Positions 1 to 64,000 of a stretch of DNA of 64,000 nt are shown here, piece by piece. Position 1 is the stretch's first letter, and the number at the start of each line of letters is the position of its first letter. Origin of the DNA: Guillardia theta CCMP2712 (lineage: Eukaryota > Protista > Cryptophyta); assembly GCF_000315625.1 (NCBI RefSeq), contig NW_005434568.1, positions 144,582-208,581 on the forward strand, in the 5' to 3' direction. The position numbers and the translations under genes are program-made. The notes below the pieces were generated by a model, which was not told the origin of the DNA, searched no databases, and was given only the letters and a program-made list of their open reading frames with translations.

Positions 1-34
1 ACCATCCGTTCCCGTCCAGTCTCAATTTAACTGT

Positions 35-255
35 ATCCGGCCTTCCCCTCTCCGCCCCTCCAACCATCCGGCCTTCCCCTCTCCGCCCCTCCAACCATCC
101 GGCCTTCCCCTCCTCGCCCCTCCAACCATCCGGCCTTCCCCTCCCCGCCACTCCAACCATCCCCTCCCCACCCCTCCAACCACCGGGGCCTTCCTTCTCG
201 CACAGGCTCCCGACGACCATCCCTTCCCCTCCCCGCCCCTCCAACCATCCCACCT
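35..255. repeat. ~31-bp C-rich minisatellite (ATCCGGCCTTCCCCTCTCCGCCCCTCCAACC), about 4 good and several decayed copies
   Basis: Head-to-tail copies are directly visible, with no unique spacers. Confidence 0.9.
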
Positions 256-318
256 CCCAGTTGTTGTTCCTCCCGATGAGTTGCCGCCCAAGATGGGAGT
301 ACCTCAATTGATCAAAAT

Positions 319-350
319 CTCGCAAACGCGTTTGCGAGTCGCAAACGCGT
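319..350. other. Perfect 20-bp palindrome CTCGCAAACGCGTTTGCGAG followed by a repeat of its left arm
   Basis: 319-338 equals its own reverse complement; TCGCAAACGCGT recurs at 339-350. Confidence 0.9.
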
Positions 351-1094
351 GACTTTCTAAAACCAAGTATGGGAATCTCGTTCTTGGACGGTGACTCAAA
401 CAAACAACTCGGGCATGGTATAAGACAAAAAGTAATCGAGAGTCATGTAGATGTTTACATTCTTTACACCAAGGATATCTTCAGACAACTGCAAGCCAAT
501 GTCTTGAGTGGAGTCGTTCAACTTAGCAATACCGTTGAACTTCACTGGCAATTGGAATTTAAACAATGGTGGCTGCAGCTGAGAGGAAAACCAAAGACTC
601 GTTGTCTTGCTGCAGCAGAAGAAGCTCCTTTGAGATTGAATGTGGAGATACAGGATACGTGCAATGCTGTTTTGTTTCTATCTGAGATCGTGCAAACTGA
701 TTGGGCCCAATAAAGGTAGTAGCCATTTCTAAGAACCTCTGTTGTGCAAATGTAATTGAACATACCCTTTCATGATTCACAACTGCGTTTCGCGGCCACG
801 AGGGACTGGTAGTATGGGCCATTGACAATCAGCTTGTGAAGACAGAAACTGCCGCTAACGAGGTTGGATGGCTGATTTTCAGATTTGCCAAGATCTAGCG
901 TTATGGCTAGACTGGAAAAAATATCTGGACCCAAATAGTTCCTATTAAGCCGGCTTACCAAGGCCATTTCAGCTTACAAGCTCATCCGCGCCAAAGATAG
1001 CAAATAAAACTTTTAGGTTAAATTTATGTATTCAAAATCATTTGTAATTCTCTTGCTTTGCCGCGGTTCCACATTGAGGGCCAACTCACCATGC

Positions 1095-2211
1095 TCAGCA
1101 AGTTTCTGGGGACGACTTCATCAACGGCTCATGTTTTCTTTCCTCTCTTCGACGTTTTCCTGAAACAAAAATGGAAATGGTGACTTCAGTTGCCTTCTTA
1201 GGATTGCCAGTTGATAATGTCATTGTTGCACAGTCATAGTCTCCATTGATCGTGACAACAAGCCGTTGTGTTTCCTGTGAAGGTTGAAGATATCAATCCA
1301 CTCTTCGACAAGTTGAAGAAGGCCGAGACCATGAGTCCCACCATCCACTCTTACCTGTGATATTTTTGGCAAATGAACAAAGCAGCCAGCCATGCTATCG
1401 TTTGCACGACAGAATCCTTGGTACTGCGATTTCGTTATACCGTTTGCTGTGAGGGCAACTGCTGCTTCCCGTGGGGTAGCCATCATTTGTCTGACCACAG
1501 GTTTCAGGCAGTTTTGAAGCTCCTTATTCGTGGCAAGTTCATTTTTTAAGAAGAACGTAAGGCTATCGTATTTCGAAGTTTTGCACTTCGGAAGTTCTGC
1601 TTTCGCGGCCCCTCGACCGCTTCCTCTCCCCCGGCAGAGTCTTCCTCATTCTAGCGGTGTAATAGATCAGCAAAATGTCCCCATTTCACTCGAAAATTGG
1701 CCTTGTGTGATGCAAATTGCCGATCTACCTTCTTCGTGACCACATCTAGAAGGTCCGAGGCTCATCAGTGTCACCCTGGATCTTCGTCAGAATCGCTGTT
1801 TTCACTTTTGGATCTTTGATAGCATCGTAACAAGCCGGGTTTGGTTCATCGGAGTCAGGGGAAATAATCGCTTCGCGCATGGCTTCATCCACATGATCAC
1901 TAAAACCTCCATGCTCCTCAGACTCTAGTAAGATTCGAAGCAACAACTCAGGAGATCTACCTGCATCCCAGGTGTTACAAAGATTTGAATTTTACAAATG
2001 ATCTCTTTTCAAACCTATGGCCTTCTCCTTGTTTATAGAGGAAGCCCTCTCGTCTTGCCAGAAACTCCCAGGTGAGTTGATTGAATTCATCATCATCCAG
2101 CCTGGCAGGGTGATGGTTTGCGACGTCTGCACGAACTTCCTTGCAAAAGGTGGGGATGACGGATTTGATAGATTTGGTCCTGACATGATTAATCAATGTT
2201 TCAATGTTCAA
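1095..2211 (-). CDS. Multi-exon hypothetical protein, probably transposon cargo or decayed
   Basis: Minus-strand ORFs 1975-2211, 1746-1946 and 1220-1498 can be joined through GT-AG introns into a protein-like sequence; no recognisable motif; start unclear. Confidence 0.4.
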
Positions 2212-2799
2212 AGTATATTGGTAAATTTCAAGATCCCAGTGACATGTCTCTCAACTAGAGCCGTGGCAACTGGCCTCTGGGAAACATTTAAATCCCTGAA
2301 ATAGGGATGGGTGGGGTGGGATCAGGGGAACAGGGGGGACTACCCTACCCCCTATTTGTCAAAGCACTAGCAGAGAAGGACCCGGTGGCTTCATTCTTGT
2401 ACCAAACAAAGAAACACAGTACACCATGAATTTGAATCAGGTACAAAATACCTTCGAACATTTGTATTGAATTTCTAAGTCTTTTCTACTGTGTTTCCAA
2501 TTTATATTTGTTTTATGATTATCCGTATCCTTCTAAAACGTTTTCGCAGCCTTAAAACATGTCGTCTGTTAAAAGTTTCGAGGGGAGTGGGGTGGTCTTG
2601 AAGGTTACCGCCCATGACAATTCAAATACCCCACCCCCTATTACTAGATGATAATGGGGGTAAAAGGGTGCTTCTGTGCGAGGGCAAGTACCCGTATATG
2701 AGCAGTCAAAAGTACCGGTCATTAAAAGCGCTAATCAGTAAACCTGGAATTTCATATACCGGTGCAGCCCCCTGAATCCCAATATGCGGATTTCGTCAT

Positions 2800-3291
2800 A
2801 TGGAGGATATGTTAGAGGTCCTGATGAGACAGGTGAATGGGAGGGCAGACTGTCAAAGCAGTCCAAGACAGCCTGCACAAGTTGAGCAGAGTGGAGCATT
2901 GCAGGTGAACGGATACAACTGGGGTCGACGCATTCGCCTTCTGCCAGAAGATTTTTTATGGCCAAAGATGTTCGTTGATGTGGCTTACGAGTGGTGGATG
3001 CAAGGAAATGCAGAAAAAGGGTATCCACCATTCAAAAACCTGGAACCGAGTGATTTTGCCGACCAGAATGCAAGGAAACGTTTGAGTGACTTCAGGTATC
3101 TGATGGGCAAAATAGACCAATGTGCACAGGAGAAAGGAGTGTATAAGGAGAACGCAACCATGGAGGAAACCAAGGAAATCTTCAAGCAGTGCGTGGAATG
3201 CTTGAAACTACCGAGGAAAGAAGGGAGGCAACGACGGACCTGGCAGTCTGTAGCGACCTGGTGCAGAGAACAAGACGGATTGCATCGTTGA
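2800..3291 (+). CDS. GCR1_C-like domain resembling the C-terminus of CryptonS tyrosine-recombinase transposon proteins; no recombinase domain present
   Basis: YNWGRRIRLLPEDFLWP..AYEWWMQGN...YPPFKNLEPSDF....RKRLSDFRYLM fits the W-x-G / P-x-x-L / RKRLS pattern of this domain as I recall it. Confidence 0.65.
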   Translation: MEDMLEVLMRQVNGRADCQSSPRQPAQVEQSGALQVNGYNWGRRIRLLPEDFLWPKMFVDVAYEWWMQGNAEKGYPPFKNLEPSDFADQNARKRLSDFRYLMGKIDQCAQEKGVYKENATMEETKEIFKQCVECLKLPRKEGRQRRTWQSVATWCREQDGLHR

Positions 3292-3840
3292 GAACCGGTA
3301 GTTAGACGAATGCGATGATTACAGTGACAGATTTTATAGCAAAACATATGACGTACGCAAGTGCCGATATTCCACAGAAAAAGTGAGTGGTAATGGACGT
3401 GTAGGAATGAAGAACGAAGGTGATGGTGGACTAAGGAGTTAAGGTTGTCGCTTTCCTTGCGATGTGGCAATATATTGATGAGGTTTGAATCGTGAGATTG
3501 TAGTTCAAGATCATTGTGTACATCATACATCCATTGTCATATGGCTAGCTATGATGTAAAGAGGAAAAGAATGCTCTCATCTACTCAGAATCGCTCACAG
3601 CACCGTCTTTCTTCCTCTTCTGAAGCCATTGCGCAAATTTTATGGGAAATTTACTGTGAACTATAAACTTTCATAAATTCATGCCGTTCACTTTTAGCCC
3701 TTTCGTTAATTTCCACTCTTCTTTTCGAGAAGCTTTTTTTTTGGGGTGGCGTGTGAATTCAAACAAGTTTTCAACGGCAGCAAGAGATACCTCCAAAGAG
3801 TACCAGTGCAGTTTAGTTATCATTTCTGCTAGGCCTTTAC

Positions 3841-6800
3841 ATGTATCCTGAGTTACAGATGGACACATTCCTCAAAGGATCGGTGACGTCACAGGAGGAA
3901 TTGGATGAACTTCTGCTTCCGATTCAGAATGCAATGAATCGATATCGGACAGGATTGGGCATGTGTTTGTTCCCGCTGATACGAGAGTTTCCACTCGATC
4001 AACTCGGTAATTTTGGTGGTGAGTTTCATACTGTATGGGAAAAGAACAAGAGTGTGAATGTGGATGGCGAGTTGACGGAGGAATGGAAAAGGCAGGTCGT
4101 TTTGCTTTTCCTGAATGCCAAATTTTGTTGGAGGAAGAGCGGGCAGATTCGAGATTATGTGGAGCAGTTGCAAAATTTGTCCAAGACGGTGTCGGATCAG
4201 TATGGTAGTCCTGTTGATGAAGGGGATTCCGGCAATCCAGTGAGTGCTTCTGGCAAGAAGAAAAAGAAGGGGGTAAGCCGAAGGGATTCTGATGGCAAGG
4301 AGATGGATGCCGCGATGATTAACGCGTTATATGAAGACGTTGAATATTTTCTCCTGGAGCTTGGCCAATACTTTCGATCCTATCTGAAGCCATTATTTCC
4401 TGTTCCATGGGCTATGTCAGGAGGATTCAAGTCCAAGTTGGCTCCGATCAAAGCTCTGGCGTATATGATATGGGAAGTCAGAAAGCGCAGTGGGAATCTC
4501 AATGCCACTCCGGATAAAACGCGGATGGAGCTTCTGACGCTGGCAAAGTCGAAATTGCCTGACATATCTACCTTCCACAGCGTTATGGTCCAGATGAAGA
4601 TCCTGCTTAACAAGTTGGAAGATGTAGCGGGAGAGGAATCAGTGAAAGCCTTGGAAATGATTTTGGTGGAGGAGCTGATCAAGCAATGTTATGTTTCAGA
4701 TTGTATTGATATTCGAGATGTCGCGCGCTTGAATAAGCGGTCCAAGTTGTCAACCGAATTGACTTGGGAGGAGGTGTACTCTTGGGCTGTGAATTTGCAT
4801 GATGAACAGGTATTTTTTACTGCTGGGGGTGAGAAAACACAGTCGGGCACTGCGTCAGTTAATGTGGCAGCCTCGGAGGTGCAAGCTACGGTTAGTCAAC
4901 CGAATGCAGACAAGGCGTCTGAAAGTGGAGGACAGGGTGGTAAGGAAAAGGGAGACTCGAGAGGCAGCAATGAGTCGCCGCCTGTGGATAATGCATCTGG
5001 CAGTCAGGAGGATGGAAGCACGTTGGACGCGAGGGAGAGTACGCGAGGCCGAGGTGAGCATCCGGGTCAGGGAATGCGGCGCAGGGGCGCCTACCATGTT
5101 GATGGGTCTCGTGGCGGCTACGGTCGTGGAGGCTCCGCTGGTGCTGGATCGAATGATTTTCGAAATCACCAAGGAAGAGTCGGTGGTTTTCAAGGGAATA
5201 ATTTTCGGGGAAGAGGCTCAGGATTTCGAGGTCATCATCAGCAGCGGGGGAAGCCGTATGATCGTCCGGCTGGTAGAGGGATGCGCGGACGAGGTAGAGG
5301 GGAGCATTGGACGACGCATAACTACAATCCACGCAGAGGCGAGTCTGATGGTTTCTCAAGAGGTGATCGTTCGGGAGGACATCATGAGCGGCGAAACAAT
5401 GTGCATGAATTTTCTCCTCAGGCTCTCGGCGAGGCTGTACTGCGGTTGGCCAGGGAAATCCAGGGGGGAAGGAGGTCAGGTGCAGACGGTGAGCAGCCGG
5501 TTGGACCATGGCAGGAGACGTTTGAGCCTAACCATCGGGGACGTGGCCGTAGTCCGGTGTCGGACAATCCTTTTGAGAGGACGGTACAGCAAAATGTTTC
5601 AGAAAGCAATGCTCAGGCAGGTCGCCGTCAGGCGGAATGGCGATCCTTCTTTGCGTTTCAGTTTGGCATTGATTCAACGATGTCGATGACTGATATTCAA
5701 GGAATGGCAATGCAGAGTATGGTGGGAGACGGTGACGGAAGGGTTGTCAATTTTTTGCTTGATTCGGGTGCAAATGTTACCATGGTTGGGGACGAATCCC
5801 TCCTCTCAGACGTACAATCGGGAGACGATTTCTTTGTCATGACGGCAGGAGGAAAGATTAATTGTACCAAGTATGGCAAGCTAAATTTGCAAATTGTCGG
5901 TGCAGATGGTGAGTCGGACAATATAGTATTGGAGAATGTTCGAGTTTGTCCTGTCCTTCCTGTACCACTTGTGAGTCTGGATGATTTTCTGGGATCCAAG
6001 TATTACATTGTTGGACGGGGGTCGAAGAACACGGTCAAATCCTATGTGGCTTCGGAGGATGGCAAGATCAGGATTCCTCTGATTCAGCGGGACAAGTTGT
6101 ATCTGTTGACAACCAGAGGTCCGATGCATGATTCTGTGGCAGGTGATGTGCCAATCTTTTGTGTTTCAGCGGAGGCTGGAACAGTTTGTTTGACTAAAGC
6201 ACATGTCACTCCTGGACCTTCTTTCGATGGGAAGTCAACACAGAGTCTATCTGATGCGGTTCTGTGGCACATGAAAACGGGGCACCCTGATTGTCGAGTA
6301 CAGAAGTTGCTTGCGGATACGGTCAAATACATTACATTCAATAGGCGGTTGATTCATTCTCCGTGTCACGTGTGTAGGATTTCGAAATTTGTGTCAAGCC
6401 CTGTTCACAAACAAACCTCATTTCGACAGGAACGTGTTGGAGATGTAAATGCTCTGTGGTATGTAGACTTGAAAGATATGATTGCAGTCTCTGAACCATC
6501 GGGTTATCGTTACTTTCTTATAGTTGTCGACGCTTTTTCCGGATACCTGATTGTGCGTCCCATGACGTCCAAGGGTCAAACGAGTGATATTCTGATGGAG
6601 TTACTTCGACAGGAGGAGAAAAGTGTCAAGAGAAACGGAGTTCAACGCATCATATCTGATAACGGCAGTGAGTTTTCTTCTTCAGAGTTGGAGGCATTCG
6701 TTCGTGAGACGGGTTTGAAGTGGGATCGGATTCCTGATTACAGTCAAGTTTACAATTCGCTGGCTGAGAGAGGAATTCGAGCAGTCAGTACTATCCACAG

Positions 6801-7512
6801 AACTTTGCTCAAACAGAGTGCTTTGCCTATCGAGAAATGGGAATTTTCTGTTATGCAGGCTACGTACCTGTACAATGCTCTCCCGAGTTTCAGGAATTTC
6901 GGCAATCTTTCTCCGTATACAATCTATAATGGAGATGTTTTCGACTTCAAATCTCTCAAGACCTTTGGGTGTATGACATTCTTCAAGAATAATGTACGCA
7001 GTTCGAAGATTGAAGATCCAGCTAAACAGGGCATTATGCTCGGAAATGCAAACGCTTTTCCTGGGCATACGATTGGCTACTTGGTATGGTGTGTTGACGA
7101 CAACAAAATCTGTCACACGAATAATCTGACCTGTGATGAATTCTTCTTTCCATTTCGACGTGCGGGACGGATGAATTGGCAAGAGGATCCTGAAGTGGTG
7201 GTAAAGCACGATATTGACATGGAGGATGATTCGCCTGTCAAGGGTGTTGAAGATGAACGGTCAGAGGCAGTGAATGCTCGGACTAGTGGTCGTCGAAAGA
7301 GAACACGGTTGGAGGATCATTCACTGGAGTCGGATGATGAGGGAGTAAGGGCTGCTGAGATGGTGTGCCAGGACAGCGATGAAGATTATGTGCCTACAGT
7401 GATGGTTGACGGTGGCCGAGAGGATGCGGATCATACGGATACAGAGGCAGCGTCGTCGACCAAAACATGTCGTACCAGACGAGACTTTCGTACATTCCAT
7501 GGTATTTTCTAA
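3841..7512 (+). CDS. Copia Gag, aspartic protease and integrase; ORF terminates inside the inserted element
   Basis: Protease FLLDSGANVTM; HHCC LWHMKTGH...CHVC; integrase WYVDL...IISDNGSEF...LAERGIR; FGC...KIEDPAKQGIMLG...GYLVW. Confidence 0.95.
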   Translation: MYPELQMDTFLKGSVTSQEELDELLLPIQNAMNRYRTGLGMCLFPLIREFPLDQLGNFGGEFHTVWEKNKSVNVDGELTEEWKRQVVLLFLNAKFCWRKSGQIRDYVEQLQNLSKTVSDQYGSPVDEGDSGNPVSASGKKKKKGVSRRDSDGKEMDAAMINALYEDVEYFLLELGQYFRSYLKPLFPVPWAMSGGFKSKLAPIKALAYMIWEVRKRSGNLNATPDKTRMELLTLAKSKLPDISTFHSVMVQMKILLNKLEDVAGEESVKALEMILVEELIKQCYVSDCIDIRDVARLNKRSKLSTELTWEEVYSWAVNLHDEQVFFTAGGEKTQSGTASVNVAASEVQATVSQPNADKASESGGQGGKEKGDSRGSNESPPVDNASGSQEDGSTLDARESTRGRGEHPGQGMRRRGAYHVDGSRGGYGRGGSAGAGSNDFRNHQGRVGGFQGNNFRGRGSGFRGHHQQRGKPYDRPAGRGMRGRGRGEHWTTHNYNPRRGESDGFSRGDRSGGHHERRNNVHEFSPQALGEAVLRLAREIQGGRRSGADGEQPVGPWQETFEPNHRGRGRSPVSDNPFERTVQQNVSESNAQAGRRQAEWRSFFAFQFGIDSTMSMTDIQGMAMQSMVGDGDGRVVNFLLDSGANVTMVGDESLLSDVQSGDDFFVMTAGGKINCTKYGKLNLQIVGADGESDNIVLENVRVCPVLPVPLVSLDDFLGSKYYIVGRGSKNTVKSYVASEDGKIRIPLIQRDKLYLLTTRGPMHDSVAGDVPIFCVSAEAGTVCLTKAHVTPGPSFDGKSTQSLSDAVLWHMKTGHPDCRVQKLLADTVKYITFNRRLIHSPCHVCRISKFVSSPVHKQTSFRQERVGDVNALWYVDLKDMIAVSEPSGYRYFLIVVDAFSGYLIVRPMTSKGQTSDILMELLRQEEKSVKRNGVQRIISDNGSEFSSSELEAFVRETGLKWDRIPDYSQVYNSLAERGIRAVSTIHRTLLKQSALPIEKWEFSVMQATYLYNALPSFRNFGNLSPYTIYNGDVFDFKSLKTFGCMTFFKNNVRSSKIEDPAKQGIMLGNANAFPGHTIGYLVWCVDDNKICHTNNLTCDEFFFPFRRAGRMNWQEDPEVVVKHDIDMEDDSPVKGVEDERSEAVNARTSGRRKRTRLEDHSLESDDEGVRAAEMVCQDSDEDYVPTVMVDGGREDADHTDTEAASSTKTCRTRRDFRTFHGIF

Positions 7513-10110
7513 TGCCCAATTATAAATTTATATCCTTTTAACAAACACTTGTACCTGTTAATTTGATCATAAGCATACAGTTTTTAGTCAATTTTGTACC
7601 AGAATGATTTGTACCACTCAGTACTCTTTTATATTCGTTTTAAGCATTTGAGTTCCGGCTTACACGCCTCTTGGCTGCTCTCTGCCCTGTGTACCGGTAT
7701 GTTTGTCTAATATGGAGGGGGTAGGGTTATTCGTATATTTCGATACACGCTCATGAAATCTTATTAGTGTCAGCCATTGACGAGTGTAGTAAATCTAGCC
7801 AATAAGTATTTTTGTTTTCAAATCAAGGAGTCGTATGCCAGCTAGCAACGGCAATCTTTTTTTTCTACACCGGTTGTTTTATATGGATACCTACCCTATG
7901 TCTATAGGGTGCCACCGAAACACAGGTCCCCTTGCCCCCGATCAAAGAGCAATTAGTTTTCATTAAAAATCCTGAGATCTCCATTGCAAGTATCCCTCCC
8001 CTCCTCCTTCCATGCTCTTCTCCCTCCCTCCCTCCCCCCCTGCTCGCCTCCCTTCCTCCCTGCTCCCTCCCTCCCCCCTGCTCCCCTCCCTCCCCGTTGC
8101 TTCCCTTTCCCTTGCGCTCCAGTTATAGACACCAAACAAATGAATCTTCACCGTCGTGTATCAGCAACAAATGGAATTCAGAGAAGGCGAAGGCAGGAAG
8201 ATTTCGATACATTCTTGGAGCAGGAAGAGACTTGTGATGAGTCAAAGACACCTGAAGATTTGAAGCTCGAATGATCCTGCATACGTCAGTTGATGATCGA
8301 GACTTGCCCAGGATGTACTGGAAAAAGCCAGGCAGTAATTTGAATATCATACTTGAGCCTGGCACAGGGGTTCAATATCAGTGTGAAGATCACAGGGGCG
8401 TTGAAGTGAATCGACTGGGCATGATCAAATCGCTGCACTCAGATGCACAGGTTGTCGAAGTGTACATCATGTACAATCGAGTCCTCTTGGAACATGTAGA
8501 CGAAACCATTATAACTAATCGAGTGCCCTGTGTGGCCCTGAAAAGAATTTTGAACAAAGGTGGAAACCGTGATTGTTATCAATCAATTTACAAGGATACG
8601 GATGAAATAAATGCTATACCAAAAATGTTTTTCTTCAGCTTTCCTTGCATGTTGGAGCATGCCAACGATGATCTCCACGATAATTTCAGAGTGCATGGGT
8701 ATATATTTTTTCATGAAGACGACATCGAAAATAATAAATACTGTGAAATCTCTCACTTCTCGATTGCAAACCCGGCACCACTCGTTGAAAAGATGGCGCA
8801 AACAACTTTCTGTTCAGTGGCGGAGTACAATCGGATTTGTCGAGATATGACCGAGGTCAAAAAGATGTTCAATCAGTGGTTGAAGTCAAAGAGTGAGACC
8901 TTTGAGAAGAATTTTTGTTTGTTGTTTTCCATTGATTTTCGTTGCTTTCGATTGCTTTACAATTTTTGTTTGTTGTTTTCCATCGCTTTACGTGTGACAT
9001 GCTCGTCACAAGCCATGTTTATGAACTCCGAAAACCTCAGCATCTTTTCGCTGCCTGTTTCACAACCTCGGAATCATCGCCGTCTTTGTCCAAACCTACA
9101 TCCGCAAGATGCTCCTATTCGCTTGGGCACCCGCTTGTCTCCATGCTTCTCTTCCCCACAACTGATAAAAACATTACATTCGCAGGAATGATATTCAATG
9201 GAGACTCTACCTTATGTCTTAGCTCGCTGGTTCTGATACTGAGAAGTCCTGAGGGAAGTTCATTCACATCCGGCATTCATGGCGTTGAATAGTTCATCGA
9301 TCTTACACCTGCGATCTATTTGCAATCAAGTTGCCTACACGACTGACATGCCTTATGCTTATGTGCTTGGTTGACACAGAGAGGAGGAAGTATGGGTCTT
9401 GTAGAATGCCAACCAAAACAACAATAAATTGCCTAATCAGAGAGATCCTTTACGAGAAACAATCTTGACACCAAACAACTCTACAGTCAGAGATGTGCTC
9501 GAAGCTCAATCATACGAAAGAGGGTTGTGGATGCTTGATCACCAAAAACGAGCAATTCTCCATCTTACAATGAGCATCAAAAGGATTCGAAAACAGCCCT
9601 AGGCCCTGGAATCCATGGCGATGCTGATTCCTACAGCTTCCTTTGAAAAACAAGCTCGAGCTGTTTGAAATGTCGTCTTGCAGTATGCCGCAAAAAGTAC
9701 AAACATTCACACATGATCCAACCTTGGATGGCCTGGAGCTTGAATACGATGAAAGAGCCATTGGCTGAGAGCCATCTTGGATTCAAACAAACGCCGCCTG
9801 CGCCGGCGGGTGGGGATGCAGCAATGGGGGAAGGGTAGGGCAGGCGATTTGGTTGTATATGCACCCCCCAGGCGTGTAAAAGCGTGTAAGGTCAAAAATA
9901 GTTTTAATGTTTGAAACCTTGTTGTTTGGAGGAAGCAAGAATACTTGTAAACCTAAAACTGCTCGACACGGTCCCCGATTCAAACATACTTTCAACCATT
10001 ATCGAAGTTTCTGGTACAAATTTTCGGTGCGCCGACCATTCAAAAATCCTGGGCTGAGGTACCCCGCTCGAAAATGATCAAAAGCGAGCATTAGAAAATA
10101 CCATGGAATG
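7493..10110. mobile_element. 2.6-kb element with inverted ends nested in the Copia pol; superfamily unresolved
   Basis: CATTCCATGGTATTTTCTAATGC (7493-7515) is the exact reverse complement of 10088-10110; subterminal inverted pair TTTGTACCAGAA (7593-7604 and 10009-10020); removing it restores the Copia frame. Confidence 0.9.
8139..9603 (+). pseudogene. Decayed or frameshifted unknown gene inside the nested element (main ORF 8271-9191)
   Basis: 306-aa ORF flanked by out-of-frame coding-like segments; internal duplication of AATTTTTGTTTGTTGTTTTCCAT at about 8910 and 8961; no DDE or tyrosine-recombinase motif recognised. Confidence 0.5.
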
Positions 10111-10734
10111 AAGCAGAGACGGGATGCCGAAAACCGCTTCATCAACAGGCGGGCTGAAGTTGTAATGGATGATGGGAAGGTTCGAACGGGGACGATTACT
10201 CAAGTTGTCTTCAAAGATGATACATTCTTGGTGCGTGTTACGTTTGACGACAAGTACTGGATATTAATCCATCCGGACAGTGAGAACGTACGGATTTTGT
10301 CTATGGGGAAGGAAGTTACCATGATTGCTATGTCGGAGGCAGAGACATCTGAGTTGTTGCCTGGGGATGAGCTACAATCAGGAGTTTTGCCGAAGAATGT
10401 CTTCGAGTTGACTGGGTGTAACGATTATTACTTTCGAGCGTTTCCTCAAAAGGGGGATAACATCCTTTCGCAGCTGGTGGAAAAGACAGTTCGAGGAAAT
10501 CCCGATGTCTTTCTTATGCACAGGAAGTCTCCTCTGTCATCTCAGCTGGTACCTGGAAAGGTGCTCAACGGCGATGGAAAAGAGGTACTGTTCGTATTGG
10601 ACGAGGGTAATCGTTCGACTACTTCTCAGCACTCTGCACGATGGATACCATTGAGACGGGAACGGTGGAATGATGTGGTTCCACTCATGGAGCCAGGGGA
10701 TGACATTGTATTGATCTTGGTACAAGTGAGTTGA
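10108..10734 (+). CDS. Continuation of Copia pol between integrase and RT, with two Tudor-like segments
   Basis: Same frame as 3841-7512 once the insert is removed; FINRRAEVVMDDGKVRTGTITQVVFKDDTFLVRVTFDDKYWILIHPDSENVRIL. Confidence 0.75.
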   Translation: MKQRRDAENRFINRRAEVVMDDGKVRTGTITQVVFKDDTFLVRVTFDDKYWILIHPDSENVRILSMGKEVTMIAMSEAETSELLPGDELQSGVLPKNVFELTGCNDYYFRAFPQKGDNILSQLVEKTVRGNPDVFLMHRKSPLSSQLVPGKVLNGDGKEVLFVLDEGNRSTTSQHSARWIPLRRERWNDVVPLMEPGDDIVLILVQVS

Positions 10735-12497
10735 CACAATGTTTTCCAGACTCTCGTATGCTTGTCACCAACATGGCGCTAGTTGTTCCTGTATGGGAAG
10801 CTGTCAAACTCTCTGCAGCATTTCTGTCGCGAGCTCCGCCATCAGTACAAGACTCGAGTTCGACGGCAGATCCACGCAATCGAAGGGAGATGTTGTTGCA
10901 CAAGGATAGAGAATTGTGGGAGGCAGCTGAACGAGCTGAGATTCAGAAGATGGAAGAAAGGCGAGTTTGGGAAGTGGTCCCGAGGTCTGATGAAACACGA
11001 GGCAACATACTTGCGAGAGCGATGTGGGTTTATTCCTCAAAGAAAGATTTACATGGCAACATTCTGAAGAGAAAAGCAAGGTTGGTTGTGATGGGCAATC
11101 TTTTACCCACGTCCGAGGAGTTGTTTGCGCCGACGACGTCGATGGATAACATTCGGTTGTTACTCAGCATAGCGGCAGGAAATGGATGGATTATCGCCTA
11201 CCGAGATATCGCGGCAGCGTTCCTATACAGTGAATTGAACGAACCGATGTTCATGATACCGCCTGACATCATGGCTTTGCCTCCGAATGTTTTGCTCAAA
11301 GTAACCAAAGCGATATATGGGACGCGAACGGCTCCGCGACGATGGTGGGAAAAGCTGTCTCGAGAATTCCTGCGTCTGGGCGCGGAACCTGTTGGCCATG
11401 ATGAAATCATTTACAGATATGAACACAACGGCTCAAGAATTCTCATCACGACATGGGTGGATGATCTTCTTCTGGTATGTGAGAATCAAGAAGTCTGTAA
11501 TTATTTTTTGGACTGCTTGAGCAAGGTATTCGACTTTTCTGGAAGTGAAGCTACAGGTACATTCCTGGGTATTCGTGTTCACCAAGATTTGACGAAAGGA
11601 ACTATTACCTTGAGTCAGAAGCATTTTATTGAACAGCTGGTTGAGAAATTTGGAATAGCTCTTCGTTCAGTGTTTACTATCTTGCCTGGAGTGTACATGC
11701 GGAGTTATCATCTAGAGGGAGAATTGTTGGATAAGTTCTCGGTGAGACAATATCAGGCTCTTCTTGGAACAATCTTGTACGTTGCTAATGGGACAAGAGC
11801 TGACATTTCCTTCGCGGTCAGTCTCTTAAGCAGATTTGCACGGGCACCCAGAGTGCGTGACTGGGATGCATTGGTTCACTTGGCGAGGTATCTGTACACG
11901 ACGAGAGATATTTGTATTGTTTACCATCAGAGAGGTGTATCTGTTAATCAGGAGGTGTTTCACAATGAACTCGTAGCTGCGAGTGATAGTGACTGGGGGA
12001 CGGATGTCTTGACGCGACGAAGTCAGTCCGGATGGGCTATCGTAATGAACGGAGGAGTTATTTCATATGGTTCGAAAGCGCAGAAAGTCATATCACTTTC
12101 ATCGTCAGAGGCAGAAATCTATGCGACATCGGTAGTCGCCAAGCATATCAAGATGTATCGAAGCTTACTTCAACAGTTAGGGTTTTGTCAGCAACGTCCG
12201 ACGAGGCTCCTGCTGGATAATGAGCCGTGTATTCGTTTGTTGACCGAGAAACGAGCATATTCTAGACTGAAGCACATCGACTTACGTGCTAAGTTTGCTG
12301 TTCTCATGGTGGATGAGGGAGAATTACTTCCTGTGAAAGTTCCTACTAAGTTTCAGCCTGCGGACCTGTTCACGAAAATTCTGCCGTTTACGAGGTGGAA
12401 AGCAATTGGTTCGTTTCTATTTGGAGAAGATTTCAACGCTCAAGGGGTATGCTGCAGTGATGACTCTCATCCTAATGAGAACGATGGCATTCTGTGA
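10731..12497 (+). CDS. Copia reverse transcriptase and RNase H (frame -1 relative to the upstream ORF)
   Basis: KARLVVMG, FAPT, DIAAAFLY, KAIYG...APRRW, WVDDLL; RNase H SDSDWG, SSSEAE, DN, KHID, ADLFTK. Confidence 0.97.
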   Translation: MTQCFPDSRMLVTNMALVVPVWEAVKLSAAFLSRAPPSVQDSSSTADPRNRREMLLHKDRELWEAAERAEIQKMEERRVWEVVPRSDETRGNILARAMWVYSSKKDLHGNILKRKARLVVMGNLLPTSEELFAPTTSMDNIRLLLSIAAGNGWIIAYRDIAAAFLYSELNEPMFMIPPDIMALPPNVLLKVTKAIYGTRTAPRRWWEKLSREFLRLGAEPVGHDEIIYRYEHNGSRILITTWVDDLLLVCENQEVCNYFLDCLSKVFDFSGSEATGTFLGIRVHQDLTKGTITLSQKHFIEQLVEKFGIALRSVFTILPGVYMRSYHLEGELLDKFSVRQYQALLGTILYVANGTRADISFAVSLLSRFARAPRVRDWDALVHLARYLYTTRDICIVYHQRGVSVNQEVFHNELVAASDSDWGTDVLTRRSQSGWAIVMNGGVISYGSKAQKVISLSSSEAEIYATSVVAKHIKMYRSLLQQLGFCQQRPTRLLLDNEPCIRLLTEKRAYSRLKHIDLRAKFAVLMVDEGELLPVKVPTKFQPADLFTKILPFTRWKAIGSFLFGEDFNAQGVCCSDDSHPNENDGIL

Positions 12498-14394
12498 GCA
12501 TCTTGACATGTAGTACGCGAAGGGTGGAGTTCATGCTGGTTGAGTGGAGTGAAGTCAGCCATGGGAGGCGCAGTTGCAGGACATGGGGGGAAAGATTTTC
12601 TACAGAATCAACGCAGTATGATTTCTGTCGCAACTGTGTGCTGACTGTAGTTGTAGAGACTGCCTGGAGACAGCGCTTTGGGAGCAACTTTGAACTTCAG
12701 TGGGATTCATCCCAGCTTGAATACAATGGGGTTCATCGTACAGCTGGTATCAACGAGCAATCGCCTGCACCAATCTCTGATTCAGGGAGGGAGAACCTTG
12801 GAAGGAAGGTTTGATATTGAGAAGTAGAATCAGATGATTGGCATGGCGTGGTATCAAGCTTCTTCTCCCGAAGACTGTTCAAGGAACTCTAGGTCAAGTC
12901 AAGCAGGTTAGGATGTGAAGCCTCCCATCATGATCGCAAGATACAAGACCTAGAATTGAAATTGATGAAAAATCGGCCGTTGAGAAATTGAGAAATCGAA
13001 AATGAAGAGATGATTGATGGGAAAGGCAAATGAAAGAAGATCATATGGTCAATATGAGAATTGAAATGAACATGCATGCAAATGAAATCTCAAGAGCTCT
13101 CAGGTGATATGGCGCCAAATCAATCTTTCAGCGGTTAGATAGCGATTTGTTAGAAGGGCCCGTAGAGCAGGATAGTTAGGACAAACACATTGGTCATGAA
13201 TGGTGGACATCATTGGGTGGAAAATTTGGATTGAGAAAGTCAGATGGGTGACAATTGAAATCGATGGGATTTGAAGCACAATGATGGGATGGAAGACTAG
13301 ATGATCAGAAAGGTGTCTGGGGAGCCTGACTGATCAGAGGGGAAGCCTGACGAACAAGTGCAGTGCGGCACAGTCGAGTTCAGGTGGTGGAGGAGTGTTG
13401 ATGGTACTGACGAGGTTTCTATGAAGGAGAGTGTGTAGGTAAAAGATGGATGGAGAAGGATCTGGGAGCCTGAGCAAGAAGCAGCTTGGAGCATGGAGGA
13501 GGAGATTGCGATTCGGGAGGATGCAGGGTGCAGCTAGCATGGAGGATGCAGGAAGCTTGATGGAGGAGATTGGGATCCAGGAAAGAGCAGGCAGCTTGGA
13601 GGAGGAGAGCGCGGTGGTGCAGCTTGGAGGAGGAGCAGGGAGATGTTTAAAAAGGGGGTTCCCGGAGGATGAAGGATGAGGNNNNNNNNNNNNNNNNNNN
13701 NNNNNNNNNNNNNNNNNNNNNNNNNNNNNNNNNNNNNNNNNNNNNNNNNNNNNNNNNNNNNNNNNNNNNNNNNNNNNNNNNNNNNNNNNNNNNNNNNNNN
13801 NNNNNNNNNNNNNNNNNNNNNNNNNNNNNNNNNNNNNNNNNNNNNNNNNNNNNNNNNNNNNNNNNNNNNNNNNNNNNNNNNNNNNNNNNNNNNCCACTGC
13901 GCGCTGTGCAATGTACTGGGTTGCAAGGGACTGAAGGGAAGGTGACTGCTGTGAATAAAGGAAGTGTTGGTGGTGTTGTGTGGTTCTTCTGAGAGTTCTA
14001 TCACCATCAGTGAAGGTGTTAGAGACTGCACAGCTGTGTATCGTTGAGGTGAATAAGGTTGGTGTAAGGATCTCAGGTGTACTGAGAATTAGTCTTTGGT
14101 GGATCTTGGGTTAAATAGATTCTGGCCAGTGAGGTGGAGGTTGATTCGATTAGTGACCGCGCATCCGGGCCATGATGAAAACTGCTGAGTGGAAGAAAGT
14201 TCCGACGAGGCTCACTGAGTCGAACTTTCGGAAAGTAGCCCGCCGGTACGTACTCACCGGCCGGGCGGTGCCTGAGGCAGACTGGCTGTGCTATCAGTCA
14301 AACTTGAAAGGTTCCCCTGCCGTCCCTCGCTTGCTTTGGGCCCCCGTGAGACACAGCAGACATCATAAGGCGCCGCTGAGAGGGCACGGCTGCC

Positions 14395-15387
14395 ATGCTG
14401 CTGCTGCGACGGTTGAGACGAGTGCCGCCATGGGTCGTGATGCTTCTCCTTGGCCTCTTCGCCATGCTGCTGCTTCAGCCCTTGGTGCTGAAGAACGACT
14501 CCAGGCTCCTCCCCGCTCCTCCTTCCAGGACCGATGTTCCTCTCGCTCCTCAGAGACGTCATGACGCCACGTGGGCGCGGCAGGCAAGACAAGCCGCAGG
14601 CAGAGGAATCGAGGGAGCAGGTGAGGAAAGGCGAGAGGGAGAGGAACTAACTGTTCTCGGTCGAGCAGGAGGCGAATGCTCGAGAGTCATCGCCCACCGG
14701 TTCAGAGCCATTCAGACCTCGTCCTACCCTACGATGGTGTCCTACGAGCGTCTTAGAAACATCCTGCTCCTCTGGTCCTCGGTCATCAGCCTTGGGATAC
14801 CAGGGGACTGGATAGAGACAGGGACGTGGAAGGGAGGATGCAGCATGCTGGCAGCAGACATCCTTCGCTTCGCCCTGCGCCAGCCTCAGTGTCCTCAGGT
14901 CAGGGCCAGGACGATCTGGCTCGCCGATACCTTCGAGGGGCTCCCTCCTCCTCGCAAGGAAGACAAAGGCAAAGACAGCGGGGGGCGCGTCATGGACCCG
15001 CCGGGGAGCTACGGAGGGTACGGGGGGGTCGAGACGGTGAAGAGCAAGTTTCGGGAGAGAGGATACAGGATCAAGGAGGACGGCCAAGTTGCCTCCAGCC
15101 AGGGGTTTTCCATCCGATTTCTCGTCGGGCGGTTCAAGGACACGCTGCCGGGTGCCAACATCTCCAGCATCGCCGTGCTGCGGCTAGATGGCGACATGTA
15201 CAGCTCGACCATGGACGCGCTGACGACGCTGTACCCCAAGGTAGTCAAGAAGGGGTACGTGATCATCGATGACTACGGTCACTGGATTCAGTGCAAACGG
15301 GCTATCGACGAATACTTCATCTCTAACAACCTGACTTACCCCCTGCATACCATCGACTACACTGGAAGATGGTTCTTGAAGGCGTAA
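14395..15387 (+). CDS. TylF/MycF/NovP-family O-methyltransferase with an N-terminal membrane anchor
   Basis: PGDWIETGTWKGG, ADTFEGLP, GRFKDTLP, LRLDGDMYSST, IIDDYG; probable in-frame intron 14621-14668 (GTGAG..CTAAC..CAG). Confidence 0.92.
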   Translation: MLLLRRLRRVPPWVVMLLLGLFAMLLLQPLVLKNDSRLLPAPPSRTDVPLAPQRRHDATWARQARQAAGRGIEGAGEERREGEELTVLGRAGGECSRVIAHRFRAIQTSSYPTMVSYERLRNILLLWSSVISLGIPGDWIETGTWKGGCSMLAADILRFALRQPQCPQVRARTIWLADTFEGLPPPRKEDKGKDSGGRVMDPPGSYGGYGGVETVKSKFRERGYRIKEDGQVASSQGFSIRFLVGRFKDTLPGANISSIAVLRLDGDMYSSTMDALTTLYPKVVKKGYVIIDDYGHWIQCKRAIDEYFISNNLTYPLHTIDYTGRWFLKA

Positions 15388-15867
15388 AGCGTGTTCGTTG
15401 CTGTTAGATGGACCGGTGAGAGGGACGGGGAGTAGGAGAGAAGTAGAGGAGAGAGGAGAGAGGAGAGAGGAGAGAGGAGAGAGGAGAGGATGAGCCGGGA
15501 GAGGAAGGAGGTAGATAGAGGAAGGAATACATGCAAGTACTTGCTTCCTCCGTTACTGTCATCGTGAATGGAACCATTCAGTGCTACCCTTGTTCCTGTC
15601 AAAAACCTGTCATCCTGTTCTGCTGTGTTGCTCACAGTGCCAGACAGTGCCCTGGTGTACTAAAAATCTCAAGGCAGCATATGAGAGGTTGTGACGCGAA
15701 GGTCACGAAGTCTGTTCGCAAAAATGTGATTGTTCATTCAATGTGTTACATAAAGTGGAGAGACGTTGTGACTTGAATCGTGACAGAGGAAAGAGGAGGA
15801 GGCCCAGGATCAGGAGGAGGAGAACTGAGGAGGAGGAGGAGGAAAAGTGCACGCTGGTTCGTCCAGC

Positions 15868-17184
15868 TCACATCAGAAAGCCGCGGTACGCGTAGCTGTC
15901 GGCATGATCGAAGCTGAAACCTACCATGATGCCCCCAAGGAACATTGCGGGGACAGCGACCATGGACTTGACGGAGAGAAGGGCGACGCCGGAGAGGCCA
16001 TGGCCGCTAGTGCAGCCGGAGGCGATCCTGCTGCCGAAGATGGCGAGGAAGCCGCCGAAGAAAGCCTGCACGGGGGTGACCCCAGCTGGCTTTCCGAAGG
16101 TGCCCGAGGCCTTGGAGGAGATAAGTGCGCCGATGATTGCGAAGGTAAGGTAGACAGGCTGCCAGACGTTGCCGAGGCCAGTCCTGAAGCCGCTCCAGTG
16201 AAGGAATCGCTCACGCAGAGACTTAGAGACGAGGGCCTGGGAGGTGCAGGTCATGTAGGCGGAGCTACTTCCCAGGGTGTCGTTGAGGAAGAGGACAGCA
16301 AGGATCTGGTTCAGGCCGATGAAGACGCCCATCATCTCCGGCGGGAGAGCGCTCTCCCATGCCTCCGTCCAGGGCGGCAGCTCGGACTTGCTGGCCCAGG
16401 GGAAGACAATCTCGAGGACGATCACGACGACAGCGACCATGACGAAGACAGCGAGCGCCAGCTGCGTGTAGCTGAAGCGCCGGAGCGCCGAGAACTCCTC
16501 GAGGCGGAGGGTCTTGATCTGAGCGACGGAGAAGAGAGGAACGAACCATGGCTGCACCATGCCGTAGCACATGGCGGCACTCAGACCCCCCAGGAGGGTC
16601 ACCCACGCGTTGGGCACGCCGGACCCGATTTGCACGAGGACCATGCCAGGGCACGAGCCAGCCAGCGCCATGCCGCATCCAAGGATGAAGGCTCCCAGAG
16701 CAGTGGCGGCGAGCCCCTTGCCCACCACACAGCCCATGAACTCCGTCCTGGCTGACTGGAGCTGGTCGGGAGTAACGCGGGAGAGGATGGCCAGGAAGAG
16801 AGCAGACGCTCCCGAAGCGCCCAGGAACATTTTGAGCATGATGAACCTTCGAAAGATGAACTGCTCTCGGATCACTATGGGAAGAGTCACTTTCCCCAGC
16901 TCCATCGCAATGCCGAAGATCAGCCCCATGATGGCCGAAGCTATCATCGCGTTCGTCCACTTCCAACTGGACGGCTCTTTCACAGACATCTCGTGCTGCG
17001 AGCCTGCCTCCAGGTCCTTGTTGGTTGGGTCGCTGGTCGTAACGACCGCAACAAACGAGTCTGGTTTCGGGTTGAAGTACTGTTGCTGATTGTTGGATTC
17101 CAGAAGGTCCGAGGACGAGGCATTGGAGCCTGGGGAGGAGATATGCGAAAGTCTGGAGAGGGGGTGCAAGGGGCTGGTCGACAT
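15868..17184 (-). CDS. YeeE/YedE-family sulfur (thiosulfate-type) transport membrane protein
   Basis: Many transmembrane segments, GMALAGSCPG and FGSRIASGCTSGHGLSG motifs; intronless ORF. Confidence 0.92.
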   Translation of the reverse strand: MSTSPLHPLSRLSHISSPGSNASSSDLLESNNQQQYFNPKPDSFVAVVTTSDPTNKDLEAGSQHEMSVKEPSSWKWTNAMIASAIMGLIFGIAMELGKVTLPIVIREQFIFRRFIMLKMFLGASGASALFLAILSRVTPDQLQSARTEFMGCVVGKGLAATALGAFILGCGMALAGSCPGMVLVQIGSGVPNAWVTLLGGLSAAMCYGMVQPWFVPLFSVAQIKTLRLEEFSALRRFSYTQLALAVFVMVAVVVIVLEIVFPWASKSELPPWTEAWESALPPEMMGVFIGLNQILAVLFLNDTLGSSSAYMTCTSQALVSKSLRERFLHWSGFRTGLGNVWQPVYLTFAIIGALISSKASGTFGKPAGVTPVQAFFGGFLAIFGSRIASGCTSGHGLSGVALLSVKSMVAVPAMFLGGIMVGFSFDHADSYAYRGFLM

Positions 17185-18049
17185 GCTTTGTTGGAGCAAA
17201 GGCTCGGATCAGATCTGAGATGCGGTCTGGAGGAGATTCGGAGCAGGAGCAGGATGCGGATGAGGAGGATCAAGACCAGGAACAGAAGGAGGAGGAGGAG
17301 GAGGAGGAGGAGGAGGAGGAGGAGGAGGTAGCTCCTTTATACAGTGGTGCAAGGGTATCTAGGGTGGATGGGTTAAGGAGTAGGGTGGGGTAATATTAAT
17401 ACCGGTTGTATAACAGTGAAATTGGGGGGTGAAATGTGGAACACAAGGTCCATGGACGGTGGACGTTTCAAGGTACCGTGGGGTAGTATCAATCCATGAT
17501 CACAGTGTCACCTACCCAATGATACTGGTACCCTACCATGGCATGAAGTACCCCACAATATTTACTTTAAAGGACCGGTATTTTGATACCTAGATATCAC
17601 CACCACCCTGCATGCTTGAGTCTTACGTCTACAAAAAAAAAAGTCCTCCGTTCTCGGAATTCTCGTTGGTATTTCAAGGGTGGGGGTAGTAAATGAAACT
17701 CAAGAAGTGGGTGGGGGGTGAATTCTTGGATCAAAAAGGTGGGTATTTGTTGGAGAAGAAGGGGGTTAAATTGTGCATAAATTGTACGTGATTGCGGTAA
17801 CCAGGGGTGTGCTGGATATTTGAGGGGTAGGGGGTGGTTATGCTCCATGGTTTTTGCTGGCCAAATAATAAACCCCCCGCAGAACGCTCAAAAGATAGGG
17901 TGGTGAGGGATGACTGAACAAGCTCACCTCAGATAAATGAAAGAGATACTGAAAAGACAGCAACTTCAGCTTAGAAAGATCATATAGGGACATAATGCAG
18001 TGTTGTTGTCAACACTTGTAGTCGGAGCCCTGCCGCAGCTCGATGACAA

Positions 18050-18930
18050 TCCGTGACCTCAGAAAATTCATTCCCCGCAGTCATGCGCCGGTCACGCTCC
18101 GACGCCACTCTGACCGCCGGCGGCCGGGCCGCGGCCCCAGCCCCCCGGCAGTCACGCCGCCCGGCCGCCGGCCGCGGCGGCCGCGGCGCGGCCACTGCCG
18201 TGACGGGCCGACCGCTCGGCCGGCGTCGGACTCCGAGAGTCGGTGGCACCCGGACCGCCCGGCGCGCCGGCGAGTCCGACCGGCCCTCACTGGCAGGCTG
18301 GCCTGGCCCGGACTGGCGCCCCCGACCGGCCGGCCCCGCCGCCGGACGTGACTCCGCCGGGACGGTACTCTCCCGGAGGCCGGGCTTTACTATCACTGAC
18401 TAGTACGAGTCACTGCCGCGGCCAGGCTGCCGCGGCCTGTACTGAGTGCCGGGCCCGGCCCGATCGGGCCGAGCCTGATGATCGGACCGTGCCACTGGCC
18501 CAGTACCGTCCGGTTGCCGGGCGGTGGCGGGCCAGGCTCAGCCGCCGCGGGTCCGGCGCCGCGGCCCCCCACTGCCGCGCCACGCCGCGCCGCTGCCCGG
18601 GCCCCGCCGGGGCGCGGCCGGCGGCGGCCCGGACCGGACCGACGGCGTTCCGCCGGGGAGTCCGACGACCGGAGTCCGGGCCGGGCCGGCACGGTCCGAC
18701 GGTCCGACCGTGCGACTCCCGTCCCGGACTACCGTCCGGCCGGGCGCGGCCGCGGAGTCAGCGGCCGCGGCGGCTCGGCTGAGCGGCGGCCCCGGGCGTG
18801 ACCAACCCGGGCCGCCGGGCCGGGGCAGGCCCGGCCGCCCGCACGGCGCCGGGTGGCACCAGTCCCGCCGGGCCGAGCACTGCGGGCCCGGTGCCAGTGT
18901 GCGCCGCCGCATGATCTGATCACTCCGGCG
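18050..18930. other. Very GC-rich non-coding block made of short palindromic words
   Basis: Dense CCGG, GGCC, CGCG, GAGTC/GACTC, CGGWCCG and GTAC; only low-complexity ORFs. Confidence 0.8.
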
Positions 18931-19671
18931 ATTCGGTTGAATATGATTCCCCAGAAAGTTTTTGTGACCGGAATTGTAACTATGGGAAGAGACTACCCTA
19001 CCCCCATTGATGAATTTTCTCAGGGGGGCTCGATACCCCTACCTACAATTGTTGACTCGTTGTATCCCTTATTTCATCCCTTCACTACCCCTACTACCAA
19101 AACCCCTACCCCTGGTATTCAAAGCCCCCCGGCTACCCACCCCATCGAGCTCCAGGCACTATAGTACTGTAAAGACAAACAGAGTTGAACATCTGAAATC
19201 AAGAAATAATTCAATACACATTACAATAAATTTGAATAATTGGAAGGCGATTTCAAAGGATAACTGGAATCTTCTCTTTGTTGCAAATTTTTGGTCCGTT
19301 GGGCGAGTGGTGGGGTTGCAGAGGTAACGATGACGGTGGGTACTACTTTCACGGGGGGTGGGGGTTATATTTTAAGGGGTGGAAGGTGGTGGCCTATATG
19401 TTGTTGCAGTACAAAGAGTGGGGTACTTATCAGTCTTAATTCGTGAAGCCAGGGGGGTACTAGCTCAGACTGGGGTGGTTTTGAAGTAAAGTGATGCTCA
19501 AGGACGGGTACAATTTCGGTCTATGACGATGGTAGGGTACTTGGGTACATTGTTGAGGAGTACAAACGATCGGGGGAATGGGGGGTGGTGTACGGATCTA
19601 CAACTGGGGGGTGGGTACAGATGAAGAGAGGGGTACGTAGATGGGGGTGGTTCAAGGGGGCGGGGAGTGAA

Positions 19672-22600
19672 ATGGAGGAATCGCCTGAGCTTGGAAGAGA
19701 GCACGAGGGAGNNNNNNNNNNNNNNNNNNNNNNNNNNNNNNNNNNNNNNNNNNNNNNNNNNNNNNNNNNNNNNNNNNNNNNNNNNNNNNNNNNNNNNNNN
19801 NNNNNNNNNNNTTGGAGTGCAGCCATCTGGGGCACAGAGTATTTCATTGTGAAGTGGACGAGACGATGGAACACCAGCAATCGAGGTAGATAGGCAGAGA
19901 ATTTGGGACTACGTAGCCGAGAAAGCAAGATGCATAATTCACATGGGGTGATCTTGAGGCAGAGAGGGCTTGTTTGGGCATTTATTTTTGCTAAAGCCGA
20001 ACGTGTGGTCGAGAGTGGATAGGTGGATGTTGTGCTTGAACAGATCAAGGTTGTACTCAGAAATGGGGTGAGGGAGAGAGAGAGAGAGAGAGAGGAGGGA
20101 GGGAGGGAGGGAGGAGGGGAGAAAGAATTCATTGGACAAGGAGATGATGATAGGGTAGGTGCAGGAATGACGGGGCAAGAGACAAGACGGCACAGGAACA
20201 CGATTGGGTCCATGGTGGTCTTAGTTGGGGAGGGGAAGGGAGGGGAGGAGGGAATGGGAATGAAAATTACTGCTGGAGAGAGAGGATTGTTGAAAGGTAG
20301 GCTAGAAATATGCCAGACATCAAGTCGAGAGAAGCGAAGGGAGCAAAAACTAAACAGAACGTTGGTCCAACTGTAGTTGAGTGGGAGGTTGAGGGGGAGG
20401 GACAAGTAGGAAACAAGCAGTGCAGGAGAGAGCTGATGCGAGGAGGGAAGAGGGCTCCAATGCTATGGCTGACAGGGGCAAAGGAAGGGAATGGAGGCAG
20501 GGTGGTGAATTCAGTAGACGAGCCTCTTCCTATGGGAAAGCGAGTAAGGTGGAAGAAAAGCTTCAGGCTGATCTGCGTTTGCTCGCAGGCGGACATGCTG
20601 CGATGACATTTGCGAGCTGCTGAAAGATAAAACGATTCGATGGCATCAGCAACTGGCTCTTACCCCTTGCTTCCTTCCCCTACTCGCCGCCTCCTCCTCC
20701 TCCTGCCGCTGCTGCTCCTTCACCAGACTGTAGGGGATGCAGCGACGATTGAGAGGCTGTCAGCGGAGAAGAGCTTCAAGAGCTCGAGCTTCGCTCACGT
20801 GGGGGCCCATGGAGATCCGCGATGGGATGGAGATACAAAGTGACATCCTCCGCTTGTCCCTTTGCTCGTCTCTACCACATACATTCGTTTTCGCTTATCT
20901 CTCCCCATCATGATAGTAGCTGTGTGTTTCCTGCTACTTCATCCTTCTTTCGCTCCTCCTCTCCCGCCTCTCTCCTTCCTCTCATCTCCATCGTAGGTTG
21001 GCAACTTCGGCAACTTCGAGCCCAGCCATTCATCATGCCTGCAGCTCGCTAAGCAACTCAGAAGACAGCGAGACTGAGGTCAGTTGCTCCTCCCCTCCCC
21101 CCCCCCCTCACCCTTTGCCAGTAGCTTATATCCCTCCTGCTTCGGTCCTCGATGACCTGTCCTCGATATTGAGGCTGATACTTGCCTGAGGTCATTCATG
21201 TCATGGAGGGAACTCAGCTCGAACTCCATTGATGGTCATAGATGGTTCCTTCAGCAGCAGGAGCAGGAGCAGGAGCAGGAGGCGAGCTCTAGCATGAGCA
21301 GGAGCTGAGCAGTTGCAGGAGCAGTGCTAGTTGAGAGGGGAGAGGACCTCCTGTCTGCACTCTGATCCAGGCTTTCTCCACTTANNNNNNNNNNNNNNNN
21401 NNNNNNNNNNNNNNNNNNNNNNNNNNNNNNNNNNNNNNNNNNNNNNNNNNNNNNNNNNNNNNNNNNNNNNNNNNNNNNNNNNNNNNNNNNNNNNNNNNNN
21501 NNNNNNNNNNNNNNNNNNNNNNNNNNNNNNNNNNNNNNNNNNNNNNNNNNNNNNNNNNNNNNNNNNNCCCTTCCTCCTCCTCCCTTCCTCCTCCTCCCTT
21601 CCTCCTCCTCCTCCTCCTCCTCCTCCCTTCCTCCTCCTCCTCCTCCTCCTCCTCCCCTTCCTCCTCCGGGTAATCATGACATACTTCTCTGCAGTTGCAA
21701 CAAATGGTGAAGAAATATGCCCTAAACTGAGGTGATCTCCCTCCCTCCCTCCCTCCCTCCCAATCCCTCCCTTCCCTCCCTCCCTTCCTTCCCTCCCTCC
21801 CTCCCTCCCTCTCTCGCGCTTCCTCCCTCCCTCCCTCCCTCCCTCACGCCTCCACACTCCATCACCATCTGGTAAAAGTACATCAGGTTGGATGCGGATC
21901 GTCCATTTTCCCCTGTCGGGGATACGGAGGAGGAGGAGAAGAGGAAGAAGCAGGAGGGAGCTCTCTTCCAGACTGCAGCGATTCAGGAGGAGGAGATCAT
22001 CCTCGGAAAGAAGGTGAGGGGTAGGAGAGCGATGAGGAAGAGGAGGAAGGAGGGGCGATGAGGAAGAGGAGGAAGGAGGAGGGAGGGAGGAGACAGGGGG
22101 AAGGAGGGAGGAGGGAGAGACTGACGAACTCGTCTCAGCTAGGAGAAGGGGAGCAGGGCTGTGTGTACCAGGGGCAGTGGAGGGGGAGGGCGGTGGTTGC
22201 CAAGGTGCTCAAGGGCTGCTCCTGCGCTTGCAAGGAGAGGGAGAGGAGCAGGAGAGATTTTCTCAATGAGATCCGCGTCCTTTCCCGCATCCACCACCCG
22301 AACTTGATCCACTTCTTGGTATACCTCCTCCCTCCCAGCCTCCTCCCACTCAACTCCTCCTTGCCTCCTTTCTTCTTACCTCCTTCTCATCCTCTTTGTT
22401 TCTCCTTCCTCCTCCTCCTCCTCCTCCTCCTCCTCCTCCTCCTCCTCCTCCTCCTCCTCCTCCTTCCTATCACTTCCCCTTCCGCGCTCTCTTCTCCTGC
22501 TCTTTCTCAATCATTCACTATCCTCCTCCCCTCTGTACCTCCTTCACAATTCCTCACTTCCTCCTCCGCAGGGGGCGAGCGCGAAGGAGGAGCCGACGCT

Positions 22601-24006
22601 CTTCCTCACGGAATTCATGGAGGGGGGCAACCTGCAAGAGTTCTTCGAGGCCAAGGGACGCGCATGGCGGCCCTCCCTCCTCCTCGTCCTCCAGTGGGCG
22701 CGCGACCTCGCTCGTGCCCTCTGCTGCCTCCACTCGCACACTCCTCCGATCGTCCACAGGGACCTCAAGCCCTGCAACCTGCTCCTCTCCGCGTCCGGCC
22801 ACCTGAAGCTCGCCGACTTCGGCCTCAGCCGGTGAGGGAGGAATGGGAGGGAACGAGGCAGGGGCAGTGGAGAAGGCAGAGGCAGGGGAAAGCGAGGAGG
22901 AGGAAGATTCTGATTGATTTTAGGGTTCTTGGAGGAGGCAACGAGACTTCAACCTACACCATGACAGGCGTGACAGGAACCTTGAGGTAATCCCTCCTCC
23001 TTGACTCCCTCCTCCCTCCTCTCTCCTCTCGGCTCCTCTTCCTGCTGCTCTGTCCCTCTCTTGCTCTCTTTCCCCTCTCACCTTTCTTAGCAACTGCTTC
23101 CTCCTCCTCCTCCTCCTCCTCCTCCTCCTCCTCCTCCTCCTCCTCCTCCTCCTCCTCCTCCTCCTCATCCTCATCCTCATCCTTTCGTGCAGGTACATGG
23201 CACCAGAAGTCGTTCGGTGCGAGCCCTACAATCAGAAGGTGAGCGAAGGGATCTTGAGACCGGCCAAGGAGGTGGGGGGAAGGGGGGACGGAGAAGAGGA
23301 GGGAGAGCGGGAGGAAGAGAAAAGCAGAGCACGAGCACGAGCAGGAGGAGCACGAGGAGCACGAGCAGGAGACTGACAGGAAGCAGGTCGACATCTACTC
23401 GTTTTCTCTCGTCCTCTGGTTCATGTGCACGGGTGAGATGCCCCTGCGCTCATGCAGCCACAACGACTTCGTCATGGCGGCTCGTAGGTGAGGACAAGAG
23501 CAGACCAGCACTCCTCCCTCTCCTCCCTCCACCCTCCATCTCTTCACCCTTCCTTTCTCCCTCCCTCCACGACCTGAAAAACGCTCTCTTTCTTCCTTCT
23601 CCTTTGTTTCGTATCTCAAATTCAACCAGGAAGCAAAGGGTCCGGCCCCCGCTCTACCGCATCCTCTATAAAACCCTGGCCGGTAATTCTCTCCTCGCTT
23701 CCCCCCCCCCCTCTCTTCTACTCCTGTCTCCTGTCTCCTTCTCGTCTCTTCTCTTCTTCTACTCCTTCCTCTCCTCTCCTGCTTCTCTCTACTCGCTCCT
23801 CGTCCCTCTTCTTCTCTTCTCCTTCCTCCCCTTCCCTCACTCTGGATGCAGACCTCATGGCAAGGTGCTGGGACGACTCCTCCTTAGCTCGTCCCTCGGC
23901 TCTTCAAATCCTGGGAGAGCTGGAGGCGATGAATCCTCCCGACCCTCTCCTGCCCGCTGCCTCGCCTCGCCCGTCCCCTTCCTCTCCGGAGTACTACCTC
24001 AACTGA
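19672..24006 (+). CDS. Tyrosine-kinase-like (MAP3K/Raf-like) protein kinase, multi-exon; kinase exons about 21887-24006, 5' exons tentative
   Basis: LGEGEQGCVY, VAK, NEIRVL..HHPN, HRDLKPCN, DFG, GTLRYMAPE, DIYSF, CW....RPS across GT-AG introns; two N gaps in the 5' part. Confidence 0.88.
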
Positions 24007-24206
24007 TAACCTCTTCTCTCCTTCCTTCCTCTTTCCTCCTGCTCTTTATCTGTTTCCTCCTCTCTTTTCTTGTATATTCATTCATTCCTGTACGTTAAGA
24101 TGTAAACTATCGCTTTTAGTACGCAAACTCTCGTACGCCAACTCTTCTTCCCTCTCCTTCTCCTCGCTATTTCTCTCCTCCTCCTCCTCCTCGTCCCTCT
24201 CCCTCC

Positions 24207-24932
24207 TCATGCCACAGCTGGCTTGCCTTCTCCAGGAGGAAATCTCGAGACAACGATGCCATGTACCTTGCGAGCGACGTCTCTCGTCCAAGTTCTGAGG
24301 TGCCGCACAGCTATCACACTCCTCTTGCTGACCTCCTCCTGCACCACTTCCCATCCTCCTCCTCCCCACGACTGGATGCAGCGATTGAGCTCCTCCAGGT
24401 CCTGCGTCAACCGCCGCTGAACTGCTTCCTGATATTTCTTGTCTCCAACTACTGTGGGCAGGTTCTCAAACCTCCTCCTCACCTCCTCGTACGCCCTGAG
24501 CGTCTTAGCCCACACCCACTCCCTCGCCGGCTTGTCCCAGTAGAGGAAGGCGGCGATGGCTGCTGGGATGGAGAGTTTCACGGTTGTGGCCAGCACTCCT
24601 CCTCCTGCTCCTCCTGCTCCTCCTCCTTGCTGCTCCATCGCAATCCTGTCCTGCTTCCCCACCACATCCCTCACGAATCCTCTCGCTTTCGTCACTCCAT
24701 CGTTGAGATACTCGCGCTCGATGTTGAGGGAGGAGAAGTAGAGCAGCACGTTTTTCACCACCGGAACCTCGTTCATCCTCTTCCCCTGGAACTCCAACTG
24801 GAGCAGCTCCCGAGACAGCATCTTCATGAAGTTTCCTGTGCTCAGCAGCACATCAGTGACCAGCTCCTTGTTCTCGCTCAGCGCTGCCCCTGCGAGCACT
24901 CCTCCTGCTAAGTACACGATGCCGCGGACCAT
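24207..24932 (-). CDS. Hypothetical protein with two hydrophobic segments
   Basis: Intronless ORF of about 241 aa with protein-like composition; no confident family. Confidence 0.7.
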   Translation of the reverse strand: MVRGIVYLAGGVLAGAALSENKELVTDVLLSTGNFMKMLSRELLQLEFQGKRMNEVPVVKNVLLYFSSLNIEREYLNDGVTKARGFVRDVVGKQDRIAMEQQGGGAGGAGGGVLATTVKLSIPAAIAAFLYWDKPAREWVWAKTLRAYEEVRRRFENLPTVVGDKKYQEAVQRRLTQDLEELNRCIQSWGGGGWEVVQEEVSKRSVIAVRHLRTWTRDVARKVHGIVVSRFPPGEGKPAVA

Positions 24933-26234
24933 GGCGATCGCTGCGGACTTTGTTAGCACTGGAATGCATCTTTCATGACATTGTCAGCGCTGAAGTGCAT
25001 CTTTCACGCCCTTGGAGTTTCTCCTGCCCCCAACGCTTTATCGTGCAACTCAGGCATCATCGTTATCAACATGGTCGGCTGCATCTACTACTCTCCTATC
25101 TCCGTCGTCACATCTCAAACGAAACCTTGTTGTTACATCTCCATCCATCTCACTGCCAACACCTTCCTTGCCATTCAACCTCCACTCTCATCGCATTCTC
25201 TTCCTTCACATGACCTCTCGTTACCAACTCCGCTGATCAATCGCTCCCTCACAATCATCCATCCCATTCCCCCTTCCCTTTGCTCCACAACGACCAGCAA
25301 AATATCCTTCAACTCAATACATCCTATACATCAGACAGGAGAGGATCTTCGAAAACTTGTAGCTCCTCCATGCTCTGCTTCCTCTACGTTTACATCGCAT
25401 CTTCCTCTTGCTTCCCTTCCCCTTCTCCTCCTCCTCCTCCTCCTCCTCCTCCTCCTGCGCTCCTACCGCCCCTCATTTCGAATGAAACGTTTCTTGCCAT
25501 TACCGATCACCCACCCCACCCCCTTATGTTCATCCTTGAATTTCCCACCCCCTACCATATCGTTCAAAATTACTACCCACCTCGATGAAACATTTTCTGT
25601 ACCCCACCATAGAATCTATCGAAAACAAATTATGATATAGGGGGTGGTATAACCTCCCGTAACACTAATTTCAACCACCACCTATCTACCCCCTCCCCTA
25701 CCACCCACCTGCCACCCCTACTCCCACAAAGGTTCAATTCAACCACTACCACAACCCCAAACACACCCCACCCACTTGGATCACAATGTCCGCAGTTCAT
25801 GAAGTACCCCCTATTTATCCTATTAGGTACCCCTATTTGATGGGATTCTTCATTCGACTGGTCACCCCACCCCTTCATTCATACCACCCCGTACGCACTT
25901 TGTGACGATTGCAACGAGGGGAGATCCGCCCCAAACAATTTTAAATTTCGGTTGAAATATTTCTAACCTTTTCGCCATAATTTCAAATAATCCAACATAA
26001 GTTACCTACAAATTCAGGAAATTCGCTGGCCCCCGACGTCCCTTCCGGGCCGTCAAGAGAGACTTTTGAAAAACAATTTATACGTTTATAATTATTGGCT
26101 CTAAAGTTTTATATTTCTAAGTACAAATTTCAATGTAAAACAGTCTCAGAATTTCTGTACGCAACTTTGGGGGTCACTTGTGACTAAAATAACTAAACAT
26201 TGTGGTACATTCATGCCATGATTTCAAAAAGGCG

Positions 26235-27150
26235 TGTACCGTCAGCGCGACGCGGCCGGGCGCCGCCTCGTGACGGCCCGGCCCGGCCAGCAGGCTTACG
26301 ACGGCGGCCGCGTGGCCGCCAGTAGTGACTCGGAGTCCCGGTCGGGCCTGACCGTCAGGCGGCCTGAGCCGCGCGGCTACGGCGGCCCGGGCGTACGGTA
26401 CCCGGGCGGGTCTCCCGGGCCGGGGCCCGGGGTCGCCCGCCGTGAGTCGGACCGCGGGGGGGCCCAGTGGGGTGACTCAGTCCGACTGTACCGGGTCACC
26501 GGGGCGCGGCGCGCCAGGCGGCGTCCGATACACCGTGGCACGGTCGGACCGTACCGGCGTACTCCCGGCGCCGGGACTCGGACTCGACGGTACGGTACCC
26601 GGCGTACGGTAGTACGGTCGGCGGTCACTGTGACCGCCGGGTCCGGAGTCCGGCCCGACGCCGGTGACTCGTCGGGCGGCCGGCCCTGCCACGGTGGCCG
26701 GCCCGCCGCCGAGTCGTCGGGCCGGTGACCGTCTGATGCCGCCGTTCGCCGGGATCAGCCTGATGATGGTCACCCGGCCGGGCGCCCCGACGGCGGTCGG
26801 TCGGTCACCCGGTCACTGGCCGCTCAGCCGCGCTGAGTCACTGTGTTAAGCCTGAGGTGACGGTTGGAACTCTGAGGCCGCGCTCCGGCGAGAACTCGCT
26901 CCGAGCGGAGTCCCGCCGAACTTCGCGCCCCGGCCTGGCCCGGCCGGACCGGGCGGCCCCGCGGGTGCCGCAGTGCCTGGCGCCGCCGCGCGCGGCTGAT
27001 CAGGGCGGCGGCCCGGCCCGGGGACTCCCCGACAGGAGGCTGAGTCAGCCTTCCGAGACTGAGTGATAGAGTGATAGCCGACTGTCGCCGGACTGGCGAA
27101 GGTCGGATCGGATGAGCTGCCAAGTTGAGAGTTGGCGCCAGTTGACCCCC
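26235..27150. other. Very GC-rich palindrome-word block
   Basis: Same vocabulary as 18050-18930, plus many CGTACG/GGTACC. Confidence 0.8.
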
Positions 27151-27342
27151 GGCCGGGCCCTCATCAGTTGAAGGCTGGGCCCGCCAGCAAAGTGTCTGAA
27201 CTTCCTTGTACGTCATGCCACTCTGAATTCTGTCGCCACGTTTCATTAGAAGTGAATGCTGGGATAACATACAAAAAAGTGTCAGACAACCCCAAGAGGG
27301 GCGTCGTGCTTGCAATGGAACAGCAGGGCAAGACGTTGCGGC

Positions 27343-28195
27343 TCAGCTCTTGTACCACTCTTCGCCTTTCCCACAGAAGCAAGCGCAGTCCTCGGCCTTT
27401 CCCTCGTCGTTGACGATGGAAGCAGGAGTGTCTGCCGGCGAGCCACTGACGCCCACCTTTGAATACCTGCAGATACAGTCAGAGGTCAGAGGGGAACAGA
27501 CAGGGGAGGGGGTTGACCAAGTGAGAGGAAAGCAAAAGGACGAGAAGGAACGAGCACGAGCACGGGCAGGGCAAGGGTCAAGGAAACGGAAAGGGGAAGG
27601 GGAAGGGGCAGAGGAAGTGGAAGGGGAGGGGCAAGGAAGGGTGGTGTGGGGGCGCAGGAATCGAGGAAGAGGGATGAAGCTCACCCAGTCGCACAACGGA
27701 ACTTCTTCGATCCGCTGGAGTAGGTGCAATGCTTCATGCACGTGCAGCCGTAATGCGCATCACCCGATGCTGAGCCGAAGAGCGCCACGTCCTCGATCGG
27801 CGTCCAGCTCGAAGTTCCAGCTGGAGGGGCCAGAACGGATACCCCGAGATCGTTGCACTGCGGATGGCCGACGTGCTGGGAGCACCAACCCTGTCAAAGG
27901 ACGTTATGCCCAGCTGGTGTGGCTCCTCAGCTCGATCACCTGCCCGACATCGGTGTAGCAGAGTCTGTTGGCGTCAGTGAACCGGCATCCCACAGTCTCA
28001 AACGACTGAACGCAGTCTGCCGCCATGCACTTGGCCATCTGCTGCATCTGCTGTGGCGCGACCTTGAAGTCCTTCTGATCCCTCCAGTCGCTGCACTTGA
28101 TGTTCAACCCCTTCGCATTGTCTGGCATGGGCTCCACTGTATCGGCTGGGGGAGGAGGGGGTGGGGGAGGGGGCGCTGAGCCCTCCGAGTCAGAC

Positions 28196-28233
<38 letters not shown>

Positions 28234-29810
28234 CGAGTCTCCTCCACTTGGTCCATTGCTTCCTGGAATTACAAGGGGGGTGACTGGAGCAGGGTTTCCA
28301 CCCACCATGCCCCTACAAGGATAGTAAGAGACAAGACAAGAACATCTTGATCACTGCCGCTGACCTTGGCCCTTGCTCGCCGACAGGTCCTTCGGGTCCG
28401 ACAGGACCAGGGGGGCCCATAGGTCCTGGAGGCCCAACTCTTGAAGGCTGTAGCAGCAGTCAAGCAGTGATCGGCCGCAGGCTCCAAGGCAGGGAAGCAG
28501 CATTCGAAGAGATTCTACAGGCGACACGTAGATGGAAACGCAAACGATAGAGCAAGCAGAATATTGACCCCCCTCTACACCCCACCCGACGCAACACATG
28601 CATCACGACACTGACAAAGGGGCTTCACCTGAGCAGGCCCAGGCTCGCCGGCAGGACCAGTGGGACCATCCTCGCCTACCATTAATCTCAATGGACGCAC
28701 ATCAGCAAGCAATTGCAAGACCTGGGTAACCATTGGGCCCTGTGTCTCCTTTTGGCCCCTCTTTCCCGGGCGCACCGACACGTCCCTAAAGCACGAGTCC
28801 TCTTAGTAACCCTGCGCTAGGACTGCCCGCACCTCCTCTCTCACCTCCGGGCCTGGCAACCCTCTCTCTCCTGGAGGTCCAACCTGCCCCTCTGGGCCTT
28901 GTGCTCCATCAATCCCGTTGTCCCCTGCCTCCCATGAGTACCTTGCCCCAACACGCCACGGCCGTCTCTACCTGGAGGGCCAGGCTTGCCGATGGGTCCT
29001 CTGGGTCCTGGAGGTCCCTTGGGGCCTGGCGGTCCTCGGGGACCATCAGGTCCAGGAACCAGGTTCGTGCCCTGCAGGAGAGGAGAGGGTTCAGCATGGA
29101 GGACTGCAGGTCGCTCTGTTCCTAACCTGTTCCACAGCAATCTCCGTGCCACGAGTGTTCTCCAGTCTCTCCGCCATCTTCCTGAGGCTCTTCTTGAGAC
29201 GATCCTGGGCCTGCAGGATCGAGTCCAGCTGTCCCACTTCTTCTGAGCTGATCTTTGCATCATCCGAGGCGATCGAGTCCTTAGTCCATCCCCACAGCTC
29301 TACGCGGGACGAGGAGAGTCTCTGTAAGCATGCCGTCAGAGGCTATACTGCACTTCTTCAGCAACATTTCACTGCACGCACTCTGCAGAAAACCTCGACA
29401 TCTCTCTCACTTATTCAACCTTGCACTCGCATATGGTTTACACTTGCATAAAACAACAGTTGGATTGCTCTCGACATAACGAAGACAGAAGGAAACCAGA
29501 CCATATACAACAACAGTCTCTCTCGGGTACAAATCAACTGAAGCAGTTAGGAAGTAACCTTTTGAGACTCTTTCTATCATTCATTCCCTCCTGCTCTGCC
29601 CTTTCTCCCCTCCACAACGAGTACAAACATGTCCAATTCTGAGGCAGAATAGGCAACAAGGTGATCAGCATGTCGTAACTTCACTTGCTCATGTTCACTT
29701 TTCACCACCTCTTTCCTCACCGTGTAAGCCACGAGTGCCGCCATCAGCATCGCTGCCGCGGCTGCTCCCCTCGCGCCATCGCGCCATCCCCGCGCGCGAT
29801 CGCCTGCCAT
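27343..29810 (-). CDS. Collagen-like protein: N-terminal hydrophobic segment, coiled coil, Gly-X-Y repeats, GS/Pro linker, Cys-rich C-terminal domain
   Basis: GPDGPRGPPGPKGPPGPRGPIGKPGPPG and further GXY exons; spliced C-terminus ...HYGCTCMKHCTY...DCACFCGKGEEWYKS*. Confidence 0.85.
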
Positions 29811-30693
29811 ACCCCTTGCGAAGAGCCAGCTCATCACCCCTACCCCCTGTTTTTCCATACAATGACCCACCTCTGAGATATCACCAGTAACCACCCAACA
29901 TTTGCCATTACCTGGACCCACCATGATGGCTGTACCCTGACCCTATCTTTGAACGCTAATACCACCGGTGATAATGTTGCTACCTACCCTGAGAAAAGTA
30001 TGTCAATTCGTTGGAGAAGGTACCGGTGGTAGAGACATAGGGGTACTTGTCAACAGAGAGCAGTGATATTGACCCCTACCCCCTAATTTCCCCATGAATG
30101 TCCTTCTCCAACCACCCCTCCGACACCATCATATCGCCCACCCACCCGTGTACTCCCAGTCGGGCTCCGCCACATAAAGGGAAAAATGCGGATCCATGAT
30201 AGACGTACAGGGGAGAGAGTATGGAATGGTGGTGGTGGTGGTGGTGATGATGATGTTGACAATGATGATAAGAAGAGAGAAAATTTCACATGTTGAGGTG
30301 ATGCTGGCGGATCTATGTGAAGAAACTTGCTCGAGAACACGGAAGGAGAGCGAGAATCAACGAGATGTAACGATTCTGGTTGTACACAGAAAGAATAGGG
30401 CAAGAGAATGTAAGGCTGAGATAGGATAAGGATAGGCAGCGAGAGATGAAGAGAAGGAGGGGAGGGTGGGATAGATGATGGTGTGTGTGTTTGAGGGGGG
30501 GGAGAAGAAACCGACGGGTCTAAAGCTCCACATGCTCATATTCCTTCGCAGATGTGCTCAACAAGGACTACCCTGCAATAAGACCTTCTAGAGTATCCAA
30601 CAATCTCTCTGTCGTTTCCTAATCCACTCCCTTGCTCCTGCTCCTCCTGCTCCCCTGATCATTTCACCCCCCTGATCCTTGTCGCTCCTCATC

Positions 30694-33339
30694 ATGGTGA
30701 TCCTCGCGACTTTAGCCAAGTCCGCCTGCAGGAGCAGCATGTTACGAGGATCTCACCGGCAGCTCGTCAGGATCTCAGGTGGTCCCAAGGCTGGAGCATG
30801 GAAGCTCGTCTCGTTCCGCCGCATGCTCGTGGGCTGCGGTATGGGGGTAGCAGCTTCCTCCGTTATCCTCATCACGTCTGCCTCCTGCCAGTCGGTGAGA
30901 GAGTACGACTTCGTCATTGTAGGAGGAGGAATGAGCGCGGTAGGAGGACTAGTGGGCCTGCGAGAGGAGAACCCCCAGAGCTCGGTGGTGGTGGTGGGAG
31001 GAGAGATGGGCACGTTCAAGCGTCTGCTGGAGGAGGAGGGGGCGGAGATGGCGAGGAGGACAAGGGTGGGGACTGTTGCCAGCGCCAAGGAGATGCAGAA
31101 TGTTGGGTTCGAGGTTGCTGAGGTGGAGGAGCTGGACGTTGATGGGCAGATGATCGTAATGAAGGATGGGCAGAGACTGAGGTGGCGACGGGGCTGCCTG
31201 CTTGCAACAGATCCGCAGGTAAGAGGAAGACCTCGCAGTTGCTAGAGATTGTCATTGTCATCATCGTCATCATCGTCGTCATCATCGTCATCGTCATCAT
31301 CATCATCATCGTCATCGTCATCATCATCGTCAGCATCAGCATCAGCATCAGCATCAGCATCATCATCGTCATCATCATCATCATCGTCAGCATCAGCATC
31401 ATCATCCGCATCATCATCCGCATCATCATCATATCATCATCATCATCCGCATCATCATCATCGTCGTCGTCATCATCATCTCTATAGTCCTCGCCATCAT
31501 CATCCTCACTCTTGAGCTCTAGGTGGAGAAGCCGCATGAATTCGTCCTTGACGCGTCCTCGTCCTCCCGTGTCAAGTTCGTCGGTGATGGCGAGGAGAAG
31601 CTCAAGTTCGTTGACGACAAGGATGCGCACGTGGTGGTGGTGGGGGGAGGAGCCGCGGCTTGTGCTAAGAGCACGGAGCTCGTGCGGGAGGGCGTCAGAG
31701 TCGCGCAGATCTTCGAGGAAGGAACGCCCATGGCTCGCCTGCTCCCCCACTACGTCGGCTCCTACATCATATGGCACCTCAAACGGCTCGGAGTAGACGC
31801 GCAGGTACTGACAATCGAGGTCCCTCTGTTATACCGACCAACCACCCCCCCTTCTACTCTCCTTGCCCCACACTGTACCCCCTGTTCCTTGTTTCCCTTG
31901 CATACCCCCTCATCCTTCCCGCTCCTCTCCCTCGTCCTCCCATCCACCCACCTCACCGTTCCTCTCGTCCTTCCTCCCCCATCCCTCTCATCCTGCCCAC
32001 CTCCTCCTCTGTCTCTGGTTGTGGTCTCTCTTCCTCGATCTCTTCCCCGTCTCCTTCTGTGTAGTTGTCTCCTCATGTTTCCGTCTCTCACATGGTCTCA
32101 GCCCTACTCGAAGCTGCAGTACTGCCGCGCATTGGGGCAGGAAGACGCAAAGGGAGACAAGCAGCTGGAGGGGGTGCTGGAAATCTACGTAAGGAGGACA
32201 TACGATGCTCTAGATGTCAAGAAGTACATCACAGACTTCCTCCTCTACTTCGCGCAGAAGATCAAGTATCCTCCCCTCCCTTCTCCCTCCTCCCCCTTCC
32301 CTCCCCCTTCCCCGCTCCCCCTCCTCCCTTTCTCCTCCTTCCTCCCTCGTCTTACTTGCTTCTCTCACACTTTCCCGCAGCTTCTCGTCAGGCTATCTCC
32401 TGGCCAACGCTACCAACTCTCTCGAGATGTTGCCCTCCGGCGAGCTCATCGCCAACTGCGAGCTCTGCCTCCGCTCCTCCCTCTTCGCAGCCGGACCCAT
32501 GGTCTCCGTTCCTCATCCTCTATTCGGCCGCCTTGTTCTCCAGGACAAGGAGGAGGCCTGGGTCAGCGGGGTCTGTGCGGGGAGGAACATGGCGGGGCGA
32601 CGGACGGTGTACAGGTAATGAGGAGGACGAGGAAGGGAAGGGGGAGTTTGGACGAGGATGAGGGGAACGAGGAAGAGGGCAAGATGAGGGAGAGTGAAGC
32701 AGGAGAGGGGGAGGAGCAAGGAGCAAGGGGGACGAGGACGAGGACGAGGACGAGGGAGGAGGACTGACTTGAGTGGGCAGGCACGTCCCGGTTCACAACT
32801 CAGTGAAGCTGGGAGGAGATTTTGAGCTGCTGTGCGTGGGGGAAGTGAACTCGAGCTTGGAGACCGTCGGGTTCTGGTCGATGAGGAGATGGCAAATGCA
32901 GCAAGAACCCAGCACAAACGGCATGCCGAGGAGGCGATCCAGTGGAAGAGGAGGAGGAGAAGACGACTTTCTCCCGGTGATGCCACAAAGCGGTGTGCTC
33001 TACTTCCTGAAGAAGGAGCGAGGAGAGCGGGGAGGGGGCACGGAGGAAGAGAAGCGGCTGGTGGGCGTTGCCCTGGTCAACATGCCGGAGGGAGGAGCGG
33101 AGGTGGCGCGGGAGGCCATCAGGCAGCGGAGGAGGGTGAGGGAGGGAGAGGACCTGCGGCAGCTGATCGCCGTGGAGAGTTGCGAGAGCGGGCAGAAGGC
33201 GCTGAAGAGGACGACAGAGGGGAAGGCGAACGCTGCTCCTCCTCCGCGGCACAACACGGTCGGGGCCAACAACGACAAGTGGACGAGGGCCATCTTCGGG
33301 ACGCTGCCGGATGAGCGACCCCCGGGGAAGATGCGATGA
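30694..33339 (+). CDS. Apoptosis-inducing-factor (AIF)-like mitochondrial flavoprotein, multi-exon
   Basis: Arg/Ser-rich presequence plus hydrophobic segment; YDFVIVGGG; VAQIFEEGTPMARLLPHYV; C-terminal CVGEVNSSLETVGFW...GVLYFL...LVGVALVN resembles AIF_C. Confidence 0.75.
31250..31506. repeat. Intronic (CAT/CGT/CAG)n microsatellite
   Basis: Directly visible. Confidence 0.95.
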
Positions 33340-33349
33340 AGCCTCGGAG

Positions 33350-34200
33350 GACCAATGAAGCTGCCGGGCCCGGAGGAACTTGCAGGCCCGGGGCTGGGGG
33401 ACTCGCCGCCGGGCCAGCCGCCTCGCCGCGCCCGGGGCATGCTGAGGGGTTTCAGTTTGGTGACTTGGATGCGGAGAGGTCGTACTAGCCGATCATGTGT
33501 CGGACTCGGACGTCATCAGGGAGAGTTCACGGTTGGAGATCGGACTCGGCTGAGGGCCGTGGGAGCCTGAGCGGTGGGACTCCGGGAGCTGAAAAAGTTC
33601 AAGCAGGGCTCACTTTTTGTAATCAGTCAGGACTCTGTGAAGCGGCCCAGTGGCACCTCAACTGACGCGTCGGACGGTCCGACGGTCATGCCAAGATCAA
33701 CTTGAACGGTTGGTGCCGCGACCGGGTGCCGTCACGGCCGGGCCGCGGGCGCCTGCTCCCGAGTCCTAGCCGCCGCTGGCCCCGGCGGCCACTGCTCCGG
33801 CCGACACGACCGTACGGTGGGAGGCTCGGATACTATAGCTGAGCCTCGGAGCGCCCGGAGTTAAGCGTCACAGAGTCTCGGCGAGTAAATTTCCCCTGCC
33901 ACCGTCAGACTGAGTAAACAGGCTGCCACGGTGCCTTCGACGGCGCCGCAGCCGCGCGGCGGTATGAGAAACCGTTTGAAACCGAGGATCATCCGCCCTC
34001 AGTGCTCGGACAGTGCACTGATGACCACGCCGTCATACCGGGCCGCCCTGTCGGATCGGACCGTGGCCGACTCGAACTTGAGTCGCCGCCCGGCGGGGCC
34101 CCCGTGGGGGGCCGCGGGCAAGTTACCCCGGGCCGGAACCGTTTCACTACTTGCCGGGCATCTGAGGTAACCAACAAACCGGGCCTCAGGCTCCGAAGAA
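33350..34200. other. GC-rich palindrome-word block
   Basis: CCGG, GGCC, GACTC, CGGACGGTCCG and CCGTACGG words; non-coding. Confidence 0.7.
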
Positions 34201-35282
34201 TACCGCTGCCATGGTCCCACCCCCACCCCTGTCCCTGACACTCACAGCTACCCCTGGTCAGCCTAGGACGGTAGTAACAAGGAACGGGACCGTGCCGTCG
34301 TGCTGAAGATCACTATGATGAGGGGGGTGGTCGAGAGCCTCTCCCCGTCCCCCCGGAGGGGTGGGGGTTCGAGCATCATGACGATCCGAGTCCGTACAGT
34401 CTTAAAAAGGAGAGGGATAGGGGTGGTTGTTACGGTGAGGGAGGGTGGTAGGGTGTTTGGGGGGGGGGGGGGGGGGGGGGGTACTATTGCCATATGGGGA
34501 ATGCTGTTTTGCTGAACGATCCCCGAAGGAAGGTAGGGGGGTGGGGTGAATACAAGGAGGGGGTGGGGGTGGAAGGGCGGAAGCAGGTAACAGCGTGTCA
34601 CGGGGGTGAGGGCATAACCTCAAAGATCATTTGCACAGCGGGTAGGGTAGGGTGTTAATACTACCCGTACTGAGAACGTTGAAAAGGGAGGGTTGGGGTA
34701 ATCAACTCGATCAAGGGTAGGGTACCGCAGGAAAGTTTGTAGATACGAGATGTCCTGGGGTACACCGGCATGGAATTAGTAGGGTAGGGGTACGGTACAG
34801 GGGTGGCCCTAGGGTCGACGACAATGTGTTGGAACAAACGATGAGCGACGGGAGGGCCAGGAGGAGGGAGAATGAGCAGACGTGTTGTGGTAGGACAAGA
34901 TGAGTTGGGATGAGATGAAGTAAGACAGGATGAGAAGGACAAGATGAAGTACGATGGGATGAGATGATGTGAGGTAGGATGAAGTTGGATGGCACGAGAA
35001 GTACTAGGATGATGTAGAACTGAAGGTGCAGCATGAGATGGTGAGGCGATGCTGAACAGATATGGGCATTATTTGATTTCAAAAAGATGGTAGATTGAAA
35101 TGAGAGCTCGAACTCTCTTGTTGCGCACTGCAGCCGTCGAAAGAGCTCATCTCACCCGTGACATGCAGACGATGCGTTGTTGGAGGATCGGCGCCAGTGG
35201 CAGGAGATCGCAGCATGCTGATGGGGCTGCTTCTTGTGGGCGTGCGATCGCTTTCATGTGTTTGCTCTAAAAGGACAAGTCA

Positions 35283-35610
35283 ATGGACGAGTTTCAATCC
35301 TGGGACTCTGCCATGAACGGTGACGGAGAGCGTGGGATACCCGAGGAGGATCAATCAAGGGAGACGCGCTCATCCCCAGGGACTGACGGAGAGGAGGACG
35401 TTGAGATGTCTGTAGGAGGAAGCGATCGAATTGTACCTCAGCAGCAGGAAGCATCGTTGAATGTGGGGATCCTCCAGGAGCAGAATCGAAGACTCTACTT
35501 TCAGCTGCTGCAGAAGGCAGAACGGACGGTGGCTGAGGGTGGGAAAAACTTTCCTCCGATGTTTGTAAAAGAGAAGGAGCAAGAGAAGGAGCAAGAGCAG
35601 GAGAAGGAGA

Positions 35611-35658
<48 letters not shown>

Positions 35659-38600
35659 AGCAACCTACCTTGTCACAGGTTTACCAGCAAGACGGGGAAC
35701 AGAATCATGCCGACGCTTTCAATGCCGAGTTCTTCCTTCATCACTTCCAAACGTCGGATGTGCAAGCAAGCAAGCGATCCCTCCGGTTCTCAGAGCCGCA
35801 GACTAAGTTGAGCAGCTCGGAGCTGATGATGCCCAACGCCAAGTTCTCATACTTCGATCGCCTTGACCCCTTCTTCCTTCGAAGATACCTCAAGACTCCG
35901 CTGGTGTCTCATCCCATGGCGTTGCCGAAGCCTCTGACAGTTGTTGCAGAAACGTCTCAAGAATCAGTTCACAATGGTGGTGGACAATTCGGATCAAATG
36001 GATTCTTTCCTGCAAGACACCCACAAACCAAGCGCGGTAAAGAAACATACCTCACCTCGCTCTACCTAGACATGTTGTCATCTCAGCGACATCTCTTCAC
36101 AACAGCGGTGCATCAAAGTGACACGAAATGGATGCAGGTGATGAACTCGTTGAACTCAGCCAAGTCTAAGTTGGTTCGAGCTGGAAGTTTCATGAAAGTT
36201 CCCGCAAAGCCCCCGATAATCAACGAGGTGCAGGCGGACTGACGCGATTGTCTTGATGACTGGATAGCAGGAGCCAGAGGACGCAGAAGACGTTGATGAA
36301 GCAGATGATGATGCTGGAGCGTCGAACATCTCCCTGTACCTCAGCGCAGGTTCTAGAGGATAGATGTTCAGAGAATCGTGATGATGTTGCTTCTTCAGGT
36401 TTCATCGTGATCTTGGCATGCATGGATGCTTGTTTGTTCATGGTTTGACTTGAAGATGTTGTGGAAACTTTGAATAACGATGATTGCAGATCTTTCAAAT
36501 GTTTTGGCGAGGAGATTTTGTTTGCAACCCTCCTCAAGTGAATCTGGGAAATGTCGTCCCGCTCTCAGTCTTGCTGGGACTGTACTTCTTTAGAATGGTG
36601 AGCAGACGAGTAAGAGCTACCACGGTTTGACATGCTGGGATGCAGACCAATCGGCTCAAGTCGAAGCAATACACTCTCACCTCATGCTTCAATCTTAACG
36701 AGCTGCTGCATGTGATCCCATGGAACTCTTTGATCTTCCTTCTCCTCGTCATCTCCTCTGCTGGTCTTCCTCCCCCTCCCCTGTCAAGGTCTGACGGACA
36801 AGCAGCGATCCTCGTCGTCGAGTGTCAGCAATGCCGACAAGGGCAGGTCCGGCATGGCATCCTCCTCCGCTTCGACCTGGTCCTGCACTTCGGGTCTGCC
36901 TTGCCTCTCACCCTCTCTCGCGTGACTCCCTCTGGTCGGCAGCCGCGTGCTGCTGGCGATCAGGCTCTGCTTGAAGCTCAAGAAGCAGCTGAGGAGGAGG
37001 CTGCAAAGTGGTGCGGCGTGAGGGTGGTTGGCTGGCGGGTCTGAGACAGACTGCAGCTGTCAGCTTGAACAAGAGGCGGTTTCAAGACAGGTTTGCCGAC
37101 TTGGACTTGGGTAACCCGCAGCCCTTGACTGCTCGACTCGACTGATCCCCTCATCAGATCTCACCTACATCTGCGATCGCTTGATTGGCATGGCGTTGCC
37201 CTGCGTCGATGGTGACGTCACTTGTGTGGCCCTCTCAGATGCCTGACAACCCCCAGGCGCCATGCACAGGAATGACATCCGCGACGTCGCCAAGTTCTTC
37301 TCCACTCGTCACTACGGTCATCCGCCTCCCGTGGTGTCTCGGAGCATGACTGACGACTGGGGTGTCAAGCAGGAAGTTTCCTCATCTTCAACCTCTGTGA
37401 AGCACAAGAGGTGCCTGCATGCTCGCCGGCGGTTCGATGAGTGATGACGTGGCATGTGCTCTCGGCAGGAGAGCGGCAACGGAAACTACGACACGCGCCT
37501 GCTCTACGGTCAAGTCAAGAAGCTTCCCTTCAGGGATCACAACATCTGCAAGCTGCGGAGCCTCGTCAGTTTCTGCGAGCATGCGACTGAGTTCCTGAAC
37601 GAAAGCGATGAGAACGTAGTAGCCATACACTGCCAGGCAAGTCACGACCTGACGGCAGCCGCTTGCAAGTTTGAAAGTTTTTTTCGTCAGGGTGGGAAGG
37701 GCAGGACAGGCACGTTCTGCTCCTCTCTGATGCTCTGGACGAATCTCTTTCAGTCTGCCGATCTCGCTCTGTCCTACTTCGCCAGTAGAAGGACTGACAC
37801 GAGCCGCGGGAGCGGTGAGCTACAGAAAGTGGCGGCCCCGTCGCAGATCCGTAAGTGACCGTGTGGACTAGGAGAGTCTAACAGTTGCCGCAGGATACGT
37901 CAAGTACATGGAAACCTTGATCAAGGACAACGTGGACTACATCTCCAGCACCAAAGTCATCCTGAGTCGCATCTCGATGCATGGGGTTCCGATGCTGGAC
38001 CAAGAAGTCTGCAACCTGACGTTCGGTCCGTCCTTGTTCCCCCCCGGCTCCACCCCAGCTGACGTGCGGCATCGCAGTGATCGAAGTGAACGGAGAGCTA
38101 GAGTATGATCACGGCAAAGCAGCTGGGATGACTCGTTGCTGCAAGGAGCTGCGGGATGACTGGATCTTCGACGTGGGATTTGTGCTCCTCTCCGACGACG
38201 TCGCCGTCAGGTTCTTCTACTTCAGGTGAGGATGACGTGGCACATGCTGGTCCCTCCCAGTCATTCTCTCTCGCAGCTCCGATGCCGAACCCTCGTCGAT
38301 TGTCGGCAAGACTGCTGAGATCCAGCCGGGGGGGCGCGAGATCATGTACGGCAGTCTAAAGGGGAAGCAGGTGCGTGCGAATAGCTCCTCCTCCTCCTCC
38401 TCCTCCTCCTCCCCTTGTCCTCCTCCTCATCGTCCTCTCCTTGTCCTCCTCCTCCTCTGACCTCTCGCCAGCTGTTCTTCGTCCAGTTTCACACGGCATT
38501 CCATTCCAACGACCTGACGCTGAGCAAGAGCGAGATCGACGGGGCGTACAAGAAGAAGAGTCACAAGTTCGCCGATGACTTTTCCCTCCGCTTCCACTTC

Positions 38601-40715
38601 TGGAAGGACATGGGGGTCGACAGCCACGAGAGTCTCGAGGAGTTGTACCAGCCCCCTCGCTCCCCAAAACGCTCTCCTCCTCGCTCTCCCATTCGCTCTC
38701 CTCCTCGCTCTCCCAGTCACTCTCCCGGCCGCTCCCCGGCGAGGTCGCCGGATCCGATGCTGGACAGCGAGGCGGGTCGGTACTCGATCCTAAAGTGGGG
38801 AGCCTTCCTGTCCCTCCCCCCTTGCCTGAGGGTCTTCAACCTGGCGCTGTGGCTGGACGATCTTTTCCAAGTGATCGCCACTGACTGCCGCGTCTACTCG
38901 AGGGGCGAGATCGTCTACAACCCGGAGGAGTCTGACCGCTCCCTGCACTTCATCTCCTCAGGCAACCTCATCCTCGACACCAGCGAGGGCAAGGCCAAGG
39001 AGCGAAGCCTGGGCAGCGGGCTCTACGAGGAGGAGATGGTATGGGGGGCGAGGGAGTTCTTTGGCGAGCTTTCCTTCCTCCTCGGAAACGGGCAGGACAA
39101 CACCAGCGGAGTATTGCGAGCATACTCGGAGCAGGTGGAAGTTCGTTCGCTCAGGCTGTCGGAGCTGAGCAGAGACCCTCTCGGCATCCCCCCCCTCGTC
39201 TGTGAGAACCTGAGCCCTAGGGACCTTGACATCCTGTACGAGGCCCTCGCAAGGTGAGAGACTTCTGGTCTTGGCCTGAGGGCTGACAAGGTGGCTGGCA
39301 GGCAAGTTTGCAGTGACGCCATCAAGAACGACATCTACCTGCACTTCGTGGCGCTGCAGGTGGGAGGAGGCGGGTGGGCCCGAGGTCGCTGACTGCTCCC
39401 CAGCAAAACACCAAGAGGGACAAGAACTCTTCGCTGATTGAGATCCACCAGGCCTCTTTTCTCAACAGCATCCGAGACAAGCACAAGATTCCGGCCATGG
39501 AGCCGCACAAGTTTCTGTCCGGGGCCACGTACCTGAGAGGGTCTCGCAAGCGGTCGAAGTCGAACATCTTCCAGAAGGGGGAGATCAAGGGAGTGTTTGT
39601 GGTGTTCCAGGACGTGATAGGATACGCCGAGTACATGTGCCAGGTGTCGATCCAGACGAAGCAGATCTCAGGCATTGAAGTGATCGGCGACACTCTGATG
39701 ATCAGCCTGTCGACTGAAAAGAGCTCGGGGAGGAGAATGAGCGAAGGAAGGAGGGTGAGCGAGGTCGACGATGGGCTCATCGAACGGCTGGGGTCGAGGA
39801 TGAAGGCGTCTTACAGCTTTCAGTTCGTCTCTTCTGACTGCGCACAGAGCGCGCAGGCGATGATTCTTTCCCTCAAGAACACCAGGGACGATGAGATTGA
39901 GACGATCGATGAGGAGCTGTCGAGCCAGCAGGACAGGAATATCGACCCCATGCATGTCGCCAAGTTGTTTCACTTCGTGGACGAGAGCGAGGCTCTAGAG
40001 TTCTCCGAGGGCTCGACGCTAGACGAGCTCTTCTCCGTCTTCTCCATTATCTGGTCGAGCCTCGCGCCCTCGTTCCTCCCTCACGTCCTGCTCAGGTACA
40101 AGAAGGGCAGCCTCATCATCGACATCGGAGAGACGAGGCGGACTCTCTTCCACATCGTGTCCGGGTCGATCATCGCCTGCGGGAGCGACGGCAACATCCG
40201 GGTCAAGCGAGGCAAGGGCGAGCTCTTCGGCGAGGTGAGTTACTTCAGCACCGGCAACAAGGGCGCTCTCTCCAAGGTAAGCTCCTGCCCAGCTGCATCC
40301 CACGAGGCTCAGGGGTGTGCAGGTCGTGGCAGAGGAGGAGACGTGCTGCATGGAGATCCATAACGACGTGAGAGGAGGAGCGTTTGGCCCTCGTTGCTGA
40401 CCCTCCGGCAGGACGTGGAGCGACTGAGAGCTCGGCGGCCTCTCCTGACCGCGCGAATGTGAGCTGAGAAGATCCGACGCTCGCCACTTGCCTCCCCACC
40501 TGCCCTCATCCTCCGCTCACTCGTCACTTCACCTTCTCCCCCTTCGCCCCTCCCTGCTCTTATTTCGTCTCCTTCCTTCCTCTCCCTCTTCGTCTTTCCC
40601 TGGGCTAACTGAATGTTGCAGAAATCGAGCCATCGCCCGTAACGTGGCCTACCGGCTACAGGAGCAGTTCAGACGCATCAGCCACAGCCCGATTTACATG
40701 AGCTCTAAGGGCTGA
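35283..40715 (+). CDS. Voltage-sensing-phosphatase/PTEN-like protein: degenerate 4-TM voltage sensor, PTP, C2, cNMP-binding fold, PH/GRAM-like, second cNMP-binding fold
   Basis: Spliced VSLNKRRFQDRFADLDLDLTYICDRLIGMALP, HRNDIRDVAKFF, PFRDHN, HCQ|GGKGRTG, PSQIRYVKY, FFVQFHTAF...IDGAYK; two FGE-containing cNMP folds. Confidence 0.88.
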
Positions 40716-40812
40716 GAGAGGAGAGGAGGAAAGGGACACGAGGGAGCAAATCAGTCTCGCTGCTGCTTCATGCTCTCATGGTACCGCTGACTCTTCCTAA
40801 TCCACTAGGGTT

Positions 40813-43800
40813 TCACCATAACTTTCTCACTACTGGCGGGGGGTGACGCCTTGGAAGAGTTCGTACTGCAGTACTATCAGGAGGAGGAGGAGGAGGAGAG
40901 AGGAAAGAGGAGAGAGGAAAGAGGAGGAGGAAGGAAAGGAAAGGAAAGGAAAGGAAAGGGGGTTGTGGGAGGAGGCTCAGTGTTTCTTACCTGTCGCTCG
41001 GAGATCTGCCTCTGGGCCTCGCGCAAGAAATCAAGGAACGAGGAGCACCTGCTACCTCATTAGAATCCCTTCCTGTCCTTCCCCTTCCCCTCCCTTTCAC
41101 TCTCATCTTCCCTTCCCCTCCCTTTCACTCTCATCTTCCCTTCCCCTCCCTTTCACTCTCATCTTCCCTTCCCCTCCCTTTCACTCTCATCTTCCCTTCC
41201 CCAGCATTCCTCCCTTGGCTGCTCTCCTTGGCATTCCCCGCCTTCCATCGCTCACCTCTTAACTCGAGCTGCTCGAGCATCGCTGGCAGAGTCGAGGAGC
41301 ATCGCCGCCATGTCGATCGCCGCTCTGATGACACATCAGCTGGGCAAGGAGGAAGGATTGAGACCGACCGGTGCTCCTGGAGCTCGAGAGCAAAGCTGAC
41401 CTCGAACCTGCCCTTGGGTCAGACGAGCACTTGATACCCAGACCTGAAGTTTGACCTGTCCACGGCTTCCTTGCAAGGCTGCATGCTGATATCTGCGACG
41501 CTCTCTGCATCATCGTCACCCTCCTCATCCTCCTCATCCTTTCTCCTCTCACCCGCACATTCATGCGCGCGCTCCCTTAGGGCCTTGGCAATCTCGTCGC
41601 CAATGAGCTGCTTTATCTGAGGTCTACGTGAGAGGGGAAGGGAGGGGAGTCCAACACCCTCACCTGCTTCTCCGTCTCATGCCCAGCGCTTCTGATTGCC
41701 AGCCAAGAACTCGCTGCTGCTCCTAGCGCTGCATCCGAGTGACTTGGAGAGACACGAGGAGTCCTCGCCCTCACCTCCCATGAACGCATACGCGTATGAC
41801 GCCATCAAGTTGCAGCACATGACCGCAATGAGCGAGCTGGACACCGGATGAGTACTCGAGGAAGGAAGGGAGGAGAAGGGAGGGAGGAGGGGGGGAGGAG
41901 AGAAGCTAACCGGAAGCCATTGGTTACTCCCCAGTAAGAGATCAGCCTGGTACTGAAGAAAGGAAGTGCAGAGGAGATAGCTGTGAGCAGGGACACAGTC
42001 ACTCGAAGACCCGAGGACCTGACGACCAGCCTCCGCCTCTTACCGGAGATTCTGTTCGGCTTCTCGCGGGCGTGCTGTAGGGCGTCTCTTTGCCCTGCAG
42101 CTCCCCAAACCGCAGCTACGATGTCCTCCATCTCAGTGATCTGACACTTGCGTTCAGTCGGCTGAAGAAAAGGCAAAGGGCTGACCTGAAGATGCGCCTG
42201 CTTGCCCAGGTGGCGCTCGACTTCCGATGACTTCTTCTCGACTTGAGGAAGCAGGATGTCCATCGTCCATCGTTCCGAGATCTCCTCGAGCTTGCACCGC
42301 AGGTATTGCTCCACATGGTGAGCAAACTCGCACCGGGTGGTAGCGGAGAAAGCTCCAGTCAGCCCGACTCGTTGACTAACTTGCGCATGCATGGCGAGCT
42401 CGGGGACTTTATCCGCCAACCCCCTGAAGTGATCCTCTGCGAGCTGCCTAACCTCATCGCGCTGGCGGCTGTAGTCCAGGCGAACTTGTCGGAGAGTCTT
42501 CTCGTGCTGGTCTTGGAGCTCCAAGAGCCTCGGCAGACAAGACTCCTGCAGCGACCTCACCTGCAGCGCCACAACCTCGTCAGCTTCCCGCGACCAGCTC
42601 CAACTCAGCACCTCCGTCGGCTGCCTTTCGAGCAGAGCTCCCGTCCTCTCCACTTGGTCATACAAGAACTTGACGAATCTGGACGCAAGACGGATCATGT
42701 CTTGTGACCTCGCATGCGCATGACGCTCGAGAAACGAAGCAAGCCCTCCCTCCAGAGCCTTCATTTGCGAGATTGTTCGATCCAGCACGGCTCGACGGTT
42801 GTTCACGCCAGGTACACAGAAGATGGGAGCTTTCAGCTCAGCAGCCTTGGCTCGGGCCTCGGAGAAGACCTGCGGCTGTTACTGACCTCCCTCTCTCGCA
42901 TACATCTCCACGGTACCTCGGCATCCTCGGTCCCGTCGCTGACGACGACGATGAAGACAGATCCCTTCAGGATGCATCAAGAAATCTTCACGACCTCGAG
43001 CTCGAGCTCTTACCTCGGGCAGGTACTGCAGAGCTTGTCTGACAGGCCACCAATCGAAGCCCTTCAGCAGCGTCAGCGACGGGAAAGAACCAAGGCCTCT
43101 GCAAGCTTCCCCACCTCGTCTGCGTTCACCACGAACACGATCCCGTCCGCCTGCCTCTTCAAGGCCGTGGCAACGATGTCCACCTTGAGCGAGTGAGGAG
43201 GAGATGAGGGCGATGAAACATTCAGTCACCTCCTTCACCGTCGGCCCATCAACAATCTCAAGACCGTCTACCAGCGCTGAGGCCCCTCCAAGGAACACCT
43301 GCCACACCATCCATCAGAATGGGTCCTGGCTCCTCCTCTCCCCTCTCGCTGTACAACAGCACGAGGGCACACGGCATGCTTTCATACCTCAAGGCTGTCA
43401 ACCAGCGCAAGCGTTGACGAGCGGATGTCCTCCCACGAGCAGTCCATGGGCTCGTTGTGGTGGCCCAGCACCTCCACCAACTCCTTCTTGCTGTTGCTGC
43501 GGTGTGCGCATGATGAACGGCAGACAACGAGATGATCCTTGCCTGCGAAAGGGGAACGAGGCTCCATTGATGCGCAGGTGCTCCCGAATGGAAGGATGCA
43601 GCGAGTTATCCGAGATCTGTCAAAGAAAGCATGTCAGAGTTTTCCATTGCACGGAACGAACAATCGCAAAGGGCATGACCTCTTCTTCAGTCAGGTCTTG
43701 TCGAAAATGTACAAATACAACAAACTCATTCTCCAACACTTGCCCAGCATCGTTGTTGCGATAACGTACCGTTACCTTGTCACTGGACAGAACCCTCTCG

Positions 43801-44453
43801 TCAGAACCCTCCTCTTTTCACCTTCACCCTTAGAATATCTCCCCCCCCCCCGCTTCCCCCCCTCTTCCTTCTCCCTCCCCCCAGCATCACCTGAAAGGAC
43901 AGTGCTGCGTATCAATCCCTAAGATAGCTTTCACGAGGCTACGCTTCATCCTTCGGGCACTCAGTCAGCGACACGCATAGTCGACAAGGAACTCATTTCA
44001 CCTGCCCGCTGAGCCAGACAGGAACAGAGTCAGTTGGTGGTTACAAAGTCTCTGCAAGGTGTCGTATGCGTGCTGGTGGCAGTTGACCAGGCCCGTGTCG
44101 TCATATGAGCGCAACTTTGGCCACAGACTGTTGATGGCATTCCGCAGAAAGACCCTCCGATCCATGTAGTTCTTGCACACACTCCTCAGCCTCGAGTTGT
44201 CAAATTTTCTGCATTGACAGCATCAGCATCGAGAGGAGATGCAGCATGGCGCTGCTCACCGCACGTATCCCTCCCATGTCTGGTTGCTCAGCGTTGGGCA
44301 GCGGTCGATCACAGTCTCGCAGCCAGCGTCATCGAACATTACAGCCTCCCAGGTGCTGTCCCGGTTCAGCAAGATCCAGTCTTCTGGGGGCCTACGAGCA
44401 GACGGGGCTCCGCTCTGAGCCCAACTTGAGTAGGACGTGTGGCTGGAGGTCAT
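40813..44453 (-). CDS. Dynamin-like (BDLP/mitofusin-type fold) protein with degenerate GTPase motifs, multi-exon
   Basis: TLFLSGSAG...MKRSLVKAILG (G1 region), LVDGLEIVDGP (G3 region), ADGIVFVV, long helical stalk, hydrophobic hairpin near the C-terminus. Confidence 0.55.
41082..41202. repeat. 28-bp intronic minisatellite, about 4 copies (CCCTTCCCCTCCCTTTCACTCTCATCTT)
   Basis: Exact tandem copies. Confidence 0.95.
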
Positions 44454-44767
44454 GGCTTGTGTAAGTGCCTGCACGTCAGGTCAAAAGGTGTAAATGGGAG
44501 ACAGGTCAAATGAAGTTGTAGCCAACAGTGAATGGCTGGGAGAAAACGTTGGATATTAGCTAGAGGGGAGATACGGCAGGGTACAAGATGCAGTAAAAGC
44601 CATCAAGAAAAGAAACAGAAATGGGTAGGCCCAAAGTTGTGTGTGGAATCATGCAGCTTCAGCAATAATGGAAGATAGCATGTGGGGTAGGTGCAGGGGA
44701 TGAGATGGTATGAAGGTAGAAAGGGGATGCGAACAGAGGGCAGAGAGGAGAGGGAGGGAGGAAGGAG

Positions 44768-44838
44768 GAGAGGAGAGGAGAGGAGAGGAGAGGAGAGGAG
44801 AGGAGAGGAGAGGAGAGGAGAGGAGAGGAGAGGAGAGG
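44768..44838. repeat. (GAGAG)n microsatellite
   Basis: Directly visible. Confidence 0.95.
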
Positions 44839-46291
44839 ATATCAGGAGGGAGAAAGCTTGCGGCAATGCTGCATTATCGATCTGCATTGCAAACCCTGGA
44901 GAAAAAATGTGCGGCAGATTCAAGGCTGGTAGAGATTGAGGGGGTGGTTTTGATTTGGGGGTTGGTAAAGCCTTCAGACATTGGGGTGGGGGTATGCAAA
45001 AATTGATTAATCCAGGAGGGTTTAGGAATGAAGGGGTAGTTCAGATTAAGTCCAAGAGGTCATTAACGGGGTAGGGTGTGATGATGTAGGGGTACTCTAA
45101 AAATGAAGTTTATTTGATTACGTTGGGTGGGATGGACTGATCTTTGAGGGGTGGGTACTCCATGTTGCAGCAAAAGTAATGATGGCAGAAGCAAGGGGAA
45201 ATGGAGGGAACAGGGGGAGGGGAGGAGGAGGAGGAGAGATGGCGAGGAGAGCAGGAGAGCAGGAGAGGATAAGGAGAGGAGCTGTGGAGTCGAGGTCAAA
45301 CGAGGGATCATTGGAAGGAAGCCTTTGGTTGGGGGTGTCGGGAGGGGTCAGGGAGGCGGGAAGGTGGGGGGGGGGGAGCGAGATAGAGGCGGAAAAGGTT
45401 GGGAGGTGAACAGGAAGGTGGAGAAGAGTGACGTCGAAGGTGGTCAGAAGAGGGGAAGAACAGTGGGCATGAATTGTGGGTGAGGAAAAGATCCTGATCT
45501 GACGAGGTAGTGGAAGAATCGAAACTTTGGGTGGAGGAGGAGCTGGTCGGGCAAGCCGTTTGTGAAGGTTTTGGTGTTGTTGCTTGTGAGGCAAGAGCTT
45601 GACAAGCTCGCAAGAATGAAGGTTGAGGAGCACTTGTACGGGATGTTGACTTCCTTGCTGTGTCTTGTGGACGAAGAGCTGTTGTGCATACAGGTCAAGT
45701 TGCCGCTAGCAAAGTTGAAACGCTGATGAGCGCTGTTGCCTAGTGTTGTGAATATGTTGGTGGAACAGTATGTACAGGAGAGAAGTGACGATCAGCATGA
45801 GAGAAGTGCTTCGTTGTCTGTTTGAATGATTCCGATGAGTTTCCTCGCTTTGCGCAACGATGCTTTTTCCACAACTACAATCCTGGTACCTCACTTTACC
45901 AGTTCGAAGGTGGTTCAGAGTCCTCGGGTCGACTCTGCGTTCGCTCCGAGAAGATCGTTTGGCGCAAGACAGTGCTAGATGTCTGTCTGGCACTCTCTAG
46001 GATATGACGAAATCCATTTGAGTGATGTCATAAATAAAGTCTTGCCCTCCATGGCATTCTCGCCTTCTCCATCACGGTCGCTACCTCTCCTCCTCCTTCT
46101 CCTTCTGCTCCTTGTGACCTTCATCTTGACAAGCATCATTCCCTTCTCTCTCGTCTTCTCGCTCTGCTCTCCTCGTCTGCCTCCCTTCGTGTCCCCTCCC
46201 TCGTCTCTCCTTATTTCCCGACCACCCCACCCCTTCCACTGCGATTTTTTCATTGTACACTACCCACCCAGTGCGGTAAATTCTCGAAGCC

Positions 46292-47942
46292 ATGCAGAAG
46301 ATTTCGCTTGTCCTCGCATTCATGTTATTCGCCGGTGAGAGGAGGAGGAGGAGGACAGAGGGCAGCGAGAAGAGGAAGAGGAGACCAGAGACATGGGAAA
46401 GGAGAGAAGAGAAGAGTGGTGTGAAGAAAGGAAGGGAGGGGAGGGAGAGGATGGGGAGGATCGGAGCATAGCGGGAACATTGGATGTAGTGGGTATGCCA
46501 ACAGGCATCTGAAAGAAGTTACGTCGAGAAGTCACGATGTAGGAAGAGATTTGTGAGAGTAGGAGGAGAAGATACCTAGTCCGAGAGAGTTGTGATGAGT
46601 GGGGGAGGGGGGAGGCGGGAGGATCCGTGGGGTCGGGGTAGCGGGGTAGCAGAGGGGGAGGGAGGGGAGGGGAGGGAGCACCTAAAGTGCAAGAACGAGG
46701 TGAAGACAAGTGAGCTAGCAAGATAGAAGTGATGAAGGTGACGAGGAAAGAGCTGAAGAGCTAGAGGACAAAGAATTCTTCTCTGAGATTTGGGACTAGG
46801 AGTGAACTCTTGGACGGTTCCGTCGTCTCCATTCACAAGGTCAAAGGCTACTTCAGCGCCTCCCCCCCCGCCCCTCATTTCTCTTCCCCCTCTCCCCTTT
46901 TCTTCTCTCTATCATCTTCTCTTCTCGTCCCCTCTACCTCTTCTGCTCTTCTCTACCCTCCTGCATCTCACCGGCTCCACAGAGCCTCTGCTTCCCTCCG
47001 CAGCCGTGCGGTCCGACCGCTTCGAGGAGGGGGCGGCACTGTGATGTCGGACGCTGACAAGGTTTGCTGGCATGCCGTCTTGTCTTGCATTCCTCTCATG
47101 TCTTGCATGAAGATCATTGTGAAGAAGCCGACAGAGAAAGAGAAAGAGATCGCTTCGAACTGGCCCACCTGGTGAGTGATAATACATCAGCAGACGCACC
47201 TGGCGGGGGCTTCTTGAGCAGCCCGTGTACCTTGATGGTTGTGCATTGAAATTTCTCTTTTCGCCTCTCACCATCCCTTTTATCGCATTTCCTTTCTCTG
47301 CTTCAGTTCCCTCCGTCCTCTCTTGTTTATCCCTGACATATCAGACTGACCGTGACTTAGGCAATGTGGAGTGTCGAAGTTCCCTTGGTCTTATGACTCC
47401 AGAGAGACTTGTCTTGTAAGTTTCAATATTTGCCTTCCCCCCACACTCTCTGCAGTCTCCTCGCCCCTTCCTCCCCCCCTTCCCACCCCACGTGCTTCCT
47501 TTCCCTGCTCAGCCTCCTCTGACATGCTTGGTCTTCGCCTCTCCCCTCCCCTTCTTGACAGTCTCTCACTGGAGTGATACTATCCTCGCTTCCTCGTGAT
47601 AATTTTTGGCTCCTCTTCAGGTGCTCGAGGGCGAGGTAATTGTCACTCCCAACAAAGGCGAGCCTGTTAAGATCCAGGTCTTCCTTCCCCTTCAACTCCC
47701 CCCCCTCTCCCCCCTCCCGTCCCACTTTTGTTCTCCTCCTCCTCCTCCTCCTCCTCCTCCCTTTCCCTCCTGCTTTCCTGCAACCAGCTGTGTTCTCCCC
47801 ATCCCTTCGGCCACCTTCCCAGTTCCTGCATCCTCCTCTCTTATCCGACCAACAGGCCGGCGACATGGCGGTCTTCCCGCAGGGCATGTCCTGCACGTGG
47901 GACGTGACGAAGGCTATTCGCAAGCACTACAACTTTGATTAG
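46292..47942 (+). CDS. Cupin_3 (DUF861/EutQ-like) protein with a bipartite plastid-targeting presequence
   Basis: Spliced MQKISLVLAFMLFADLGLGVNS-WTVPSSPFTRASASLRSRAVRPLRGGGG...WPTW..GVSKFPWSYDSRETCLVLEGEV...AGDMAVFPQGMSCTWDVTKAIRKHYNFD*. Confidence 0.9.
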
Positions 47943-48563
47943 CCTGTGGATTCTGCTGTGACGGCGGCGGCCTTTGAACTTTCGAACTGTTATTTGAAGT
48001 ATCGGAACTAGAGCTGCAGGCTGAGGGCCCCGGGCCCGGCCCACGGCTGGCGGGGGCCGGAGGGAAGAGGGGGCAAGGGAGTGAGGACTGAGACGGTATC
48101 TTACACGGTGTGTGTGGGTGAAGCTGATCAAAACGGTTGACCGTCCGCCGCAGTGTTCAAAGGTTTGCTTGTCCGATCATTCTACCAGTTCGTACTGCAC
48201 TACCTCACCCGGCCGCAAAGTCTACCGTACAGTAGCACCGTACGGTGTATCAGATCCGTTCAGTCGGACAGCTAGGGCTTACAAATCCGCCCCAGAGTAC
48301 GGTAAGGAAAAGAGAAGGGGCAGCAACGTTCGGTGGGTTCCTGGTGAAAAAAAAACAAACGAGGCTCCCACGACAAATTGCGGTACTGCTACCGGTGGTT
48401 TTCGGATTGTTTAGAGTACTACCCCCATATTCCCATCTGTGTACCGGTCTATCCCTGGGTACTACTGCTCGCATCCTCCAAATGTACCCACCCCCTTTCC
48501 CTCCAGGTACCAGAAAGTTCCTTTGCCTCCGCTCCCTCCCATCCTACACCGCACGTACTCGCT

Positions 48564-50474
48564 ATGTCAGACAGGTTCTTTAATGCAGGCTGCTGGGACA
48601 TCCAAGGTACATCCTGGCAAGAGTATGAGCGGTATCCAATGCTCAAACTTCCACCACCACCGGCAGCAGCAACAACAACACCAGAACCAGAACCAGAACC
48701 AGATCTAGAACCAGAACCACCAACATATGCTCCTCTTAATCATCATCAGGCTGAGGTCAGTGGAAATACGGAGTTTGCAGAACAAACCCAAGCACCTACT
48801 CATTCGGACCATGTTATGAAGATGATTGACAGCAACCTGCTGGACATTGGATTCGAGCCTCAACAAGGCTTCGATCAAACAAATCCGTTTTCCTCTTCGC
48901 TTCTCACATCCAACAAAGAAGTTTCGGATACGAACCAGCAGCTCTCCAGTGTCAAAGAAAGACCTGGACCTAGGCGAACTATGTTGACAGAATTGTTCCC
49001 GAAACAAGCAGCAAATCCGAATCCCATCGGGGAGACGGAAAGACAATTCTTGGATGAGGGCTGCACGGTGTTTGGCGACGTCTTTGGTAAGATTGAGCCC
49101 GATGAGTCGAGAGGAACTCTGTGGTCATCAGACGCATTGAGCCCAAGCACGTTGACACAACGTCTGACCTCAAGCAGGTTACCATGCAACGACATATTGA
49201 GCACGACAACAGATCAGATTAAGCTCCAGCGTGCAAGCGAAGCGACGAAAGCTCTCGACAACGAGCAGGCAGCGAGCACATCTTGCTCAAGCAGCGAGCA
49301 CCTGTTGCTTAAGCAGCGAGCACCTGTTGCTCAAGCAGCGAGCACATCTTGCTCAAGCACTTCCTCGTCCTCCGGCTCGATGACTTGCGTGCCAACAACT
49401 CCCAAGGAGTCTTACTGCTCTAAAAGACAATTGGTTGCTGTGGAAGTTGACGGGCCTGCCCTGCCTGCTTTTCACAGCCACAAGTCAGCATTGCTGGATT
49501 CCATGTTGCTGTCGATTGTACAACAAACCAGCGCCCGGATGAACTTGGCTCCAGACAAGCTCAAGACGTTTGCATTGAGTCTCCTGCTAGATGCTTACGC
49601 TGTACAGACTGTTCTTCCATCGAAGCAATCGAATCAAGTGCTGCACTACAAAGTCCGGGCCTTTGTTGAAGCTCTCATCAAATCGCCACTCGAACTGGAC
49701 AGCGAAAGTTCTTATGTCGTGTGCGTTCGTGTCGAGACGGCAGAAGAAGACTTTGATTGGACTGCTGCAAAGAAGAATCGAAGGATCATGTACAGAGAGC
49801 AGGGCGTGCTCTGGGAGCTCATCGCTGTCGTTTCTGCTGTCTCTCTCGAGCAGCCGACTGCAGAGCAGTTTCAACATCACAAAGTCAGGGTTATCAAAAG
49901 AACGATGGGCATTGATACCGACTCCCAGAACGAGCAGGAGCAGGAGCAGGGGGATCATAACTGGAGTGCTCAGCTGTCCAACTTTGCGAATAGAGCAGGC
50001 CTGCAAACTTGGGTTGTTGACGCACAAAACAGGAACAATTTCAACCAGTCCGTTATGCAGGATGCCGATGGGGTCTACAAGCTGGTGCTGATCTACTCCC
50101 CAGACAAGGCGGAGCGCGAGAACAAGAAGGTTGACCACAAGAACAATGCCAAGAAGCAGAAACTTCAAGAAAAGAAGAAGGCAGACGCCGCCAGGAAAGG
50201 TGAGAGTCTCAAACTCGATCTCGTGCCATTGAAGGAGCCTCGCCTTCGAGTGACTCCCACGGTTTGGCAGGCCCTGAGACCGTCACAGAGTCACGCCGTG
50301 CCCAGCGGGCCGGGGGGCCGCGGGGCGCGCCGCCGGCCGCCGCCCCGCACTGCGGACCTGACACCACCCGCCGGTCACCCGCCGCACCCGGGGCCGCCGC
50401 GCGAGCCTGAGTCGCCGCAGGCGGCGGCGGCCGCCGGGCCGCCCGGGCCGGTAGCCTTGCCGCTAGTAGCCTAG
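48564..50474 (+). CDS. Hypothetical protein with a disordered N-terminal half, a globular C-terminal half and a Lys-rich tail; 3' end uncertain
   Basis: ORF of more than 600 codons; a possible splice donor GGTGAG near 50200 lies before the ORF runs into a GC block. Confidence 0.75.
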   Translation: MSDRFFNAGCWDIQGTSWQEYERYPMLKLPPPPAAATTTPEPEPEPDLEPEPPTYAPLNHHQAEVSGNTEFAEQTQAPTHSDHVMKMIDSNLLDIGFEPQQGFDQTNPFSSSLLTSNKEVSDTNQQLSSVKERPGPRRTMLTELFPKQAANPNPIGETERQFLDEGCTVFGDVFGKIEPDESRGTLWSSDALSPSTLTQRLTSSRLPCNDILSTTTDQIKLQRASEATKALDNEQAASTSCSSSEHLLLKQRAPVAQAASTSCSSTSSSSGSMTCVPTTPKESYCSKRQLVAVEVDGPALPAFHSHKSALLDSMLLSIVQQTSARMNLAPDKLKTFALSLLLDAYAVQTVLPSKQSNQVLHYKVRAFVEALIKSPLELDSESSYVVCVRVETAEEDFDWTAAKKNRRIMYREQGVLWELIAVVSAVSLEQPTAEQFQHHKVRVIKRTMGIDTDSQNEQEQEQGDHNWSAQLSNFANRAGLQTWVVDAQNRNNFNQSVMQDADGVYKLVLIYSPDKAERENKKVDHKNNAKKQKLQEKKKADAARKGESLKLDLVPLKEPRLRVTPTVWQALRPSQSHAVPSGPGGRGARRRPPPRTADLTPPAGHPPHPGPPREPESPQAAAAAGPPGPVALPLVA

Positions 50475-51100
50475 TAGTACGGTAAAGAGCCTGAGATCAA
50501 GTTCACTGCCACGGTGAGTAAAGAGCCTAAGATTTTTCGAACTTGCGGTCTGACCCGTTTGAATCTTGCCAAGCCTGTTGCCGCAGTGCACTGAACGGCG
50601 GGCCCCGGTACCGTGGAGCCCGGCTCCGACGGTCGGACCGACGACGATCATGAGGCGTCCGACTGCCGGCGGTAACCGTCACGGCCACGGCCGGCGTCAC
50701 GGTTCAAGTCAGTACGGTAAGTCGATTCAGCCGGGGCCGAACCGTTGAACTTCCCGGCCGCCCGGCCCGGGGGAGTCCGCCGGGCCCCCGGGAGTCCGGG
50801 CGGGTCGCCGCGTGACAGTGATCATCCGATGATGAGTACCGTACGGTCATGGCGATCGGACCGCCGTACGGTAACGTTAGTACGGTAACGGGCCGGCGGC
50901 CGGGCGTCCGCCACGTACGGTCCCGTCGCCCGGCCCGCCACCGCCGCCGCCGCCGGCTCCCGGCCCGGCGGGATCCGACGATCCCGGGCCGCCGCCCCGC
51001 CGGCGGCCCGCTGTCCGATCGTCCCGGAGTCCTATCCGGCGGGACCCGACACTGATCCCATCCGACAGCGGCTCCCGTGTTGCGCCGTGACAGACAGACA
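50270..51100. other. Very GC-rich palindrome-word block
   Basis: CCGG, GGCC, CCGTACGG, CGGACCG and GAGTC words. Confidence 0.8.
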
Positions 51101-51664
51101 TCTTCCATGCTTTGTGATGCTCTGGCACTCCGCAGCCGGCTCAGTAGCATGTGGCAGGACATGGAAGCCCGTCGACATGAACATGGCAGCAGCTACTGAG
51201 CATCAAAGAGGAGGCAGAGGTAGACAGCGTGAGGCAGAGGGCAGGAGGAGGAAGGGATGAACGGGATAACGAGGAGACTTCGGTGGATTCAGATATCAGA
51301 GTTGGAGTGGGTCGGAGGGATGAGTATCAACATTGATGAGAGCGTAGGAGATGGTCATGCGACAATGGTGCAGAAGCTCAAAAAGTGTTAATTAGGTAGA
51401 GGAGAGCGAGGAGAAGGTGGTGTGGCAAGAGCAGAGCTGACAGAGGAGGAGGTAGCGGATTCGCAAAGTGAGTCGTAGCAGCTGGATGGATAGCATTACA
51501 GCGAGGGAAGTAAATAGCGAGTGGATCAGCAGTGATGAACATGATTATCACAGGCCGTCACTTCATACGCTTATATCGTAGACACATGTACATCTCATTC
51601 ATTTCACATTCTCCGCGATCTCTCATTCTGCTGCACAGAAGCCTCCCTCGTTGGGACGAGCGCG

Positions 51665-54632
51665 ATGAAGGTATCCATGCAAGAGCAGATCGCTTTCTGT
51701 GTGATCGCCTGGTTCGGCTTCGGTCAGGATGCGCTGATACAGCAGGCAACAGCTGACTCTTGCCCGGCAGCTCATATCACACCCTGCGATACCCTGCGAC
51801 CCGTCATGTCGAGCCGAGGGCATGCGGAGAGGAGCCTGGTGAGCCGACATGCGGTGCGTCCTCGGTGAAGGTGTTGGAGCAGGTCCGGCTGAGAGGAGGA
51901 GGGAAGCAGAGCTCGTTCCAGAAGGCATTCACGGGGATGCAAGATTCGGTAGGGGAGGAGATGGGGGTTGGAAGAAGGAGGATGACAGTGTTGAGAGGTT
52001 TGGGACGAACTGCTGGCAGAGAATACGGGCGATACTCCGTGAGTGGCAGCTGGACATGTTACAGGATGATGATGAGAATGGTGGTGGAGAAAATGATGAT
52101 GATGTTTGAAGAGATGATGATGGAGATGATGATGGTGGTGGAGATGATGATGATGTTGATAACGTTTATGACGATGGTGATGATGACGACGACAATGACG
52201 ATGATGTCAACAACAGTCTTGAGGAAGGGTTTGAAGACACACGGTTGTTTCAGAAGCTGTCATCGTTCGACCCCAGACTCTTCAACATCACCGACGAAGG
52301 TTCTTACGAAGCTCTTGTTTGTGCGCCTAACAGGCTGCTCAGACTCGAGCGCGGGAGAAGGACCCAGGTGAAGGACGTCTGACGTCTCTGATTGCTTGCT
52401 TGTCGTTTCATGGCATCCTGTTGTCTCCTTCCTGTCCGCCTCGTCCTCTCCTGCTCATCTTGCCCTCCTCTCCTCTCCTCCCTTATTGCCCCTTTTACAT
52501 CAGTAGTTTACCTTGCACCTCCTCCCATCTCCCTCTTCCCCACCGCCCTCTCTCTCTCCTTCTCCCTCTTTCGCTCGTTCTCCCTCTTCCTTTCCCTTTC
52601 TCTTCCCTCCTCACCCCATGTCAGATCCGTGAAGGCAGAATACTTCCAAGATCGAGGTCAGAACGCTTCCTCCCCTTGCTTGCACACAAGCTGGGATGGG
52701 GCGAGCTGGGAAGGGGACGTGCGAGTTCCGCAAGACTGCGGAGACCTTTGGAAGGCTCTCCTGCACACCAGATGGGGAAGGTGAGGCCGCAAACTGTGGC
52801 TGGACCCCAGCTGACTTTGATGACAGTCGAATTGTCCTCGACAAAGGGATTTGGAGGCTGCACGACTATGGCGAGTTGATGCTGGGAGGAGGAGAGCGAG
52901 GAGCTGGAGGGCAGCTGGAGGAAGAGGTGGGACAGGGGAAGGAGGGAAGCTTGTCCGGTCTGCAGGTGGAGGGGGCGGGGGCTGGTAGCACGGAGATCAA
53001 TGGCTGTTGGAACTTGGAAGACAGGCGGAGGAACGTCGAGAACTCGTTTCGAGTGAGTTGCATGGGAGGGGATGGGGAGAGGAGGTGAAAGTTGCTGCAG
53101 AGCCTGACCTTCAACTACTCGGACGCTCTCGAGAAACAAGCGAGAATCCTCAGTCATGGTCTGAACGTCTTCCTGTCCCCTTGCCAACACGCTCACCTTC
53201 ATGGCCCGTCCTCTGCGATGATCTTGTCTTCTCGACCTCTTGCTCAATTCCTTCGGTTCTTCCGTGTCTGTTCCTTCTCCACGTCATCGTTCTCGATCTT
53301 TGTGATGTAATCCTCCTCTCGCCTCCTCACTTGGGTTGTCTCATACAGCAAACACCTACTGTCTCGACATCATGTCTGGCTCCTGGAGCTTCAATGACTG
53401 TGAAATTCGCTCATACAAGGTGCCCTTCCTTCCTGCCTGCTGCCTGCTGCCTGCTGCCTGCTGCCTGCTGCCTCCTGCCTCCTGCCTCCTGCCTCCTGCC
53501 TCCTGCCTCCTGCCTCCTGCCTCCTACAACTGACGGTGCACTAGTCAACGTGCTTGAGAGGTAGCTCAAGCTCGTCGCTGCGGTCTGACTTCTACCTTCC
53601 TCGCTTCTTCCTCACGCGCCGCAGACTGCAGAGATGCGTTATTGGAGGAGACGATCCGGGGACATCGGACAGGGAGAACTCGCCGGCGGAGATGATGCAA
53701 TACGTGAATGAGATCCGAAAACGAGCAGGTTGTTCCTTCGCATGCCTCGTACCCTTTTACCGAGTTGTTGAGATGTGTTGTACTGAGCTATTGAGATGTC
53801 TTGTATCAAGTGAAGTATATTGTATCTAACATTGTTGTCGATGCAGAGAACGGAGTGATTCTTAAGGACACTGCGACAGCGTACTTGACTGACTGTGAGA
53901 TTTGGTATAACCTGCTGATCGCCTTGCACGCTGCTTTCCATGCTTCCAGTCTGCCAGTCTGCCAGCTTGCCTGCTATCACTTCCCTATTCCTCCTCCTTT
54001 CTCTGCTCATCCTCGATTCTCCTTCTTGACGCTCGTGCTCTCTGTGTTGCCCCTCGCTCCTACTGTCACACCTTCGCCTCTTCTTCCTTGAAGTCTCCTC
54101 CTTCTCCCTCCCCTCCCCCCATCTTCCCCTCCTCTCTCCCTCCACTCATGTCTCCCTCCTCGCTCTCTTCCACTCATCTCTTTCTCCTGCCTCTCCTCAA
54201 TTCATCTCTTCTTTCTCCTCCTTCTCGACAAATCTCACGCGTTTCCTCCCTTGACTTCAGTTTCACCGGCTCTTATTACGGGAGCGCGATCTCGTGCAAG
54301 GAAAACTCTAGCGCTGTTGCCTTCAGCTGCAACTTCAGAGAGAACTCTGCAGGTCAGCAACGAGATTGCAAGGCAGTTTCTTTGGCTCACCTTGATGCCA
54401 ACATGTTGCCTCTGAAGTTTCTGCCTCTGTTCTCCTTGCATCTACTTCTGTCATTCTTCTCTCTCTTTTTCTACTTGTACTGGATCTTACTTTTCCTCTT
54501 CTCTCTCTGTTTCTTTTTCTCATTGTTTGTTGTATGGTTTCATGGACCATCTCAACATTTCCGCAGCAATCGTCATGCATGACTCATGCGGGATTATCTT
54601 GACCAATTGTTCCTTCAAGAACAATGACTTTG
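51665..54632 (+). CDS. Right-handed beta-helix (pectin-lyase-like fold) protein, multi-exon, running into an N gap
   Basis: VRVPQDCGDLWKAL, RIVLDKGIW, VEGAGAGSTEING, WSFNDCEIRS, AYLTDCEI, AFSCNFREN, ILTNCSFKNN. Confidence 0.7.
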
Positions 54633-54656
54633 TAAGCATACCGTTGTTATGCCATG

Positions 54657-54924
54657 TTGATATGATATGATATGATATGATATGATATGATATGACATGA
54701 TATGACATGATATGATATGATATGACATGATATGACATGATATGACATGATATGACATGATATGATATGATATGATATGATACGAAATGATATTACATGA
54801 CATGGAATGATACGAAGTGTTCCTATACGATATTACTTGGCATGATATGATCTTGATATGATCTTGATATGATCTTGATATGATCTTGATATGATCTTGA
54901 TATGATCTTGATATGATCTTGATA
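54657..54924. repeat. (GATAT/GACAT)n pentamer grading into an 11-bp (TGATATGATCT)n array
   Basis: Directly visible; abuts an N gap. Confidence 0.95.
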
Positions 54925-55024
54925 NNNNNNNNNNNNNNNNNNNNNNNNNNNNNNNNNNNNNNNNNNNNNNNNNNNNNNNNNNNNNNNNNNNNNNNNNNNN
55001 NNNNNNNNNNNNNNNNNNNNNNNN

Positions 55025-55242
55025 GGGCCCTCCGGGTGTGCGCGGAGCTCCTGGTATCCCAGGGGATCACAACGATGATGCTTCCCGACCCTTCCTGGGC
55101 GAACCACAAGCCGCTGCTGGGAGGAGGAGGGCTGAAGATCACGGAGTACCGCTACTTCAAGCAAGATACGCACACTGTCGACATCGATAGCATGCTCGCG
55201 GACATCCAGGCTTGCCCCCCCAAGACTGCGATCATGTTTCAG
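55025..55242 (+). CDS. Isolated exon of a class I aspartate aminotransferase
   Basis: ALRVCAELL...PDPSWANHKPLLGGGGLKITEYRYF...VDIDSMLADIQACP, ending at a GT donor; no other exons seen. Confidence 0.8.
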
Positions 55243-55814
55243 GTTGTGATGTGTGGGTGGTGTGATGATGATGATGGAGATGATGATGATGGAGATGATG
55301 ATGATGATGATGGAGATGATGATGATGGAGATGATGATGATGGAGACGACGACGATGACGACGACGACGTTGATGTCGATATCGTTGATATCGTTGTTGT
55401 TGTTGATGATGATGTAGATGATGATCGTGGTGGTGGTGAAGAGGAGAAGAGACTACTACAGCTAATATTTGATGTGATGATGTCAATAATCGTGTACTGC
55501 ACAACAATGTCTCGCTTTATGCTCATCCAATCACGTGTCTTGTTCATCTAATGTGTCTGTTTGGTTTGGCTTCCTCCATGTCTTGATCGTCTTCTCCTCT
55601 ACAAGATTCTACCTCCCCACAAGCTCCTTCCCAGCTGACCTTGTTGTGACTTTAGGAAGTCAAATCGTCGGGGAGGTGTGGGTGGATGGAACGAGGCCGA
55701 AGCTTTTGGACGTGGATGATCTGAACGTTACAAACTCCCCGTTGCTGTCAAGTAACAGTTCAAACAATGTAAGGGATCGATGTTGTGGTGTGTGGGACAG
55801 CAAATGTGGGATCA

Positions 55815-56006
55815 AGAGAGAAGAGAAGAGAAGAGAAGAGAAGAGAAGAAAAAGGGAAGGGAAGGGAAGGGAAGGGATGAGATGAGATGAGATGAGATGA
55901 GATGAGATGAGATGAGATGAGATGAGATGAGACGAGATGAGATGAGATGAGATGAGATGAGATGAGATGAGACGAGACGAGATGAGATGGGATGAGATGA
56001 GATGGG
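55815..56006. repeat. (GAGAA)n-(GGGAA)n-(GAGAT)n compound microsatellite
   Basis: Directly visible. Confidence 0.95.
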
Positions 56007-56634
56007 ATAAGTTTAAGAGATCAATATCTCATCGCTACTTCCGTTCGTTCTTCTCCTTCGCTGTCGTCAACGTGGTTTTCACTGACCGGACTCAGATGTC
56101 GTCGACAACAGAGAATCCAACCATATGCTACCAGGAAGATGATCGACCAGAGTTAGAAGACGACAGCGAGGATAGGAAGGTGAATGTGCATGCAAGAGCG
56201 GATGTTGTCATGTTGTCATGTTGTCATGTTGTCATGTTGTCATGTTGTTCGAAGGCTGTCGTGATGAGATGTTCTCTGCATGTGACATGTACATGTCGTG
56301 AAGTTACCATGCTCTTGTGGAAGAAAACAGATGTTTGCTGTTCGTTTCTGATCTCTTGGTAAGATTGCAGAGCTACTGAAAGATGCGGAGGCGCTTTCGC
56401 TGCAAGGATACAGTGCGGAAGATTTCAAGAAGTTTGAGATGAGAGCATTTGACGTTTTTCTTTCTCACTTGTGCTTGTAGGCACCTTGAAAGCAACCCAA
56501 CGTTGAGAAGTGACATCGAAAGAGGTGAAATGATGACGTTCGATTCATGCTCGTGTCTGCTCCTAGTGGTGGTGGTAGTGCTCTTGCAATGATTTCTTTT
56601 GGAGATGATCAAAGTTATGGAGCGACGATTGATG

Positions 56635-56935
56635 GTTGCTGCTGTTGCTATGGTTGTTGCTGCTGCTATTGTTGTTGTTGCTGCTGCTATTGTTGTTGCT
56701 GCTGCTATTGTTGTTGCTGCTGTTTCTGGTGCTGGTGCTGGTGCTGGTGCTGGTGGTGCTGGTGCTGGTGCTGGTGCTGGTGCTGGTGCTGGTGCTGGTG
56801 CAGTTGCTGTTGCTGTTGCTGTTGCAGTTGCTGGTGCTGCTGGTGTTGTTGTGGTCGTAGTGCTGGTGCTGGTGCTGGTGCTGTTGTGGTTGTGGTGGTT
56901 GTAGTGGTGGTGGTGGTGGTGGTGATGATGATGGT
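56635..56935. repeat. (GCT/GTT/GGT)n compound intronic microsatellite
   Basis: Directly visible. Confidence 0.95.
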
Positions 56936-57062
56936 AACAATTGGAGTACAATGGTATGTTCTGACTTGTTGCATTTCTCAGAAGAAGAAGAGGTGTTATC
57001 ATCATCGATGAGTCTGTTCGCTGATCGTCCTTGTCAAGAGGAGACATCCTTTCCTCCCTGCA

Positions 57063-58328
57063 GCTCCGCTGCACAACAGATACTACGCGATGCGGTGAGA
57101 GTGAGGAGGAGATCAAGGCGGGTGATCAAAAGCAAGAGGAGGAGGGAGGATGAGCAAGAAGTGATGGGGCAGGGGGAGGGGGAGAGGCAGAGGCAGGGGC
57201 AGGAAGAGAAGGAGCTGAGAAAGGAGGATGATTGTTTTTTCTGACTTTTTCACCTTCTAGTCATGGAAAGAGCCAAGCCAACGAGCAGGTGACTTTTGCA
57301 CACTAAGTGCCTTGAAAGTTGACAACCTCGACAAAATTTGAGGATTCTCAGCTTGTCAAACCTGCCAGTTGACCCACTTGACAGGGGCTGATCGTCTCGG
57401 ACCCTCTCAATGGGATCAGACAGTGGGGGCTGACGGAAGAAGGAAGAGAGCAGGTGAGGAGGAGGGGGCAGGAGGGGTGGGAGAAGGGGGAGGAGGAGGA
57501 GGTTGTGGTTGTGGTTGTTGTGGTGGTAGAGTTTCGGAAATGCTGGGGGTGCTGGTGCTGATGACAATGACGACGAAGTTTACATGTTTGTTTGTTTGTT
57601 TGGTTCATCAAGCTTACATGTTTGTTTGTTTGTTTGTTTGGTTCATAAAGGCCAAGTTGTCCGCCATCGAGTTCTGCCGTCAAGTTGCCCAAGACAAGAA
57701 CACTTCAGTCCTCATCTTGTCCAGTGACTTTCGTCGCACTATAGAGACTGCGCAGGTAGGGAGGAGGAGGAGGAGGAAGTTGTATGTTTGGGAGGTTGAC
57801 TTTTCTGCAGGAACTGAAGGTTGCTATGAATGATAGAAGAGCAGACCTTGTGGTCTGCAAGGAGGTACTGGATTAGTCCTGGTCCTCCTGCCTGCTGCTG
57901 CTGCTCCTCCTCCTCCTCCTCCTGCTGTCATGATTCATGATTCTCTTTTTGGTGTGATCGTTTTCATCAATTCTCCTTCCTTGTCTCTCCCTCACATCTG
58001 ACTCGCTTCTCAGCTCCGCGAGCGATACTTCGGGCAACTTGAGCTGGGCGATCATGCGAGGTGAAGTCCGGGCGGAGGGAGGTGTTCTGCTGAGAGGAGG
58101 AAGCAGGACTAGAAGGAGGAGAGGAGAGGAGGAGGAGGAGAGGAGGGAAGACGAGGGAACAGGAGGAGGAGGAGGAGAGGAGGGGAGGGGAGGAGGGGAA
58201 GTTGTGCTCTGGGGCTGACGATCATCAGGTACAATCAAGTGTGGGAGATGGATGCGCTCGACGGGAATCATCACTCGATGGGATGTGAAGCAGCGATAGA
58301 GGTCAGGAATCGAACCCTCCTCCCTCTT

Positions 58329-58364
<36 letters not shown>

Positions 58365-58913
58365 CCTCCCTATCTCTCTCCTGCTCCTGCTCCCTCTACT
58401 CCTGCTCCTTCTCCTGCTCCCCCCCCCCCTCCTCCTGCTCCCTCTGTTTCCCCTCCTCCTCTTGCTCGATCTATTCCCCTCCTACTCCTGCTCCTGGTCC
58501 TGGTCCTGGTCCTCCTTGTCCTCCTGCCTTCGCAGCTTCTCGTCCTCCCGTACTTTCCCTTTCCCTCCTTGTATTATCATGTTTCTTCTGTTCTTCCTCG
58601 TTTTCCTCGTTCCACCTCCTCTTCATCCTTCGCCACAAGGATCTCTCCCTCCTCCCTTTCGTTTGAATTTGGTTGACAGGTCAGGAATCGTGTCATGGGT
58701 CTCATTGAGAGGATAGAGGTGAGGAGGAGGAGGAGGAGGAGGAAGAGGAGGAGGAGGAGGAGGAGGAGGAGGGGGAAGGGGGAGGAGGAAAGGGATCGTC
58801 CGTCTGACTTTCTCTGTCAGCGAGAGCACAAGGGAAAACTTGTGTTCCTCGTTAGCCATGGAGATGCCCTGCAGGTCTTCCTGCTTTCTTGCTACTACTT
58901 CTATGTCTGCTTA

Positions 58914-58957
<44 letters not shown>

Positions 58958-59287
58958 CTCCTCCTCACGGACGATCAGATCACCCAAACTGCTTTTGCCG
59001 GACTCTCCGTGCGAGAACATCGGTAAGAGGACGGAGGAATGCAAGGAGGAGGAAGGGGGCAGGGGGGATAGGAGAGGGAGGAGGGAGGAGGGAAAAAGGT
59101 GGAGCCAGAAAGCAAAATGGAGGAGGGGAAGGGGGCGGACGAGGGGAAGAGGTGAGGGAGAGGTAGTAGAGAGTGGGAGGTAGAGAGCACAAGGCGGAGG
59201 GAAGTGACGGGCTATGTCAGGACTCTGCCGCATCTTCACCCGGCTCAGATCCGCGAACTTCTGCCGCGACTGAGAAGGAGAAGCTGA
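57063..59287 (+). CDS. Histidine phosphatase (phosphoglycerate-mutase family), multi-exon; may extend 5' to about 56095
   Basis: Spliced LHNRYYAMR|HGKSQANEQ, GLTEEGREQ, SSDFRRTIETA, LRERYFG, LVSHGDALQ. Confidence 0.88.
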
Positions 59288-59491
59288 AGGCCAAGCGACA
59301 AGGCAGAAAGGGAGGGGAGGGTGAGGAAGGGAGGGAGAGGAGGGGAGGGAATAGGAGAAAATTATTCACAGGAGGGTGAAGCAGCAAGTTTGTTGACAAG
59401 TAGCTACTAGAGAGAGCAGCAAGATCAGTTTGCTCCTTATCTCTTTGCCTTCTTGTTCTTCTTGTCTGAACTGCTTGGCTCTGTCAAGTCA

Positions 59492-62400
59492 TCAGCCTCG
59501 TGCTTCCTCCTCTCCCTCTCTACCCCCGACTCTGCTGCCTCCCTCTGACCTAAACGTCTGTGCCAACTGCCCTCCTCCTCCCCCTCCCTGCCTCTCCTTC
59601 TCCCCCTCCTCCTCCCCCACCCTGCCTCTCCTTCTCCCCCTCCTCCTCCCCCTCCCTGCCTCTCCTTCTCCCCACCTCCTCCTCCTCCCTGCCTCTCCTT
59701 CTCCCCCTCCTCCTCCTCTTACCCGGCTTTCTCTTCTTGTCGGACTTGTCGGACTTGTCGGGCTTGGCCTGTCACACGAGTCATCGTGTAAAAAAGAAGC
59801 GTGCGGGGAGATGGGACCAGGCGATCCAAGGGTGAGGAGGGAGGAGGAAAGCGAGGAGGAGAGCAGAGCAGAGTAGAGCAGAGCAGAGCAGAGCAGAGCA
59901 GAGCAGAGCAGAGGAGGAGGAGAGGAGAGGAGAGGAGAGGAGAGGAGAGGAGAGGAGAGGAGAGGAGAGGAGGAGGAAGGAGGAGGANNNNNNNNNNNNN
60001 NNNNNNNNNNNNNNNNNNNNNNNNNNNNNNNNNNNNNNNNNNNNNNNNNNNNNNNNNNNNNNNNNNNNNNNNNNNNNNNNNNNNNNNAGGGGGCGGAGGA
60101 GATGAGGAGACCTTGGGGTTGCCCTGGAACTCAAGCTCGACGTAGGGGATGTCCCAATCCCAGATCTTGTCTCCTCCCGGGTTGCTGGGGTCGTAAGGAG
60201 GAAGCAGTTCCTGCACTTTGTCGCAGAACTTCTTAAACTCCCTGTCGAGCTTGCTAACCATCTCCTTCTGCCTTTGCTCGTCTTCGATCTCGTCCCTGTC
60301 GTAGGGGTTCTTTCTCTTGTTCTCCATCAGACTTTCTCCGTCCTCTAGCCACTCCAGGAAGAACTGGATGTCTCGAGTCGACTGCTTGCCGATCATGATG
60401 GCGTTCTTGAGACGGAAGTGGAGGAGGATGAGGTTGCTGTGCTTGTTCGAGGGCTGGAAGAAGGCATGCTTGATGTTGCGGTACAGGATGTCGATGTGCT
60501 TCAGGTCGGGGGACGGGGCCTTCTTGACTGCAAACCGAAAGCCGTTGACGTGCGCCTCAAGATCTCCTTCCGTCTTCCTTCCTCTCGCCTGGATGTTGGG
60601 GTAGATCCTCAGGTTCTGGAGCCTGGGCCCTCTGTTGGGGTTCAGCCGGAGAGGCTCCTGGGGGACGAGCTCGTCTCTTGCCTTCCTTTCTCGCTCCTCC
60701 TGCTGGTACGTCTTCTTCATCGCCATGATCTGCTGGTGGACGAGGATGAGGTTCTGACTCTCCTGCGCGCGGTAGGAGAGCTCACGGAGGTAGATCGCGT
60801 CCTTGTTGACCCCGATGGACACGCCTGCTCCTGGGCTCACAAAGTTGATGCGGAGAACATTTCCGGCGATTCCTTGCGACTGGATGCTGGCGTTCTTGAC
60901 TGTGGAGATGTGGAAGGGGACGGGAAGGCCGTTGATGGGGACGAGGATGGTCTGAGCTGCCTCGTCGATGTAGAGCTGAAGGTAGCCCTTGTTGCTCCAT
61001 GCACGTGAAGGAAAATCTTCAGTTCCGAGGTACCCCGAAGTCTGAGACCTCTCGCGCTTGTCATCAGATCCTGAGGACTCGTTATACCTCCTCCTCCTCT
61101 GCTCTTCCACTCTCTGCAGGGCGAGCTGGTTGTTTCTTTCCTCGAAGTCCTTCCTTGCCTGCTCCTTCTCCTCCTCCGACAGCTTGTGGGACAACTTCTG
61201 TTTCTCGAGCTCCTTCAACTTTCTGTCGAGCTCGTCCTGTACAGACTTCTTGTTGTCGGATTTCTTCTCCTCGTCTCCGTCGTCTGACACGTTCCAAGAG
61301 ACTTTGCTGTGCTTTTTCGGAGCGTTTGTCAGGCACTCCGCACCGTCCTTAGTGATGAGGAATGTGTCCGCCAGCAGCATCGAGTACTTGGAGCTCTTTG
61401 GGTCTTTCGACTGAATGCTAAGGTTTTCAAGCCCAATTCTCAGGCACACCAGCATCCCAACTTTCAGTGTACTTCTGTTCTTCTCGTCGAACACGAATCG
61501 CTTCTCCCTCAGCTCGTAACCTAAGCTCCAGCCCAGCTCCTTGGTAAGGTTGCCAAGCAAACTTGGCTTCTTTGACTTGAGAAGGTCACTTGCCGCCTCG
61601 TACACCTTGTTCATCCTTGTGCCAGGCTTCAGCAGCCCCTGGCATTTTTCCACCACCTCCAGCAGCAGCCGATAGTTTGCTTCCTGCTCGGGCTTAACAT
61701 TGAACAGCAATGTGCGGGCCAACATGCCGAAGCAGGACTTGACCCGGAGAGAAACAGAGCTGATGTAAATAGCTGGGACTCCCTTGTCAGGGAGGTTCAG
61801 GGGGGATTCCTCCGTCAGAGCCGAGTACTTAAGGTCGTAGGTGCCGCTCTGCACGTTGGGGGGGATAACAACTTCCACATCCTCGACGTCCACAGGAAGC
61901 TGAAGAGGCGCAATGGTCTTGGGAAGCTCGTTCTCCACATGCTCCGAGATCTTGGTCAGCATGAACTTCTCATTGCTGTCAACTACGTCGAGGATTTTAT
62001 TGAGGCAGCTCTTGAACGCTGCTGTGTTGATGGTACCTGCCTGTCTTGCCGCCTCGACCTGCTTGTCTGACTTGATGGCAAGGAAGTCCGTCAGTCCGTT
62101 GGTGATGTCGACTTTGGAGATTCCGCTGGCCTCCCCCAAAAAGCTGTTCCATTCCTGCGCGAATGACCCATCGTACTTCTCCTTCAGGAGAGTCCCAACC
62201 TTGGTCTCGCTCCGTTCCTCCTTCATCTCTCCAAGAATGTACTGAAAGTTCGCCTTGTCCTTGTCGCTCTTGTCACGAACGCGGACTTCAACCTTGGTGG
62301 GGAACTTGGACGGAAGGTCATCCGCCAAGGCCTGCAGCACCCTCGCCTTCTTGCTCGCCGCAAGGAATATGATCTTCTTCGGACACAGCACGGTCAAGAT

Positions 62401-62869
62401 GTCGTGCAGCTCTAGTGAGAACATCGCTGCAGAAACAAAGTGTCATCCTACTTGACAGCCAGCCAGCTCCGCAAGGCAGCATCCAACAGCACACGGTCAA
62501 CAAGCATCGGACCTGTAATGAGAGATTGAGCCTTTGGGAACTTGATCACGTCCTTGGAGTCCGAGTCGCAGGCAATGGCAATCACATCAGCCTTCGGTCC
62601 CCATGCATCCGTGTCCTTCTCAGCCTGCACAAATCCATGATGAAGGATCAGGTGAAGAGCAGAGCGACGACTACCTTCCATTTCTCGTAGAGTCTTCCGC
62701 AGACATCGGTGAACTGAGAGGCGGAGAAAAGAACCTTTCCATCATCCTTCTTGTCACCACCTCCTTCCTGCTTCACCTCCACCTTAACTTTCGCATCCTT
62801 GACCTCCTTGGCATGGTTAGGGTCCTCCTTGGCCTCCTCCTTGACCTTTATCTTCTCTTCGTCGGCCAT
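59492..62869 (-). CDS. SPT16: FACT complex subunit SPT16; part of the C-terminal region is missing across the gap at 59988-60087
   Basis: Peptidase-M24-like N domain (VQSGTYDLK, ARTLL, LLADT), VPFHISTVKN, LRINF, LEAHVNGFRF, DILYRNIKHAFFQP, DRDEIEDEQ. Confidence 0.96.
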
Positions 62870-64000
62870 GCTTTGATCACTGTCAAAACCAGATTCACAA
62901 ACTGAAAAATTCGTTTGATCGCGTCTGATAGTAAAGGTCGTGTACACCACGCTGCAACGTCCAAGCGAGGGGATCTAGTTGCTTGTGTATGGTGTGCAGT
63001 TCAAAATGCAACCTTGTCCTCTCACGATCATTACTCTGTGCTGCGCTCAAGCTCCGATTACTATGATCGAATCATGAACGATCACTTCAATTCCACCTTT
63101 CCTACGCCGTTTCCTTTCTTGCGCTTCAACTGCTCCGACATTCACTGAATCATCACAGGTACCCCCTGAGTCTCTGTCTCTCCTCCTCCCCCGTCTGTCT
63201 TGCCTGCTGCTCCCCTTCGTTGCTCCCCATCTCACCACTCCACTCTGTCCCTCCGTCCTATCATGATACGCTTCTCCCCCTCCCTTCCCCCGCCATCGTC
63301 CCCTCCTCTTCCTCCTTCCTCCTGCATTTCTCTGCCCTTCTCATCCTCTTCCCGCTAAAACCAACAAAACACTCAACTACCACCCCACCCTCATCAGCAA
63401 GGATTCAGTCCTACCCCCACCCCCTCATTCTCACCTCATACCGTGATAACCCCACCATTCGTCATTCATCCACCCTCCTATTCCCTCTCACCACCCTACC
63501 CTACGTACCCATGAGTATCTCAATCACCACAAGGGTTCTATATGAGTGGGTTTCACACCCTTCAACATACCCCACTACATGGCAACCCCACCCACCTACA
63601 CTACTCAATCAAGGATACCACCCTACCCCCATGTAACAGGTTACCCACACGCTTTGTACCAACACCACCCCCTTTTGCATGTTTTTTTTGAAATACTACC
63701 CTACTGTACCCACGGGTTCGTGCTGATCCCAGGAGAAGGGGTGGGGGTAGTAAATCTCGAACAGAAGCGGGGTACCAGGGGGTAGTTTGGTGAGGAAATA
63801 AGGGGTACTCCAGAGGGCAGAGGGCATGAATCCAAAAAAAGCGAAGGCATGGAGGGAAAGAGCAAGGGGAATGGGCGGATTTCACCGCAAGGTCGGCATG
63901 GGAGCATAAAACAAGTCAAATGACACAGAAAGAGCAGCAAGACACTGCGAGCAAGTTATTTCTTCCTCCCATGTTCACATCATTCAGCCCTCCCCCCCCC

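Follow-up and report, generated by a model that had tools for sequence, protein, structure and literature searches.

A 2.6-kb insertion in a Guillardia theta Copia gene is probably a deletion derivative of a two-gene transposon family with a predicted RAG1/Transib-fold enzyme

Introduction

The window analysed here, 64,000 nucleotides from the genome of the cryptophyte Guillardia theta CCMP2712 (contig NW_005434568.1, positions 144,582 to 208,581), contains a Ty1/copia polyprotein gene that is split in two. The integrase part (Pfam rve, SH3_retrovirus and gag_pre-integrs) lies upstream at 3841..7492 on the + strand, and the reverse transcriptase part (RVT_2, E 1.7e-36) lies downstream at 10111..12497 on the same strand. 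What is the 2618-bp insert that separates them, and how did it enter the host gene? The original prediction left the insert unclassified and offered three readings of its ends, all of which restore the Copia frame: a 23-bp terminal inverted repeat with a 1-bp duplication of an A; 15-bp GG...CC ends with an AT duplication, as in ISL2EU/PHIS elements; or a Crypton-like element integrating through a CCATGG core. We assign a probability of roughly 0.8 to a different classification, in which the insert is an internally deleted, non-autonomous copy of a ~5-kb two-gene cut-and-paste family that encodes an enzyme with a RAG1/Transib fold and inserts almost flush.

Results

The element occupies 7493..10110 on the + strand, with the ORF1 side taken as left. 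Its left terminal inverted repeat (7493..7515, +) starts CATTCCATGG and is the same in all copies and in the 5-kb partner described below; the right repeat (10088..10110, -) was recognized by its complementarity to the left arm and is conserved among the copies. In the window the two arms are 23 nt long, 100% complementary and contain CCATGG in each, as had been predicted, and the element ends read CATTCC...GGAATG, giving 5'-CA...TG-3' termini. The insert is a discrete element rather than a chance arrangement, since the genome contains at least 14 full-length copies, 97.6-99.8% identical to each other, with exactly the same boundaries and unrelated flanks. This near-identity in different surroundings suggests that the family has been active.

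The original prediction proposed checking whether CATT/CATTCC is constant, and it is so at both ends of every copy. In the fetched loci, which provide 39 distinct flanks, 44 of 44 end occurrences start CATTCCATGG; there is one TATTCC variant and no shortened end. Because of this constancy, CATT/CATTCC belongs to the element and not to the target. The insertion site itself can be read in six further copies of this Copia that carry no insert, where it is CGTAAGCAG. Excising the 2618 bp together with one A yields GAC TTT CGT AAG CAG AGA CGG (D F R K Q R R). The six intact copies read exactly this, in agreement with the predicted restoration of the frame as DFR-KQRR. The target A stands on both sides of the insert, at 7492 and 10111, and once only in the empty site (empty ...TTTCGTAAGCAG..., filled ...TTTCGTA[element]AAGCAG...). 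Since the six uninterrupted copies read CGTAAGCAG, the insertion added one A.

This empty site had been named beforehand as the one that would rule out two of the three proposed chemistries. The ISL2EU/PHIS-type reading, with an AT duplication in the palindromic target CATTCCATGGAATG, is a possible parse of the single window copy. However, in each copy the GG is preceded at either end by CATTCCAT, irrespective of the flanking sequence, so that CATTCCAT is part of the element, the empty Copia site lacks CATTCCATGGAATG, and the partner enzyme is predicted to have a RAG1/Transib rather than a PIF/IS5-type fold; we give this reading practically no chance. The same holds for a tyrosine-recombinase element whose circular form would recombine with the target at a shared CCATGG core. 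The CCATGG direct repeat and inner inverted arms that it invokes are present, but the empty site contains no CCATGG core, the outer CATT/AATG is constant in all copies, and the 5-kb partner encodes a predicted DDE enzyme and no recombinase, leaving this reading scarcely credible. The remaining proposal survives in part: the 23-bp inverted repeat and the extra A at Copia are as described, but a 1-bp duplication is not the rule: just 6 of 16 flank pairs have any base in common, and at the autonomous copy the target lost a base.

That loss is seen in a 332-bp satellite, in which 11 of 11 unfilled monomers in the fetched loci read AAG-A-CTT at the site of the 5-kb copy. The filled site is without that A, and its target has thus lost one base. 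At the two sites where a clean comparison was possible, the change is therefore +1 base (Copia) and -1 base (satellite). The empty-site evidence comprises these two insertion sites: for L002, L003, L012 and L006 the genome has no second copy of the sequence around the insertion point, the L005 satellite site was left out for an assembly gap 39 nt past its right end, and the L007 site was left out as it could not be resolved into one filled and one empty version. The left satellite end of L005 and the right satellite end of L024 overlap by 10 bp; we read them as separate insertions, on different contigs, and not as a 10-bp duplication. Across the 16 flank pairs the apparent repeats are 1, 3, 0, 1, 0, 0, 1, 0, 1, 0, 0, 2, 0, 0, 0 and 0 bp, with no fixed duplication, and any shared base occurs in only 6 of the 16, about chance level. 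Two copies, L013 and L014, have one flank in common and the other different, indicating some flank exchange or co-duplication.

Could an ordinary Transib/Chapaev element have left a 4-5 bp duplication that was later erased by inter-copy recombination or mutation? Flank exchange or co-duplication did occur, as the L013/L014 pair illustrates. Against erasure, the target changed by +1 base at one of the two independent sites and by -1 base at the other, not by 4-5 bp, the copies are 98-100% identical and hence too young for flank decay, and a 4-5 bp repeat is absent from all 16 flank pairs compared. We consider this explanation very unlikely.

A more serious rival keeps the same family and excision enzyme, supposes that RAG-type cleavage frees the element as a blunt linear molecule, and has this ligated into chance breaks by host end joining, so that no duplication would arise and the target would change by one or a few bases. 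The +1 and -1 target changes and occasional 2-3 bp of shared bases do resemble end-joining junctions, and RAG recombination is known to produce blunt signal ends and precise signal joints. End joining would nevertheless be expected to trim some ends, whereas all 44 are complete apart from the point substitution TATTCC; the target changes are minimal, and the existence of 14 or more near-identical copies implies that integration was efficient and happened repeatedly. On balance we judge host capture improbable, and prefer near-flush insertion by the family's own enzyme. Target choice offers a further, weak lead. L003 is inserted at the midpoint of a 12-bp palindrome, the C307 copy (the 5-kb partner) lies at AAG-A-CTT, and palindromic arms of at least 3 bp flank 5 of 16 sites against 14% of mismatched flank pairs, a weak enrichment that hints at a preference for palindromic targets.

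The interior of the window element is a mixture of retained and lost features. The predicted second inverted pair was found ~90-100 bp inside each end, at 7590-7604 and 10009-10023 (15 nt, 93%). Its left member, AATTTTGTACCAGAA, is among four subterminal TGTACC motifs at 7550..7695 (+), which are candidate protein-binding sites; these four fall within ~150 bp, compared with 25 in the entire 64-kb window. The opposite end has a single inverted copy of the motif (10009..10023, -), identified by the inverted-pair search and motif count, and the same asymmetry between ends is present in the 5-kb partner. TTTTGTACCAGAA also occurs upstream of ORF1 in a sister family (L046:12-26), whose ORF1 is only ~20% identical. 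Residues 1-43 of ORF1 (8140..8268, +; tblastn, 86% to the partner ORF1) are cut off by a frameshift from residues 45-257 (8271..8909, +; tblastn, 83% identity), where the protein is truncated after 257 of 378 residues and its C-terminus departs from the family alignment. The predicted BAH-fold region, ORF1 residues ~50-208, corresponds to roughly 8286-8762 (+). In other copies the ORF1 frame is open for 402-411 aa. A deletion junction with a duplicated 33-nt stretch follows at 8910..8993 (+), where similarity to the partner is interrupted in the interval 1419-1450 of the element. Beyond it, on the - strand at 9116..9270, are the last ~50 codons of the ORF2 transposase (residues 821-874; tblastn, 62-72% identity), the sole remnant of that gene, in keeping with the earlier observation that the window copy has no recognizable transposase. 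DNA identity to the partner over 8942-9271 is 78%. Pfam gave no match to any ORF of the window element or to ORF1 and ORF2 of several lineages.

An autonomous partner with the same ends had been suggested as something to look for, and a 5,028-bp candidate was found at G000:C307:42088-47115, free of assembly-gap Ns. It carries two intact convergent ORFs, ORF2 of 876-881 aa and ORF1 of 378-415 aa; in locus L047, ORF2 is at 590-3217 (+) and ORF1 at 3401-4534 (-), between ends at 189 and 5216. The same pairing is found in L040, L041, L044 and L046, and relatives of ORF1 and ORF2 adjoin in every lineage found in the genome. A sister family has termini CATAGCGTTG. The window element is 86% identical to the 5-kb partner over 1419 bp, and ~600 bp of it (roughly 9272-9870) matches nothing in the C307 copy. 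Because the ends and left arm are only 86% related and this stretch is unmatched, the true parent of the window element may be a copy other than C307.

The AlphaFold model of the 876-residue ORF2 is confident (pLDDT 88.4, pTM 0.84), and the top 49 Foldseek matches to it are all RAG1, BbRAGL or HzTransib. The VIA Z score to RAG1 and HzTransib is ~18 with 409-430 residues aligned, as against 11.8 for the P element and 6.7 for Hermes. Sequence-based searches returned far less: a word-indexed protein search with ORF2 gave no match, a profile made from Guillardia sequences only gave nothing except coiled-coil noise against PDB sequences, and an ORF2 profile had a sole PDB match, HzTransib (6PQN; E 0.0027), spanning the His pair and catalytic Glu. 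Seven residues, D398, D531, E836, C550, C553, H805 and H811 in C307 numbering, are invariant across the five Guillardia lineages aligned, and the model places D398 at the end of strand 1, D531 just after strand 4 and E836 on a helix. The predicted zinc ligands C550-x2-C553 and H805-x5-H811 conform to the C(2)C/H(n)H pattern of the CACTA/EnSpm-Mirage-Chapaev-Transib (CMCT) clade, with a spacing one residue over the published range; the wider ORF2 family profile has H-x4-H where aligned to HzTransib. The Cys spacing matches that of RAG1 D708/C727/C730. No RAG1-related Pfam model matches ORF2. Of the transposase families in Pfam, only DUF1280 gave any signal, below threshold and in 5 of 38 alignment members; the best score among remote ORF2 relatives is 19.9 against a cut-off of 25 bits, and the Guillardia ORF2s have no match. 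DUF1280 is also the top language-model neighbor of ORF2. The predicted fold confidently points to a DDE enzyme of the RAG1/Transib type, a match that does not discriminate between Transib and its Chapaev or CACTA relatives, since only RAG1 and Transib have solved structures within the clade.

ORF1 is modelled less well (pLDDT 74), as a BAH fold, the kind found in chromatin readers, with additional helices and a small beta region. In the fold search the top matches are BAH domains throughout, with Z 8-10.8 over residues 50-208. A RAG2-like partner, considered given the convergent gene pair, is ruled out by this predicted BAH fold and by the absence of a Kelch propeller. A word-indexed protein search with ORF1 found one fragment, and a profile added one further ORF1 relative. 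When the short family is compared with the partner, ORF1 has a dN/dS of 0.55, indicating weak constraint only. By its predicted fold, ORF1 may have a role in chromatin targeting.

Discussion

The element is no longer unclassified, being in our reading a deletion derivative of a two-gene RAG1/Transib-fold family. On the mechanism we propose, the window copy would be a transposition substrate in which both inverted ends (23-25 bp) persist, along with the subterminal TGTACC motifs, two thirds of ORF1 (the predicted BAH fold, frameshifted) and a stub of ORF2. ORF2 protein made by autonomous copies, for instance G000:C307:42088-47115, would mobilize it in trans. The ends would be joined to the two target strands almost opposite each other, leaving the target unduplicated or with one base gained or lost. 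More tentatively, and at somewhat less than even odds, we suggest that the family is a deep, undescribed branch of the RAG1/Transib/Chapaev group with a stagger of 0 plus or minus 1 bp, perhaps favoring distorted or palindromic DNA and dependent on its BAH partner, and that the 2.6-kb family is a trans-mobilized derivative still carrying the reader domain.

As far as is known, described RAG1-type transposons leave a 5-bp duplication and the wider clade 2-5 bp (PMC9435367, PMC12730594). A flush-integrating lineage, if real, would mean that the target-strand geometry of RAG1-type enzymes is more plastic than has been assumed. Enzymes of this type are the source of antibody-gene recombination. 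Dependence on the BAH partner, if true, would be an independent parallel to the recruitment by RAG1 of the histone-reading RAG2, and a fixed non-RAG2 chromatin reader would make this a second, independent RAG1-fold enzyme with a histone-reading helper. Our literature search found no published description of the Guillardia family; what is new here is the link of the 2.6-kb element to a family with predicted RAG1 and BAH folds, plus the empty sites. In practical terms the element has been classified, two of three proposed chemistries have been excluded and a candidate autonomous partner has been located, and the short family provides many young insertions in which to measure the junction rule.

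Comparison with known systems

Spy, a member of the PHIS superfamily and the eukaryotic DDE group described as making no target duplication, resembles the Guillardia family in inserting flush. The Spy enzyme is of PIF/Harbinger type and its target is strictly AAA|TTT, and neither the predicted ORF2 fold nor the Guillardia target sites fit it. The AT duplication of ISL2EU/PHIS elements and the recombinase gene and shared core of Cryptons are likewise absent.

The whole catalytic core of ORF2 has the same predicted fold as Transib and RAG1 (HzTransib 6PQN/6PQX; RAG1 core 4WWX, 6DBO), including the DDE triad, the Cys pair 19 and 22 residues past the second Asp, and a His pair that precedes the Glu. 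Homology to the RAG1 core is thus apparent at the level of the fold, but sequence similarity is marginal. Unlike Transib, the Guillardia family leaves no 5-bp duplication and always has a second gene, and its ends read CATTCCA in place of a CACAGTG-like heptamer, only the first CA being common to both. The arrangement of a RAG1-fold gene and a second gene within inverted ends, convergent (tail-to-tail), is that of ProtoRAG. The differences from RAGL/ProtoRAG are the predicted BAH fold of the partner, in place of the RAG2-like Kelch propeller, and again the lack of a 5-bp duplication; RAGL ends, including those of the Aureococcus RAGL, are CAC-type and bipartite, heptamer/nonamer-like (PMC9435367).

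Members of the CMCT clade produce 2-5 bp target duplications (PMC12730594), in contrast to 0 plus or minus 1 bp in the Guillardia family, and the literature compared (PMC12730594, PMC3985635) mentions no BAH partner in that clade. The family also falls below the curated DUF1280 cut-off that marks Chapaev. It nevertheless shares with Chapaev (Pfam DUF1280) and the rest of the clade the C(2)C and H(n)H motifs, placed after the second Asp and ahead of the Glu, as well as 5'-CA...TG-3' termini (PMC12730594, PMC3985635).

Ends and copies of the element

The CATTCCATGG-ended short elements are assigned here to a two-gene family of G. theta that pairs a transposase of predicted RAG1 fold with a protein of predicted BAH fold. 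The window element carries the predicted 23-nt perfect inverted repeat (7493-7515 and 10088-10110), with CCATGG inside both arms, and the predicted inner inverted pair (7590-7604 and 10009-10023). Its host gene is indeed a Ty1/copia polyprotein gene, with the integrase core upstream of the insertion and RVT_2 downstream. Of this host Copia (3841-12497; related loci L032-L037), five or more further copies are 99-100% identical near the insertion, with one more at 87%; since the former are so similar around the site, the Copia itself belongs to the young families.

Searched across the whole assembly (87.1 Mb, 669 contigs), the element matched 51 places, 14 of which are full-length copies at 98-100% identity. 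Both ends of each fetched copy open with CATTCCATGG (TATTCC in one), whilst the DNA outside varies. An identical 98-bp AT-rich stretch abuts the left end in two loci, L013 (G000:C28) and L014 (G000:C2), whose surroundings are unrelated beyond this stretch and on the right side. The 98 bp and the element seem to have been moved or duplicated together, perhaps because an alternative outer end was used or because flanking DNA was transduced.

A 5-kb partner with the same ends

The longest ORF of the window element (306 aa; 402-411 aa in most other copies) has no Pfam match, and relatives of this ORF1 elsewhere in the genome are 20-34% identical. At locus L041 such a relative begins 38 bp inside an element end, CATAGCGTTG, with a convergent 972-aa ORF2 downstream; this end lies at L041:3104 and, in the same arrangement, at L042:3111 (G000:C31 and C72). 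The CATAGCGTTG-ended family thus has two-gene members like those of the CATTCCATGG family, the pair being seen at one end. The pair also occurs in L040, L044 and L046, and every ORF1 relative adjoins a large-ORF relative, including that at C307:43632-45032, directly beside a stretch with 78-86% identity to the window element. This last belongs to the same-ended partner that the original prediction had proposed seeking, a 5,028-bp element (G000:C307:42088-47115) with an interior free of assembly-gap Ns. Its 25-bp ends, CATTCCATGGCATTTACTAATGCCC, match exactly the left end found in most of the 2.6-kb copies, and its two convergent ORFs are intact (ORF2 876-881 aa, ORF1 378-415 aa).

The window element is 86% identical to the 5-kb element over its first 1419 bp and 78% over 8942-9271. 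Compared at the protein level, it holds ORF1 residues 1-43 (8140-8268) and, separated from these by a frameshift, residues 45-257 (8271-8909), together with ORF2 residues 821-874 (9116-9270, minus strand). Because the ends, a partial ORF1 and a stretch of ORF2 are kept, the window element is an internal-deletion derivative of a 5-kb-type element. The derivative has been amplified itself, since the 2.6-kb structure is common to 14 copies with identities of 97.6-99.8%. A C/T-rich low-complexity tract of CCCT/CTCC units (7989-8105) precedes the ORF1 start codon; other copies have an open frame that crosses it and so gains a proline/serine-rich extension, probably non-coding.

TGTACC occurs four times within 7550-7695 and once, inverted, at 10013, an asymmetry also present in the 5-kb element. 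Distances from the subterminal motif (7590-7604 and 10009-10023) to the element's ends are 97 bp on the left and 87 bp on the right, a difference of about one helical turn. Both the TGTACC imbalance and this spacing recall the asymmetric ends of RAG-like elements. This subterminal motif of the window element, TTTTGTACCAGAA, is present twice more in front of ORF1 in a sister family (L046:12-26 and 76-90; G000:C9) in which ORF1 is only about 20% identical, and its retention at this distance suggests a conserved candidate binding site.

The target junction

CATT/CATTCC is constant at copy ends across the fetched loci while the flanks differ, and is therefore part of the element and not of the target. 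This removes two of the three integration chemistries originally considered, an ISL2EU/PHIS-type AT duplication and tyrosine recombination at a CCATGG core. The empty site agrees: six uninterrupted copies of the same Copia (flank identity 87-100%) read ...GACTTTCGTAAGCAGAGACGG... at the site, and the sequence found, CGTAAGCAG, is the one named beforehand as excluding both. Element aside, the occupied site, ...CGTA[element]AAGCAG..., has one A more than the empty one. The third proposal, a 23-bp terminal repeat with a 1-bp A duplication, therefore holds for the Copia junction itself, but not as a regular duplication: across 16 flank pairs the longest runs of bases in common are 1, 3, 0, 1, 0, 0, 1, 0, 1, 0, 0, 2, 0, 0, 0 and 0, about the chance level.

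The 5-kb relative sits in a 332-bp satellite. All 11 of the satellite's unfilled monomers among the fetched loci carry CGAGACAAG-A-CTTTTTT, and the monomer that received the element has lost one base, giving CGAGACAAG[element]CTTTTTT. With +1 A at the Copia and -1 base at the satellite, these two clean empty sites place the family junction at 0 plus or minus 1 base. A search for further empty sites found none, four other flanks being unique and one satellite site interrupted by an assembly gap. This GC-rich tandem satellite (L005, L022, L024, L043, L047; G000:C307, C251) has received at least three insertions of the family, and two of these are separated by 10 bp of the monomer. Insertions at L011, L015, L017 and L018 adjoin short, mutually related sequences (ACTCAGTGAC or GTCACTGAG, for example), which may mark the terminus of a different repeat family or reflect a slight preference in targeting.

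ORF2 has a predicted RAG1/Transib fold

A profile of five Guillardia ORF2 sequences, searched against 1.84 billion proteins, matched 104, the best being G. theta hypothetical proteins. The distant relatives are metagenomic proteins of 900-1770 aa with neither names nor Pfam domains. Some of these (four members of alignment A4, P0104 among them) contain a LysM-like stretch, which in the one checked singly scored slightly under the Pfam cut-off. The sole transposase Pfam family touched was DUF1280, sub-threshold and in 5 of 38 alignment members; it is also the top language-model neighbour of ORF2, before RAG1 clusters. DUF1280 comprises Chapaev transposases and clusters with RAG1 (PMC3985635). 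The CACTA-Mirage-Chapaev-Transib (CMCT) clade is defined by C(2)C and H(n)H motifs together with CA...TG termini (Kojima; PMC12730594), and C550/C553 and H805/H811 of ORF2 fit these two motifs.

The 38-sequence profile has one real PDB match, the Helicoverpa Transib transposase (6PQN, E 0.0027), in an alignment spanning the His pair and the catalytic Glu. An AlphaFold2 model of the 617-aa core (pLDDT 88.4, pTM 0.84) returned RAG1, amphioxus RAGL or HzTransib as all of its top 49 Foldseek hits. VIA-align superposed it on RAG1/Transib structures with Z about 18 (409-430 residues, ~4 Å), as against 11.8 for the P element, 7.8 for ISCth4 and 6.7 for Hermes. In the model the invariant D398, D531 and E836 lie at the end of strand 1, directly after strand 4 and on a helix, the predicted placement matching that expected for an RNase H-like DDE site. 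The D-to-Cys spacing is the same as in RAG1 (D708, C727, C730). The modelled fold thus locates ORF2 near RAG1, Transib and Chapaev without establishing it as a Transib, because to our knowledge RAG1 and Transib alone have solved structures within the clade.

ORF1 resembles BAH domains

Since the convergent gene pair recalls ProtoRAG, a RAG2-like propeller was looked for in ORF1. The predicted model (pLDDT 74, pTM 0.69) rules this out, having a BAH fold and no propeller. Residues about 50-208 match solely BAH domains (Foldseek E down to 8e-6, Z 8-10.8), among them those of Orc1, Sir3, PBRM1, the plant histone readers EBS/SHL and DNMT1. Language-model neighbours, a lead only, are likewise BAH proteins. 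The window copy keeps the whole BAH-matching region, and comparing ORF1 of the short family with that of the 5-kb copy gives a dN/dS of 0.55, indicating weak constraint.

Mechanism and comparison with known systems

The family has constant, precise ends, many young copies, a same-ended partner with an intact gene for a DDE enzyme of predicted RAG1 fold, and junctions of +1 and -1. We propose that ORF2 would cleave at the CA termini and join the 3' ends to both target strands nearly directly opposite each other, that the short element would be mobilised in trans, and that ORF1 may tether or guide the enzyme via chromatin. The main alternative is that host end joining puts a blunt excised fragment back into the genome. 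This would account for one-base target changes, but is harder to square with the 44 end occurrences (39 distinct flanks) in the fetched loci, in which the terminus is complete bar a single point variant. A 12-bp palindrome has the L003 copy at its midpoint, and the 5-kb copy lies at AAG-A-CTT, but over all sites palindromic flanks are only weakly enriched. RAG transposase favours hairpin and distorted targets, a preference that would fit both palindromic sites, with weak statistics.

CAC-type ends and 5-bp duplications are features of Transib and of RAGL elements, among them the RAGL of the alga Aureococcus (PMC9435367), and the CMCT clade overall makes duplications of 2-5 bp (PMC12730594), whereas the G. 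theta junction is 0 plus or minus 1. Our full-text literature searches returned nothing linking Transib with Guillardia, a BAH partner or duplication-free insertion; the setting of this junction by two empty sites is new here. Spy elements also insert without duplication, at an AAA|TTT target, but do so with a PIF-type enzyme, whereas the G. theta family has an ORF2 of predicted RAG1/Transib fold.

What the first reader, a model, noticed from the sequence alone, without database searches (positions are those of the whole stretch)
35283..40715. Voltage-sensing phosphatase-like protein fused to two cyclic-nucleotide-binding folds and a PH/GRAM-like domain
Seen after manual splicing: four hydrophobic helices, then the linker TVSLNKRRF..DLDLTY, a PTP domain with HCQGGKGRTG, a C2 domain, a (RSPP)n linker, FFGELSF, a PH-like segment and LFGEVSY. 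Established: animal VSP/TPTE proteins are VSD-PTP-C2 and stop there, and the Gly in HCxGGKGRTG is the VSP-type residue (PTEN has Ala), linked to 5-phosphatase activity. Inference: a phosphoinositide phosphatase integrating a membrane input with a small-ligand input, an architecture I do not recall being characterised. Caveat: both cNMP folds appear to lack the phosphate-binding-cassette Arg, so the ligand may not be cAMP/cGMP.
Basis: partly seen in the sequence, partly recalled or inferred. Interest (0 to 1): 0.8.

Follow-up and report, generated by a model that had tools for sequence, protein, structure and literature searches.

The report
Algal voltage-sensor phosphatase with cNMP-fold tail
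A single 22-exon gene of a cryptophyte alga encodes a membrane-anchored PTEN-type lipid phosphatase of the voltage-sensing-phosphatase lineage that carries an altered four-helix sensor and an extra tail of two cyclic-nucleotide-binding folds around a PH-like domain, a domain combination that is widespread in protists but that I found described in no paper.

Summary
Window 35283-40715 (+) splices into one 1418-residue reading frame: 22 exons and 21 short introns (20 GT-AG, one GC-AG).

- **The fusion is real.** One uninterrupted exon (38472-39253) carries the end of the PTEN C2 domain and the first cNMP fold. Intronless relatives in metagenomes (L003, 1777 aa) hold the whole architecture in one ORF.
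- **The gene is under purifying selection.** dN/dS is 0.075 against a 93%-identical ortholog contig. Word shares in RNA-type runs (0.55-0.68) match the 0.62-0.69 expected for the fully spliced mRNA.
- **The four helices descend from a voltage sensor.** The sister clade scores Pfam Ion_trans, and the profile-profile comparison gives E 1.8e-5. The sensor is degenerate: S4 reads R-H-R-L-R at Ci-VSP's five Arg positions, and the S2 and S3 counter-charges are missing.
- **Tail domains.** The middle domain is a PH-superfold. The second cNMP fold is a good CNB domain with Lys at the cassette Arg position. The first is a divergent CNB-like fold.

The organism is probably Guillardia theta or a close relative. 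The scan had already noted two paralogs elsewhere in this genome. I class it as a new variant of a known kind. Its inputs (voltage, ligand) are untested.

The parts
35283..36227 (+). Exon 1: N-terminal cytoplasmic region (aa 1-315), low complexity with an (EQ)n run. No domain found.
   Evidence: ORF starts after an in-frame TAA. Pfam gave nothing significant and the homolog search found none. Its last ~50-70 residues lie inside BLAST alignments to continuous ORFs of relatives P0019, P0021 and P0030. RNA-type runs hold more words than a transcript lacking exon 1 would allow (0.497).
36268..37007 (+). Exons 2-7: four-helix membrane domain derived from a voltage-sensor domain (aa 316-483). S1 is about aa 336-360, S2 373-394, S3 410-439 and S4 450-475.
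   Evidence: Hydropathy shows four segments. BLAST alignments of the model run through the Pfam Ion_trans (S1-S4) stretches of P0048, P0062, P0041 and P0065. hhalign of this clade's 4-TM profile against Ion_trans-positive sensors, linker excluded, gives E 1.8e-5 with 78% probability over 144 columns; with the model included it gives 5.5e-5. S4 reads R454, H460, R463, L466, R469 at the spacing of Ci-VSP R217, R223, R226, R229, R232 counted back from NKRR. The clade-only profile finds nothing in PDB. The fold search does not discriminate.
37057..37211 (+). Exons 8-9 with intron 8: VSP-type interdomain linker (TVSLNKRRF...DLDLTY) and the start of the phosphatase domain.
   Evidence: The motif is conserved in 40+ relatives, a bird VSP (P0067) among them, and in Ci-VSP and TPTE2 in the alignments. 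The exons are 100% identical in ortholog L001.
37257..37930 (+). Exons 10-14 (part): PTEN-type phosphatase core. D575 is the general acid, C607 the nucleophile and R613 the P-loop Arg in HCQGGKGRTG. A656-A657 sit at the TI/ET loop position.
   Evidence: PDB hits: Ci-VSP 6.5e-11, PTEN 6e-10, TPTE2 7e-10. The P-loop Gly is shared by all VSD-linked relatives, while soluble PTEN-like relatives have Ala. The GC-AG intron 12 is conserved in L001.
37931..38618 (+). Exons 14 (part)-17 (part): PTEN-type C2 domain.
   Evidence: Pfam PTEN_C2 at 1.1e-7 on the exon 17 part. The full domain scores 3.7e-7 and 1.3e-10 in the intronless homologs, which align throughout.
38649..38753 (+). Linker of eight [RH]SPx repeats (aa 846-880), inside exon 17.
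   Evidence: Read directly. Ortholog L001 lacks two repeats through an in-frame 24-nt deletion.
38766..39359 (+). Exon 17 (rest) and exon 18: first CNB-like fold (aa 885-1066). G984-E985 are present and Q994 sits at the cassette Arg position.
   Evidence: Pfam cNMP_binding at 1.8e-4, below the gathering score. Its family profile against the CNB2 profile gives hhalign 96.8% probability and E 2.9e-10. Against PDB it finds only a marginal Crp/Fnr hit at 0.009.
39404..39925 (+). Exon 19, first part: PH-superfold domain (aa 1067-1240) with a disordered insert.
   Evidence: AlphaFold model has core pLDDT 85-94, seven strands and a C-terminal helix. Foldseek finds FERM-F3, PTB and PH domains at probability 1.00. 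VIA-align gives Z 12.6 for 4.1R F3, 12.3 for MTMR6 PH-GRAM and 11.5 for MTMR2. No Pfam GRAM or PH hit in any of 14 family members.
40058..40715 (+). Exon 19 (end) to exon 22: second CNB domain (aa 1285-1418). The cassette reads G1342-E1343 ... K1352-G-A1354.
   Evidence: Pfam cNMP_binding at 2.5e-5 on the truncated exon. The family profile matches PKG at 1.4e-17, and also CRP and HCN. The spliced domain aligns 108:108 residues with P0004. Lys occupies the Arg position, and 9 of 16 relatives have Arg there.

Best explanation
This is one expressed, selected gene for a multi-domain phosphoinositide phosphatase of the voltage-sensing-phosphatase lineage.

Shown:
- A cytoplasmic N-terminal region is followed by a four-helix membrane domain that descends from a VSP-type voltage sensor.
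- The conserved VSP linker (NKRRF...DLDLTY) joins it to a catalytically intact PTEN-type phosphatase (D575, C607, R613, VSP-type Gly in the P-loop) and a C2 domain.
- A Ser-Pro-rich linker then leads to a tail of CNB-like fold, PH-superfold domain and CNB domain.

Inferred mechanism:
- As in Ci-VSP, a movement or state change of S4 is passed through the basic linker to the phosphatase at the membrane surface.
- The sensor keeps only part of the gating charge: R-H-R-L-R, with an invariant His-x-x-Arg and a conserved S1 Asp. It lacks the S2 and S3 counter-charges. Its response is therefore probably weaker, or shifted or pH-dependent, rather than a steep voltage switch.
- The tail most likely acts as a regulatory or auto-inhibitory module on the phosphatase-C2 unit. 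The second CNB domain is the candidate ligand site (cNMP with low affinity, or another small ligand). The first CNB-like fold acts as a ligand-free docking domain. The PH-like domain acts as a membrane or lipid reader.
- The substrate is expected to be a 3- and/or 5-phosphorylated phosphoinositide. The exact position cannot be read from the sequence, because the TI/ET loop holds Ala-Ala.
For: Single gene:
- The 22-exon frame is open with canonical splice sites.
- Exon 17 alone holds PTEN_C2 and a cNMP fold.
- Intronless homologs L003 (1777 aa) and L007 (1195 aa) align from the 4-TM region onward; L003 aligns through the first CNB fold into the PH-like region and again over CNB2 (36% identity over 891 aa, E 7e-154).
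- P0034 carries the whole architecture on 14 mRNA-sized Logan contigs.
- The Hanusia phi transcript-derived P0001 spans the exon 18/19 junction.

Selection and expression:
- Exons are 94.3% identical and introns 85.6% identical to ortholog contig L001, and all splice sites are kept.
- dN/dS is 0.075 over 734 codons. The only exon indels are in-frame and lie in linkers.
- RNA-type runs hold 0.55-0.68 of the words. A fully spliced mRNA would hold 0.62-0.69. DNA-type runs hold 0.86-0.91.

VSP lineage:
- The best PDB match of the catalytic exons is Ci-VSP.
- The linker motif and the GG P-loop are shared with all VSD-linked relatives.
- In the PTP tree this clade (support 97) is sister to the Ion_trans-positive clade (99), with joint support 97.
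- The sensor profile comparison gives E 1.8e-5.

Tail.
Against: Exon 1 is joined to the rest only by frame, splice sites, weak terminal homology and the word-share argument.

Sensor:
- The clade's own profile finds no solved voltage sensor.
- The fold search ranks soluble four-helix bundles level with S1-S4 domains.
- The folded sequence was a 37%-identical proxy (P0034), and its alignment included canonical sensors.
- The S2 Glu and S3 Asp counter-charges and two sensing arginines are missing.

Tail:
- Both CNB folds lack the cassette Arg.
- The first CNB fold is below Pfam's threshold and barely matches PDB.
- The PH-like domain has no sequence-family assignment.

No activity, ligand or voltage dependence was or could be tested.
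Confidence: 0.6

Rival explanations
1. This is a membrane-anchored phosphatase that senses neither voltage nor cyclic nucleotides. The 4-TM domain is a decayed sensor kept only as an anchor or as a pH or redox-sensitive module (invariant His in S4, conserved extracellular Cys pair). Both CNB folds are ligand-free CNB-homology domains, as in KCNH channels or CNNM proteins, and regulate the enzyme through intramolecular contacts or through phosphorylation of the RSPx linker.
For: - S4 has His and Leu at two sensing positions, and the S2 Glu and S3 Asp of the sister clade are absent.
- The motif DFxC after S1 and a Cys after S3 are invariant in 10 clade members, so a loop-to-loop disulfide is possible.
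- The cassette Arg is missing in both folds. In relatives, that position in the second fold varies freely: R, K, I, H, V, A, G.
- The first fold lacks even the Gly-Glu pair in the homologs L003 and L007.
- The language-model look-alikes include CNNM CNB-homology clusters.
Against: - The linker that couples sensor to enzyme in VSPs is strictly conserved.
- Three Arg and one His remain in S4 of this protein, and the S1 Asp is conserved.
- The second CNB fold keeps Gly-Glu and the Ala after the Arg position, has a basic residue there, and most relatives keep Arg.
- Purifying selection acts across the regions compared, the phosphatase to the PH-like domain.
Confidence: 0.33
2. There are two adjacent genes, a VSP-like phosphatase and a separate cNMP-fold protein, wrongly merged by manual splicing.
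For: No read-level transcript evidence was obtained. P0002, a 435-aa relative from a transcriptome, begins near the end of the first CNB fold and holds only the PH-like and CNB domains. Its ORF starts 14 nt from the contig end and may be truncated.
Against: - The C2 end and the first CNB fold lie in one stop-free exon, 38472-39253.
- L003 and P0034 encode phosphatase and CNB tail in single uninterrupted ORFs.
- Twelve of the 102 related clusters carry PTEN and cNMP Pfam hits together.
Confidence: 0.03
3. It is a decaying or unexpressed gene copy among transposon-rich DNA.
For: The window holds retroelement-like ORFs and variable GC. No protein of this exact sequence was found in the protein collections.
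Against: The frame is intact over 22 exons. dN/dS is 0.075. Splice sites are conserved in the ortholog. Nine runs from five studies hold the share of words expected of the spliced mRNA.
Confidence: 0.02

Closest known systems
Animal voltage-sensing phosphatases (Ci-VSP, TPTE/TPTE2; PDB 4g7v, 3awe, 9c49)
   Same: The order is the same: 4-TM sensor, basic linker (NKRR[YF]...DLDLTY), PTEN-type phosphatase, C2. The P-loop is HCxGGKGRTG with the VSP-type Gly. The S4 basic residues have the same spacing from the linker. The S1 Asp is conserved. Ci-VSP is the best solved match of the catalytic exons.
   Different: S4 has His at R223 and Leu at R229 (Ci-VSP numbering). The S2 and S3 acidic counter-charges are absent, and the extracellular loops carry a conserved Cys pair. 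The P-loop has Gln in place of Lys, and the ET loop position holds Ala-Ala. The protein adds about 315 aa at the N-terminus and a 570-aa tail (RSPx linker, CNB-like, PH-like, CNB) that animal VSPs lack. In the PTP tree it groups with protist proteins, not with the animal VSP.
Uncharacterised protist VSD-PTEN-C2(-CNB) proteins with a canonical sensor (such as P0044, P0045, P0053, P0062; Cryptomonas curvata UniRef A0A7S0MBP1)
   Same: They form the sister clade in the phosphatase tree, with joint support 97. They share the linker, the GG P-loop and the C2. Several carry a C-terminal cNMP_binding domain.
   Different: Their sensors score Pfam Ion_trans, have S4 with Arg at every third position, and keep the ELTLR (S2) and WNIFD (S3) counter-charge motifs. 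The clade of this gene has lost these and has HC[QR]GG in place of HCKGG.
PTEN
   Same: The phosphatase and C2 folds are shared. So are the catalytic Asp, Cys and Arg, and the N-terminal basic lipid-binding motif followed by DLDLTY.
   Different: PTEN is soluble and has Ala in the P-loop and Thr-Ile in the TI loop. These two features set its 3-phosphatase specificity (PMC6182344). This protein has Gly and Ala-Ala.
SLC9C1 (sperm Na+/H+ exchanger) and HCN/CNG channels
   Same: These are proteins that combine an S4-type sensor with a CNB domain in one chain. SLC9C1 shows that such a pair can gate a non-channel effector (PMC6052114; review PMC13095418).
   Different: The effector here is a lipid phosphatase, not a transporter or pore. 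There are two CNB folds around a PH-like domain, and neither has the cassette Arg.
Myotubularins (PH-GRAM domain plus PTP-type phosphoinositide phosphatase)
   Same: A PH/GRAM-type fold sits in the same chain as a Cys-based phosphoinositide phosphatase. The PH-GRAM domains of MTMR6 and MTMR2 are among the best structural matches (Z 12.3 and 11.5).
   Different: The phosphatase family and the domain order differ. No GRAM sequence-family match was found. Other PH-superfold classes score equally.

Membership tests
Voltage-sensing phosphatase (VSP/TPTE) | N-terminal four-helix S1-S4 domain homologous to voltage sensors, directly before the phosphatase | tested here: met
   There are four hydrophobic helices. 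Alignments run through the Ion_trans stretches of relatives. hhalign with the linker excluded gives E 1.8e-5 and 5.5e-5 with the model included. The sister clade has canonical sensors. The clade-only profile finds no PDB sensor, so homology rests on the intermediate sequences.
Voltage-sensing phosphatase (VSP/TPTE) | S4 with a run of Arg at every third position, and acidic counter-charges in S2 and S3 | tested here: not met
   S4 reads R454, H460, R463, L466, R469 at Ci-VSP positions 217, 223, 226, 229, 232. The S2 Glu and S3 Asp that are nearly invariant in the sister clade (E83, D105 of A4) have no counterpart. Only the S1 Asp is kept.
Voltage-sensing phosphatase (VSP/TPTE) | Basic interdomain linker (phosphoinositide-binding motif) followed by DLDLTY | tested here: met
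   The model has TVSLNKRRFQDRFADLDLDLTY at aa 484-505. The same motif is seen in 40+ relatives, and in Ci-VSP and TPTE2.
Voltage-sensing phosphatase (VSP/TPTE) | PTEN-type catalytic domain with P-loop HCxGGKGRTG and a PTEN C2 domain | tested here: met
   D575, C607 and R613 are present.
Voltage-sensing phosphatase (VSP/TPTE) | Glu-Thr pair in the gating (TI) loop, which together with the P-loop Gly gives 5-phosphatase activity (PMC6182344) | tested here: not met
   A656-A657 align with Ci-VSP Glu-Thr (alignment). Relatives have Thr-Ser or Ser-Ser.
Voltage-sensing phosphatase (VSP/TPTE) | Phosphatase activity controlled by membrane potential | not testable with these tools
   This needs voltage clamp with PIP sensors.
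Cyclic-nucleotide-binding domain (Pfam PF00027) | CNB beta-roll recognised by family models | tested here: met
   Second fold: Pfam 2.5e-5 on the truncated exon, below the gathering score. Its family profile matches PKG at 1.4e-17, and also CRP and HCN. First fold: Pfam 1.8e-4, and hhalign to the second fold's profile at 96.8% probability and E 2.9e-10.
Cyclic-nucleotide-binding domain (Pfam PF00027) | Phosphate-binding cassette with Gly-Glu and the conserved Arg followed by Ser/Thr-Ala | tested here: not met
   Second fold: G1342-E1343 and A1354 are present, but K1352 replaces Arg, while 9 of 16 relatives have Arg. First fold: G984-E985 are present, Q994 sits at the Arg position, and the loop is longer.
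Cyclic-nucleotide-binding domain (Pfam PF00027) | Binds cAMP or cGMP | not testable with these tools
   This needs binding assays on the isolated domains.
PH superfold / GRAM domain | Seven-stranded beta-sandwich capped by a C-terminal helix | tested here: met
   The AlphaFold model has strands at residues 37-141 of exon 19 and a helix at 144-175, with core pLDDT 85-94. All listed Foldseek and VIA-align matches are PH-superfold.
PH superfold / GRAM domain | Match to the GRAM (or PH) sequence family | tested here: not met
   No GRAM or PH Pfam hit at E <= 0.1 in any of 14 family members. The GRAM reading rests only on the MTMR6 and MTMR2 structural matches and on the conserved family consensus KFxIPxxExC...VF..I.F. 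That this consensus looks GRAM-like is my own judgement from memory of GRAM domains, not a tool result.

The most novel reading that the evidence does not exclude
Cryptophytes and other flagellate protists may possess a family of lipid phosphatases that read two signals at once. One is a membrane signal, read by a rebuilt S4 sensor whose invariant His makes it depend on both voltage and pH. The other is a cytosolic small ligand, read by a non-canonical CNB domain. The enzymes would convert these signals directly into phosphoinositide changes. In a phototactic alga whose primary light signal is a channelrhodopsin current, this would link photoelectric signalling to PIP-dependent control of flagella or trafficking without a Ca2+ or kinase intermediate.
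Probability: 0.2. Interest if true: 0.85.

Novelty: new variant of a known kind. Interest (0 to 1): 0.62.

Why it matters
Voltage-sensing phosphatases are known as a three-part design (sensor, phosphatase, C2) and have been studied almost only in animals. This gene, its two noted paralogs and dozens of environmental relatives show a large protist branch of the family.

- **Extended design.** Many members add a CNB-PH-CNB tail, which is a second possible regulatory input.
- **Natural sensor variation.** One sub-branch has remodelled the sensor (His in S4, lost counter-charges, loop cysteines). Alongside its sister branch with canonical sensors, it forms a natural series for studying how sensor-to-enzyme coupling tolerates loss of gating charge.
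- **Further uses.** It is a possible source of PIP-manipulating tools with new control inputs. It is also a concrete candidate effector downstream of membrane-potential signals in algae.

If the tail and sensor prove inert, it is still a clear case of domain accretion on a PTEN-type enzyme.

Tried and rejected
- **Read laying.** One local k-mer count covered 35100-40900.
- **The window's own protein.** I looked for it in the collections with the representative search on exon 19 and the word searches on exon 17 and exon 1. It was not found. The only hits were a Hanusia phi fragment (81% identity), a 95%-identical metagenome fragment and a distant 435-aa relative. The exon 1 search was swamped by low-complexity words.
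- **Spliced protein not submitted.** It has no reference, so I did not paste it into any remote tool. The sensor was therefore folded from proxy P0034:8-190, and the Pfam and PDB tests used single exons or homologs. Comparisons with the spliced model were done only in the sandbox.
- **Sensor fold.** Foldseek found nothing at E <= 0.001, with the Ci-VSP sensor at E 0.16. VIA-align gave Z 8.8-11.5 for S1-S4 domains, but soluble helical bundles scored the same. I rejected the fold search as evidence either way.
- **Clade-only sensor profile.** It found nothing in PDB at E <= 10.
- **GRAM by sequence.** There was no Pfam hit.
- **ESM Atlas look-alikes for exon 19.** Scores were at most 0.81, so they are leads only.
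- **Iwasaki et al. 2008.** The paper could not be read. I used PMC6182344 instead for the P-loop and TI-loop rule.
- **Two-gene and pseudogene readings.** Both rejected, for the reasons given under the rival explanations.

Full report
**Gene model.** The region is eukaryotic DNA with short introns. Three-frame translation and explicit splicing give one open frame from ATG 35283 to TGA 40713-40715. An in-frame TAA lies 15 nt upstream of the ATG. The gene has 22 exons, 4257 nt and 1418 aa. Its 21 introns are 40-163 nt long (mean 56). Twenty are GT-AG and intron 12 is GC-AG.

**One gene or two.**
- Exon 17 (38472-39253) is a single stop-free exon. It contains the C-terminal part of the PTEN C2 domain (Pfam 1.1e-7) and the first cNMP-type fold (1.8e-4). 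The two halves are therefore physically fused.
- A scan of metagenome contigs with exons 12-13 returned nine related loci. L003 carries one uninterrupted 1777-aa ORF and L007 a 1195-aa ORF.
- The spliced model aligns to L003 from aa 321 to 1113 (36% identity over 891 aa, E 7e-154) and again over the last CNB domain. L003 scores Pfam PTP, PTEN_C2 and cNMP_binding (3e-11) in that one ORF.
- Relative P0034 (1361 aa, same architecture) sits on 14 Logan contigs of 2-5 kb. Each looks like an mRNA with one long ORF.
- The Hanusia phi transcriptome fragment P0001 (81% identical) reads ...ALQQNTKRDK..., which spans my exon 18/19 junction.

**Selection and expression.**
- Contig L001 (ENA metagenome) is 93% identical to window 37014-39902. 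Exons are 94.3% identical and introns 85.6%. All eleven complete introns keep their splice dinucleotides, including the GC-AG one.
- dN/dS is 0.075 over 734 codons. The only exon indels are in-frame. One removes two RSPx repeats. The other removes six residues of the disordered loop in the PH-like domain.
- The run index still gives an indirect test. A fully spliced mRNA would hold 0.687 of the 31-mers of 35100-40900, or 0.623 for the CDS alone. A transcript without exon 1 would hold 0.497.
- Nine RNA-type runs from five studies hold 0.55-0.68. The 2011 DNA-type runs hold 0.86-0.91. This fits expression of all exons with the introns removed. It does not prove one continuous molecule.

**Organism.** The closest named protein is from Hanusia phi, and relatives occur in Cryptomonas curvata. 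The window is therefore most likely from Guillardia theta or a close cryptophyte relative. I did not verify this further.

**Phosphatase and C2.**
- Exon 12 matches PTEN at 2.5e-7. Exons 12 and 13 match Ci-VSP at 6.5e-11, PTEN at 6e-10 and TPTE2 at 7e-10. The two exons abut exactly at ...AIHCQ|GGKGRTG....
- D575 (PTEN D92), C607 and R613 are present, so the enzyme should be active.
- Across 88 related catalytic domains, every VSD-linked protein has HCxGGKGRTG, whereas soluble PTEN-like proteins have HCKAGKGRTG.
- PMC6182344 shows that this Gly/Ala position, together with the TI/ET loop pair, sets D3 versus D5 specificity. Here the loop pair is A656-A657, which is neither state. The substrate position is therefore open.

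**Membrane domain.**
- Four hydrophobic segments lie at aa 336-475, directly before the VSP linker TVSLNKRRF...DLDLTY.
- Relatives from the word search fall into two clades. Group B has sensors that score Pfam Ion_trans over S1-S4. Their S4 has Arg at every third position and they keep the motifs ELTLR in S2 and WNIFD in S3. Group A, which contains this gene, has no Ion_trans hit.
- BLAST alignments of the model nevertheless run straight through the Ion_trans stretches of P0048, P0062, P0041 and P0065.
- Profile-profile comparison of group A against group B, with the linker excluded, gives E 1.8e-5 with 78% probability over 144 columns. With the model included it gives 5.5e-5.
- In a quick maximum-likelihood tree of the phosphatase domain, group A (support 97) and group B (99) are sisters (97), apart from the animal VSP and from PTEN-like proteins. 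The four helices therefore descend from a canonical VSP sensor.
- The group-A-only profile finds nothing in PDB.
- An AlphaFold model of proxy P0034:8-190 is a confident four-helix bundle (pLDDT 86). The fold searches cannot separate S1-S4 domains from soluble bundles.

**State of the sensor.**
- Counting back from the Asn of NKRR, the model has R454, H460, R463, L466 and R469 at positions -34, -28, -25, -22 and -19. These are the positions of Ci-VSP R217, R223, R226, R229 and R232 in the sequence printed.
- In ten group A members the invariant residues are the S4 His and the Arg three residues later, the Asp and Cys of a DFxC motif just after S1, and a Cys after S3. The S1 Asp is nearly invariant.
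- The S2 Glu and S3 Asp of group B are gone.
- My reading is a derived sensor with reduced gating charge and a titratable His, and possibly a loop disulfide. Whether it still senses voltage is open.

**Tail.**
- After eight [RH]SPx repeats comes a CNB-like fold (aa 885-1066). Its family profile aligns to the profile of the last domain at 96.8% probability and E 2.9e-10. It barely touches solved CNB domains, and it has Gln at the cassette Arg position.
- Exon 19 folds into a helix, a seven-stranded sandwich and a long helix. Every reported Foldseek and VIA-align match is a PH-superfold domain. The top ones are FERM F3, PTB, TFIIH p62, and the MTMR6 and MTMR2 PH-GRAM domains, with Z up to 12.6.
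- The family alignment shows a conserved consensus (KFxIPxxExC...VF..I.F) that I judge GRAM-like from memory. No Pfam GRAM or PH model hits any of 14 members. I leave it at PH-like.
- The last domain is a solid CNB domain. Its profile matches PKG at 1.4e-17, and also CRP and HCN. The spliced domain aligns residue for residue with relatives.
- Its cassette is F-G-E-V-S-Y-F-S-T-G-N-K-G-A. Gly-Glu and the Ala are kept, and K1352 sits where 9 of 16 relatives have Arg, in a consensus GNRGA. From memory, Arg-to-Lys at this position is the classical way to disable a PKA regulatory-subunit site. I therefore expect weak cNMP binding or a different ligand.

**Comparison with what is known.**
- The protein works like, and descends from, voltage-sensing phosphatases. 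It fails two of their defining features, the periodic Arg run with counter-charges and the ET loop pair. It also adds a tail that they lack.
- SLC9C1 is the known precedent for a sensor plus a CNB domain driving a non-channel effector (PMC6052114).
- Four full-text searches found no paper on a VSP with a CNB tail. One paper mentions VSPs in choanoflagellates (PMC12223298).
- In sequence databases the architecture is common. Of the 102 related clusters, 12 carry PTEN and cNMP hits, and 4 of these also carry Ion_trans.
- The scan had already noted two paralogs on other pieces of this genome (s1-441155, s1-433745). One had a follow-up that reached a similar reading. I did not examine those loci.

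**Verdict.** The dual-input mechanism is plausible but unproven, and it is weakened by the degenerate sensor and the missing cassette Arg. I class it as a new variant of a known kind, with interest 0.62.

Noticed in passing
window 36370-36390 and 36820-36840 (aa 363-369 WRGDFVC; aa 436-442 VVECQQC): The motif DFxC just after S1 and a Cys just after S3 are invariant in ten members of this clade (alignment A2). They could form a disulfide between the two extracellular loops of the sensor. The sister clade with canonical sensors has no such pair.
   Followed up: partly
window 35575-35660: A GAGCAG/GAGAAG microsatellite inside exon 1 encodes a (KE/EQ)n run. It swamped the word-based homolog search for exon 1.
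   Followed up: no
window 37637-37690: Intron 12 is a GC-AG intron that splits the catalytic P-loop between HCQ and GGKGRTG. It is 54 nt long, in frame and free of stops, so read-through would insert 18 residues into the active site. The GC donor is conserved in ortholog contig L001.
   Followed up: partly
window 41040-41200: Just downstream of the gene lies a tandem repeat of a unit of about 29 nt (cttcccttcccctccctttcactctcat), preceded by purine-rich simple repeats.
   Followed up: no
L001 (ENA ERZ930071 contig k127_125418), 1-2839: An environmental metagenome holds a 93%-identical ortholog of window 37014-39902. A close relative of the source organism is therefore present in that sample.
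   Followed up: partly
P0001 (Hanusia phi EP00960 P037224), residues 219-292: The Hanusia transcript-derived ortholog leaves the frame after ...FSIIW and continues in the frame that matches another reading frame of the window. This points to a frameshift or a retained piece in that transcriptome assembly.
   Followed up: no
P0036-P0040 (for example Chrysochromulina tobinii PTEN-like P0037): Several haptophyte-type relatives carry two tandem PTEN catalytic domains (two HCKAGKGRTG motifs) in one protein.
   Followed up: no
window 3841-7512, 48378-50474, 59719-62424 (-): Large ORFs of 1223, 698 and 901 aa lie elsewhere in the window. Other first-reader notes place mobile elements at 7493-10690. 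I did not examine them.
   Followed up: no
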